From Sphagnum compactum (taxonomy: Eukaryota), in NCBI GenBank assembly GCA_965153455.1, contig OZ234493.1:29936213-30000212 (forward strand): DNA of 64,000 nt. Reading direction: 5' to 3'. The position numbers were made by a program, and so were the translations under genes. Below are positions 1 to 64,000 of this stretch, piece by piece (the first letter of the stretch is position 1; each line of letters starts with the position of its first letter). The notes below the pieces were generated by a model. It had not been told where the DNA came from. It made no database searches and saw only the letters and a program-made list of their open reading frames with translations.

Positions 1-183
1 AACAATTCTTTTCTGCAATTGCAAATTGGCCACTCTCTTTCTTACACACATGTTGGAGAGGAGAATGCCAATGCACACTTTTTTTTTCTTCCCTTCCCCC
101 AAAAGACTGCCATCATTGACTGATGATATTGACGTTGTTTTTTGGATGTGCGTTTGTATGTGTGTGTGTGTTTTTTCCTTCAC

Positions 184-3100
184 CTCTCCAGAGTTTAGAA
201 GATTGTTGATGTCCTCCACAAATCCTTCATTGGTGATCTGTGTATCACTGAACAAGAATACACTAGGTACTGCTGGTTCAGCTCCCGCCTTTTTGCACAT
301 GAGCATTAAGTCATCTCTCCACTCCACTCTTGTGTAGTTCTTACTGATCTCAACCTGCAATTTTGTTTTCCATGTTCAACAAACTCAATAGCAAATGGGT
401 TGTACTTGTACTAAACCCTAAACCCAATTAGCAGATTCATGAAGTACTTTCCTACTCTGCTACAGATGGCTGAACTTGTAATCAACTGTGCCTCTAATCA
501 AGGATGGGTTGTTCTTAATCTGTACCTCTAATCAAAGGATGGTTGTTGTTAATCAGTGCCTAATTATCAAGGATATAATCACAAGATTTTCTCTGTGATC
601 TTCACTAAAATTATTGTGCAGCAAAATCATCGGGTTTTTTTTTTGTTTTTGTTTTTTTTGGGGCACAAATGGAAATGAAAATCCTTTGCAGAAACAGAGG
701 GACAAGAGATTGGGTCAACAACAAAATCATGGGTTTCAAAAGTTTTAAACTTCATAAGTCACAAAGGGTCGATTCTGGAAAGGCACCCATATTCAGGATT
801 TACGTAGCAACCCAAATTGGACATGAATTCATGTCTAATGAATTCTGTTGGTCACCAAGTGTACAAAATTTCATGAGGGAGAAGTTAGAAGGCACATAAT
901 TTATCTAGCTCTAGTGCACTAGTACATTTTGGACTGATCTAAATTCAAAACCTGGAAAACTTCCATACTGTAAATAGCTGCACCAAGTCGGGTTAAGCTC
1001 TGCCGTCCAGAGCCTCCAACTCCAACTAGTAACATGTGGCCTCCTGGCTGCTTCAGGATGCGACAAATGCGAGAAACATGTTCAACCGCAAACAAGAAGA
1101 TGGCAAGATTCATTGGCCGCTTACTGACTCCATTGAAGTCATTCAAATACAATTCTGTTTGTTTTAGCAATGCAGCAATGTCTAGAATCTCATCATAGAG
1201 CCGAGCTTCTGGATCCTCAATCATGCAATCACCAAAAAAGCAGCTGCAAAAAACAAAACAAAACCCAAATTCCTTTTCATTATTTCAGCTCCAGCACATC
1301 ACAACAGCTCAAAAACTGAAAGCTGAAAAAAAATCACAACATACATGCATCACATAATGAGAGAGAATTCTATATATTACCGTCGTAATTCAAATTGAGT
1401 GATAACTTTTACACCATCCCCGAGAAGAGCACCAAACAATTGATCAAAATCTTGTTTGAAATGCTTCTTTGTGAGAGTACGGAGGTATTCAATCAACCAA
1501 TTCCGATCGCTATCATCAACCAAACGGTCATAAAAAACACGTAGAACTTCATGGACCCATAACCTTATATGCTGCAACTCACCAGGCTTTCCAATTGGAA
1601 CTGTCTCCGATTTTTGTAGCATCATTCCCTGGACAAATTGCAATCTTGGGTGGCCTTAGTGCTTTGCATATATCATCTATATGAGTTCAGGGATGATGTT
1701 CTTCACTGAAGCATATTTATATAAGTGTCAGGTTATGTTTCACCACATGAAAGATCCATTGTAATCACATTGTAAACACAACTGGAAAGACAAGAGAGTG
1801 AGAAATAATGTGGATCTAAGTATGCAAACATTGCAACAACAATTGGATTTGGGTTGATAAGCTTTTTGAGAACAAACAAAGCCAAAGCTAAAGCTTTTGA
1901 GTTTAAGCTCTTGAAAACCAACTTGGATCACACGAGCATAATCTCGCAAGTTGAAGGTGTAGTGGGACTTTGTAGGTGTGGGGAGCAATTTCTTCTTTGC
2001 CTCCTTAAAGACATCTAATGTAGCTTCTATCACAGGATTCAATAGGAGCATCACATCTTTCGAGAACTCATTCTTAACACTATAATGCCATCTCAAGATT
2101 GTCGAAAAGATTAAATGGAGTGAACTCTCACCCACCTGCAAGAATCCAAGTAAGATAATAGTGCATTTTTTTAAAAAACCCTTTTTTTCGTCCCTAAGGT
2201 TTGGTTGAAGCCATCATCCTCTTCAAAAATAACCAAAAGGATCCATGCCAACAAAGAGATACTATAATAAAGGAACACTATAATGCTCTCCATCTACTCG
2301 GGATGATCGAGCCGTTATAAACATATTAGTAAATGGCTTAACAATCAAGAATGGGTTGTTGTGTAAAATGCTTCGTCATACTCGTGATGTGATCAAGCCA
2401 CTATAAACATATTAGTGAATGGCTTAACAATCAAGAATGGGTTGTTGGGTAAAAAAATGCTTCCTCATACTCATGATGATCAAGCCACTATACACATATT
2501 AGTAAATGGCTTAACAATCAAGAATGGGTTATTGTGTAAATTGCTTCCTCATACTCATGATGATCAAGCCGCTATACACATATTAGTAAATGGCTTAACA
2601 ATCAAGAATGGGTTATTGTGTAAAATGCTTCCTTGTACTCGTGATGTGATCAAGCCACTATACACATATTAGTAAATGGCTTAACAATCAAGAATGGGTA
2701 GTTGTGTAAAATGCTTCCTCATACTCGGGATGTGATCAAGCCACTATAAACATATTAGTAAATGGCTTAACAATCAAGAATGGGTTGTTGTGTGTTTACG
2801 GGTTTAGGGTTTAAGCCCAATGAAAAGCAATGAAGAAGTTTGGTCTACTATTTGAGATAATGAAAAATTGTTTGGTTAATAACCTGAGCAACACCAATTT
2901 GATTGAAATATCGTAAATATCGATTAGTGACCAAATTTCTTCCTCCTCCCGGAGGACCCATAGCTGATATGAATTGACAATCAACAAGGGTACGGAAGTC
3001 ATTGTCTCTCCCATACCACCCTCCAAAATCCATGTATTGTCGAAGGAGCTCTATAGGTGGTTGTGCTCCATACACTTCAAGCTACATTGCAAAATGCACA

Positions 3101-6100
3101 TGATGATGAGAGGGAATGAAGTGTGTTTTCATTACATCAAGGGGTTCATTTCGAACTCAAACTTTGAATGCCGAGAGCCAAAAAGAAAATACTTAATGAA
3201 AACACATATTACCTGTGGCATATTTAGATCATCAACAAATATGATGCATCTTTTGCCGGGCAATGGACCATAGTGTCCTCGCTTTCTTCGATCGAGCGAG
3301 CCATCGATTTGATTTTGAACCATATTTGCGGTCGTCCGAGCGGAAAGAACAACAAGCAAAGTCGTAAAGAGTTCGCGGGACAAGCCTTTGAGAAGATGTC
3401 GATTCATATAGATCGTCTTGCCCGTACCCGTGCCGCCGACCAATAGAACCGGGCTGCCGTAAAGGATGCCCTTGTCGAGCAAAAACGTGTACCGCATTTG
3501 GTCCTTGGTGGGTATGATAATTTGGTCGAAAGACGAGTCCTCCGCGATTTCCATGGGGATGACGGTGTCGATCCAAGCTTTCCATTTACAAGTGGGTTTA
3601 TCGAAGGTGTAGTTATACACATCACTTCCTTGATCCGAAGGCATCATGTCGCACTTCAAATTCTCATGAACGGCCGGGACGACTAGGTCGAACCCGTCCG
3701 GGATAGTTCCGACCACTAAATTCCTTAAGAAAGTGTCGAATGTAGCGCGACCATCGGTGTCTCCGGTCGACCCAATCGACCAAACCAACGAGAACAAAAA
3801 GATGGAGTCGATCCATTTCACGAGCCTTTCATTCCCTACGTTCTTGAGCCCTTCATCCGTCTTGATCTCGTCGATTAGGCTATAGAACGTTCGCATCAAC
3901 GACGCTACTAACGACGCATCGGCCGTCGGAGAGATTTCCTTGATGTTTTTGCGAACACAACGTAATGCTCCCGATACCATCCACTCGAAAAGGCCTTGAA
4001 GATGCTTCTTGTTGTCGCTCGAGATCGTTCCGGGTAATGTGTTCAACCATGATGCCATTAAAGGTTGCCACCCCATTTGATGTGGCTCCAAATACACCAT
4101 CCCACATCGGCTCACCGTAGCCGGTGATGCAACCGCAAGATCCCCCACCTTTAAAATTTTTTAGGGTTTAGGGTTTTAGGGTTTAGGGTTTACACCCCAC
4201 ATCATGTCATGTTATATACAAAAAAACTCGAAAGAAAAAAAAAAAGGAATTATTTTAAATGGTGACACTACTCTCATGTTGGCAAAAATCGTGGGAAAGT
4301 CACTTACATTATTATTCCTAATAAAAATTAGGTCGGTTCAAAATTAGGTATTTGATTATCATTTTGGAGGTTTTTTTTTTTTTTGAAAATTTAGAAATAT
4401 AAACTATGCCGACAAAAAACTAATTCTTGAGAGAAAAATAAAATAAAAATTATATAAAATTATTTTTAAAAAATTGATTTTTTAAAAGCTTATTATTATT
4501 ACCTCGAAGATCATGTTCATTGATGAAGACATTTGAATGATTTCCGAGTTTGGAAGACAAAGCTTCTTGTTGTCGTCTAACACCGTATTCATATTCTCGA
4601 TCCAAATTGCATCGACGGGGCCATCGAGTATGATCCATTTTCGATCGTTTGTAGGTTCCGAAGCTTGTTCACGAAACCGAACAGCCAGCACTCCATCTTG
4701 CCATTCATTCGTCATCGGGTCGGCTTGCCCGTACAATTGTCCCATTGTGACCGATTTTGGATTAACTGTCGAAACCTGTATTGAATCCATTCCGCCACAC
4801 CCCCCCCCCCCTCCCCCCGCACAAATAATTTGAAAATCACCTACCCGAATAAAAAAGAAATTACGATTAGAATAAAAAAGAATTTCGGTCGTTTTTGTAG
4901 GGGAACGGTTAGGTAACATTGGTGAGATAGATTAATTTGTTTTTCGGGGGTTAGGGAACTCAACTTACGTATACTTTCCGCTCTTTGTTGTTTCCCCATT
5001 GTGACATATCGGTGAGTGCACGTTGAAGAACACGAATGGCGCAAGTTTTGCCCGAATACGAGAGACCCACGAGCATAAGTCCATGCCGGACGATAATCAT
5101 CTCATAAAGTTGGATGAGTTTTAGGTTGAAGTAGGCGGTGAACTGCAAATTCATTTGCTTGCAATTCTCGGACATGGCTTTGTTTATCAAGGTATAATCG
5201 GGTTCAGGAAGAACCACACCCGGGAACAAATCGGACACGATCCCATTGAATAACGGCACATCTTGAGACAAAAACTTACATAGGTTGACATCAATGATCG
5301 ATCGGAGCATGAGAATAAACTCCTCTTCGTCGGGGTATCTTTGTTTGAGATTCGATGCCGCCCGTAACACCGCCATTACGGCTCTCATACCGTAGTCATA
5401 GTGATCTTGACTCGAGAGTTGTTCACTACAAAGACGGTATGTTGCTACAATTTTTCGTGCACAATCTCGAGCCTTCAAAAAGAAAACACCACAAATTTTT
5501 TTAATTTTTTTTTAAAAAAAAATTCATGCTCAATCTCAAGTCTTCAAAAGAAAACCCAACCCAATTTTATTTATTTTTCAATTAAAAAATCAAATACAAT
5601 TTTAGACCTAGAAAATTGGAGAAGTTTGAACCCCAAAAAATTCAATTGTAAGAATTGGATCTATGGGGAAAATGAGCTCGGAAAATTGATGAGCTTGTGG
5701 TAAAAAATTGATCGGGACGTATTATTTATACCTGTAAGTAGCCACTACTATAAAGCATGATCTCGCTAATCATAGCGTAATCGGGAACCATCATAGCGAC
5801 GGTCCGAAAGAGGGCCTTCAAGTTATCTGGCAACTCGGATCTACCCGCATAGCCCGGGTTCATTGTAATGAACACATTGCAAGTAGGTTTGAGAATCAAC
5901 TCCGAACCCTCAAATACAAAAGTCTTCACTTTGTTTTGCACCGCAAGCTGAATCTCCAACACCTGAACAAGGCATCACAAACACGCTGGCCCTGCCAATA
6001 GATAAGATGTTGTACGTCTACTACTACGTATTGTTTAAACCCTAAATCCATTCCAATCTAAGCAATTAAAACCCTAAATCCATTTCCAATCTAAGCAATT

Positions 6101-9100
6101 ACTAAACAATTTAAACCCTAAATCCATTCCAATCTAAGCAGTCTAAACACTTTCAACCAAAAACTTGGTTCATCTTATGTGAAGCCGATTCTAATAAGAT
6201 AAAACTTCCAAAAGTTGGATCCAATGCGATAGTCCCCATGGCCCAACAAAACCCCCCCACAATTATCATATCTAAGTCCCCCCCCCCCCCCCCCCCCCCA
6301 AAGGAAAAAAATTTAGGAAAAAAGAAAAAAGGAAACCTCCCTCCAAGTTTAGGGTTTAGGGTTTAGTAGCTACAAATAATGAAGAACAAATTAGACCCTC
6401 AAAGAACCTTAAACCCTAAACCCTATTTTCACAAACACAACATTAGCATGATGAATGAATTAGTGTATGGGGGAAAATCAATGAGTTTATAGTCTTCTTA
6501 CTTGTTGAGCAACCACCGACAACACTTCGAGATCGATTCGATTGAACTCGTCAAAGCAAGCCCAAGCACCGGATGCGGCAAGTCCTTTAAAGAATTTGGC
6601 CATGGCTAAATAGTCTAGACTATCTGAACAATTGAACACAACACATTGCCGAGCTAGCGCCTACACCGACATACATACACAACCCATGCCCAAACAAAAA
6701 GATCACTTGCAATTACCCACATCAAGACTTTACATCTAGAGACTCCATGATCAAACCCGCATTAATTAATTAATAAACAAGGGGTGTGTTGCACTTTGGC
6801 CTTGCCATCTACATTAAAAAGTATCTTAAGGCAAAAGAAGAATTATGGAAATTCAAATATTTCACCATGCAAAAAATATATATAATCTTCAAAAAATCCT
6901 CTAAAAGAAATCAAATTGCTTCAAGATATTATAACTCCATTATAACTAATCTCAAGTTTCAACACAAGCCAAAATATATCATCTTTCAAAAATCCTCCTA
7001 TAAAAATAGACCTATTATTATTACCTAGTAGGGGCCAAAATCCCTTAAGCTACTATGTAGTCTATAATGAATCTAACCACAATATTGTTGCCTTGGTAGG
7101 CAAGGCCAATAAGGGCTTTTTATAATAAAAAGTCCTTTGTTTTCATACAATTTTTTTGTTGCAATTGTAGTCTTTCTTTGTACCTTAGCCAAGTCCTTTG
7201 TGGTCTCAGTTTTGCCAGTTCCAGCCGGACCTTCGGGAGCGCCTCCTAAATTCAAGTGAATGGCACCCATCAAAGTACGGTAACACCTACATACATACAT
7301 ATATATACATACATACATATATACAAATTCCACAAGATGGCATGAAATGGGTAAGTAATTTAATTAGGGAGTAAGATGACAAAACTCGCACTACATTTGC
7401 ATGAAATCCTTTAACTATGGAACCCTAAATAAACCCTAAATTGCTTTCTTGAAGAGGAAAAGAAGTTGAATGCATCAAAATGACTTCTTTCCAAAGAGAA
7501 AGACAAATAAAAGACCAAACTTTTGAGTAATTAACGGTTTTTTATTTAATTTGATTTTTTTTGAGTCGTTAATTGAAAGATTATCAACATTCTCCAATCT
7601 ATAAAAAAATGTGAGAAAAACAAGCCAAAGATTTGAAGCTTATGTTGTTACCTATCCGTAAGGGGTGTAATCACCAATCTACTCGAGTTGCCCAAATACT
7701 CATACCCATATTCGATTCCGGCATTCATCATACGCACCATACAAGTATTATTCTCCCAATACATACGCAATTGGCTTTGCCAAAGGAAATCGGTCTCTTG
7801 GCTTACATTCTCCCTCGCCATCAAAGCTATGGTATCGCGAGCATGGACATCCATCACCACGAGAGCACTAAGTGTCAATCTATTCATATTCGTGAGTTCT
7901 CCTCGCACTAAATTCACAATCCCTCCTAATTGCAATGTACAAAACTTTTCAAAGAGAGGAACCGCGTCTCCACCTTTGATGATGGCTTCAGTTGCATCAC
8001 TTGTCCAATAAATTGCACTCACCACGAGTACAACTTGTCCAGGCCATTGCAACACCCAAATTTGTCTATCTACATTCGCATATGCCTCTACACCTCGACA
8101 ACATTGATCTTGTACAGATTGAACCATGCCTTCTTCCACCTAACATAAATGAATACATTGTTATACAATCAAAGACACCCAAAAATGCATGCATGGTTTT
8201 TACCAAATTAAGTTCATTACCACCATTTTTTCAATCTCAAGTATATATTTATTTGCGACTTCACATAGATCTTCATATCATGTGCGTGCAATACAAACAA
8301 ACTACTCCTTCAACACCCACCCATTTGTTTGGTTGAGGAAAAATGAAAATTGGAGTTTAATACAATGCTACACTCTTGAATAAATTGTTCTATCACATGT
8401 GCTTGTCTTAAGATCATTTTTCCAATCTCAAGTAGGTTTATTTCTATTAACTTTACATAGATCTACATATCAAGTGTGTGCAATACAAATTATTGCTCCT
8501 TCAACACCCACCCATTTGTTTGATTGAGTGGGTGGGGGGGGGAGGGACTTACAATGCTTCAACAATGTTAAGACACTCTTGAATAAATTGTTGTATCAGA
8601 TTTTGTGTGAGTAATCAAGACTAAAAAAACTAAGACAATTTTAGGCTTTTATGAACTTGAGAAGGTTAGTGCTACCCAAATCGTGAAAAAGCTCAAAACT
8701 TGCAACTTCAAAAGTGTGATTCTTCTCATAGCAACCAAAGAGACACAACCCAATAAATTATGTCCATGCAGAAGGTTCCAAATCATGGAATGACCAAGTA
8801 ATTGTGTGTTTGCTAGTTATTTAGTCAATGGATTTGGGAGTTGCTTGAGATGAAATTTTATTACTTGTAGAAGCCATCGTTCCACGGCTCCTTGGGCAGT
8901 TTTGGGATTGAACTTGTCGACAAGGGGAACAATTTCTCCTTCAGCTGAGATCATAGCAGTGATGTCAAGATTGTGTTCAAATTGTAGTAAGCTGATTCCT
9001 TCAAAACATTTTTTCAAGTGTGGTTGCACTCGTAGTGGGTCTTTTGTCTCAGACAAAATCTCCAACATCTCATCATTTGAGAGGAAAAAGAATCGAGGAA

Positions 9101-12100
9101 AAGCAATACGTTTCACCTATAAAATTGCAAACCAAAAACCCCACACACACACATTCACATAAACACCCTCTTCAAATACATCCCAACCAAAACCATGTAA
9201 ATATAACAATGTGTGAATCATTGCTTCCTTTGAAGATTCACTAGAAAAACACACACACCCATGAGGAGCAACAATTAAACTCAACAAGGATTTACTTATT
9301 TCCCACATATTTAACATGATTGTATACTTTAATCAACATCAATTTCATCATCTAATCAAACATTGTGAAAATCTTTAAGATTGATAATGGAAGTTATTCT
9401 TTACTAATAATACCTCCCAATCAAGGTTTTTTTTTTTTTTTTTTTTTTTGGGGTGGGGGTCAATTTTTTGTGTAGAATCATTAACAAGCATTCAAGAAAG
9501 ACCTAGCATTAACTAATGACAAGCTTTTAGAAAAAACATTCAAAAAATAGAAAATTGGCAAAAAAAAACTACCCACTAACAAATTAATTGAAATGTGGTG
9601 AAATTTTCCCCCAAGAACTTTTTTCTTGAATTTTTTATTCAAAAATCTGCCACTGAGTAAATAACACTACTCCCAAGTATTGAAATTTACCTCCAAGTAT
9701 TGAGCAAGACCTTTGTTGACAAGCTCAAGAAGACGATTCGCCTCAATCAATTTGTTAAGCCTTTCGGTATCTTTTGCAGCTTCCAAACAATCGGGATTCG
9801 CAAATGTTTTCTTCATGACATCGCGCCAAGTTTGATCTACGGTTTGAAAGAGCTCTCCTTCGGTTGGCATTTGCCTCATGATATCACGAGACCCAAATAT
9901 GGGACCCAAGTATTGCCATGTTCCTTGGCAATTCAACCAATTATCGACTAAGGATTGTAAGTCCAATACTATTGTACGCCATGCAAAAGCTTGCGTTTCA
10001 AATGGTTTGATAAATGGAGACGCACACATTGAAAGGATTTTCACAATTTGTTCATCCAAAATCATTTGAATGTCATCAATGCCTCCCACAATGTATGTCC
10101 CCGAATCCTTGTATGGCAACACAAGGAACTCAATGCCCTCCCAATCCTTCAACATTTTTTCTAGTGATTTCTCAAATGAGTACTCCTTACTAGCAGCTCC
10201 ACTTAGGTTCCGGACCTACAAAATCGAAGTACAACCAAATGATCTTTATTTATTTTTCCTCCCTTGACCAACATAATTTTTTTTCGGGGCAAATCTTCAC
10301 CACTTGGAAACATAAAAATAAATCCATTGCATCTCATACAAAGCCAAGTATTTTGGCTTGTAATTGTGAAGAACTCTCAACTTAAAAATGAAGTCCATAG
10401 GTTTCAAGGTGTGGGTTTGAAGTAGCAAATTTACCTAGAGTCCATAGTGCACCCATTCATGGGGTTAAGTACATTAAGGGGGTGAGAGAGGAAATTATTG
10501 CAAGTATTTTACCTCTTCAATTTTGCTCATTATGTCATATGAGAGCAAGTCATTGGTACTAAAGGGAAGTTCGGAAGAGTAGGGTTGGCCAAGTAATGTA
10601 AAGATTTGCTTCCAATGTCGCTCTTTCAATGCGGGATTTGCGACTTCTTCCATGAGTGTTACATATTTTTTGAAGTCATCAATCGTATCCTTGAGTCTAT
10701 ACACAACCGTATCTTCTTTGTTTGCCTTGCCCATTCGGAAGGCGTCCTTAGCGTATTCATCCGTTTTGCTGATTATCAAGGGGGCCTTCAGCTCTTGAAC
10801 ATGGCAAGTCCGCCAATTTGTTGTCATTAGGATCCAATCGTTTAGAGCCTTCCATACATTCCACCTTGAGGCGAACTCTTTTTGTGTCATTGCTAGGTTC
10901 CCCATATCGTCGACCGCCATCTACAAATAGAGAAAGAAAAAAATTCGCATAATTTATTTTTAAAAAGAGGAACTACCCAACATTTGTATAATTAATAATC
11001 TCTTTTAAAAAATTACAATAAATGAAAAATCTTGAAGTTTTTTTTTTTTTCTTTTAAAAAGAAGGCACTTCGAATGAGGGTAAATATTGACATTCATCTC
11101 ATGTATAATTAATTTGGTAGCAAAATAATAATACCATCATCCCAACACTAGGGTTAACCCAAAAAATACAAAGAGTGACCTTCATAAGGCCCTTCCAAGG
11201 GACGTTATTTTACATAAATTTTGAGTGTGTGGATGAATGATTGGATGGAAATTCTAGTATAATAAACCTGGAAAAGTTTTTGGTAACCCTTGTAGCGGTC
11301 AACCGTCTCCACAATCTCTTGAATACGTTCGTTGATTTTGGTGAGATCGGCAACAACTTCAGCCGGATCTGATTCGGGGATCAAGAATTTGCCGGAATGA
11401 AGCGTGCCCAATATGGTCATAAGCTCCTCGCTTATGAGGTTAACTTGCTTGTCGAGATCGGCCATTTGAGCATTCTTGTGTCTCTCGATGAAGAAATCGG
11501 CGGCCTCAATCGAGTCCTCGTATTTTCCCACGACTTCATGCAAATCGTCTAATTTGACTTGATCGTTAGTCGGAATCTTTACCTCATATGCGGCTAGCAA
11601 TGAATACATGTCATCGATTACGGACGCATCTTGAAGTGATTGCTTTTTACCCTCCATCATTTTCAAATACAACTGCAAGAGAAAAAAAAATTAAAAAAAT
11701 TCCACCGACCCTCCCCCCGGAAAAAAAAACATTAGATAGGGTGACCCTCCCCCCGGAAAAAAAAAACATTAGATAGGGTTTTCTATTTTGGATTGTTTGG
11801 TGCTATAAAAATTTGGAGAATTTTTTTCATCCTGAGGCTCAATAGCCCCCCAGTTTTCAGGTAGAAAACTTGACTACTTACCAGAGTTATCTGTAAAGTA
11901 ACCCTCTCTTCACCCTGTCTTTGGGCCTCCTTTCACTCCCTATCCCCTCTTTCAGTGGTATACACAAAGTAAAGACAGTATGAAACTCAGTTTACCACCA
12001 AAATTGATCGTTTTCTGAGCATTCATCCCCAGTTGAATGCTAATGTACTTTTTTTTTTTGCAGGTTTTTTTTTGAATCTCACCCTGTGTATGACCAAACA

Positions 12101-15100
12101 CAGGGTTATGGTGCAGTGTTTTTCTTACTTTATATGGATAACTCTAACTGCATGGGGGGGAAAAAAATTTTAAAAATTGTTTCCTTACAGTGACAAAGTT
12201 TACGAAAGCATCCAGTTGCAGAGGTCGAATCTCAAGTTGTCGGATTCGGTCTTGAAATGTGTTGAGCACCGAGAGCGTCTCGTCCCTCGCATTTTTTATC
12301 AACAATGCTATGATTGTGTCCAAAGTCCGCACTGTAATTGGAATTAGATGATTTCTCAACGACTTTGAGTCGACTTGCAAAACACCAATGACACTGCATC
12401 ATCCGTCACAAATCATGGATGATTTCCATTCTTCCAAAAGTTTCATCCAATCTCACTAAAGACAATAACATATATATATATATATAATCACCTTCATTGG
12501 CTTAATCCTTTTTCTTACTAAGCTTTAAGGAAATTATTATTTTTATAAAAAAATTATAGGTTTTTTATTCCCTTGGAGGAAGGACCCCAAAATTTTTTAT
12601 AACATATCGTAATTAATTAACTACTAAATAAACCCATACCTCCCAATACGCATTTTCTCAAGCTGAATTCGGTTTTCACGTTCTTTGGACATTGCGTCTC
12701 TATATGTTCGCACCGATCTAGGCACAGCTGCATAAGCCTCATAGTTCCACGACTCCCCGAATGCAAACAAGGTTCGATGTTCCTCAAATATCTAAGATGG
12801 ATAACCCCCACCATGCCGCATTTATTTTATTTATTTATTTATTTATTTATTTGGGGGGCAGGGGGGGCGGCGATTTTGTGATATAAAAAAGTTGGTGAAA
12901 ATATCCAAAAACAAATTGTCAAAATTAGTCGAATTTACACTAGAAAATCAAAGCATTTGTGATATATAAAACGCAATTGAAAATACCATATTGTGGAAAT
13001 TATATACCCACTTGCGTATATGCTCGCGCTTCCATGAAGTCGAGCTTCACAACGGTAGCTATACGTTCGCAAACAAGTGCAAAATAAGAATTCCCCTTGA
13101 TGATATTGATAGGAGATATGCCGGTGAACTTTGTTTCAAAGTACCCCGAAAAAATCCGCATGTATAATATGCGCGGTGCCGATTGCACTAACTGAAGTAG
13201 CCCTTCAATTGTATTGTGAAGAGCCTACAAACAAAGTGGTGTGTTCGAATTTTTATTCTTTTCCAAAAAAAAAATTCACGGGTTTTTTAACCCCCAATTT
13301 TATGATGTAGCCAAATTGCTGATCATCCATAAGAAGATTTAGCCAAATTTGGCCATAGACTAACCATATATGAAAAAATAATAATTAATTAATTAATTTG
13401 GCGTCTTGTTGGAACCTATTGTAAAAATTTGATGATTTCATTTTTTTGTTTTAAAATTAATGCCATTCTTTTTAACAAAAATCCTTTGTACAATGTGTAA
13501 AATCAAAATTTTAAGGTGAAAATTATGTGAAAATTTGCCCCAAAAAGGCACTCATTATATTAGTATTAAATAATAATAACAATAATAATAATAATAATAA
13601 TAAAATACTCAAGTGAAAGTGTTATTAAATTACTACTAACTAACCCCAAGAATATCACGCTCGTTAGGAACAAATTCAATTGTTGTCGGGCCGAACGAAA
13701 CGGCCGTAGTAAATACACCCTTTGGTGATTTCTCCATTCCGGATCGGCAGATCTCGAGCATGCCTAACAATTCTTCGGTCGATGTTACGCACCGATGGCT
13801 CAAATGCTCGACGAATATGTAATCGGCGAGACGGATGAAATTTCCGAGCATCTTTTCCTCCACCATTACTCGGCGATACGATTTCGCTCTCTCGATTTTC
13901 TCGGCCTTGATGCTCACCATGCTCTGTGCCTTGTTCTTTCCGGTCGCGTGCAAATTGACTCCAACCGTGTCGTCCAATTCGGATTCATCCCTCACACTTT
14001 CCTGGCGATATCAAATATAAAAATTTTACACCCCTGCCCGGTGTTTTTTTTTGGGACATTTTTTTGTTTTTTCTTTTTTGACCAAAAAATTGGGAAAAAG
14101 GAATTTTTTTGGAAAAAAAATTGGAACTTTCGTTGGGGAATTTTTGCCAAATTTTTAATATATCTAAAAATTGGGGGCAAAAAAAGAAAAGAAAATACCC
14201 TGCCCATGACACTAAAAAAACACCCTGAAGACTTGAAGAGTCCATTTCAGAGTCATCTGTAAAAGTAGGGGCTACTTAGCCCCAGTTTCTATCAAAATTG
14301 GGGACCGAATCAAAAGTCAGTATGAAAGAAGAAAAGGGACTAGGTCATTTTTTTCTCACACCTAAATTTGGTCCTCACAACAGTTTCACCCTCCAGGTCT
14401 TTAGTTTGCACCTGACTTATTATGCAAAGTAGGGGGCTATTGTGCCCTAATTTCATTGAGATTAGGGGACCAAATCAAAAGTGAGGATGAAAAAAGTAAA
14501 TGGAAACAAAGGAAAGGGGGGTAAAAAAAAGAAAAGAAGAGAAGACCAAACTTTTGTTTTGCTCACCTAAAACTCACCACAAGAGTTTTGGTGGTCCCCA
14601 AGAGTTTTCAACCGGAGTTTTAGATTTCATTGTTGCACCTTCTTCTTCATTGCTACTAATAAATTTATTCATGAAATCTTTTGCATTTTCATTTTGGACG
14701 AAAAAAACTTTTTGGATGAAATGATTTAAATTTATTTTTTTCCAAATTGGTTTTTAATTTTTGAAAAAAAATCATTTTTCATGATAATTGTGAGGAGAGA
14801 AATGAAATTTTTTTACCCGATAAATTTGAGCTTGTCGTTTTGCTTCTTCACAAATTTTGGCGAGTACAACTTGACATTTTTCAGCAATAGCATCAACATC
14901 GGCAATTGCTTTGTGCTTTTGAAGCTCGACTTGGAGATGGCAAAATTCATCCAATTGATGTAGATGATTTTGCGAAACATGAACCAAAGGAAGTTCTCTC
15001 AACTCACAAATGTAGGCGTACACTTTCATCAGCGCGCCAATAAACTGAGGCTTGGCGAAAAAGAATTTTTTGGAAAGGCTCGAGCACACACGATTGAACT

Positions 15101-18100
15101 TGCGCTGACCGACGTATTTCTTCCATACGTTGTACGCCTTTTGGCATAAATATTGACCAAAGAAGGGTATACGCCTTAGAAGGGAAAACACATATTTCTC
15201 GCGCATGTATTCTTCAAGTGGTTGGAAGCTGCTCTCTTTCATTGTGCCTGTTAGAAAAACCCCATCACAACACCACCCAAAAAAATTGTCATCCATCCAT
15301 AAAGATGATAAATATTCAACATACTAAATTGAAAACACATGGGGGGTGGATGGGTGTTGGTTAGCATGGTTGAATCCCAAGTGAATCCGTGACAATCATC
15401 CATCAGTTATGCATCCATCCATCCATCAGTTATCTATCCGGGAAATGTTTCTGTAATGGACTCCACCACATGACCTTAGAATGTATCTTAAGGCAAAAGA
15501 GGAATTATGGAAACTCAAACATTTCACCGTGCAAAAATATAACCTTCAAAAAATCGTCTAAAAGAAACCCAAAAATCCTTTCAAGATATCATAACTCTCA
15601 TAACTAAATAGACAGATGATGGGATGCATGAAATGTCTGTCCGGCTTAAATAGACGGATGACGAGATGAAATGAAACTTTCCATCCGGTTGGATGACGGG
15701 ACGGATTAAGGGAAAGCTTCACGACGTCCTTTACTATATATAATAATAACCTCAAGTTTCAACACAAGCCAAAATATATCATCTTTCAAAAATCCTCACA
15801 TAAAAATTAGACCTTTCATCCGGGGGGCCAAAATCCCTTAAGCTACTACTATATACTCTATAATGAATCGAAACACAATATCGACCAACGAAACAAGAAT
15901 GAAACTTAATCAATCATCCATCCATAACAAAGTGACTCATCCATTCGTCTAATGATGGCCCCTTGTACCAGTTTTATACCAGTCTCACTACTAGTGTTTA
16001 GGGTTTAGGGTTTTTAATATTTATTTTGTACTAGCCAAAAATCAGTCTTGGACCTAATACCAAGCAAGACCAGATTGGTATGAAAGTTTTTTAAAAGTAC
16101 CCAATAGCCTTTTTTTTTTTTTCTGGCTATATATATATATATATATATATAGTCAAAAAGTGAGGTTACAAATTGAAAGTGCCAAAATTGAGTGTTTTTT
16201 GAGATTTTTAGTAGCCAGAATTTGCCGAAAATTTAAAGAAAATTGTCAGATTTCTTCTATACATGGTTGAAGTAAGTAGGGCAGAAACATAGAATGATTG
16301 TTCAATTTAATTTTTTTTACAAAGTTTCATATTTAGCTTGTAGCCAAAATTTGGCAAAATTGAAAGAAAGAAAAAAAAAAAAAAAAACAATTTTGAGTCT
16401 GCTTACCAAGGCCAGGTTCAATATGAACAACACCCGAATTGGAGATAGTGAAAGACTCGTCATTCACCTCCTCTCGTCGACATACGACCAAATCATACGG
16501 CTTGTACTCCGCAATGCCACAAATTGCTAAGTTGCAATAGAAGAATTTCACTCGAGCTTGGCCCTCGTGCTCCGCAAAGAAATGAACTGCTTCATCCCCC
16601 GTTTTTATATGTTCCAGGTTCAGGTCGGTTACTTCACTTGCCTAAAAACCGGACAAAATTAACCACCCGTGTATATATACATATTATTATTATTTTTTTT
16701 ATTTTTTTTACTATGGCTTAAAAGACCGTAACGGTGTTACAAATCAACAAAAATTTGTGAGACTTTAGGAAAACAAAGAACCGAATGCACATTTGCTTTT
16801 ATGTGTGGAGGTGGAAACGGACAATCATTTATTTTGTGACTCCAAAAATCGTCATGTTTTTCACATTTTTTCTCATCATCTCTTAAGTATTCAAAATGGC
16901 ATTTTAAATCCATGAAAATTTTTACATAAATAAAATTCTCAACAATAATTGCTTCCAAAGTGGGGTAATTAATTAAAGACCAACAAACATTGCATATTAT
17001 TATAATTATAATAATAATTATAATACATTTGGTTGGCTTTTTTTTTTTTTTTAAATGAAACCTTGAGCTTTGCTTTATCATCATCAGCACTAGAGGCTCG
17101 CAAAGCTTTGGTGGGTTTCTTTTGCAGCTCCACAACTGGCACACTGAAATTTAACAAATTTAACAAAAAATAATGTCCGCTTATATAACATGAGCAACAC
17201 TTGCAATCTTTTTCTAGGGTTTTTTCTAGGGTTTTTTTTTTTTTTTGTGGGGGGGGGATTTTTTTAGGGTTTAAGAATTAAGGGATTTGAACCCCAAACA
17301 AGATTTAATAGGCAAAAAAAATTTATGCCAATCATGAACTAGGCACATGAAGAACACATGAAGAACAAACACATAATCCCTAAGTTTAATTTACATGGGT
17401 GCCAATGTATGTTGGATGCAATAGATGTGGGTTTTGTTCAAGATTTCTGCAAAAAGAGAGAGAGAGAGAGAGAGGGGGGGGGAAAAGCGAATAATTTGAA
17501 CTGGAGTTTTTAAATGAATTTTGAAAAATAAAATTGGGTGTCTCCGAAGAGAAAAATGACAATTAATTTTGTGTCAAGTAGGTACCTAGCGGATCGTTTC
17601 AATTTGGACTTAATTCGGTCGGTTAAAACATTTGCGGGATCCCTCAACACATCTCGCCATCCACCAAAATCAGGATACACAACCGAAACATCTTCGACGG
17701 GACGAAGAAATCCGAGGTTGTTGGCAATCGCTCCTTCAATGCCAATGGGTGGTACGCTCTCTGAAGGTTGCCAAAGAGTTGCACCCCCGATTCCATCTTC
17801 TCTTGGCCGGAGTCGCCTCTTGTGAAGTTGATACATTTGCTCCAATTCCTCGGGGCTTGGAATCCCATAAATCGGAGTCGATTTTACAACTGACTCTTGC
17901 GGGTGCCAAGCTCGATATCGACCAAATGAGGTCATTGACTCAAGTGGTGGAGAAGGAGGAGGAGGAGGAAGAGGTGCAAAGGACGACAACGCAAAGTCAT
18001 TTGGTCGATCATCCTTCATAAGAATAGCAATCGCATTCTCTTCCTTTAAGGATTTGTTGTCTCTTGTTGAACCATCAAGAAGATCAAGAGCTTTCTTCAC

Positions 18101-18457
18101 ATTCCCTCCCTCAATTTGATCCTTGACTACTATCGATTTTGGGGTTGAGGATGGACTTGAAGGACTCGATGGAAGGTGGCTCGAGGAGGAGAGTGCACTC
18201 CTTGGTGGTGAAGATGATGATCGAGATGTTTCTCCTGGCAACAAAGCTTTTCCTCGTTGTCGTTGGTTGGGTGTTGTCTTTTTCTTGTGACTAGGAAGTG
18301 CGGGATCATGGTGTTGCATTCCCACACTTTTATTGATCTTGATCAACATTTGTAACATCTCTTCAGTTGATGCCTCTGCTTCGAATGCCGTCGTCCTCCT
18401 CTTATTACTACTTGACCCACTACTACCACTACTCTTCTTCTTCTTCTTCATCTCCAT
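184..18457 (-). CDS. Axonemal inner-arm dynein heavy chain (single-headed, DNAH6-like N-terminal tail); 3' part continues beyond the left window edge
   Basis: 24 GT-AG exons joined in phase by hand (5'->3'): 18457-17586, 17143-17062, 16641-16407, 15247-14817, 14001-13645, 13224-13012, 12791-12640, 12393-12189, 11672-11268, 10920-10513, 10215-9691, 9116-8865, 8139-7652, 7286-7184, 6660-6502, 5962-5732, 5472-4969, 4775-4503, 4148-3213, 3081-2884, 2135-1923, 1628-1381, 1243-952, 354-184 (7953 nt, 2651 codons). Hallmark motifs: linker [20 protein letters not shown]1 [18 protein letters not shown] and [22 protein letters not shown]2 GLSYSGKT and [28 protein letters not shown]3 [11 protein letters not shown]4 [10 protein letters not shown]. 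Subfamily is from recalled similarity (YKPYDLVV...[15 protein letters not shown]), not a search. Confidence 0.95.
2295..2793. repeat. Intronic minisatellite, ~86-bp unit x ~6
   Basis: Core aaatggcttaacaatcaagaatgggtt recurs at 2331, 2417, 2504, 2588, 2674 and 2760 (periods 84-87 bp). Confidence 0.95.
4160..4192 (+). repeat. Interstitial telomere-like (TTTAGGG)n tract
   Basis: tttagggtttagggttttagggtttagggttta. Similar tracts at ~2796-2813, 6347-6366, 6410-6425 (opposite sense), 15997-16013, 30620-30643, 30700-30750 and 47903-47925. Confidence 0.85.
6037..6149. repeat. Short tandem repeat x3 (aaaccctaaatccattccaatctaagca)
   Basis: Three copies visible in a dynein intron. Confidence 0.85.
6776..7085 (+). 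mobile_element. Dispersed ~310-bp non-coding repeat, family A, copy 1
   Basis: Shares ttaaggcaaaagaagaattatgg...ctcaagtttcaacacaagccaaaatatatcatctttcaaaaatcc with 15468-15880 and, reverse-complemented, with 46755-46998. Confidence 0.75.
8223..8598. repeat. Diverged ~190-bp direct duplication in a dynein intron
   Basis: caatctcaagta...ctccttcaacacccacccatttgttt...cactcttgaataaattgtt occurs at ~8223-8397 and ~8415-8598. Confidence 0.85.
11707..11778. repeat. Tandem duplication, ~36 bp
   Basis: gaccctccccccgg(a)ncattagataggg twice. Confidence 0.85.
14262..14640. repeat. Diverged ~165-bp duplicated intronic repeat, related to the reverse strand of ~11820-11860
   Basis: aaagtagggg(g)cta...ggggacc.aatcaaaagt at 14262 and 14426. 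Confidence 0.6.
15468..15880 (+). mobile_element. Family A repeat, copy 2, with a ~140-bp internal insertion (~15605-15745)
   Basis: Collinear with 6776-7085 except for extra sequence between ataact and ctcaagtttcaacac. Confidence 0.7.
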
Positions 18458-21400
18458 TTTTTAAAAAAGCTTACAAAATTGTGTTTACAAAAAGCATGTA
18501 AAAAAAGCATATTGAAACCACATGTCACAACAACAACAACAACACCATCAAAAAGCAAGCAAAAGACACTCTTGTGAAGTGATTGAAATCAATCAAAAGA
18601 GGGTTTAAAATAGCAAAAGGTTCTAGTTGAGTTCAAAACCCTAAGATTATTATCATGTTTCTTATGTCCCACAAGAATCTTGAGTACCTATTTTACAAAG
18701 AAAGGAAGTTGAGTTCATGGGCCAAAAAACCTTTGGACCTTTGCTTGAGTCCAACTCCACAATCTCTCTCAATGAAGATGGCAGTTGCTGCTGCTTCTAC
18801 CTCCAAGTCAGTTAGTTACATACAAACCAGTGTTGGTCTGGTATATATAACCCTATAGGCTTGTGCCTGGTATTAACTATTTAACCCTGGTATGAGTTGA
18901 GGCAACACCAGACCAAGGTTCTTTTTTCAGTTTTGTGATATCAAAAATGTGGAGAATTTTTTTCCCACAACATTAGCAAACTTAGTCTAATTAATGGTAC
19001 CAAAAAAACCCCAAAAAATCAAATTTATTTGTATAAAAAGCAAAGCCAATAAAAAATAATAATAATTTAAAGTCGAAAAGAAAATTACCAAATTTCACAA
19101 CTATATAAGAATATGCAATTATGAAATGTGAAACTAATGGTATGGTATTTATGTGTGTATAGTAGGTATGGGGTATTATTGGTCAGTTGTTATACAAGGA
19201 TGGAAAGGTGCTTCTCCAAGACACCTCTTGGGTGATTTTCTTTGCTTGTTGAAGTAGTGTTAATTTTTTAAAAATTCATGACCCATTTTGTTCAGGATAT
19301 GTCTTCAAAAGGACTCATAATGGGCGTTCAGGGTTGTATCATGTTGTTCTTCTCCTTCTCATTCTTCTTCTTCTTCTTTGCTTGATTACTGAGTAATTTG
19401 TCATCTACTCGAGCAAGGGACGAAAAAAAAAAAAAAACCTGGAGGAAGGAAGGATCAAAATGTATTGCACTTGCATACACAAGAAAAACAAGCATGAGTG
19501 ATGATGATAAATGATAATTTTTACATGGAATTCAACCATTCTTTCAAAGCTTGTTGAATTTTTTTGGAGCTTTTCAACTTTGAATATCAATTAGCTTTTC
19601 TCTCTTTCTCTCTCTCTAATTTTGCTTTCATTGCCTTGTGACATCTGCTATATGTGCCTTATTTATTATATTTGAAGAAAAATACAACTTATGTACATGT
19701 ATGTGAATTTTGTATTGGATTTTGCAACAAAATTGAAAGAAAAAAACTTGAACTTCTTTTGCATCTGGAAATGCCCTAATTCCTTACTTTGAAATCTATT
19801 GCATGATACAATCACATAAAAATGGAAAGAAAAGAAAAGATGATCACAACTTCTTCGACTATTGACATTTTTGCACATTTTTCACATTGAAAATTATACA
19901 CTCCTAAAACACTCCATCTCTTGACATTGTTCACTCAATCACAAAACCTTTGTGTTTTTCCCCATTGATTTAAACTTGGTGAATGGGACGACAGGACTAA
20001 AAATGCAATTGGATCATTGGGATGGAGATTCTACATGCCGATAGGGTGAAAAAACATTCAAGGGTACACATGAAGTGACGACAAACATTCACCATTCAAG
20101 CCTTCTTTGCCATCTCATCTCACATCCAAGATTGGTATTTGGTGTTGTGGTGGGTTTTTGAATGCATTGAAAGTGCATTGAAAGTGCAACAACATTGGCA
20201 ATATCAATTGAGACAATTGAACAACCAAGGTGTAAAAGCCAATTGTAAAGGGAGGTGATGGAACTTCGTGAAAGACGATTTGGAGGGGCAGATCGAGCAC
20301 ATCGTGTGCTCGCCCATGTTGCCCAGGTAAACAACAACCCTCTAATGTCATGATTGGGTGCCAAATTAAAACTATGTAAAATAGTGTTTATATTGTATTT
20401 GTTTTAACAAAATTATGCAATGTTGAATTGACAATATTCTCAACTTTTTTCAACATCAAATCATGAAACCTAAATTGAAGATTTTCTTTTGAGGGTTTGC
20501 CACATTTCCACATTCATTTGTTTGGCTTGTTGGAATAATCTACCATTCCAATTTAAGACTATTTGGAAGTGTTCAATTTTTACAATTGGTTATGCATTCA
20601 TTTTGATAGTGGACAAGAATACAAGGAAAAAAATTTCCCTTATCATTGTTGATTTGGGTAGGTTACTACACATATCGCTAAAGTTGGTTAGAGGTGATTC
20701 ATATTCCAATTTGTATTAGAGGTGTCTTGGATTTCATGTTTGGAAACAAAACTTCACAACATTGAATTCACCATGTTATTGTTTTCAACAAGTTGTTGAA
20801 AATAATGTGATTTCAAAGTGAGAAATTTCTAAATCCCTAACGTAAAGGAAGTCAAAATCCGTTACAAAATTGTTACATCGGTAGTATATGGAATGGAAGC
20901 TTTTGATTGTTATTTCATGAGGCATGATTGCAACAATTGTTCAGAATAATTCTCTTGAATATTGATATTTCAACAAGTAAAATAGCCTTAGTTGGATGAA
21001 GTAGAAAACCTAACCCAAGAAATGAGTATTTGTGCCACAAATAAAAGGGTCAACAAAGAACTATGTTGTTCACCCTTGTTTCCCTTCATGAAATATTTTC
21101 AATTTTTCAATGGGTCATTAGACAACTGGAACATGGGCAAAGCCTAAAATATTTGAGAAGAAGATGAGAAATTTGCAAAGCAATAATGTGTTTCGTCCTC
21201 CACTTTCTCAACTATTCACTCTTGAGATCCAAACACATTCTTTTTCCTAAACTTGCAAAATAGTCATAGCATGTTTCATGTTGAATTGTGTTAAATGAAG
21301 TTTTTCTAACACCCATAGATCCAAGTTGCCACTTAAGAGGACCAATTTCTTCTTTTGTCTTGTGTGTTTCTAGGGTGTACCCTTGTGTCAATTTGGCCCT

Positions 21401-22349
21401 TTGTTGGACATTTCATAAATGATCATAGTGATTTAAAACATGGGGAACTTGATGTTCTTGCCATTAATCCATATCCTTCATCCTAAATCCTAAAGGCAAT
21501 GAACATTTTATCGGCATGCAATTAGGTAGTCCACAATTGAATTAATTACAAGCCAACTTCGTTGATTAGAATTTCATCCACCTATGGTTTTTCTATCCAT
21601 TGTTGTGCCAAATGGGTGTCCAAACAATGGAATCGCACCATACACAAAAGCATGGTGCCAATTTAATTAACATTTAGTGGCTTTAATCAGGCAAACTATT
21701 TGCTAAATCATGAGTGTGATTAATGAAATCGGGTAGAACCTCAACTAATTCATGAAAACTTAAGTAAAACTATTTCATTTAAGACTCACAATGTTTTGGG
21801 TTTAGAATCACACTTTATTAACAAAGTCATATTTCTAGAAAATCTTTTACCATGTGAATTTATTTTTTCAAAATAGACTTCAATTTTAGTATTAGGATAA
21901 GAATTTCTTTAATAATAGTAGTCGTCAATGGTTTGCTTAAAGGAAGGATTGATCCATTATGTGTAAGCTTTGAATGCCTTAGGGTTCCATGTTTGCTTGA
22001 GGAGGGGAAGATGAAACAATATGAAGCTTACCTTCACAAGCTTGTCTGCCTTAGTGTGCCTTGAAATGCCATATGATATCCTATGGCAAGTTTGCAACCA
22101 TTCATAAAGCACCATCATTTATAATAATACCCGGTATAGAAGACAATTGTAATAATTTTTTTCTTAATAATGAATAATTATTTCTTGTTAGTAAATGCCA
22201 ATTCAGAAGTTATTTTAATTCATATGACAATTTCTATTTGTTACTTCATAAAGCACTAGAGAAATTTCCTAGTGTATTTGGAGGCCACCTTTATATCCAT
22301 GAATATCCCTCTCACTCTTAAAGCAATAAGTGTAAGAACCTTCCTTCAT

Positions 22350-22540
22350 CGTGATGTAGTTGAGGTGGTGATCATCCATAAGGTGATTTAGCCAAATTTG
22401 GCTATTAAAATTATGGGAATTTATACACATATATATATATGGGCTACCTAGTTTAATCATGTATAAAAATCTGAATTTGGTTTTGAATTTTGGTGATTTT
22501 GTAAAGAAAATCATTGAATTTACAACAATACAATTCAATT
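22350..22540 (+). mobile_element. Dispersed repeat family B (palindrome TAGCCAAATTTGGCTA)
   Basis: Perfect 16-bp palindrome at 22389-22404 preceded by gatcatccataagg. Related copies at ~13300, 16120-16360, 23120-23330, 39640-39880, 60640-60845 and 62450-62680. Confidence 0.7.
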
Positions 22541-23819
22541 TTTCACTCAAGGTTGCTCATGGTTTATGTATGTTTCTAAGTTCATGATAATGTCACCTCA
22601 TGCTTTATGATGGGTAAAGCCCATGGGTGGGGGACATGCACAAAACATGGGGGGCCAAACTTGGCTATGACCTCACGGTAGGCCCCTTATTTTGGGGATG
22701 CCCCCACCCTAGGGCTTTACCCTACACATAAGGGATCTCATTGTTTTCTTTTAGTGTAAACATGTGGCACCTTACTTGCACTAAGCAAGGTGACCCCACC
22801 CCCTACGGAAGGGCCTTATGCATCTTTGGAGGCATCTTACACCCCATGTAAGGCACCTCTAAACCCTACACTTTGAGGAGTATAGAAAGATGGGAACCAT
22901 ATAATGCCATTTCTTGACCCGAAAGGTCCTAATAGCATGGCATTAAGGTTTGCTCAAGGAGCCTTGCTAGGTAGGTGTAATGTCCCACCTACTCCCAAAT
23001 TTGTAGGCATAAGACCCCTCGTCTTTCCTAAGAGAGGGTCCTTATATTTTTGTTCTCCCAACATACTATTGTCAGTTTATGTTTTTTTTTTTAGGGCCTT
23101 TTTTTTTTTTTGAATGCAACAAAAGTGGCAATTGATCCATTGTCCATAGGAAGATGTAGGAAAAGTGGCAATCATACCTAGAAAGATTTAGCCAAATCTG
23201 GCTATGAACCAATCACAATTTTTTAAAACCCTCCTCCTATATTTCTAGCTACTTAATAGAACCAAAATATAAAGAGTAATCTGAGAATTTCTCCTATATT
23301 TTATTTTATTTTATTTTCTGACTGAATTGTGGGAACCCCCCAAAATTTGACTTCATTTTCTCTTTTGGAAAACTAAGTCTATTTTCTACTTTTGGAAAAA
23401 AAAAAACTTTATTTTCTATTTTTGGAAAAATAACTTCATTTTGTATTTTGGTAAATAAAATTTATTTTCTTGTTTTGGAAGGGCAAAAAAAGGCTTCATT
23501 TTCTATATTTTTTAACCCCCCCAAAAAAATCGCCTGTTTAGCGAATTTTCACTAGTTCAAAAAAAAAAAAAAAGAAGTCTGAAGTCTATAGTCCCTACCA
23601 CCTCATTAGGTACGCCTACTAGGTCCTTAGGTACCGCCACTCTAGGGACGTCACTCGTTAAACCACCAGTAGGGCCGGTTCCACCAGGGGCGGAAGAGAC
23701 GTTAGAGAGGCTCGAGGGGCGAAGCGAGGCACTCCAGATTCCTTTGATGATAATGGCACAAACTCGTTCTCAAAATCCCTTCCAAGTTTTTCCCTTGAAG
23801 AATTTGCAGACAGAAATCC

Positions 23820-23885
23820 GAGAGAGAGAGAGAGTGTGTGTGTGTGTGTGTGTGTGTGTTTGTGAGAGAGAGAGAGAGAGTGAGA
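23820..23885. repeat. Compound (GA)n(GT)n(GA)n microsatellite in the MEX1 5' leader
   Basis: Seen directly. Confidence 0.9.
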
Positions 23886-23957
23886 GTGTTTTGTTTTGTT
23901 TGGTTTTGTGTTGAATTATTTTTTTTTGGTTTGGTTTTTGGTTTGGAGAGGAAGAGA

Positions 23958-24382
23958 ATGGGCCTTCTATCCAATCCAGAAGCAATTGCTTCGTCTGCTG
24001 GTGCAAGCTGCTTGCGGAAAGAAGCGGTAGCAGCAGCAGGAGCAGCAAGCACAACGTGGAAGGAAGAAGGAGGTAGATTCGCACATTTGTATCTTACGAG
24101 AGAGAGAATAACAATTGCTACTGCCGCCATTTGTATTCCCCATAGAGCTCGAGGACTTCTTTACAGGCCGTTTTCTTTCGTGAGAACTCCTTACGTCGTA
24201 GTAGAAGAAACTGGTGATGGCCGTGGCATCATTTGCAACCAATTCCCCAACCGACGCAGGAGTAGAAGGATTAGCACGCGGCTTTTTTTGCCTCAATCCT
24301 TTGCAGAGGACTCCAATGCTGCCTTGCCTGCAAACGTTCCTGAGGTTGTTGGTGTTGTTGTTGTTGCGGTTTGTTTGTGATT

Positions 24383-24421
<39 letters not shown>

Positions 24422-27400
24422 CTGTATTATTGTTTGCAATTGTGCTTATGTGTTTGTTTTTGGGAAGATCCTGGAGCTAGATTACGGGTGGAAAGTAGTG
24501 ACAACAGTTAGTTAGTTGTTGGCGTGTGTGCAGGCTATGGGCGTTACAGACCCGGAAATAGAGATTCGGTTCAAGAAATGGGATGATTGGACTGCTAGAT
24601 CGGCGGACACCGCCACATTCGCGTTCCTGCTTTTGCAGCTCCCGCAAATTTACCTGAACTTCCGCAATCTCACGGACGGCAACGCCTCTGCACTGTCTGC
24701 CGTTCCATGGATGGTAAGTAAGCATTTTTCCAAGCCCCAGACAGACAGATAGAGCTTGCCCATGGATTTCTTCATCTTCTGCTGCTCTTTCTTCTGGCTC
24801 CTGAAAATCTCCCTCAACAGCATCATCATCAGCATCTTCTGTCTTCCGTGCTCAGGAAAATCCCTCTCAACAACATCATCATCATCAGCAGCAGCAGCAG
24901 CAGCATTGGCATCATGAGCTTGCTGTCAGCATTGTCCTTCTCATCATGATCATCCATAGTTCATGACTCTTTGTGGACATTTAACAATTTTCTCCCTGTA
25001 AGCCCTTGTTTGTTTGGTTGTTTGTTTGTTTGTTTGTTTATGCGGGGTTTTTTTGGTGGTTTGATTGATGCAGGGCCAATTGACTTCTCTACTAGGAAAT
25101 CTGGCACTCTTATCATACTTTGCAGGGAAGAAGGAGAGGGGAGCAATGGTTGTGCAGGCAGTGGGTGTGATATCGACTCTCGTGGTTTTGTCACAGCTTG
25201 CCATTGCAGAGGCCATGCCATTACCAGCTTTTTTGGCAACTGCAAGCACAGTGACAGTCGGCCTTCTCCTCAACTACCTGAGCCTCAAAAATAAGCTCAG
25301 TGCCAGAATCTGGCAGCTATGGGGAGAAGCTGTCACTGTTGGGGCTGCCGCTGTACTCCCTCAGGTATATAGTATCTGCCCTGGGCTGGATGAAGTTTTC
25401 TCCTTCCCAACCACTCCATAGTGACCTAAGTTTTGAAAGCATCTCTGAACCCCAAGTGCCCCATGAACCTGTCTGTGTTGGGGACTAGGTAGTTGGCCAA
25501 AACACTTTCAAAGTGAGACATCATAAATGACCTAGCAGATCACATTCCTCCATTCTGATGCTGTACTTCAATGTTGTTTCTGTAGGTGATATGGTCAACA
25601 TTTGATACATATTCCACCCCATCCATCCTGCCTGGCTGTTTTGGTGGAGCTGTTGCCCTCAGCATGGTGGTGCTGGTAAGAAATCTGTTGAAGTACACTT
25701 TCTGCATGTCACCATATCATTGACTTTGTGCATGTGTCGGCCATATCGTTGTTTTCCCACATATCCTGTTCATTTATGAAAGGCAGCCACATAAGTTCAG
25801 AAGACTGCAGATTCTTATAGAATTGCTGCATGAGAGGAAAGGGCTGTTCTTACAGCTATATTTGTGTGGGAATGATGATGTGGGACATTACAGGCCCGAC
25901 GTGACAAGCTGTCAGCCCTGGGAATGAAGATCCTCAAAGCGATGTCAGCATGGACAGCCACTCTTCTCTTTATGTGGGGGCCTGTTGCTCAAATGGTGGG
26001 TGACTTGAATCCATGTACTCTCATGAAACACTGGTCACCATGACCTTTTGGCTAGAACCTGGCTGCCCACTTGATTCTGAGCAAAAGATAAGGACAAAAG
26101 AAGGAGAGGAGAGAGGTCTTCTCATGCAGTGGAATGGTGTCTGTGTGCGTATGCAGAATGTATTAGAATGTGACAAATATTTATGACTCATCATGGGGTT
26201 TATATCCCATTCTTATACTACTGATATGTGGTGGATGGAGAAATGTGTTTCAGTGGACGAATTATTTGAACCCTTCCAATATAAAGGGTCTGTCAGTCTA
26301 CACAGTTTTGCTGGCCATGATTGGCAATGGTCTGCTATTGCCAAGGGCTCTCTTCACACGTGACCTTATGTGGTATGCTTTTCTTTCTCCCAGGCTGATT
26401 GAATCAAGTGAAAATACCATAATGAAAATACATGTGGATGTTGTTGCTCTTGTCTGGAGTAACTGGGGTTTTTGCCTGAAGCCTGCAATGTTATGTGAGC
26501 AGGTTTGTTGGATCTTCATGGGGAACACTAATGCAAGGCTTGGGAATTCTTATCAGCATGTACATGTAAGGGCCCTCAACTCTCAGCTCTCTGCACTCTC
26601 CACGGTCACTATAATTTCTCTTTGCTGTGGGGTACTTCTCCAGTGTGGATAGAAAGTGTAGGTGCTACTCCAAATTCTCTGAATATGGAAATGAGCCTCA
26701 GAAGCAGTTTGCTCAGAGTAGCTATCATTAACACTCTGAGAGTAAAGTATAACCTGGTTTCTCCATACCCAGTCCTAGCAGTTTGACAGGCTCTTCTTAC
26801 CAGGCGATCTATTCCCGTTCCCCTGGTCAGGTTGACAGAGGCTTGAGATGCTTCAGTAATAGTGACTAGACCCATGTATTGATGGCATGCTGAGACAGCC
26901 TTCACATGTCCCTGCAAATTGTACTTTGCAACTTTTCTTGGGCCAATGATGGTTCTGATACTCATGTTTCTGCTAGACGTAACTAAAACTCCTCTAACAT
27001 TGTTCAAGTGCCCTAAAATGCTGCAGATATGATTGCATCGACCAAAATCTGTTCTATGGAATAACTGCAATAGTCATTCTTTGGATAGGTATTCTCTCTC
27101 TCTTACGTGGTTTTTCCATAGTCCTTGTCACTTTCTTTAACAGCTCCACTTGTTTTGAGGTAGAAGTGAACCTCTAGAAAAGTAGTGCAAGCAAGCATTC
27201 TGCCATCTTGCTCTGTGCTCTGCAATGCCCTCGTTAAAACTGCTCAATTGTACATTCGAACTAGTCAGGTGGTTCACCACACGCAGTGCTATTTTGCCAA
27301 GCTGAGTACAGCCTCCTAGTGCTTTTAGAACCTGTTTGTGCAGGGTTCTTGGTGCTTTCCAGTTTCCAAGAGTATCTCATACAAAGCATTAATCTAGAGG

Positions 27401-27560
27401 AACTGGGTACAGTTTAATATATATAGAAAGGCAACAAACTCTGGAACTAATTTCCTTCTCTGATGCAGGTTCTATGTTTGTGAGAGACGCAAAAGCATGT
27501 TCACTTGCAGGTCCATTGCAGTCTTTTTCTGAGCTGATCTCAGGGAGGGTACCAGAATAG
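23958..27560 (+). CDS. MEX1: Chloroplast inner-envelope maltose exporter (MALTOSE EXCESS 1-like), ~461 aa
   Basis: 9 in-phase GT-AG exons: 23958-24344, 24534-24713, 25074-25364, 25586-25675, 25894-25995, 26254-26372, 26503-26565, 27027-27088, 27469-27560 (TAG). Motifs: WDDWTAR...FLLLQLPQIYLN...ALSAVPWM, LLGNLALLSYFAGKKE...VQAVGVIST..VLSQLAIAEAMP, WTATLLFMWGPVAQMWTNYLNPSNIKGLS...GNGLLLPRALFTRDLMW. N-terminus is transit-peptide-like; the start codon is less certain. Confidence 0.93.
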
Positions 27561-28249
27561 TCTCAAAACCTGTCTGAAGGCTTGGATCACTCAATCAGTG
27601 AGTTCCTCATCATCATTGGGCATCAATCCTTTAATGTATGCAACTGGTGAGGAACTTGCATGATATAGGCTTTTGACTCCCTGGTTAGTATCTGGATGGC
27701 CAGGCAAAGTGTCAGTGGATTCTTCCAATTAGAGAGATGACAGTGTTCAACTTGGTTGCTTTAGAGATACACAATGTAATATAGGTATGCTCTTCTGGGA
27801 TGCCTGGAAGGTTGTCACAAGACTGACTGACATCCATTGCACTGCCAAGCCTTTTTAAGAGCTGAAAATTAGTTAAAAGGAACCAGAACTAAATAAAAAA
27901 TTTAGAAAATGCTTTGTTTTCTTGGATGTGGTTGCATTATTTGTCTCTTGTGACACTAGCATGTTGCAACCCAAATGAAATGTGCAGCTTCTTCATTGTC
28001 CCCAGATGTGTGAATCCACACCTCATGCAGGAAATGCATGTTTAAAAAGAGCTGGCAAAAGGGTTATTCCTCCTTTCTACAGATGAGTAACTGTTACCAA
28101 ATGGACTTCAATATTTCCAGGCAATTGGCCTCTGAAAGTAATCTGATCTACTGTACATCATAATATTTTTTGCTGAATCTTTTGTCCATTCTCAGAAACT
28201 GTGTCTTCATCTCTTGAACTCCCATTGTCCTTCATTTATCTTCTTCAGT

Positions 28250-30194
28250 TCAAATCATAGGTGTAGTTAGCTCTCCAGCAGCCTCAATCTGTGCTTTGAG
28301 ACCTGTGTCAACAGAAAGCCCTGCTTCCTTCATATCACCACAAATTTCTAAAGCTCTTGAATAGTGACCATATCGCATATAAGCTGCTACTAGTGCCGTG
28401 TAAGTGGCTAGGTCTGGTGTGTGGCCTAACGAACGCATATGTTGCAGAATTAGCTCTGATGCAGGGAACATTCCTGCATGTGTGTAAAGGTCTAGAAGCA
28501 TGCCAAACATGGAGGGAGTTGGCACACATTCGTTACGCTGCATCCGCTGATATAGCTGTGTTGCATGAGCAATACGATGTGTTTTATGGTACAGCTCCAG
28601 CAAACCTTCATATGCGCCTACATGCTGCTTGAAGCCTTTCCTCATCATTAGGTCAAACAATCTCTCACACTCAACATGCTGTCCTGCTTGCACGTACACC
28701 TTGAGCATTGTGATGTAAGTTGAAGGCTCAACTGGGACTGACGATCTCTGCATCTCTTTGAACATTGATATAGCATCCTCCAGTTGCTGTGCACCAAAGA
28801 AAGCTGTAATCAGTGTGTCGTAACAGAAGGTGTTGAATGCTGCTCCAGACCGCTGCATCAACTGCTTCACTGCCAGAGCTTCATCCCACCGTCTAGCCTT
28901 GGCGTACATGTGGAGCAACGTCCAGAAAAGCACATGGTCAGGTTCACAGCCACTTCGTCTTAGGTCATGGAAAGCTAGTGTGGCCTGATCTATCATGCCT
29001 GCCTTTGCAAAGCCATGGATGAGGCTGTTGTATGCCTTTGCATCAGGCATTATGCCTGCCTCCTGCATCTCCTTGAAGGTGGCGGCTGCTGCCTCCATCT
29101 CTCCTTTCTTCCCATAGATATCAAGAAAAATGCTGTACACTACATGATTAGGCTGAACCCCAGCTTGCCGCATCTCCTTGAACACATACTTTGCTTTAGC
29201 TACATCACCATCACGACGACATACGTTCAACAAGTGACCAAACGTGGAAACATCCGGATTCACATCATGGTCTTGCATGTCTTGGAAGGTGGAAAAAGCC
29301 AGTGAATGCATGCCAGCTTTTGTGTATGCATGAATCATGGTGTTGTAAGTGATCAAGTCCGGTTGCGAGCCACTGTCCTTCATTTTTTGAAACCACTTTA
29401 TGCTGAGGTCCACTTTACCAACGTCACTAGCTGTCTTGATGATCATTGCAAAAAGTTTCTGATCCAGCACCAAGTTCTGGGCAAAAACCTCATCCACCAC
29501 AATCTCGAGCTTTTGCCACTTCCCTGAGGCTAAAGTATTGCGAACAACAGCAAGCAAGAAGAAGATATTAGGATTGTACTGTGGTTGTTGCTTCATCCAC
29601 ATAAACAAGGAAAACACCAGTCGCTTGTCAGGCATCAGCTTGATAATCACTGTCGCATCTCGCATAGAAATTCTCCCTGCAAATGGAGCCAGCTTGGTCT
29701 GCAAATCATCGGCCTTCTTCAGCTGCTGGAGAGTCTGGATAACCTGCAAGTCCCACATATGCTGCTTTTAAGGCAAAAAACACTGCAACCCTAATTATCT
29801 TTTCTTTTGGTTTCCTCACAAATAGATATCCTTAGTGAAGCAATCTCAGCAAGCAGCTCAAAATTCTTACCTGCTTTGCGATGCTGCGATGATCCCCACC
29901 CCCTTGATCCACACCCACTTGAGATTGCTTGATTGCATCTTCTTCTTCGTGAATGCATTCCTCCAGTTCTTCGTTGGTTCCAGTGGTGGTAAACCCTCGG
30001 GCAGGTATGACAACAGAAATGGATCTCTTACTCACACCCAAACTCCATCTCAGATCGTTGCCTGTCCGGCAAGAAGAACTTGTGGTCTGATGCAGAATGC
30101 GAGTGGATCCATAACCAGACGGCAAAGGCAACAAAGGCACATGTTTTGTGAGCAGCGCTGCTGTTAACAACCGCAGAGCATGAACTCGCGCCAT
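28250..30194 (-). CDS. P-class pentatricopeptide repeat protein, probably organelle-targeted, ~605 aa
   Basis: Exon 1 30194-29871 (ATG GCG CGA; Arg/Ser/Thr-rich presequence) and exon 2 29743-28250. About 10-11 tandem 35-aa repeats (PDLITYNTMIHAYTKAG, PDVSTFGHLLNVCRRDG, PNHVVYSIFLDIYGKKG, PDAKAYNSLIHGFAKAG...). No E/DYW extension. Confidence 0.92.
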
Positions 30195-30779
30195 GCCATT
30201 CACCAATCCTTTTGAAGCTGCTGCTGGTGCTGCACACCCCACCCTCTCTAGCTCCACACCGCCTCAAAACCTCACACCCATAGAGAGAAAGAGAGAGAGA
30301 GATAGGGTTTCACAAAAAGCCCGTGAGAAAAAACCCTAAAACAAAACACCCATCATCCTCCAGCAGCTTTCAGTGCTTCTTTTGTTGTTGCTTCTAGCTA
30401 GCGAAAGGATCTGCTTTCCATTGCGAGCAAAGAATCCATATTTTCAGTGACAGAGCAAAGCAAGAACAAGAAGAGGGTGTCCAAATCTCAACCAGATAGT
30501 TGCTACGGACTCATCATCAGAGGCATGCGTGACGCTTGGTTTACAAGTGTTGTTGGTAGATAGATGAGGGTTCTATCGTCGTTGGTTCAACAGAGTGCCG
30601 AAAAAGATGACCCAAAAGGCCAGGGTTTAGGGTTTTAGGGTTTTGTGCAATTTGTGGGTGGCAGTTGGAACCCTTTTGAAGACTCGAACCAGAAGTATTG
30701 GGTTTAGGGTTAAGGTTAGGGTTGGGCTTAGAGTTAAGGTTAGGGTTTAGTAGATTATAAAAGACAAGAGCCAAGAATG

Positions 30780-31038
30780 CAACATTTAGGGTTTTTGGCT
30801 CATCCCCAAAAACAACTTGCAGAAACAAGCAAATCTCTTGGCTTTTTCTAACTTACAAGGATGAGACTTGGAGGATTAGAGATTCAATTTTTAAGTTGAA
30901 ACCAATTTGTGAGAGCTAGCTAGAATTGTGTTGAAGATTTGAATTATAAGCATAGAGCTAAAACCACAAGGTTTTATGTTTGGTTAATCCCAAAAACTAT
31001 TTGCACAAACATGGAGTTTGTTGGTTTCATCTAACTTA
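30780..31038 (-). repeat. Left remnant of a ~190-220-bp tandem satellite into which the Harbinger element inserted
   Basis: Reverse complement matches the unit at 33540-34626 (cacaaattg.tttcaa.taaaatt...ctaatcctccaagtctcatcc). Confidence 0.75.
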
Positions 31039-31779
31039 TACTCCATTCACACATAATGGTAATGGCATTTGATAAGTTGGTGTTATCTTACCATTTTTTT
31101 TTTTGCATTCACTTATAATATGTTAGTTATCACAAAATTCAAGTTGGCTCCTATGTTGGCAATGAATATTAATTATGTGTTAAATAAAATTTAAATTAAC
31201 ATATAGCTTTCAAATCATAGATTTCAATCAAAAAACTTTGAATGAAAAACTTATGTTACATAAAAACACCAAAATGAAGCATGTAACTCAATGTTGAAGG
31301 ACCTCCTTTCTTTTTACTTGTGCCTTTGATGACAACAAAAAAAAGCTTTTACATGCACAAGAAAGTTTTTTGCACAATAGAAAGTTTTCTAAACAAGCAC
31401 ATTGCTAGAAAGTTGATCAAGCATTTTTGTTTATCAATAGTTTATAATGATACAACAATGAATTTGTACTAGATTCACAAATGCACAAATGAACCTATTC
31501 GACGTCATTATTTTAGAGTTCAATAATGCAAATGACTCACGACAAAATAAAGTTCATGAAACTTTTTACACCTATCATAATTTCAATTTTCACTTGTATG
31601 TTTTAAACAACATCAATTTGGCTTTTTGTTTTTCACATAGCTTCAATTCTCACCTTGTTCTTGGAAAACCTCACAACAAAAAATTCAATTAAAAATAATA
31701 TATGTATATATATATATATGAAACCAATTCATTTTTTTCAAGATTTTGGCACAATTTTTTAAATGTTCAATCCAACAAG

Positions 31780-32270
31780 TATATCGACAAAAGGAAAGAG
31801 GAATCAAGATTGTCAAGCCACTTATGATTCAAGTGTGAAGATCATGTCAAAGAAGTATCACCAATTAAATTGGCAACATGGAAAGATCATTAAATTCATT
31901 CAAGCAAAAGAGGTCAAGTACCTTACTCGATTAAATAAATCCTCACAACCAATTTCAAACAACAATAAAAAAATGAAAAAGGTTACAACCTTTGTAATGA
32001 AGGTAAGATGCTCACCATACATGAGGAATGGATTAACTTATAAAAACAAATGGGGAGCAATCAATTGGGATTTCAAACAAATTTTCAACTATATGACTGG
32101 CACAAAGCATAATGACTAATATTGGGCCATGGGTGCTTAACATAAAACAACATTGTGTCTACCACATTAATTCAGGCAAAGGATGCATGAAATGATGAAA
32201 AAGCTTATCACAAGCAAACCAATATACCAACTTCCTCATGTCAAAGATTTCATGAATGATTTGGACAATA
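31780..32270 (+). pseudogene. Harbinger ORF1 (Myb/SANT trihelix-like DNA-binding protein) remnant
   Basis: NWQHGKIIKFIQAKE...MRNGLTYKNKWGAINWDFKQIFNYMTGTKHND*YW resembles the GT-1/Myb-like pattern W..E...LI...R....CK.KW..L..DFK.I.DY; stops and frameshifts are present. Confidence 0.7.
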
Positions 32271-33229
32271 ACGACAAACCAACGAATCTAATGACAAAAA
32301 ATGTAATTAACTTCAATGATAACAAAACTAAAAAAATGTCATAAAAAAATCACGAAGCCATTGCAATATAAGCAAATTTTATTAATGCATCACCCCCCAT
32401 TCAACAATGCCCACATCCAAAGCCCACCTAACATACCCAAATGTACAACCCACCCCATAACACAATTGCAACAATCCTAGCATCAATCAACAGGTTAAGG
32501 CAATCAATTGGGAACATAAGCATAAAAAAAACCTACTCGTCACCTCACAAATTGATGGCAAAAGTAAGAAAAAAGGAAGTCAAATAGTGGTTGAATTAGT
32601 TGATGAAATGCATGAAACAACCATGGTAGTAGAAGAGAATGATAAAGACCCATGAACACCTTTTAGATAAGCAATTGGAGTACATTAGATCAAAAGATAT
32701 TGCAATCAACACAACCCAAGCAAATATGATCAATGTCATTACTAGTCTAACATAGGTTTTCAAAAAAACATTCTTACATAAAGGCAATGTCAATAATGAA
32801 AACCACCTACAACACAAGGAAGCACTCAACATGTATGGATGCTAAAAGGTGAAGGTATTCACAAGAATGTAATTGGCAAGTGGATTGTAAATATAACTTA
32901 TAATCACATTGTTGAACTTCTAAAGTGAACATTTGAACTAAACATGAGTTAAAGTTTTGAGTTGAACATGTGAGCTAAACATTTGAATGAAATTCAAGAA
33001 AAAAATCATTCTTGCAATCACTTGAAGTCATGAGATGTGTTGCCTTCCAAGATACAAAGTCAATTTTAATTATAATGTTTCTCCTAATATTTTCTACCCT
33101 TCAATGTTGTAATTTGTTCATTCAACAACATCAATTGTTTGCATTTGGTGCAGTAGTTGAATATCTTCTTACACTTCAAAATTAATAATGCATGTGAACC
33201 TCTATACATAAAATATACCCTTCAACCTC

Positions 33230-33490
33230 AATAGGTTATGCAAAATGCAAACACACATGAACAAATATAATTCAAATTTTCCAAGGAACTCTTCAAATGT
33301 CTTCTTTAAATTCTAAAAACATTATCAATGACACAATGCCCATGCTTTTGCTTTCAATTATAAAGCAACTCAAAAATTATGTGTTGACCTTCTTCTTAAA
33401 TGGGGCCATGATTCAAGAAATAAGATGATACCCGTTATTTTCAATTAAGCATGGAGGAAAAGGTGCATTCCATGTTGCCCTATCAACATT
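33230..33490 (-). pseudogene. Harbinger transposase C-terminal half (decayed)
   Basis: Minus strand reads NVDRA..FPPCLIENNGYHLIS*IMAPFK..GQH.IFELLYN*KQKHGHCVIDNVFRI*..TFEEFL...CILHNLL, matching the family pattern GDxGYPL...YN..H...R..VENAFG...LHN. Confidence 0.75.
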
Positions 33491-33539
33491 TTGAACCTTT
33501 CATGTTTTCTTTTTCTAGTTGTTAACCATGTTAGATGTC

Positions 33540-34626
33540 AAAATTTCATCTCTCTAAACAAACCCAACAAATTGCATGTTTGTGGAAATTGCACTAACAA
33601 ATTACATGCTAATGAAAACAAATTTTGAAATTGAACCAAACCCTAAACCTTGGGTCTTTTCACTCACATCTATTTATAAGGTTTTGGTTTCCTTTCATAA
33701 ATTGGTTTCAAGCTCAAATTGGATCCCAAATCCTTCAAATGTCATCCTGTTAAATAGAACTAACAAATTACATTTTTGTGAAATTGCATTAACAAACAAA
33801 TTATTGTATGTTTTTGTGCAAATTACTTATCATGGGCCAAACCCTAAACTTTCAATTGCTTATTTGTGGAAATCACATAACAAATAAATTGGATATTTGT
33901 GTATTTTTTGGATGATCCAAATCCTAAATTTTTAACCCACAATGTTAATAAGATTGCAATTATGACCCACAAATTGATTTCAAGATAAAAATGTAGCATT
34001 AATCTTTTAAGTTTCATCCCTTTAAATAGAATCAATAAATTGCATGTTTGTGGAATGTTTTTGGGATGAAACAAACCCCAAACTCTAAACTTTTCATTCA
34101 AGTCTTCAATAGGTTCCAACTATCAACCACAAATTATTTTCAATTTAAAATTGAACACCTAATCCTCCAAATCTCATTCCTCTAAGTTATACAAAGTCAA
34201 TAGATTGCATGTTTGTGCAAATTATTTTTGGGATGAACCAAACTTTAAATCGTTGTGATCTTGGCCCACGTCTTCCATAATCTACCAAACCTTAATTATG
34301 TATTTTTCATGTGAGTTTTCAATTGGGTTCCAACTCTTAGCCACAAATTATTTTCAAGCTAAAATTGGATACTTAATCCTCCAAGTTTCATCCTTTTAAA
34401 TTAAATAAAGCCAATGATTGCATGTTTATGCAAATTGCTTTTGGGGTGAACTGAACCTTGAACCTTAAACCTTGCACTTTTGATTCACATCTTCCATAAT
34501 CTACCAAACCTTAAACTTTAAATTCTATACTTCTCATTTGAGCCTTCAATGGGGTTCCAACTATCGCCCACAAATTGATTTCAATCTAAAATTAAATCCC
34601 TAATCCTCCAAGTCTAATCCTTCTAA
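33540..34626 (+). repeat. Degenerate tandem satellite, ~190-220-bp unit x ~5
   Basis: ttgcatgtttgtg at ~33572, 34039 and 34206, with variants at ~33768 and 34418; recurring cacaaatt..tttcaag.taaaatt...taatcctccaag. Confidence 0.8.
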
Positions 34627-36099
34627 AATTCCATTCACACATGGAGTTCAACACATTAGTGTTAAACACCTTAACATTAGGGTTAGGTTAAACCCATCAT
34701 CGCAACATAATTTAATTACCTAATGTGTCAACATTCAAACCTAACTTTAAAATGTTAGCTTTCGCCAACATACCATCATTGTGTTTGATGGCACCTACCA
34801 CATGTTCACATAAGTACATAACATTTTATTTGTTGACGAAGAAGATCTTATGGATAGACATACTTTCTCTTTCCTTGTTCACCAACATCTTTGTTCATAT
34901 TTTTCCATTCGTATCCTTCTTTCTCAATCCCACTCCTTAGCTCCTCTCAATTTTTTATTCCTTTTTATTTTCTTTCAATGTGTTTTTGGTTTTTGGAAAC
35001 ACATTCTTTAGTTTACGTTTGTTCTTAACTGCACATCTCATGTGTTTTATATTTCATTAAATTTCATTGAAGGTCTATGTTCCTCAACCATCCACCACAT
35101 GAATTTCTTTTTTTTTCTACTTGTTTTTTTATGTTACAAGTTTGTTTATCTTTGTGTTTGTTGTTGTAAGATGCTTGTTGCAAGCTTTTGCTTTTGCTTG
35201 GTTTTTTCAGTTGATTTCATGCATCATCATTGACTTGTTGTCTACATGCATCACTTGTGTTTTTTTTTTGTTTTGAACTTCACCAAAGGTATGCACCTTG
35301 ACTTACATTATAATGGGGCTCTTATGCATTATTGCCTACAATTCATTTCTCTTATTTGTGGAAGCTTCAACTTTTCGCTTTGTTGTAGTCATTTTCAATT
35401 TTTTGTTGAAGTTTTTTTTTAAAATTTATTTTTTGTTGTGTCTTTTTGTTTACATTTATTTCTTGTAGGTACGTTTATTGTTTTGTATTATTATAAGTTT
35501 TTTTTTTTTAATGTTTAATTGTTTTCAATTGGTTTCACTCATTGTCATCGAGCTATTATTTCATAACATCACTTGTGTTTTTATACTTTGAAATTCACCG
35601 AAGGTGAACACCTCAACTTCAATTGCAATGATATTCTTCAACATTATTGCTTGCAATTTGTTTCTACTTATGTGGCATATGTAAATTTTTCCTTTTTTTT
35701 TCTTGGCTTGTGTTTCATTAATTGATTACATTACCTTTGTTATATTTTTGGGAGATTTTTTTGGTAGGTTTTTAATTTTTGTGGTTTGCACACTACATAA
35801 GCTTCAGAGGTTGCTTTTCTATCTTGGAAGTTTGCCATAAACCCCAACTTCTTGTTTTCACTAATTATTACCTTTGCGTGGATGTTATGGATGGCATGGA
35901 TAATCAACAATTTATCCTTATTGTTGGTTGTTTCATCATTCTACTAAAGTTTTTGATTTTTCTTGATTTTCCTTTATCGGACTTTGATAAACATTCTACA
36001 TATATTGCAAATGATTTTTCCTATACATGATTCATTTTAACTACCTATGTGCTACATAGTAATTAATTGTCAATAACTACATGTGTTATGATTAATGAA

Positions 36100-36725
36100 C
36101 TTCACTATTGGGTAAACCAAGATCAACCACATGGTATTCTAATTCCTCGTGATAGAATATGATGGTGAAAATTGGGTTGAAAATTTGAAGATGGACAAGG
36201 TTTTGTTGTTTGAAATTGTTGGGAGCCTAAAAGGTGAAAGTCTTAATTGTCCAATAAAACACAAAGTATTGTAAAGTGGTCCATGTTGAAATCCATGTAA
36301 TTTGTTCAATATACAATCTTGTTTGAGGTGTTAATTTCCTTTCTACATAAAATTGTTTATTATCGAAAAAAATATTATTTCTATTGTTCTTCATGAACTT
36401 ATTTATGTTGTTAATGTCATGTATAGAATTTTCATCAAGTGGCTAACAAGTTTAGAGACACAGGTGGTAATGGAAAAGTTTAAAAGATGGTGTGGATGAA
36501 AGAGCCATAGATGGGACTCATATTGCCATTACAAAACCAATTGGGGCTTTTGATATATATTGATATTACTTTAAATAAAAGGTTACAACATAGTAGCCCA
36601 AAATCTTTGTTAATTGTAATAAAAAGTTCACATATATGTATGTTCATTTATGTAGGTCTAATAATGATTCTTGTGTGTTGATGAGATTAACTTTGTATAA
36701 ATGCACACAATATAAAGGCTTGGTG
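36100..36725 (+). pseudogene. Harbinger transposase N-terminal half (decayed)
   Basis: Plus strand, allowing frameshifts, reads HYWV.PRSTTWYS..LVIEYDGENWVENLKMDK...VVMEKFKRWCG...AIDGTHIAITKP...KGYNIVAQ...NNDSCVLMR..LYKCTQYKGL. AIDGTH is the first catalytic Asp motif. Confidence 0.8.
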
Positions 36726-39700
36726 CATTCCCAAATTGAACAAGCATGCAATTTGTTAATGTAATTATTCATAAACATGTAATTTGTTGGCTTTGGTCAA
36801 AAGGATGATACCAATTTGTGGGTGAGAACTATAAATTAAACTATATTCTTTAGGCTATTTTTTTATTATTCAATTTTTTTCTTGGATTCAAATTATTTGA
36901 CCATTCTACAAGTTTCATCATTTGTCATAATTTTGTTATAACCAATGTTGGCCAATTTTTCTTATATTTTCATAACTGGTCTGGCAAGGTTATTTCTCAC
37001 ACAAAGTATCAAATAAACATATTTTGGAGTTATTTTATACCTAACTATTATTAAATTCCTTGTTTAAGCAATGGCCCCAATTACTAATTTCCCTAGGGTT
37101 TTTTATTGTTACCCAAATGTTATGCAAAAGGGTTGGTTTTCAAATATTCAACTTGAAACCCAAATTAATAACCAAATATTGCATGTCCCAGTAAGGTTTC
37201 ACCAAGTTTATACATGACATATATGTACAAAGTCTTTGTTTGGTTCTTAAGCAATTCCAAACCCTATAGGTGGAAATATGTATGACCTTCACAATCTACT
37301 TGAAAAATAGATAAAAAAACAAAAACTTCCATCATAAAAGTATTACACATTAAAAAAAAGTTATTTGAATGATAAAAACCAAGACAAATTTTCACTATTG
37401 TGTAACATTCTCAAATTTTTCATTGTAAAAGTAAATTTTCAATAGGTTTTAGATTTCCAGGTTTTTTTTATAATGTGGAATTTTGTAAATTGTGTGTTAA
37501 GCATGTTTAGCAAATAAAAAGTGATATCATCTTTGATGTGGATGTCCAAAGTATAATCATTTTTGTATCCTAACCTAATATAAGTGCATTTCATCAAGTG
37601 TTTTGCGTCAAAGGCTCCTTGACCATGAATTTACCATCCAATAAACATGAATAATTTTTGTTTAATTTCAAAATTTATTGGTTCTTAGTTTTTTGCAAGT
37701 AGATTTTAATAAATGTAACAAAGGGGAGAAAATGTATTCTATCATATTTCCATTCATTTTACTACTTTTTTTTTTCATATCCATAATATAGGATGAAATT
37801 TGATATCCGTATTTTTTGTTTATTTTACCACACTTGCAGCCAAATTGGGTTATGAATAACTTACCATTTGGACCTTGTTGATATTGGATCATTTTTTCAA
37901 TAATTGGCCCATAGTGGTTTCAACCTACCATAAATGGGCAAAATCATTATTATTTTACCCACTTCCTAATGCAATTTGACATCCTTACCTCATAACCCAA
38001 AAGATTGGAACTTTTCCTTTTTCTTTCCCAAGAATCATGGTTAGTTCATTTTTTTCCCTAAGCAAAAGTTTATGATTCAAATTAGTATGGCTTGGGTATT
38101 TAATTTTTGAAATAAATTTCAATTTTAGGGTTTTGAAAAAGGAAATTAAAAAATATTAAAATGTTGAGGTTTTAAACTTTTGAATAACCATCCAATTTCA
38201 AGCTTTTAAAAATCATGAGCTAATATGAAATGGGGGTAAAAAAATGGTTATTTGTGAAGGCATGTATACTTTGTAGTTATTCAAAAAAAGACATTTGATC
38301 CAATGTAAATCATATATAGGTCAAAGTTCTTAACAAACACCATGTTTGATATACATCCCAAGTAATTTGGCCAATTATAGCTCATGGTTCCTTATTGAAT
38401 ACCTTGTCAAAGATTTGGTTCATTGTATGTTATGAAATGTATTTCTTTCATACTTAAACAATTGAGTTGCAAAACATAGATTGCATCAATCCAAAATTTA
38501 GTCCTTGCAATCTTTTAGTTGGTGGACATGTTGCATTTTGAATAAAAAGAAAAAATCAAAGCATATAAAATATTTGATTTATTCAATTATGGAGTTTCTT
38601 GGGTCCCAATCATTTTGAATATTAAATATCCATGGATATAATTTTTTTGGATTTTCATGCATCTATATCGGACTTTATTAAAACAAATACAACAATTGAA
38701 CAATTGCCCTTTCCTAAATAAAAATGATGGCATTTTGTTAAATATGGTTCCAAAGCAATTAAAACTTCTTCGATTCCATCTCCCCATGGCTCACACAATG
38801 AATTATTCTCAACTATTTTCTTAGATGTTCACCTTTGATCACACACAGTAGAAAAATATAAATAATGTTGTTCAAATGCCCTTCATGCATCACATAACAA
38901 TACTCACAATAAAGCATAGCTCTCTTTCATATGCCTACTACCCATCATGACACGACGATCATCTTAGGAGCTCATATTTATCAAATGGCCACATCCAATC
39001 ACACAAATTAACAAAACTACTTAATTAATGTCTTTTAGATGCCCAATGTGCATCATACAATAACATTTAGAGCAATGTTCAACTCCTTCTCAAATGCCCA
39101 CCACTCATCAAATTACAACCATCTCAGGAATTCATCATTCTTAAATGCAACCTCTCATCACACATAGTAACAATTTTTTTGGACTAATGTCTCTTACACG
39201 TTTAATGCACAAATCACACAACAACATTGAAAAACATCTAGCTAGTCTAATTCTTTCTTAAACACCCACCACCAATCACACCATAACCATACAAAGTGGT
39301 TGTCTTTCAAGTAGATGCCCACCTCCATCACACACAATAAGTAAAAGTTCATGTCTTTCATATGCTCAGCACACATATCACAACAATGATCAAAGCAAAG
39401 TTCATGTATTGTAAATGTTTGACACAATTTACTTAAACAACTATCCATCTAGGATTCTCTATTATATGTTTAAAAAACTTAAATATTATTTAGTTCATCA
39501 TTCTCCAATTTCAAATATTCACCTCATCCTCATGTTTGATTACAAGGGAACATGACAAGTAGTGATAAATAATGCAAGGTTTTCAATACCATTGGAAACG
39601 ACATGTCTAAGATTTATGAAATGTTCAACTATTTTTTTGTTTGGCTATATATAGCCAAAAATCTATATAAAAAATTAAAAGTGTGTTCAAATAAAAAAAT

Positions 39701-40269
39701 AAAATAAAATTTCAATAATCAAAATGAGACCAAAATTTAAAAAGGTTGCAAAATTTTTATACATGGTTGAAATAAGTAGCCAAAAACATAAAATGACTTC
39801 ATATTTAACTTGTAGCCAAATTTGGTTAAATCTTCATGTGGATCATTTGGCTACATCATAAAATCGACAAAAAAACACTAAACATGTTTGTTGTATTGGT
39901 CTAATCCTTAAAACGCCACACCATTCAAACCCATTTTAAGTACCTTATTCAAGATCACCATAAACAACAATCATTGACATCAACACCAACACCACTAACC
40001 TATCTTCACCTAAACATCACATTCATGTAATTTGAAAGTTGTAAACACTTGAAGATTCAAAATAACATAGTTAGCTTAGTCAAGATCACCATTTACCTTT
40101 TTTAAAATTATGGACTGAATAAAATAAATCATTAGCATCTAAAAACTCTTTGCCCTCCACATGAACATCCTCAAATTCTATATCTAGTTCTTATGTCAAA
40201 TTTGATTTTGCTTCATGTACACAAATGCAAAGTCACACTCACAAAATGTTAAACACCCTAAGTGTGGAT

Positions 40270-43200
40270 AATAGGGCTAGTTTTTACTAACAAAAATCCA
40301 TATGTTTAGATTGTCAATTTCAAAACATATGTGAAAAGTATTTAGCACTGTAAAAAAATTCTTATGTTTTGATTTAGTTGGCTACAATGCTAAGAATATG
40401 TTTGCTTAACAAACCAATGAATTATAGTGAAAAATTTGTGTTGTTTTATGCACCACCAAATCAAAGCATGCTTGCTTTATATGTGTCAATATGATAACAA
40501 TAAAATATACATAGATCTTTTAACACAAAATCTTTCAAAGTGTTTGCAATTTTTTTTACGGTTCAAAACAAATGTTGGTATTCCACATTTGAACTAGATT
40601 TTCAAGGTTTTTCAACAACAAATTGGGTATCAATTGTTTGTAACCTTTGATCGGTAAAGGCATCAATAATTGTTCATTGTGTTCAATAACCAAAACTACA
40701 ATAATTTTATGACCCACCTAATTGAAACCAAGTGCACGTTCTTGAACTTGTCCAACATCAAAGGCACATGTTGTTATGACCTTTTTCTTAGAATCCTTTC
40801 AACTCATGATCTTTCAAGTCACCCAAATTGTCAAGAATAATTAACATGAAATTTTTTTACGGAGCTAACAACAAGTTGAAATTACAACTAAAGAACATTT
40901 TCAATGAGCCAATATTACTATAACTTTGATTCAAAATGCAATTGGTCATAGTTAGTGATAAAAATTTCATCCCATAATTTTTCACAAATTGCTTAATCTT
41001 TTAGAGAAGGTATGTGTGCTTGCAATGTTGTAGTTTGTCAATTGTAACATAATGCAATGACATTACAAAATGTCAAAACTTCATGAAATAATAATACCCA
41101 TTTGTAGACATGGAAACAATCTTTAAAAAAGATTAGAAACACATAATATGCAATAATCTATACTTTGTACACATAAGTTCCAATTAGAAGTCAAAGCTCA
41201 TGCATCTTTCTTATGCTCTCACATTTGACATACTTGGTAGAATCCTTAACTCACATTGAAATTAAATTAGAAAGTTTCAATCAAAATCACATACTTGGTC
41301 TTCATTGGGTGCTCAATTGTGTGGGCTTCAATCTATAATTATATATGTTTTGTCCCATGCTTGCCTCCCCTTGCTAAAAGTTTTTGGCCAAGTAATATTT
41401 TTTGAATGTCAATTCGAACGAAGTTGATAAATGCAAAGTTCAATCCATGAGCTACCTTGTTGTGTATATAGTAACATATTGGCAAGCTATCAATTATGAT
41501 AAGAGAAGGATCAAAGTGAAATGCTATGTAGGGTTGGAAAAAATAAGTTATTAACATTGCACAAAAGTGGAATATTTTATTAATAGCTAACAAGGTATGA
41601 TACAAAGTTAGGTCTTGAATTGGATGTGCATTGCATGGATCTCAACTTGTATTGGTGAGATTGAGGGGTGGTGCCCTCAAGGCCTTTTATTTATATTATC
41701 CCATATAACCATCTAGGGTTTCATCAATTTTCTAGAACCTTTGATCAACTTAAAAGCCATTTTGATTGGGTGTTTTTGGTTGGTTATTTTGACAAGTTTT
41801 TTTGGTTGAGTGTTTTTTTTTTTTTGGGTCAAATGGGATAATAATATATGTGTAGCAAGTTTTTGAGCCTATACATTTTAATTATTAAAAAAACCCCCAA
41901 AAATACTTATTTATTTACCTATCTACATTGTTTACCCTAATTACTTACCTATTTAACCTAATAATTAATATTTAAAATAATAATAATAATACATTTAATT
42001 ATAGCTTACCCACCCTACCCTACCTAGGCTATTAATTAGCTTATAAGGGTAGATTAATTAGGCACATTCAAATAGGTTGCAAATGTGAGGAGTTGAACCT
42101 TTCATTTTCACACTGAAAGTCCAAGCCTTTCATTGTTTTCAACAAATGATAATTTTTGTCATCGTATTATTATGAACATTTTTTCTTATATACCTATTTG
42201 GCCTAACTTATCCACCTCAACTATTGAACTACCTTATGTTATTTTATTGGACAGTTATTTCATTTTAAGTTAATTTTGACTATTATAGGCTATTCCACCC
42301 TACATTATTTTTGGTTATTCTATGCTAGTTTTGGTTATTTTATGCTATTCCACCTTAGGTCATTTTCAATTATTTTAGATTATTATGCCCTAAGCTATTT
42401 TTGGTTATTTTATCATATTTTATTTTAAACTTTTTATGCTATTATATTTTAGGTTATTTTATTTTTGACTATGTTTGACAATTTGTGGCTATTATACTTC
42501 AAATTACTTTTGATTATTCTATGTTATTTTAAGTCATTATGGATAATTTCATTATGGACTATTGTACAATACTATACCCTTATTTTACTTCAGTGTATTC
42601 AAAATTATTTTAGGTTATTTCAAGCTGGTTTTGTTAAGCTATTTTATTAAGTTTTTTTACCTTAGGTTTAAAAAAAATTTAGTTAATTTTACCTTATCCT
42701 ATTAATAACTTAGGATAATTTATAACAACCTAAGATAAAATAACATAAAAGAACCTAGGGTAAATAAATAGGTTATAATAGCCTAGATTTTAGGTAAGCA
42801 TCCTAGGTTTAACAAGTAGGTTAGCTAACCAAATTAATATGACCAATTTGAATAAGCTTTTGTCATTTATTATGGTAAATTTGACAAAGCCATGGCCGTC
42901 TTGACAAATTTGTTTTTGGTTTGTCCTTTTTTATTAGATGTATGACATGACACTTGGTCCAAAAATCACTTTAGTCAAAATATCCAATCAAAACAACCAT
43001 GTGTTTTTCCATGCTCCATGCCTTGTGTTAAATTGAACATTTGATTTGGTCAATGTGAACATTTTGATCAAGTTGAACCTTTTGAAAAATCATGATTTCT
43101 TAGAGCAATGACGTTAACTTTTAGTAGTAAACGTGTGCCCAAGTAAGACCCATCAAATGGCTCCAACATGCCGTAATTAATACAAGCCATTGAATTCTAA

Positions 43201-44050
43201 GGCACTTTCATCCTTCACATAAAAATCTTGTGAAAAAAGAAGAAGTCATATAATTGTCACAATTTAGAGCCATAGCTACACAATTGGTGTCACAACCCAA
43301 TAATAATGTGTTTTGGCTTTTAATTTCCTAATTTTTTGAGATTAAAAAAAATTTATAAACATGTCATGTGTCTTTTTTGAAATTCAAAAAAAAATGTGCA
43401 TGTGGTTATTGTAAGCTACACGTATGCAGTTAAATTTTTTTCTACCAATGTCAACATTTTCTTTTACACACATTTTAAAAAAATGTGAGCACAACCCTTG
43501 GCATAACTTGTATGTTAATTTATGGAGCCAAATGAATTCCACAATCTTCATTGGCAAAATTTTAAAAATAAAATCATCATGATATCCTCTAAATAACCAA
43601 ATTGTGTTTCCTAATTTATTGAATTGACATGTAAATGAAAAAAATTAGAAATCTAGCACTTGGGGTTACATGTGATTGCCTGTTGATTGGTTCACAATCA
43701 TGTGGATCTCAAGAACAATTTGTTAGCTTTCTAATATATTTCTTACTTACAATGTTGTGTTCCATCTTTACATGGTTTTTCATGGCTGATGTTATACCAT
43801 TGGACTTGTGATAACAATGAGACCTTTTTGGCATCTAGAGTTTGTAAAGCCATAATTTTGCGACCAATGATTTCATTATGCGAATTATGCATTTCATAAT
43901 TTAATTAGGACTAATATTTATGGGTTAGTTATTGTTCATTTCATAAATTATGCCCACATGAGCAAATTCAAGTTGTTGTAAGGTTTCCAAACAACACCTT
44001 GCTTCTTCAAATTCCCAATGTGCACTTCATCAACATGTGACTCATTTGCC
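40270..44050 (-). mobile_element. Decayed hAT-superfamily transposase gene interrupted by a ~2-kb insertion (~41110-43100)
   Basis: Minus strand, allowing frameshifts: BED-finger-like region 44050-43720 (VWKPY..MWA...IMKCII...KSNGIT..MKNHVKMEH); 43600-43490 (LEDIMM...LPMKIVEFIWLHKL); 43210-43100 (YVKDE); 41110-40860 (FHEVLTFCNVIALCY..NCILNQS); 40850-40270 (ALMLD.FKN...LIWW..KQHKF...ILSIVAN*IKT...NLNIWIFVSKN*P, hAT dimerisation domain). Confidence 0.7.
42230..42830. repeat. Low-complexity ttatt/ttaggttatt repeat block with an inverted terminal arm
   Basis: Many ttattttaggttatt-like units, with complementary aataac/aacctaag units at 42705-42790. Confidence 0.5.
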
Positions 44051-44778
44051 GTCACCACTAACAAATTTAGCAAGGTGCTTTTCACCTTCATGCAAGTATG
44101 GATCCAAATTATCAATTTTGTTGTTAGCAAAACCTATAAGCACCAAGGGACGAACAACTTGGTCAAAGGTATATTAATGCATATTAATGAGGGGGCTTGC
44201 AAAAACCCTGAAATTGTTCTTGAAGTCAAAATACATGAAAAGTTGATAGGAGCTTTCAAAGTTCAATTTTTAAAATAATAAAAAAAAAAGCTTGAGAGAG
44301 GCTCTAGGCAACTAAAGTTAAGCTCATAAGCGCAACGAAACCAAGCACATTACCAAAGAAACCCAAGTCCCCACTTCCTCCCCCACCCTCCCATACCCCA
44401 TACATGATTGCCTTAAAGGTTGCTAGTCCTCCCCCACCCCTTAATGACACAATTGTTTTATGATCACAAGTCTTCCCCATCTCGTCACTTGATGCATGAT
44501 TATGATAATGCAACAACCAATGATGTGCTCATCACGAGTTCTCGTGTGAGATTAAGTTGATGCTATAAAGTTTCAGATTTCAAAAATCAAAGGTGTTGTG
44601 AAATGCATTAGCTTTGAAGGGTGTGATGGTGAGGTGCAACAATCCAAGGTGACATACTTCAAACTAAATTGGAGGTGTTGTCATGAGATGCATAACTTTG
44701 AGGGAACTCATGATGAGATGCAAAACTCAAGATGACAAACTTCAAAAAATGAAGATGCACAATTAAGAGCCAATTGAG

Positions 44779-45016
44779 CCCAGTTTCACAAAACACAACC
44801 CAATTTTGCTGCAAGTTTTCTGAACTGATACCCAGTTCCATGAAATAATACCCAATTTTACTGCAAGTTTTCTGAACTGATACCCAGTTTCACGAAACAA
44901 AACCCAATTTTGCTGCAACTTTTCTGAACTGATACCCAGTTTCACAAAACACAACCCAATTTTGCTGCAAGTTTTCTGAACTGATACCCAGTTTCATGAA
45001 ACAATACCCAATTTTG
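44779..45016. repeat. Minisatellite, 52-bp unit x ~4.6
   Basis: cccagtt starts at 44779, 44831, 44883, 44935 and 44987. Confidence 0.95.
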
Positions 45017-45322
45017 TTCACTTTCAAGGTACACTCAAATTGGAGATGAAATGGGGATTAGAAGCTCAAACTAGGGCCGAAAGATATGGGGTGGTGACTT
45101 TTTACATAACTTTCATTATGCCTCGCTGGGTTTTAAAAAAACTACATATTTGTGAAAAAACATTATTGAAATCAGTTGTGGACATTTTGAGATTTGAGAA
45201 AAATCAATAAGAATACCTTATCAACTTTAGTACAACGATTGGAAACATAATGGAATTGTGAATTTGGGAACACTTTAACCATCCAACAAGTTGTGCATCT
45301 TTATATATTGTCAAAACACTTA

Positions 45323-45656
45323 GGCCCACTTTAGACGACGGTCCAGGGTCCAATTTCTTAGGAACCAATTCGGACTCATTTGAAGCAAATTGAATCCTTG
45401 AGTTGGACTGTACCTTAGTCCCTAGCCTGATTCTTGGTTCTCCAAATCAGGAGCTCTCCTTTTAGAACTGTTTTTTGGTCTGAACCAATTGATTTTCCCT
45501 CCAAAACAGGTGCCATGTAGGTTTAGCCTCAATTTGCCACTTTTTGGTCTTGTACCCCCTCAGCTAAAGGCCTTGGGACCAATTTAAAGCTTTTGACCAA
45601 TAAGATTGCTTGAATTCATTGGTCCCTGGACCTTGGACCCTTGTCTAAAGTCGCCC
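45323..45656. mobile_element. Tourist-like (PIF/Harbinger) MITE, 334 bp
   Basis: 30-bp TIRs with 25/30 identity (ggcccactttagacgacggtccagggtcca vs reverse complement gggcgactttagacaagggtccaaggtcca); TTA TSD at 45320-45322 and 45657-45659. Confidence 0.9.
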
Positions 45657-45746
45657 TTAATCTCAATTTATAAATTGTCAAAACACTTGATCTCAATTAT
45701 TATAATCAGTCATTCACTTGCTAACCATTAAAGTGTTGAAACAGTT

Positions 45747-45870
45747 CCAATCCTTTCACCAGGCTAACCCCAATTTCCCACTCCTTAGGAGTTAGGGGAC
45801 CCTACTACCAATCCTTTCACCAGGCTAACCCCAATTTCCCACTCCTTAGGAGTTAGGGGACCCTACTACC
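45747..45870. repeat. Perfect 61-bp tandem duplication
   Basis: ccaatcctttcaccaggc...ggaccctacta at 45747 and 45808. Confidence 0.95.
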
Positions 45871-46059
45871 CATAATCGTAAAACATATCAATCACAACCC
45901 ATCATTTATTTGGGCCATTTCTTTCCTAATTCATTTGCAAGTTCAAATAATCATTTGAATTCACCCTAAGAATCTAGGGTAAAATGAACCCATTACAAAG
46001 TTTAAGAAATGAAAGAATAATTAAATGTAGATAGTTAATTAAAAACTACGGTTACCTTA

Positions 46060-46308
46060 CCCTAAGGTCAGTTTCGTCATTAAATAATTCTAAAAATCGT
46101 GGAAGGAAAATTTGTAAAAAATGTGACATTGATATGTTAAAAAAATCATCATAATTATCATAGGCTACACTCCGAATAATGTCATTACTCATATCACAAT
46201 ATTATAGTAGATGATGGAAAAATATATAATTTGAAAATTAAAAAAAAGAATTCATTTTTTGAGAAAAAATTAAAAATTATTTTGTCAACCATGAACCTGA
46301 CCCTAGGC
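46060..46308. mobile_element. Possible Stowaway/Tc1-mariner-like MITE
   Basis: Imperfect terminal inverted repeats (ccctaaggtcagtttc / gaacctgaccctaggc) flanked by TA on both sides; AT-rich interior. Confidence 0.45.
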
Positions 46309-46754
46309 TACTGATGTTGGGTCCTTTTGTTTTGGCATCTCTCTTCCCTAATTGTGTTCAAAATGAATATCATGGATCCATCATGATCCCAATGAATTTG
46401 GTGTGTGTCCATGAATTCCCAATAAATGATGGTTCCCTAATTCCGAACTTCCTCTCCAAAGAAATGTCCTAATGTGGTTTCTAATGTCGTTCTTGCACAA
46501 AATTTGAGAATGGGTTTACATTTGGTAATCACCACATTTCCATCGACATTTTCCAAACTTATCATTTGAGGTTGGAGTTGAGTTTGCATTGTGAAGATGA
46601 GGCCAAAGTATATGTAGATTCAAAGTTGGTTTTGAGTTCAATAGCAATACCACTTACATGTATCATTTAAGGTACATTTACAATGTGATTGGTGCAAAAA
46701 GAAAATAATAATTTCATAGTTGAATGTGTCTTTTATGGAAAACAAACACCAAAA

Positions 46755-46998
46755 CAATAGGTCTCTTTTTATACAAGGATTTTTTTGAAAGATGATATTT
46801 TGGCTTGTGTTGACACTTGAGATTAGTTATCGAGTTATGATATCTTGAAGGATTTTGGTTTCTTTTAGAGGATTTTTTTTGAAGATTTTATTTTGGCATG
46901 GTGAAATTATTTGAGTTTTCATAATTCTTCTTTTGCCTTCTTAAGATACTTTTTAATGTAAATGGCAAGGCCACCCACTGTGTGACACACCCCCTTGT
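46755..46998 (-). mobile_element. Family A repeat, copy 3 (reverse orientation)
   Basis: Reverse complement begins acaaggggtgtg...tggccttgccatttacattaaaaagtatcttaag, as at 6777. Confidence 0.75.
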
Positions 46999-47555
46999 CA
47001 TAATATTGAACACATTTTGAAAGGGAAAATTGTATACACTCTTTTCACTTAAGTCTAAAACCCAATTTCCATCAAAAATTTGATTTTTGAGTTTTACTGA
47101 ATTTCCAATGACAAAAAATAAAAATAAAAATAAAAATAATTCAAAATTTTTCCCTTTTAATATTTTATTTTGATTTTACTCAATCTTCAATGAAAAAAAA
47201 ATATTTAAAAATTCAATAACTTTTGAACCCTATGTTTATGTTTGAACATCATGAAACCACTTGAGTGAACCCTTACCTATTCATCAAGGGCTTTTCAATG
47301 GCCACCTAAAGCATGGCGGGTGTATTGTGGTTTGGGAAATATCAACACCACAAAACAATACAAAACAAACTACCCTTTTTAATTGGGTAGGACTAGCCTA
47401 GTGTGGCTTGTGTTGTTGAATACAATATCATGTAATGGTAACCTATACCTTTTTAAACCTAAGTCCGAAATGCAATTTTCATTAATGATTTTATTTTAGA
47501 TTTTCACTGAATCTCAAATGACAAAAAAATTACTCAAAACACTGGTATGTATGTA

Positions 47556-47591
<36 letters not shown>

Positions 47592-48079
47592 GTCTGTATT
47601 TGTGTCACAAAATACAACCCTCTGAATCTTTCCCCCACACTTAACCCTAGTCTCTGGATGCCTTGGAGTGGGTCATTTAATAGATCCCTGGCTCACCATT
47701 CTGGACGCCCAAAAAGTCCCTGACACATTTGGTAAGGTTTGCCTCTGAAGCCCATTCCAGAATAGAAACGGTCATATCTTGAGCAATGCAGGCATTAAAT
47801 GGAAAAAAATTGATGAAATCTGACCCCCCAAAAAAAAAAAAAAAAAAAACACATAATTTATTTTCACATTTCAAAACTCAAACACACAAGAGGATTGGGT
47901 GGTAGGGTTTAGGGTTTAAACCCTAACTTGATTCCAAGAAGGACAATATTTGAAAGTGAAAATGCATTAGAAAAGGCCATTGGTTACTGGAAATAGCCTT
48001 AGCCATAGGAAGAGAAACCATTTCTCTCACTGGTGAGCCTATCCAAATGTTGTTATTATCATCAAAACCCTCCAAAACT

Positions 48080-48328
48080 TTATTATGGCAACACCCAATG
48101 CCCTTATTGAAAAACCTAACTAGGGTAAAGGGACCTATCATTGTAATGAGTCTCTTATTAAGGCACACCCAATGCCTCTATTGAAAAACCCAACTAGGGT
48201 AATGGGACCTATCATTGCAATTCTCTTATTATGGCACACCCAATGTCCCTATTGAAAAACCCTACTAGGGTAATGGGACCTATAATTGCACTTGTCTTGT
48301 TATGGCACACCCCATTCCCCTATTGAAA
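48080..48328. repeat. Minisatellite, ~72-bp unit x ~3.5
   Basis: ttatggcacacccaatg...tattgaaaaaccc..ctagggtaatgggacctat repeated. Confidence 0.9.
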
Positions 48329-49325
48329 TTGCTGCACACAGGTTGTTCCCGATCATTGCACACAAAAAGGTGCTTGTCGCACACCCTTGTTTCCTAATCC
48401 TTTCACAATAGCACTTGCCACTTGTGGTCATACAAATGAACGAGTATGGTTTTAGCATAGATGCAAAAATAAAGCAACTACGAGATATCACAACTGGCCG
48501 TTGGGATGATCTGACTCATGGTCTCTTTCCATTAGGCTGCTATGATCACAGCAGGATCCTGAAGAAAAGTCACTGAAAAGGAGCCCTGTTGCTTGCTACA
48601 TGGACAGGGCATTTTCCATCGGAGCTGGAAATTTGTAGGTAATCATTGCTAGGAACATTATTTCATATGTAGAGAACTTTCTAGAAAAATTAGAAAGAAA
48701 AGATGTTCTCATATAGTGAATTTTAGACTGACTCACACAGCTCACACAACTTTGCATTTGGTCAATGCTTGACTTGTAGTGCTGTGAACACAGCTATATG
48801 GAACACATGTAATAGAAAGCTACTACTCTTGGGGCAGAAGCTCTGATCACAGCCAGCCCTCACTGGTGGGTGGCTATGAAGGGGATCTGACCAATGGTCA
48901 TTATCTGGGGTAATTAGCACTTGCTAAAGATTCTGTCACAACATCCATCCAAAATGTTGCGAATAAGAATGGAATATCTCCCAAGTGACAATTACATGGG
49001 CAGTTCTGCTGATCTGAGTTTTGTCACCATGTTCACTAAACTACAATGGTAAGAACTCTACGGACAAGCAAGAGAACATTCAACAACAAGGTTTTTGAGG
49101 AGACTAATCCAAAGGTTTAGGTTTGACACATGCCACCCCAACTTCCAAGAAGACATCACATCCAAACACAATCAACTAATTCAAATCAAAAGAGAGACTA
49201 GGTAGGTAGGTACCTTTGGAAAGGGTAGAGATCCAATTCCTTCATAAAAACACCCCCTAATGAGAGAGGTTGATGGTTGTTGTACTGAATAAGATTTATT
49301 GTCTAAAGAGGCTCGGATGATTTGG

Positions 49326-49628
49326 TTGTTATCACCACGAGTAGTAAAAGTGATCAATGGCCAAAGCAAGCTCCACATCCCATGAACATGCTAGTAATAC
49401 TATATGGGTCAACTTTTTGCATGATTATTACGTAGCTATTGTTATCACCACGAGTAGTAAAGTGATCAATGGCCAAAGCAAGTTCCACATCCGATGAACA
49501 TGCTAGTAATACGGGTCAACTTGTTAGATCATTGCATGGATATTAATAATATGGGTCAAGTTGGTTACATGATATCACTTAGCTATTGTTATCACTAAAT
49601 AAAGTGATCAATTGGCCATCAAGCTCCA
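49326..49628. repeat. Tandem duplication (~113 bp) plus a partial third copy
   Basis: ttgttatcaccacgagtagtaaa(a)gtgatcaatggccaaagcaag at ~49326 and ~49439, partial at ~49586. Confidence 0.85.
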
Positions 49629-49943
49629 AATGGGCTGAGCATTTTAGGGTTGGTCCTAACTTTAGGTTTAAGACAATCAACATGATCATGCACATTGTTT
49701 AAATACATATACTTATGTGGCCCATCATGGGTCTCACTAGAGAATGAAAAGTTGTCCACTTGCAATTTCCCACCCAAAAAGAGCCAAAAAAAATCTTGGC
49801 TTTTAGAATTGTGAAACCAATGCTTTCTACAATGTGTCTCCTTTGCTAGGGATGAAAGAAAATCCAGGAGCTTCCTTGTATGGATTTTTGGCCATCACTA
49901 GATAACATTTCTTTGAGCTTTCTTGGGGATGAGGAGGCACTGA

Positions 49944-50105
49944 TGGATGAAAATAACACAAGCTTCTTTTTGAGGAATGACATGTGTGGATGAAAAAAAC
50001 ACGAGCTTCTTTTCGAGGAATGGCATGTATGGATGAACAAAAAAACACGAGCTTCTTTTTGAGGAATGACATCTATGGATGAAAATCTGGGGAGCTTCCT
50101 TAGGA
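49944..50105. repeat. Minisatellite, ~43-46-bp unit x ~3.5
   Basis: ggatgaaaa..cacgagcttcttttt.gaggaatg.cat repeated. Confidence 0.85.
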
Positions 50106-51886
50106 AGAAATTTGATGAAGCTACATGATTATGAAAATTCAAGGAGATTGTAGAATAAAATAAAAATTTGAAGGGGAAGGCATCTAGGGGAACTTTGGTA
50201 CACTGCCTTGAATGCATTTTCAAGGGATTTGCACAATGGATGACAATGGAGGATAATGCATCCCCATTCCCAAAGGAAAACATCCAAGTAAAATTGCATA
50301 ATGGATGAATGTCCAATGAAGTTTGGCCCATTTACCAAAGAAAAGCAATTGGGGAAGTTGCATAAGGGTTGCGACATCCATCCATCTCAAAAGTTGATTC
50401 ACTTTTCCTAGGATAGTAGAAGGGTGAAAAGTGGATGAAACCCCCATTGTTTGATTGATTGCCTCATGTTCAACTTTGCTAGATTCATCATCCCTTGTCC
50501 AAATTTGCAAAAATTTAAAGCATTTTCATATGAGTTAATACTATTGGGAAGACATATTATTACTTTTGAAAAAATGAACCTAAATCCTTCCACCCACACT
50601 CCAAAGGATTGCTCCTAAAGCAATGCATGACAAATCTTTCATTGAAAAGAATTTAATTCAATGATTAAATTATTTTTTGTAATTTTTTTGTAATCAGTTT
50701 TATCTTTTCAAAAGATAGTTTTTTAATAAAATTTAAATTTATGTCATTTTTGTTCCATTAAATTTTTTTTCATTATTGATTTGGTTGGCAAAATGTCAAC
50801 AAAAGTTTGATCAATTAAATAAGCTCAGAACAAAAAACAAATAGACCCAATATATATATATATATATATATATATAGTGTAAGAAAAGCAACAAGATAAA
50901 AACAAATAAAAACATTGAAAGAATGCACCATAAACAAGAAAAAACAATTCTAAAATAAAATTTCATCTATGACGAATTATAATCCAAGTATTTGAGAATT
51001 TTGAGAAAGAGGGAGGGGGATGGGGGCAAGTGGACGAGATGCCCCCCCAGGATGATGACCGGCGGGTATCTCTCCCTCATTTCTAAAGAACCGCCCAAGC
51101 ACTGACTGACACAGGCACATTTGAAAAGTCGTTCAGATGACACCTTCCCCAGCCGCTACAAGGTAGGTAGGTAGGTAGGTAGGTAAGTATCGTGCAAGGA
51201 ATAGTCTCTGTCCATTCTGCCCTTTTTGCAGACGTGCAGTTCCATGGCCCTTCCCCTAATCCAAATTAAGGTGCTTAATCCCAAATTAAGGTCCTTAATC
51301 CCATCCCTCCCGCCCGGCCTCCCCACCCCTCTCTCTCTCTCTCGCCCTCGCCCTTCCTCCTTAACGCACGGCCCTTGTTCTGCTCTCTGTCTCTGCGCTC
51401 CTCTCCTCTCTTGTGCACCGTTTCTGCCGTTGCCAGAGCCGTGCACTTTTCGCTTGCTTGAACCTTTTTTTTCCTTTTTTTCCTCCTGTTGAAGTTCGTG
51501 TCGCTGTTGTTCTTGCTCTTGAATCTTCTTCCGGCTCGTTGCTGTGCCAGTTTACTTTCTGGGTTTGTTTCTTCCGTTGTGAGAACCTGCTGTTTTGTTG
51601 TGCAAAGCTGGAAGGGAAGAAGGGGGACAACGGTAGTTTCTTCCGCTTTTCCTTTTTCTTTGCGAATGACTTGTGTGAATGAGCTCGCGAACAATAACTT
51701 GGGTGCTGCTCAATTGCCCGGATTTTCGATGGTGCAATTGTGAAGAGAGATTAGCTGCTTGAGTCAAGCTTGAGCAGACGCGATCATGTCTGGAAGAGGA
51801 GGAGGAGGAGGAGGAGGATAGAGAGGCAGGGAAGAGACGAGAAAAGATTCAGCTAAGCAAGCTGACTCAAGGAGTTGTTTGTAGCG

Positions 51887-53169
51887 ATGGCAATGAATGC
51901 AAGTTACTTGCCGGCAAAGTCCAACGCGCATCTCTACTTCATGGACCCGCCTGCAGCTGTGGAATGCCACAAGGACATACGCTACTGGGCCTCACTGCGC
52001 GACTTTCTTCTTGTCCTCTTCCGCTGTTACGGGAAGACGGGAAGAGATCATCATCGCGCTACTCCTACTATCACTAGTGTCAGCAATCACAACAAAGTCG
52101 AGAAAGAAAGAGAAGCGGCGGAGTCTTTCCTGGGCGCCACTGTTACCGGCACTCTCTATGGTCAAAGGTAGGCAAGAAGAGGAAGAGAATACACATTGCT
52201 TGTTTGTTCTGGTCGGCACTCCCCTTTGTTTGCGTAGTAGCAATTGCAAAGACAAGAACAGCAAGCTTGAGCCAAGACTTGGGTTGGTGTGCAGGAAAGG
52301 GAGGGTGACATTCTGTGTGCAAGGAGATTCCAGGAGCGCTCCTCTCTTGTTACTGGAGTTTGCAATGCCCACCCATTCGCTGGTACGAGAGATGTCTTCT
52401 GGGCTGTTACGAATTGCCTTGGAGTGTAAGAAGAACAAGCTTGGCAAGGACTTGAAAGCAGGCGGACTCTTCGCAGAGCCTGTGTGGACAATGTTCTGCA
52501 ATGGCCGCAAGGTGAGCCACAGACATTGTCGATTTCTTTTTGTTGGAGGTGTCTGGGAGAATATACCCATCTGCTGCTTCTTTTTCTTCTTGTGGGTGTG
52601 CGGGAAAATGCCCGTCTGCTGCTTCTCTTTCTACTTCTGGGTGTTTGGGAGAATACCCATCTGCTGTTTCTTTTTCTTCTTCTGGGTGTTTTGGGAGAAT
52701 ATACCCATCTGCTGCTTCTTTTTCTTCTTCTGGTGTGTTTGGGAGACTACCCGTCTGCTGCTTCTTTTTCTTCCTGTGGGTGTTTGGGAGAATACCCATC
52801 TGCTGCTTTGGCATTGAGAAGAATCGTCTGATGTAGAGCTCGGAATCCTTGTGGGTGTTTGTTTCTGTGCAATCAATGCAGGTCGGCTTGGCAATTAAGC
52901 GGCAGTTTGTAGATGCAGACAGGGAAGTGCTAGGGCTGATGCAGTCAGTAACCATGGGTGCCGGTGTCATCCCTGCTGTTGCTGCTGCTGCTGAAGAGGG
53001 CAGCAAAGGTGGTGGTGGTGTACGTGACTCATCATCAGATGAAGAGATTATGTACATGCGGGCACGGTATGAGAGGGGGAGTTTCTCAGCTGATAACCTC
53101 TCTTTCCACATGATCAACCCCAATGGATCCCAAGGCCAGGAGCTCAGCATTTTCTTCATTCGTGTGTGA
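51887..53169 (+). CDS. MIZ1: MIZU-KUSSEI 1-like (DUF617) protein, ~261 aa
   Basis: Exons 51887-52167, 52295-52511 and 52882-53169 join in phase. DUF617 motifs: VTGTLYGQRKGRVTFCVQ..PLLLLEFAMPT..LVREMSSGLLRIALEC...EPVWTMFCNGRKVG.A.KR...SVTMGAGVIP...IMYMRARYER...SFHMINPNG..GQELSIFFIRV. Family is certain; orthology to MIZ1 itself is not shown. Confidence 0.92.
52548..52808. repeat. Minisatellite, ~46-48-bp unit x ~5.7, in intron 2 of the MIZ1-like gene
   Basis: gggagaata(ta)cccatctgctgcttctttttcttc at ~52555, 52602, 52647, 52693, 52741 and 52786. Confidence 0.95.
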
Positions 53170-54460
53170 ACCATGATCAGACTTTTCTTAAAGCATCAGA
53201 GCTTGCTTCTCTTCAGCTCTTCTTGTATCATAGTGGCATTGGAAAAAAAATCCATGCAGTTTCTTTGGAGTCTTTCAATGGCAAATATTCCATCATGTGG
53301 ATAGAGAAAAGGGAGAGAGAGATATTGACTCTGGCACCACTGCAACATCTGTGACACATAGCTCTCGCAAACTCCCAATTCAGCTCTGTTTGGATCTTGT
53401 TGGGCAGGCTCACTCACCCATGAGCTCCATCTGAAGTGCTGACCATCACGACAGGGTGGGGGCAGCTCAGACTGTGCAAGAGAGGACGGATATTTGGTGG
53501 GATTCCTATGTGATTTTTAGGTTTGGCAGTCACCACCTGTTGCCACTGCCACTGCTGCTTGCAGTTGCTACACATCCTTTTTCATAAGAGGAGATACTTT
53601 CAAGGAGATAATTGAGATTGTAGCTGCCATGGAGGGGATTTGTACAAAATTGATGATAGGACATTGTCCAAGCAAGGGTTTGAGGAAATGTTGCGTTTAA
53701 CAATTGAAGCTTGTGTTTGATTAAATGGTTTGAGCCCAGCTGCAACAAACATCTTCAAGTGCAGGTCTCGTGCAGGTGCCTTGAAGGTTGTTGTTGATGT
53801 CAATGTCTGGTTGCTTGAAGGGTGTTGTCAATGTCAATGTTTGGGTGTTTGATGGGTTATGTCAATGTTCATTTGCTTGGCATGTGCTTAGTCTCCCTTG
53901 CTCATTGAGTCCTACTCTGATTTCTGGCTGGGATTTCTGTGACAGAGATCTGGGCAGTTGTATTGATTGTTGTGTTTTGCTGCTATGAAACAGAAAATAC
54001 ATCACATGATTCCACCACAACCTTCAGCAGATTTTGGAGACGAAGTTTGCAGTGTTTTTTCCATTTTGATTTGCAGTGTACTTTTTAGCTTCAATCAGCT
54101 GTGGATTGTATGATTTAATGCAGATCCATAGTTGGAGTGGTGGCCAACCATTGCGACCAAATGAAGGCAGTTTATGGAGAGTAGTCTTGTGCTCGTCACA
54201 ATTTGAGAGTGAACTCAAGAAATGGATTCATGTGAAAAACTTTGCTACTTTTGAATATCTGTGAATATATATATATATATCGTTGCAATCTGTGAATGTC
54301 TATCACTGTCGGAGAGTAAAATCTCAAGAGACAGGATCAATGCTTAAGAAATTTGGTACAAAAGGTAAATAAATAATAGTATGTTGCACTGAGGATCAAT
54401 CTCCAAATTGCTCAGAACACTATAACTTAATCTTGACTCAAATTTGTAGTCCCTGATTTT

Positions 54461-54775
54461 ACTCCTAGTTTTGGGAGGTTTTGAAAACTGAATACTCACT
54501 CTGTTTTTGGGTCTCTCTTCTTCTCCATCCACACTTTGAAACAATATATGGGTCTGGTGTTTTTTTCTCCTAGTTTTTGATGGTTTGGAAAACTTTTTAC
54601 TGTCTGTCTCTGTATCTCTCTTCTTCCCACACTTTATAAAACAATAGGTATATGGGTCTGGTATTTTTGTTCCTAGTTTTGGGTGGTTTTGAAAATTTAT
54701 TACTCTCTATTTTGTGTCTCTTCTTCTCCATCCACACCTTAAAACAATAACTACATGGGTCTGGTGTGTTTTGCT
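54461..54775. repeat. Diverged ~105-bp unit x3
   Basis: tcctagttttgg..ggttttgaaaa...cttctccatccacac.tt.aaacaata...atgggtctggt at ~54462, 54568 and 54671. Confidence 0.85.
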
Positions 54776-55370
54776 CATGTAATCTAAGCATGATGCAAGA
54801 AAAAACAGCTTTGCTGGTGCAATGTATGTCACTACTTACCCAGATGTTTGCCCGATTCAAGCTTCAGATGGGTTGTTGTCACAAGTCTGCTGAACTTGAG
54901 CTTTGAAATTGCAAACAAACACGAGTGTACATATGTATGTATGTATGTATAGTTATGGCAGAAAATACGACGAGAGTAGTGTCGATCTTGCACAAACAAC
55001 ATCATCTCGTAAATGGATGAAAGTCGCGAACGTGAACTTTGATCCCCGAACGTCGCCACTCGTCAATGTACTCTTGTTCTTGTTCTTCTTCTCTCTCTCG
55101 CGACATAGCTCCGAGATTTGCATATCCGCCTTGCACTGCTTGTCGCGGACTCGCGTGCGAGACTGCTTTCGATTACAGCAGCTCTTACTCTTTTAGACCC
55201 ACGCCTGGGTTCTGGTATTTTTGATTTTAGCATTTTTTTCTCTTTGGGTGTTGGGTTAAGGATTTCTCGCTTTCATCCTGTTAGGGTTTGGTGCAGAGGA
55301 CCTAGTAGAAGTTGGCAGCAGCAGATCGGACACAATTTGTTTTTGGGGCGTGTGGCCTTGAAGAAGAAAG

Positions 55371-55970
55371 ATGAAGATGGAAACGGGGTTGCCGGTGTCG
55401 CAAGGGACCGGAGTTGCTTCCACTCCTGCAGGCCGTGCCTTTATGTCACGGGGACGAGAGGCCGTGCGATTTGCCCTAGCGCAGAAGCGTCCATGGGGAG
55501 AAATGGTAGATCGGTCTTCGTTCGCCAAGCCTGAATCCCTCGGGGATGCCACGACGCGGATTCGGAAGAATATGAGTCACTTCCGCATCAACTACGGCAT
55601 TATTATTGTGGACGTTGTTGCATTGAGCTTGGTGTTGCATCCGGTGTCCCTTTTCATGTTAGGGTTAGTGCTTGCGGGATGGACTTATCTCTACCTTGTG
55701 CGCACGGAGCCCTTGGTAGCGTTCGGAAGGACTTTCAGTGAGCGGGAGATTCTTGTCATCATGGGTGTGCTCTCCATTGTGGTGGTGCTGATGACCAATG
55801 TGGGATACATATTGATGTCCGCCTTATTGGTAGGATTTCTTATCACTGCTGCCCATGGTGCTTTCCGTGTACCTGATGATCTCTTCCTTGACGATCAGGA
55901 GGCCTCTGGGGGTTTCCTATCATTCCTTGGCTCTGGAGCCACTGGTGTTCCCATGGTATCTCATGTGTAG
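55371..55970 (+). CDS. PRA1: Prenylated Rab acceptor 1 (PRA1) family protein, clade B-like
   Basis: Intronless 199-aa ORF with RPWGEMVDRSSFAKPESLGDATTRIRKNMSHFRINY, LHPVSL, PLVAFGRTFSEREIL and AHGAFRVPDDLFLDD, plus two long hydrophobic segments. Confidence 0.95.
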   Translation: MKMETGLPVSQGTGVASTPAGRAFMSRGREAVRFALAQKRPWGEMVDRSSFAKPESLGDATTRIRKNMSHFRINYGIIIVDVVALSLVLHPVSLFMLGLVLAGWTYLYLVRTEPLVAFGRTFSEREILVIMGVLSIVVVLMTNVGYILMSALLVGFLITAAHGAFRVPDDLFLDDQEASGGFLSFLGSGATGVPMVSHV

Positions 55971-56692
55971 ACCCCCCCCCCCCCCCCCCCCCATCTCCCC
56001 CCCTCCTTTTTCGAGCTTGCAGGCACATTTTGTGTCATGTTCCTCCACACATCAAACTTGAGTAGGTCATTCATTTCCTCAGGCCCACCCTTGTTGAGAC
56101 TCCCTTTCAGAGATTGCATCCTGGGCATATAAGCTCAACTCTCCTTTGTTGCAGCTAGGGTGGTGAGAAGAGACAAGAGACTTTCAATTAGGTTTGGATT
56201 TCCAGATGGGTTCAGAGCACCCTAGTTCTCTTCACAGGTGTGAGCATCTCTTAAATTCAGGATTCTCAACTTTATTAATGCAATATAGGTTCAACCCACA
56301 GTAAGAGATGCACCCATCCATTGAGTGTGGTGCACAAAGAGCTGGGGTCTTGTTAACAATTTCTCTCAGAGTATCAACGTTTCAGTCTTTCTTTCTGTAC
56401 ATTGAGGTCTGGAAGTACACCTGCTTTTTCACAACGTCTGGGCATGCATATTATCCAATATTGCATACGCTGATTGAAACTCTTTGGCACTACCCTTCTT
56501 CCTAAGTTGTGTTCAAAGTTCTCAAATTCTTAGATGGCCTTAACTTATGTGTAGCTCTCATCTCTTGCATGTCAACCTAGCAGATTAGTTCAATAGCAAT
56601 ACCTAGGTACTCATATCTAGGTACTTTGACAACTATAAGCTTGTTGTTGATGCTTGCTGTTTGAGAATTTTTGGCATCACAATCACACTGTC

Positions 56693-56695
<3 letters not shown>

Positions 56696-56733
<38 letters not shown>
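56696..56733. repeat. (GA)n microsatellite
   Basis: Seen directly. Confidence 0.9.
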
Positions 56734-56735
<2 letters not shown>

Positions 56736-57148
56736 GGGCTCTCATTTCATGAACTAGAAGCTCTAATTGCAGACTCCTTTTAAGAGTTTTGCCATGGATG
56801 TCAGGTCCTGGTCAAGGTCATTGCAGCATATTCTGGTCAGGTCTTGTTTTTGGTCTAGTCTGGTCTCCAATATGCATGGTAGCAGCATTTCTGGCTACAT
56901 CAAGTTGCTCTTGCTTTTTTTTGTCAATCACTAATCTCTTGTATTCATTGAGGGTGAGAAGGTGACATGCACAAGCAGGTCTAAGAGCCTCTTGTGCGAC
57001 AGGTTGTTCTTGAGTTTCACACAACTCTTACTGACAACAGCTTATTTCTCAACATGAATATGTGATTGGGAGCTCACATAGCTTCCAAGCAGAGCAAGCA
57101 TATATAGAGTGTTTTCACCTATACAAGACCCAAATATTGATTCTCTAT

Positions 57149-57324
57149 CCTCCATGCGTGCTCTGCACATGCATGGCTGGTTAAGGAGCTGAAGATGACA
57201 CTGATGCTAATGATCCAACAACCCACAGAAGGGTCATCTACCCTCCATGTGTGCTCTGCACATGCATGGCTGGTTAAGGGGCTGAAGATGACACTGATGC
57301 TAATGATCCAACCACCCACAGAAG
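57149..57324. repeat. 93-bp tandem duplication
   Basis: cctccatg.gtgctctgcacatgcatggctggttaagg...cccacagaag at 57149 and 57242. Confidence 0.9.
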
Positions 57325-57966
57325 AATTTTATGATGCAGAACACAGCATTATCACATATGCTCTGTTGTCCAGGGCTTGCCCAGATCCAGACAAGAGTTG
57401 TGAGAGCTTTTCCCATCTGCTCTGTATATTTCTTTGTTGTCCAATTTCTTCATGTGTATCCAGATACTGCAATTTCTTCATGGGTGTCCAGATCCACATC
57501 CACTGCACATTCACTTTCACATTGTACTGGTTTAGAAAGGCTGTGAAGACTTATGAAATATGAGACCTGTAAAAGCAGATCAGAAACACAAGTTGAATGA
57601 GTGAAACTGTCATTCTGGGAAATGCAAAGAGATTCACCTGACCCAAACTCTGGTGACTTGAAAGATCTCCAGTTGTGTAAGACATACACAGTGTTCATCA
57701 GACAGTAACAATATCAAAGACAAGGGTTGCAGCCATGGGAAATGCAAGACTCACCTGGTCCCAAACTCTGGCGACTTGAAAAGATCACTGGATGTATAAC
57801 AACAACAACGAGACATGGTCATGATCATCAGATAGTCACAAGATTGATGAGAAGGGTTGCAACAAATCCTGAGGTTTCTTTTGTGAAGAATTGCCTTGAA
57901 CACAAACAAGCCAGTTAAAACTGGTTGAAAGCTCAGCCTAGTCTGCCACTCTTGAATGAAGTTCTC

Positions 57967-58240
57967 CTTCCTGCTGTACATTTTTGGCTTCATCAGCAAT
58001 CCCATCTATCTCTAGAAGCAAAAGAATCTGCCACACAAATGGAGTGGCTTCCTGCTTACATTTTTGCTTCAGCAGCAATCCCATCTATCTCTAGAAGTTG
58101 AAAATTTTTGCCACTTGGGCGGAGTGACTTCCTGCTGTACATTGCATCAGCAGCAATCCCATCTATCTTAGAAGCAAAAGAATAAGCCACTCAAATGGAG
58201 TGACTTCCTGCTGTACAAAATTGCTTCAGCAGCAATCCCA
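57967..58240. repeat. Minisatellite, ~76-81-bp unit x ~3.5, downstream of the AP2 gene
   Basis: cttcctgctgtaca...cagcaatcccatctatct at ~57967, 58048, 58128 and 58204. Confidence 0.9.
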
Positions 58241-58547
58241 GCTATTTTGGAGGAAAATAACACTTGGGCAAACCCCAATTGTCCCTACCTACTGCTGCGA
58301 GCTTTAATGGGTTGCCTGATGTGTCAGTACGCTTCTCTGAAGTTGATTGAAGCAAGCTCCATAGAGAGGAAGAAATGTAAATTACACAGAAGCTTACAAA
58401 TGTTCTCCTGATGTGAGAGTGATCAATCGTGTTCTGGAGAGGCGTTGTTGTTGTAGCGGTCCGTGACTTGGTTGTCGTCGTCCATGTACAACGCACATCG
58501 CGGAGAAAATATAGAGATGAAATGGGTGCAAAAAAGGCTTTCCACCT

Positions 58548-59756
58548 TCACTTGCAATTCGACGACTTCCTTCTCTTGTAAGGACTGAAAAACCATCCGC
58601 CGGAAGAAGAGCCGGAGGATGACGCCTGCTCTTGGACTGCAGATGTGAGCTTTGATGGGACACCCGATGGCCACGCTCTCTCTGCATTTCTCTTTGCCTC
58701 CGTCTTCACAAATTCGACGCTGACCTCCTTCGGTCCTTTATTGATTTCTGGAAACAGTTTAGGAGAGTCAGGGAAGTTGTAGGGAGTCTTGCATTTGTGG
58801 TAGTAGAAAATCCCGGCATCATAAGCACGCGCAGCCTCCTCCCGTGTGCAGTATGTGCCCAGCCAGACCGTCCTCTTTGCGCTTGGAGGCCTGATCTCAG
58901 AGATCCACTTATTGTCCTTTTGCCGGATTCCTTTGAACTCACGGGTGAACGCTGTTCTCTGGACTCCCCGGGGCTCTTCTTGAAGCTCTCGAGATGCTGC
59001 GGTGCTAGCCGTTTCGTTCTCCGAGACTGAAGTGATTGATGATTCTCCTCGAGCCCCATCGCCCTCGGATTCAAATGCAAACCGGCCAACGTCCTCGTGC
59101 TGCGGCACCATCTCTGGTGCTGCTGCAGACTGGTTGATCCTGTGCTGCACTTCAGGTATTCCGTCCAGGATGTACATTTTGGAGTCTTCTTCCATCGCGA
59201 TCTGATTGAGACCGTTCCAAAGACGCGTGATATCGTCGTCTGGACTAGCCATGAAGAAAGGAGGAGGAAGAGTCGTAGTATTTTGTGATACAGTTGACAT
59301 GCACATCACATGCACTTGTTGTTCCTCGTTACCTCTACTTGATGACGTCCGCTTCGCAGTCTTGAAGCTGGTGGAGTTGAACTTTCTGTTGTGCGGCGGC
59401 TGGCTGATGTCGAGCGACGCGGATGGTACTCCAACACCCCGGCCAGGAAACGAGAGAGAATAGCGACAACCAGGCCGAGTGGATGATGCAGGTTGCGCAT
59501 TCGGCGGCGATGAGCATTCTCTCCACTTGCGGCTAGCAATTCTCGGCCACGTTGCGATACCGTTCACGAGAGATGAGAAGTGGCCGTTTCTTCGCGTCAA
59601 CAGCAACGGAAGGCATGAGAGGGACGACTTGCACGATCTCTGCTTCAAAGAACTCCAAAAGCCCTGTACAACGCGCTCAAAAGAGTCCTTGATGTCAGCC
59701 AGAAACTGGCATTGCCGGCGGGGCGCAGCAGCACACATCCCGATAGTCGATGCCAT
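58548..59756 (-). CDS. AP2/ERF-family transcription factor (single divergent AP2 domain, DREB-like)
   Basis: 402-aa ORF. AP2 domain at ~58937-58765: FKGIRQKDNKWISEIRPPSAKRTVWLGTYCTREEAARAYDAG...YNFPDS. C-terminal KRRK is NLS-like. The true start codon is uncertain. Confidence 0.85.
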   Translation of the reverse strand: MASTIGMCAAAPRRQCQFLADIKDSFERVVQGFWSSLKQRSCKSSLSCLPLLLTRRNGHFSSLVNGIATWPRIASRKWRECSSPPNAQPASSTRPGCRYSLSFPGRGVGVPSASLDISQPPHNRKFNSTSFKTAKRTSSSRGNEEQQVHVMCMSTVSQNTTTLPPPFFMASPDDDITRLWNGLNQIAMEEDSKMYILDGIPEVQHRINQSAAAPEMVPQHEDVGRFAFESEGDGARGESSITSVSENETASTAASRELQEEPRGVQRTAFTREFKGIRQKDNKWISEIRPPSAKRTVWLGTYCTREEAARAYDAGIFYYHKCKTPYNFPDSPKLFPEINKGPKEVSVEFVKTEAKRNAERAWPSGVPSKLTSAVQEQASSSGSSSGGWFFSPYKRRKSSNCK

Positions 59757-61623
59757 TACAGTTTTTGCAAAAACCTTTTCTGCTGAAACACGCGCCTAAA
59801 AAGCTTCTCCTGCGCCTGGAAAACCCGCTACTTCGTCTCCCCCACGCTCACGAAACCTCGTGACTCCGGATCGACCAATACAGTGGTGAAGGAACAACAG
59901 ATTGCGGACCTAATCATGCGAAGGAATAATACTAATTTCTTCTCGTCTGGACACACACATCTGATGATTGCAAATGGAGACTCCCTCCACCTGCCGCTAC
60001 CGAACCGGACCTTGTACCTTCAGTAAAGAAAGGAAGAAAGAAAGAAAGTTGGCGGAAAAAAAATGCAACACAACAAGATGCGGCAAGGAATTTAAAGCTT
60101 CAAGTTCCTGTGGTTCGCGTAATTGTTGTTGCGCTGTGAACGTTGCTGCCTGACGACCCCTTCCTTGTTCCTGGCAATGCGCTGAGGGCATCCGAACGAG
60201 AGAAGCGAAAGCCGCGTTGCGGCGAAGAGGATCGTCGGTAAGCTCTGTCCGCGATGCTGCTGCAAAGCGCAAACCCCACGTCCCAAGCTCCCCAGGTCCG
60301 CCGGTTGAAGTTGACCGCGGTTCTTTTTTGCCATTTTTCTTTTCCTTTTTTTTCTGGGCGAATTTTCACATGGTGACAAAAAGTTTTGGAATTATAAATA
60401 AATAAGAATTTGTGTCAGTTTGAAAACATTTGTGAATTTTTCGGGAAATATGAGCCAAAAACTACTTTTCGCTAATTGGCAACCTAATTTTCAAACTTTT
60501 GAAACCAAAAATTTGAAAAAAATAAAAATGGAAAAAAGAAAAAGGACCTAGTTCTTCCTCCCTTACAATTTTTTTTAACAAAACCCAAAAATAAAATAAA
60601 AATGGGGGAAAATGAGGTAATGAAAACTTCAATTAGGCTAACACTTTGTTCAAAATGTGCAAAATTGTCCGCTTTTTGTTGGAAAATTTTGTGAAATTGT
60701 CATATTTGGACAATAGGTAGGTTCCAGCAGGTTGCCAAAATATAGCAGGATTCATTAATTTTTAAAAAATTCCTCTCTACCCAGTAGCCAAATTTGGCTA
60801 ATTCCTCTTGTGGATGATTGGCGGTTGGCTACATCACAAAGTTGATTTATAGCATTTTATAGTTCACTACATCACAAACTTACTATTAGGAACAACAACA
60901 CACCCACATCAACTAAAACCCCAACCAAAGACAAATTATACAAATCTAAACAAGTTAATAATTTATTTAAGTAGTTAATAATAATGAACAAGTTAACAAC
61001 AAATAATTCCAATCAGAAGAAATTTTGAGGAACTGGTATATGGGTGTTTTTTTTTTCCATCTATTGTATGATTCTCCCTAGACAATTTTTTTTAAAAATT
61101 ACCTCATTTCCAAGCTTAATTATCTCATTTCTTTCTTAATAATTATTTTCTCTTTCTTAATAATTACCTCCATATATTCTTATAACTACCTCACTCCTTT
61201 TTGCTACCCGCTAACATGAATATGAAAAAAAATTAACATGTGTCTTTTCTTGCCACCCATGAAATTTATAGTAATTAAAATTAAAATTGACATAAATAAT
61301 AATAAATTATTGAAAAAAAACCATATGAAAACATAAGGAAGAAAAAATAAAAATAAAAATTGATTGTCTATTGGTGGGGAGCCCAAATGGATTAGTGATG
61401 ACTGACCTTGTCTTCACCAAAGACCACACTTAGGAACAAACTTTATAATATTTATAATATTCTCAAAAGTGCACGACAATTACATTAATGATAATCATCC
61501 ATGCAAAAAAAAAAACACATTTTTCTTTTTTTTAAATCCCTACTTAGGAACAAGCACAACCCACATCACTAAAACCTGACCAAGGACAATTACAAGAACT
61601 CAAACAACATAACATACAACACC

Positions 61624-61716
61624 TAATGGGTTATGCATGACTTAGAACCATAACGGGTTATGCATGACTTAGAAGCATAATGGGTTATGCATGACTTAGA
61701 AGCATAATGGGTTATG
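61624..61716. repeat. 27-bp tandem repeat x ~3.4
   Basis: taatgggttatgcatgacttagaagca at 61624, 61651, 61678 and 61705. Confidence 0.95.
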
Positions 61717-61965
61717 GTCGTAATTAAAACTTTTATATTAATTAAACCAAGAACAAATTTTTTGTGTGTTCAAGACAAACCATCTTTCCTTATCTCATCC
61801 AATTGGATGACAAAGGACAGATGTTCATCAAAATAGGAATTAGATCTCCCTACAAATCATCCATATTTTGACACCCCATTAAGTTGTTCCTCAACAAAGA
61901 GTTCCCTGTTTGATTAGTACCCTCTTCAAGTTGTACCCTCTTCTACCCTCATACCCTGTCCTGAG

Positions 61966-62408
61966 CAGTGCTGCCCACTTCTTACATTTTCTCAATATCA
62001 GCCGGGTAGGTTATTTCTACTACAATTGAAATGTTTTGTAACCCACAAGGTATGAAATAACCGTTTTCTTTCAATTTTTGGGTACTTGACTGTTATGGAT
62101 TTGCCTTATCAAGTAATACCAGCCGGATATCAATGTTCAAGGTTTTTTGTTTTGGGGGGGGGGGGGGTCAATATCCACGTGGTATGAAATTCATGGTCGG
62201 GTTTTAAATACTTGACCTAAGAACTGTGTAGGATGTCTTCAAAGCAATACCCGACCAAAAAGGGTAAGTCTGGGTAGTCAAACTACACATACCCGGCAGG
62301 CCGGGTACTCTGCCAGTTCATAGTTCATGCCCTCCAGGTCAGTTATTGAAAGCGGACCCTTGTATACTGGTTGATAACCGTTACTTTTTCAATAACTGGC
62401 CAACACTG
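61966..62408. mobile_element. Non-autonomous hAT-type element (MITE), 443 bp
   Basis: TIRs cagtgctgcccactt vs reverse complement cagtgttggccagtt (12/15); 8-bp TSD gtcctgag (61958-61965) and gtcctgac (62409-62416). Confidence 0.8.
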
Positions 62409-64000
62409 GTCCTGACCAACATTTCAAAGAAAAGTTTTAATTTAGCTTAAATGCTGATCATCCATAGGAAAATGAAAGAAAAAATGGCAATCGTCCTTAG
62501 GGAGATTTAGCCAAATTTAGCTATAAATCAGATATGAAATACACATCTTTAATCAACCTTCTTCATTTCTGGCTACACACTGAAAATCGATTCTAGAAAT
62601 TTGGCAATTTTTAGGTATTTTTCCTCTTGCTTTTGATGATTGAAACCTCCAAAGATCATTTCATTTTCAATTTCATTCTTTGAAAAAAATCAATGGTTTT
62701 ATACCCGTTCTCAAAATTTGGTACCCATCGATTTGCATGTTCAAGAAATACTTTGAGTTACCAATTTCTCTATTTACTTTTTCAGTAATATGCACCCAAT
62801 AGAATGTCAAGGTAGGTTTTAGGGTAAATGATATCCCAAAAAAATCTGCATTCCCAGTGGGCTTCTCACAATTGCCAACTAACATTGATGAAGTTCAAGT
62901 TATAAGGGAGAGCTGAAAGTAAATATTGGAGACTTGTGCAACCAAATAAAGAGTGACAACTCTCAAAATGTTTTATTGCTCAAGAATTCAAAATGTTCAA
63001 GGCTTTCATTGTTCAAAACTATAAAGAATATGTTTAGATGAACCATGAATGGAGATGGGTTGGTTTCGTGGTGTTCATCAAAGCTAATAGAGTTTTGTGT
63101 AAAATGTGACAATTCATGGTTCCCATTTTCTCACAGGGTTCTAAAAACAAGCTTGATTTTTTTAATAAATAAAATAAAATTATGAGAAGTTTCCAACGAT
63201 GAAAGTATCAACTTTCAAAAAAATTTAAATTTAAACTAGTTCTCACAAATGTAAATACAATTGGTTATCTCCAATAGTTCTCACAACCTAATTATTGAAT
63301 TTATTTTACTCAAACAATGAAATATGCAATGTGCACCCAAGAATGCACACTTAATATATTCCCCAATTTAGCACGACAATTTGTCCCATATTCCTTGCCC
63401 AAAAATGTGAACATGTATTGGATATATTTGAACTAACCCTTCTCACATTAATGTGTTTGTTCTAATACATTGGGGAACATTAAATACAATCTTAATCAAA
63501 ATGATCCATTGAAATAAAAACATTGAACTTTGGGATGTACTCACATTATAATGCATTCACAAGCAATAAATAGAAAAGATTACATATTACCATAATATTT
63601 GGTCTAATTTGACATTTTTATTTTTATTTTTGATTTTGTTGAAATTTTTGAAAAATGGTATATAATTAGGTCGAAAGTTTTAAAAACCTTAATTGCCATT
63701 TGCCAAACATTCACAAAATTTGGCCATTGTTCATTAGTGATCGAATGTTCAAGAAACCTTTTTTTTTGCACTAGCTCAAATATTGATTACATCAACTTAA
63801 ATATTTTATGCATTGGCTCAAAGATTATCATTGTCAAAATATCTAAAAATAATTACAATTTTTATCCAAATTTTTTAAAATTTTAATAAAAGGTGTCAAT
63901 TTGGATTTCTAAAAATTAATCAAATATTCAACAAAACCTATTGAATTAACCTAGGTATTACAGTGTTTACCCTATAATAGGTATCCCCTTCATCCTAAAC

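Follow-up and report, generated by a model that had tools for sequence, protein, structure and literature searches.

The 5′ domain of a dynein heavy chain gene in Sphagnum compactum has been purged of CAG and CTG trinucleotides (CWG), and this purge is conserved in several Sphagnum lineages together with its internal boundary, accompanied by faster neutral evolution and by replacement of the motif at its middle base. The depletion is motif-specific and strand-symmetric, and exceeds what composition and coding constraint would produce. Related peat mosses have this loss of CWG with CG kept in common, which may reflect chromatin of an unusual kind at this putative sperm gene. Positions refer to the whole 64,000-nucleotide stretch analyzed (the window). 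Counts are given as observed/expected (O/E), with expectations taken from base composition unless a first-order Markov model is stated.

Gene Model and Expression

Pfam domains were found in five of six exon ORFs (DHC_N2, 1.4e-55 and 1.3e-21; AAA_6, 2.3e-48; Dynein_AAA_lid, 5.5e-32; AAA_7, 1.1e-37); the tail exon ORF at 14775-15323 had no Pfam match. Their order, from the DHC_N2 linker through the AAA1 hydrolytic site and AAA lid to the AAA3 P-loop region, is that of a dynein heavy chain, and the tblastn HSPs run in the same order as residues 189-2597 of a 4234-aa relative. A search among proteins of at most 2000 aa gave named matches such as “dynein heavy chain 7/12/3, axonemal” (36-43% identity). 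The minus-strand gene probably encodes an axonemal inner-arm (single-headed, DNAH7/DNAH12/DHC-like) heavy chain, the inner-arm class being suggested by these named matches. Exons 4-23 join into 6336 nt free of stops, and synonymous codon differences outnumber non-synonymous ones 166 to 27 against the related sequence L002 and 72 to 8 against L001 (domain). By these measures the gene is intact and under purifying selection. The gene model and other features are listed in Table 1.

Repeat-free dynein exon bins (1335-4002 and 7338-11339) had a depth of 0-0.06 in one polyA RNA run of unspecified tissue, of which ~12% was read and which was considered without a control gene. From the gene family, together with this near-zero depth in a single run, expression is presumed to be sperm-specific.

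Table 1. Features of the dynein gene and its surroundings. CWG and CG values are observed/expected counts unless otherwise stated.
Feature	Positions	Strand	Evidence
CWG-purged, CG-preserving domain (exons 1-20, introns 1-19)	1900-18457	-	composition counts
3′ part of dynein gene (exons 21-23), extending past window edge; CWG normal/high, CG poor	1-1899	-	counts
Exon 1, 872 bp, start codon at 18457, donor uncertain (17586 or 17561)	17586-18457	-	open frame from MEMKKK; tblastn HSP 17941-17645
Exon 2, approximate ends	16411-16641	-	tblastn to P0181 and P0191
Exon 3, approximate 5′ end	14817-15296	-	tblastn; 349 relatives at E ≤ 0.001
Exon 4	13645-14001	-	splice model; CWG 2/10.6, CG 32/20.8
Exon 5	13012-13224	-	splice model
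Exon 6	12640-12791	-	splice model, donor re-fitted
Exon 7	12189-12393	-	acceptor set at 12393, avoiding in-frame stop
Exon 8	11268-11672	-	splice model
Exon 9 (DHC_N2)	10513-10920	-	splice model; Pfam DHC_N2 E = 1.3e-21
Exon 10 (DHC_N2)	9691-10215	-	splice model; Pfam DHC_N2 E = 1.4e-55
Exon 11	8865-9116	-	splice model
Exon 12	7652-8139	-	splice model
Exon 13 (AAA1 P-loop region)	7184-7286	-	splice model; 86-100% identity to dynein homologues
Exon 14	6502-6660	-	splice model
Exon 15	5732-5962	-	splice model
Exon 16 (AAA_6)	4969-5472	-	splice model; Pfam AAA_6 E = 2.3e-48; CWG 2/14.0
Exon 17	4503-4775	-	splice model
Exon 18 (Dynein_AAA_lid + AAA_7), strongest CWG purge of all exons	3213-4148	-	CWG 2/28.8, CG 75/57.0; Pfam
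Exon 19	2884-3081	-	splice model
Exon 20, final exon within purged domain	1923-2135	-	splice model; CWG 1/5.2
Exon 21, acceptor uncertain (1628 or 1654)	1381-1628	-	splice model
Exon 22	952-1243	-	splice model; CWG 13/7.9
Exon 23, 3′ end from HSP only	181-354	-	HSP, splice model
Intron 2 with high-copy repeat	15297-16410		CWG 14/20.9; depth 18313 (X9) in bin 15342-16008
Intron 3 with repeat-like insertion, CWG kept	14002-14816		counts; CWG 11/14.8
Intron 7 with high-copy repeat, CWG kept	11673-12188		CWG 17/11.2, CG 4/18.1; depth 23699 (X9, summed contigs) in bin 11340-12006
86-bp tandem array, 5.7 copies, intron 19	2304-2793		~400 bp domain-side of boundary
Block upstream of dynein gene, low in CWG and CG	19001-23500		Markov CWG O/E 0.22; 500-bp CG O/E 0.07-0.40
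PPR gene (comparison), CG-poor and CWG-rich	28250-29767	-	counts
AT-rich, ORF-poor comparison block	31000-44000		CWG 27/199.8, CG 50/284.5, CCG 5/46.7, CGG 5/37.9

Extent and Specificity of the CWG Loss

The two CWGs of exon 18 compare with 28.8 expected from composition (Poisson P = 1.4e-10) and 20.0 under the Markov model (P = 4.5e-7), while CG (75 vs. 57.0), CCG (23 vs. 15.0), and CGG (16 vs. 13.2) all exceed expectation. Exon 1 has 6 CWGs vs. 25.1, and the whole stretch 1923-18457 has 120 vs. 365.8, with 467 CGs vs. 588.2. Every hand count in the original prediction was reproduced, including those for exons 3213-4148, 4969-5472, 1, and 952-1243 (13 vs. 7.9) and for a PPR stretch at 28261-28500 (12 vs. 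6.8). Retention of CG holds for the domain exons (7205 bp; CWG 58/196.0 = 0.30, CG 372/359.7 = 1.03) but not for the introns (9330 bp; CWG 61/159.6, CG 94/239.3, or 0.39). Without the three repeat insertions in introns 2, 3, and 7, intronic CWG O/E is ~0.17. NCG codons are not avoided in the domain (TCG 44 vs. TCA 32).

With the two strands pooled there are 32 trinucleotide classes, of which only CAG/CTG is an outlier over 2000-18460 (Markov O/E 0.36; the rest 0.79-1.39), and CCG/CGG stand at 1.03 in the domain. Both motif orientations are low on the sense strand, equally so in domain exons (CAG 29/93.3, CTG 29/101.2) and also in introns other than 2, 3, and 7 (13/50.0 and 6/57.9). Splice acceptors follow the same pattern, with 6 CAG, 11 TAG, and 2 AAG in the domain vs. 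8 CAG and 2 TAG in the 3′ part (P = 0.02). The boundary, placed within the gene at 1.3-2.9 kb by the original prediction, was found between positions 1782 and 2033. Segments of 500 bp with CWG O/E < 0.35 and CG O/E > 0.8 number 12, all of them in 3001-18000; this amounts to 12/33 in 2001-18500 vs. 0/95 elsewhere (P = 1.5e-8).

Codon Control and Middle-Base Replacement

The loss persists under codon control. The 58 CWGs observed compare with 230.5 ± 10.4 under the codon usage of neighboring genes and 129.0 ± 8.9 under the gene’s own, and none of 1000 resamples per model came down to 58. Glutamine is encoded by 11 CAG and 91 CAA codons in the domain (39 and 25 in the reference set), and C ends the first codon in only 5 of 68 NNY-WG pairs (NNT-WG 63), as against 352/714 in other contexts (P = 9e-13). 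CWG is also low out of frame (phase 1, 35 vs. 75.3; phase 2, 5 vs. 35.0; 0/1000 shuffles), and loss of similar strength is seen in all three codon phases.

Replacement of CWG at synonymous sites, which the original prediction had offered as an alternative, is borne out by xCN-G codon pairs: the third base is A or T in 35/141, compared to 226/353 before non-G (W : S = 35 : 106 vs. 226 : 127, P = 2e-15), and xCC-G and xCG-G are overrepresented in the domain. At four-fold sites of the form C_N_G, CWG accounts for 11-19% of states vs. ~62% at C_N_H sites. Four-fold sites before WG carry T in 10/35 cases vs. 92/326 elsewhere; thus T does not compensate for the missing C. Because the shift from xCW-G to xCS-G takes place at fixed amino acids, deamination cannot produce it and a second force is needed. 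As for the deamination products of CWG, their Markov O/E values in domain exons are 1.54 (CAA), 1.28 (TTG), 1.19 (CTA), and 0.94 (TAG), and in domain introns 0.97, 1.08, 1.12, and 1.25, respectively.

Comparison with Other Sphagnum Lineages

Orthologous pieces from three to four other Sphagnum lineages, 5-6% apart, conserve both the domain and its internal boundary. L001 switches state at the place orthologous to the boundary in the window, its 5′ 5300 bp having CWG 0.15 and CG 0.98, and its 3′ 7687 bp CWG 1.26 and CG 0.34. Values for L002 are CWG 0.24 and CG 0.94, and for L003, CWG 0.05 and CG 1.24. The intron 7 repeat also occurs in L002 and has one short motif in common with the intron 3 insertion, and the tandem array gives multiple-offset HSPs in L001 and L004.

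Between the window and L001, differences at four-fold sites number 47/313 in the domain vs. 2/93 in the 3′ part (P = 4e-4), and in introns 100/1034 vs. 44/1162; the corresponding figures for codon positions 1 and 2 are 8/1438 and 5/476. Neutral divergence is thus 2.5-7 times faster in the domain, which constitutes a separate mutation regime. Exonic CG appears to behave as mostly unmethylated: with 128 ancestral CGs, gains (34) about balanced losses (31), and four-fold sites adjoining G diverge just 1.3-1.8 times as much as other four-fold sites. Such a reading is limited to exons, because the domain introns are CG-poor and their CGs diverge fast (50/167 differ, 3.8 times the divergence of CHH cytosines).

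Surviving CWG cytosines of the domain, most of them constrained or within repeat insertions, were not faster than CHH cytosines between lineages (17/265 vs. 356/7110, P = 0.32). For intron CWG cytosines the figures are 13/97 vs. 225/2852 (P = 0.057), with transitions at 6/97, and a six-fold rate at surviving CWG is ruled out (P = 6e-6). Between these relatives, then, motif cytosines do not detectably show the raised transition rate of a decay footprint. Exonic CWG differences (n = 18) fall mostly at the middle base (14, vs. 4 at the outer C or G), and 26/29 of the relatives’ exonic CWGs are common to the window. In 12 of the 14 middle-base differences it is the window lineage that holds CWG, gained via CpG transitions (two polarized by both relatives). 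Changes between C and G are raised at CCG/CGG four-fold sites (10/108 vs. 12/604), and C_N_G four-fold sites are the fastest-evolving (0.222).

The 3′ Part, Neighboring Genes, and AT-Rich Blocks

The 3′ part of the gene has the opposite composition, both in exons (CWG 23/17.9 = 1.29; CG 17/31.6 = 0.54) and in introns (CWG 27/20.0 = 1.35; CG 3/31.1 = 0.10). Ordinary neighboring genes are likewise CG-poor with normal CWG: CG is 0.0-0.57 and CWG 1.2-2.06 over 24.5-30.5 kb, and the Markov CWG O/E of neighboring genes is ~1. CWG is also normal in the short, unmethylated-looking genes of the window (AP2/ERF, PRA1). Low CG without CWG loss, in the 3′ part and its neighbors, is the composition that CG-only gene-body methylation would be expected to leave.

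The AT-rich block at ~31-44 kb proved poor in both CWG and CG (Table 1), in line with the original prediction, with Markov O/E of 0.12 for CWG and 0.49 for CCG/CGG. TE domain matches were found in 0/10 of its ORFs (31000-44000), and “TE-like” here describes composition only. The dynein domain shares the CWG half of the signature of these blocks. The TE-like methylation that had been proposed for the gene fits poorly with its exons, where CG is kept; joint loss of CG and CHG, as in TE-like methylated genes, is confined to the domain introns.

Possible Origins of the Purged Domain

Moss CWG methylation is described as the work of PpCMT alone, with mCCG dependent on PpMET (PMC6453930), which would explain the sparing of CCG/CGG and CG in the domain. 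Work on P. patens reports an enrichment of cilium terms among genes with differentially methylated positions, and CHG/CHH marks on the flagellar gene hydin in the strain where it is not expressed (bioRxiv 10.1101/728691). In Marchantia, MpCMTa and MpDNMT3b are reported to extend non-CG methylation during spermiogenesis from 35% of the genome to 96% (bioRxiv 10.1101/2021.02.12.428880).

The explanation we favor, with a little less than even confidence, is that the promoter-proximal ~16.5 kb forms a separate germ-line chromatin and mutation domain, on which chromomethylase-type CWG methylation acts or for a long time acted, and from which the CG methylation marking ordinary genes in the window is kept out. 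Such a state would suit a gene silent outside spermatogenesis. The chromomethylase substrate motif would have been purged over time, by 5mC deamination at unconstrained sites (CWG to TWG/CWA) and by a second force, which would be selection acting against CWG or else a repair bias linked to methylation. This force is required because CWG also gave way to CCG/CGG where the protein dictates the flanking C and G and only the middle base can change synonymously. The explanation draws on the specificity and codon independence of the loss, its effects on introns and acceptors, the enzymology, the conservation, the mutation regime, exonic CG, the moss precedent, and RNA depth; that a chromomethylase reads the motif and that the domain is silent chromatin we infer. 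Against it count the lack of hypermutability at surviving CWGs, the xCW-G to xCS-G shift, and the CG-poor domain introns, and it gives no reason for the switch of state at exon 20/21 within one transcription unit. The original interpretation is supported in part: it stands as to a motif-specific, symmetric, codon-independent loss that extends to introns and matches the CWG half of TE-like blocks, but surviving CWGs do not change detectably faster.

Alternatively, though this is rather unlikely, the domain may be unmethylated today, with selection removing CWG from exons and introns against the chromomethylase/H3K9 loop and so keeping the gene transcribable beside TE-like DNA or during a wave of non-CG methylation in spermatids, such as that of Marchantia. 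Similar depletion in all codon phases, synonymous middle-base change with conserved flanks, the rarity of CWG at C_N_G four-fold sites, surviving CWGs without hypermutability, and a pattern kept in three to four lineages would all be consistent with such selection, as would the excess of CWG in the window lineage, as though constraint had relaxed there. A TE-like block also adjoins upstream, and repeats lie within introns. However, selection would have to be effective on single, even intronic, sites, yet repeat insertions with 11-17 CWGs each were fixed and are common to lineages. Constraint also predicts that C_N_G four-fold sites be slowest, not fastest; the gene’s own 3′ part is rich in CWG, and the evidence comes from one gene.

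A relic of an earlier genomic setting, or a CWG reader unrelated to chromomethylase (a nuclease, a repair bias, or a recombination-linked process), seems improbable. It would agree with the lack of detectable present-day CWG hypermutability, the CWG gains by CpG transition in the window lineage, and the raised C-to-G exchange at CCG/CGG sites. But boundary and purge strength are common to lineages 5-6% apart, the domain’s high neutral rate would wipe out a fossil pattern comparatively fast, and CWG is a known CMT substrate that is lost in TE-like blocks as well.

Pure passive decay, the main reading of the original prediction, in which long CWG-only methylation, C-to-T deamination, and purifying selection account for everything, is more doubtful again. 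CWG decay is demonstrated in this genome by the AT-rich block, and high exonic CAA and TTG, the preponderance of NNT-WG over NNC-WG and of TAG acceptors, and introns poorer in CWG than exons all point the same way. Both deamination routes from xCW-G alter the amino acid, yet W went to S synonymously; T is not raised at four-fold sites before WG, and there is no present excess of outer-C transitions.

An RNA- or codon-level artifact, that is, avoidance of cryptic splice signals or rare codons in an intron-rich gene where CAG belongs to both splice consensus sequences, was rejected as extremely improbable, being contradicted by strand symmetry, intron depletion, the low out-of-frame counts, and a TAG frequency that is not low (0.94 in exons, 1.25-1.27 in introns).

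It is a speculative and improbable idea that peat-moss sperm genes are made “methylation-proof” by selection purging promoter-proximal CWG, as phages purge restriction sites. If so, the domain would be a conserved firebreak, tens of kilobases long, that the CMT/H3K9 loop could not cross while chromomethylase floods the spermatid genome, and late-spermatid genes would be recognizable by sequence alone. The class of germline genes put forward in the original prediction would have this one gene as its basis.

Comparison with Known Systems

In Arabidopsis ibm1 mutants, genic CHG hypermethylation follows exposure of gene bodies to the chromomethylase/H3K9 loop. TE-like methylated genes resemble the proposed state of the dynein domain in such exposure, linked to silence, but their methylation includes CG, whereas dynein exons retain CG with balanced gains and losses. 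The likeness to CpG depletion by 5mC deamination (in vertebrates and CG-poor gbM plant genes) lies in a methylatable motif that is scarce over a defined domain, with sequence neighbors in excess (here CAA, TTG, and TAG acceptors) and a footprint serving as a proxy for germ-line methylation. The differences are that the motif is CWG, exonic CG is spared, loss also proceeds through an unmethylatable middle base, and relatives show no detectable transition excess at the motif.

Angiosperm gbM genes are described as having more frequent CAG/CTG and less CG (PMC8995044, PMC11265718), and this contrast with unmethylated genes parallels the pairing of CWG-rich/CG-poor and CWG-poor/CG-rich composition seen here even inside one gene. 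The angiosperm contrast, as described there, is a modest shift in frequency, whereas CWG here is 0.07-0.3 of expectation; moreover, unmethylated-looking short genes here have normal CWG, and the host is a moss. As far as the literature covered extends, gbM is not reported in P. patens and Marchantia. The P. patens hydin gene, as described, is likewise a moss flagellar gene, with gene-body CHG/CHH marks tied to non-expression such as are proposed for the dynein domain; that study concerns methylation differences between two strains, and its account, as far as covered, reports no footprint, CWG depletion, or boundary. Phage and bacterial restriction-site avoidance, the model for selection against CWG, offers an analogy in which selection eliminates a short palindromic motif on account of the enzyme that recognizes it, albeit in another kingdom and with a nuclease in place of what here would be a silencing methyltransferase.

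A CWG-poor, CG-normal domain within a dynein gene

Using a 500-bp profile and a Markov table (first order) covering every trinucleotide, we distinguished four compositional states in the window, which are summarized in the table below with the other features of the locus. The dynein stretch is the one that combines normal CG with a scarcity of CWG (CAG/CTG), the motif of chromomethylase (CMT). CAG/CTG is the sole trinucleotide outlier there, with an observed/expected ratio (O/E) of 0.36 in the Markov table vs. 0.79–1.39 for all the rest. The 500-bp windows with CWG below 0.35 and CG above 0.8 (n = 12) all lie within positions 3001–18000, making up 12 of the 33 windows in the domain vs. 0 of 95 outside it (P = 1.5e-8). 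Domain exons contain 58 CWG (196.0 expected) and 372 CG (359.7), and domain introns contain 61 CWG (159.6) and 94 CG (239.3). Most of the intronic CWGs (42 of 61) are in introns 2, 3, and 7, which contain repeat insertions, as shown by sequence whose summed depth is very high in each of three DNA runs; in the other introns of the domain, sense CAG stands at 13 for 50.0 expected and CTG at 6 for 57.9. The limit of CWG depletion falls inside the gene, between positions 1782 and 2033, and this switch of state between exons 20 and 21 lies some 400 bp away from a tandem array of 86-bp units, which is also present in relatives (L001 and L004, introduced below, align to it at several offsets).

The original prediction, a CHG-methylation footprint on a sperm-specific dynein gene, had been built on hand counts of CWG in dynein exons and in a PPR gene, and every one of these was reproduced. 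It had also described the AT-rich block at 31–44 kb as depleted of CG and CWG; this is so, and CCG/CGG are scarce there as well. A Pfam search found no TE domains in 10 ORFs of that block, and 107-nt direct repeats are the single repeat family found in it.

The gene model rests on collinear tblastn HSPs on the minus strand, covering residues 189–2597 of a 4234-residue relative, combined with ORF limits and GT/AG sites. It comprises 23 exons and continues beyond the left edge of the window; exons 4–23 joined give 6336 nt free of stops, while the ends of exons 1–3 are uncertain, as is the exon 21 acceptor. Five of six exon-sized ORFs match Pfam families (DHC_N2, AAA_6, Dynein_AAA_lid, AAA_7), and the named relatives include the axonemal heavy chains 7, 12, and 3. 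Moss axonemes are built only in sperm, so expression of the gene is presumably sperm-specific. In one polyA RNA run, of which about 12% was read, with tissue unstated and without a control gene, depth on repeat-free dynein exon bins was 0–0.06. Elsewhere in the window, the PRA1-family protein shares 96–97% identity with Sphagnum proteins, one of them named Sphagnum jensenii, and bryophytes are the first relatives found by the PPR protein.

Compositional states and features of the locus, with orthologous pieces from other Sphagnum lineages. Values for CWG and CG are observed counts with expected counts in parentheses, or O/E where indicated. Substitution differences are to the window, per aligned site.
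Feature	Position or extent	CWG	CG	Remarks
Dynein stretch	~1.9–18.46 kb			CWG-poor, CG-normal state
Ordinary genes (PPR and others) and dynein 3′ end	1–1900, 24000–30500, 52500–54500, 56000–58500	at least as expected	O/E 0.0–0.5	CG-poor state, CWG normal or high; exons and introns
Short genes and gene 5′ ends (AP2/ERF, PRA1)		normal	O/E near 1	CG and CWG both normal
AT-rich blocks	19–23.5 kb, 31–44 kb, others	poor	poor	also poor in CCG/CGG
Dynein exon	3213–4148	2 (28.8; P = 1.4e-10)	75 (57.0)	
Dynein exon	4969–5472	2 (14.0)		
Dynein exon 1		6 (25.1)		
Dynein exon	952–1243	13 (7.9)		
PPR stretch		12 (6.8)		
Just upstream of dynein start codon	18501–19000	10 (10.5)	0 (16.6)	opposite of dynein exon 1
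Tandem array, intron 19	2304–2793			86 bp, 5.7 copies, 91% matches; just within compositional boundary
High-depth stretch, introns 14/13	6004–7337			summed depth up to ~1.5e5 in three DNA runs
High-depth stretch, introns 7–4	11340–14007			as above
High-depth stretch, intron 2	15342–16008			as above
High-copy repeat	6671–7337			many polyA RNA reads, one strand (depth 146 vs. 2)
Most conserved motor exon	3336–4002			zero depth in three DNA runs
Microsatellites	~23700–24100			dinucleotide; ORF translations are ER../CV.. runs; between CWG/CG-poor upstream block and next gene
Direct repeats, AT-rich block	33648–34627			five degenerate 107-nt copies, 63–79% identity to reference copy
L001				274/5604 differences
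L001, 5′ part	5300 bp	O/E 0.15	O/E 0.98	
L001, beyond window's left edge	7.7 kb	O/E 1.26	O/E 0.34	
L002	10.8 kb	O/E 0.24	O/E 0.94	562/9385 differences
L003		O/E 0.05	O/E 1.24	207/3223 differences
L004				67/1147 differences

The high-depth stretches in the dynein introns mark high-copy repeats, and polyA read starts accumulate at 6200 and 6781. The zero depth at the motor exon probably comes from a filter against sequences resembling conserved or human genes rather than from a deletion.

Depletion under codon, strand, and splicing controls

In the codon control the protein was held fixed and codons were drawn, 1000 times each, from the gene's own usage or from a reference set (dynein exons 21–23 together with the ORFs of the PPR, AP2/ERF, and PRA1 genes; 4080 nt). 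The depletion persists once amino-acid content is controlled: the expectation was 230.5 ± 10.4 CWG under reference usage and 129.0 ± 8.9 under the gene's own, and the 58 observed fell below every draw of both models. Synonymous shuffling within the gene likewise left cross-codon CWG in deficit (35 vs. 75.3, and 5 vs. 35.0; 0 of 1000 shuffles as low), a deficit that the reference set lacks. Glutamine codons are split 11 CAG to 91 CAA in the dynein gene vs. 39 to 25 in the reference, and the corresponding shift for lysine and glutamate is far smaller. The depletion is thus not an effect of amino-acid content or codon usage. Splicing or translation signals are ruled out as its cause by the equal depletion of sense CAG and CTG and the undepleted TAG in the domain, which together indicate a property of double-stranded DNA. 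Splice sites are shifted as well: the domain uses 6 CAG, 11 TAG, and 2 AAG acceptors, vs. 8 CAG and 2 TAG in the 3′ part, for which window and L001 were combined (P = 0.02, one uncertain site omitted).

Conservation of the domain and its boundary among Sphagnum lineages

Metagenome contigs scanned with exon 18 returned four loci (L001–L004), all orthologous pieces from other Sphagnum lineages. L002 and L003 are near-identical (7 differences in 3223), and the window, L001, and L002 are roughly equidistant (139, 142, and 150 differences over 2265 shared columns). All four relatives carry the CWG-poor, CG-normal signature, and L001, which extends past the left edge of the window, switches composition at a point orthologous to window position ~1850. 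The domain and its internal boundary are therefore older than the split of the lineages. The 3′ half of the dynein gene resembles ordinary genes depleted of CG. In exon columns aligned between window and L002, the counts are 35 CWG and 260 CG for the window, and 23 and 295 for L002; either the lineages differ in the strictness of the pattern, or the L002 branch holds the root.

Neutral change is also faster in the purged domain, by 2.5–7-fold. Between the window and L001, 47 of 313 4-fold sites differ in the domain vs. 2 of 93 in the 3′ part (P = 4e-4), as do 75 of 719 vs. 5 of 238 third codon positions and 100 of 1034 vs. 44 of 1162 intron sites. Codon positions 1 and 2 are alike in the two parts (8 of 1438 in the domain, 5 of 476 in the 3′ part). 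Codon differences to L002 number 166 synonymous vs. 27 non-synonymous; the protein is under strong constraint throughout. In contig pieces of three further runs, “other letters” exceeded the level of 1–2350 in 15 of the 16 listed domain pieces, which, as the listed pieces were selected by the tool, is rough support at most.

Routes by which the motif is lost

Part of the evidence agrees with C-to-T decay: third-position C before WG (NNC|WG) occurs at 5 of 68 positions vs. 352 of 714 in other contexts, CAA and TTG are over-represented in domain exons, and TAG is the most frequent acceptor in the domain. The idea that CG-context cytosines are the only protected ones in a domain with non-CG methylation was rejected, because NNC|G has no general advantage (C fraction 0.40 vs. 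0.49).

The pairs written xCN|G behave otherwise. Their third base is A or T in 35 of 141 cases vs. 226 of 353 before a base other than G (P = 2e-15). Either deamination in xCN|G changes an amino acid, so this A/T deficit disagrees with C-to-T decay. xCC|G and xCG|G are over-represented, the total of xCN|G is scarcely lowered, and the reference genes lean the opposite way. The shift is a synonymous replacement of the middle base, and it is here that the alternative offered in the original prediction, replacement of CWG at synonymous sites, is borne out. At 4-fold C_N_G sites of exons 4–20, C<->G transversions (CCG<->CGG) between lineages are seen at 10 of 108 vs. 12 of 604 other sites (P = 6e-4), a contrast that is weaker on 4-fold sites occupied by C or G (~12% vs. 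5%).

Two further results disagree with C-to-T decay. Hypermutability between lineages was not detected for the surviving CWG cytosines of the domain (17 of 265 differ vs. 356 of 7110 CHH cytosines), most of which are at constrained sites or within repeat insertions, which limits the comparison. For intronic CWG cytosines (13 of 97 differ vs. 225 of 2852 CHH; transitions 6 of 97) a six-fold rate is excluded. Of the 18 exonic CWG differences located where the alignment is unique, 14 are at the middle base, of which 11 are transitions, and the window has the CWG in 12 of these 14. In the two cases that both relatives cover, the window lineage reads as having changed CGG or CCG into CAG or CTG, by a three-lineage polarization that is unrooted, among nearly equidistant lineages, and may in part be reversed. 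The relatives share 26 of their 29 exonic CWGs with the window; parsimony over the 2265-column overlap gives 5 ancestral exonic CWGs, too few for a loss rate.

CG inside and outside the domain

Exonic CG in the domain behaves as if largely unmethylated: unrooted parsimony gives 34 gains and 31 losses for 128 ancestral CGs, and divergence at 4-fold sites adjoining G is just 1.3–1.8 times that of others. An apparent three-fold hypermutability of exonic CG (174 of 1738 vs. 131 of 4258) was mostly gone at 4-fold sites alone, and arises because CG sites are mostly synonymous positions. CG is scarce and fast-changing in domain introns, where 50 of 167 differ. The gene is thus a mosaic, with CG decaying in the introns and kept in the exons. 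CCG/CGG have a Markov O/E of 1.03 in the domain and 0.49 in the AT-rich block. Base composition further suggests that ordinary Sphagnum genes may carry widespread CG-only gene-body methylation (gbM), unlike model bryophytes; the accessible portions of the P. patens and Marchantia literature report no gbM.

Discussion

All results on the domain come from a single gene in one window and its orthologues. We conclude that the domain is probably a conserved compartment of chromatin and mutation, purged of chromomethylase substrate. Chromomethylase is the most economical link to the purge, because CWG is its motif, because the TE-like blocks of the window lose CWG too, and because flagellar genes of another moss carry CHG/CHH marks when silent, according to the available part of one study (bioRxiv 10.1101/728691). 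In Physcomitrella, the sections available describe PpCMT alone as controlling CWG methylation and outer-cytosine methylation of CCG as needing PpMET (PMC6453930; bioRxiv 10.1101/363937). With chromomethylase on and CG methylation off, CWG would therefore be lost and CCG/CGG and CG kept, as observed. Deamination alone is probably insufficient for the purge, and the second force would be either selection against CWG or repair tied to methylated CWG that alters the middle base.

Sequence footprints of CG methylation are a standard means of reading past germ-line epigenetic states. The dynein CWG purge is a methylation-type footprint that is real, conserved, and partly unexplained. In a search of open-access literature, we found no CWG-specific depletion domain described in any plant gene, no Sphagnum methylome, and no clean footprint of the chromomethylase motif alone in a functional gene with CG spared. 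If the cause is CWG-only methylation, the chromatin state would be new for bryophyte genes, as far as the accessible text of published methylation work goes: genic, non-CG only, bounded within a transcription unit, and with neutral substitution 2.5–7-fold higher. If it is selection against CWG, the gene would be a eukaryotic example of site avoidance toward an epigenetic enzyme.

Since short genes of the window that are apparently unmethylated keep normal CWG, absence of gbM alone fails to explain the purge. Angiosperm gbM genes have more CWG and fewer CG, according to the portions available of two papers (PMC8995044, PMC11265718); as described there, that association has the same polarity as in the dynein gene, but its contrast is far weaker.
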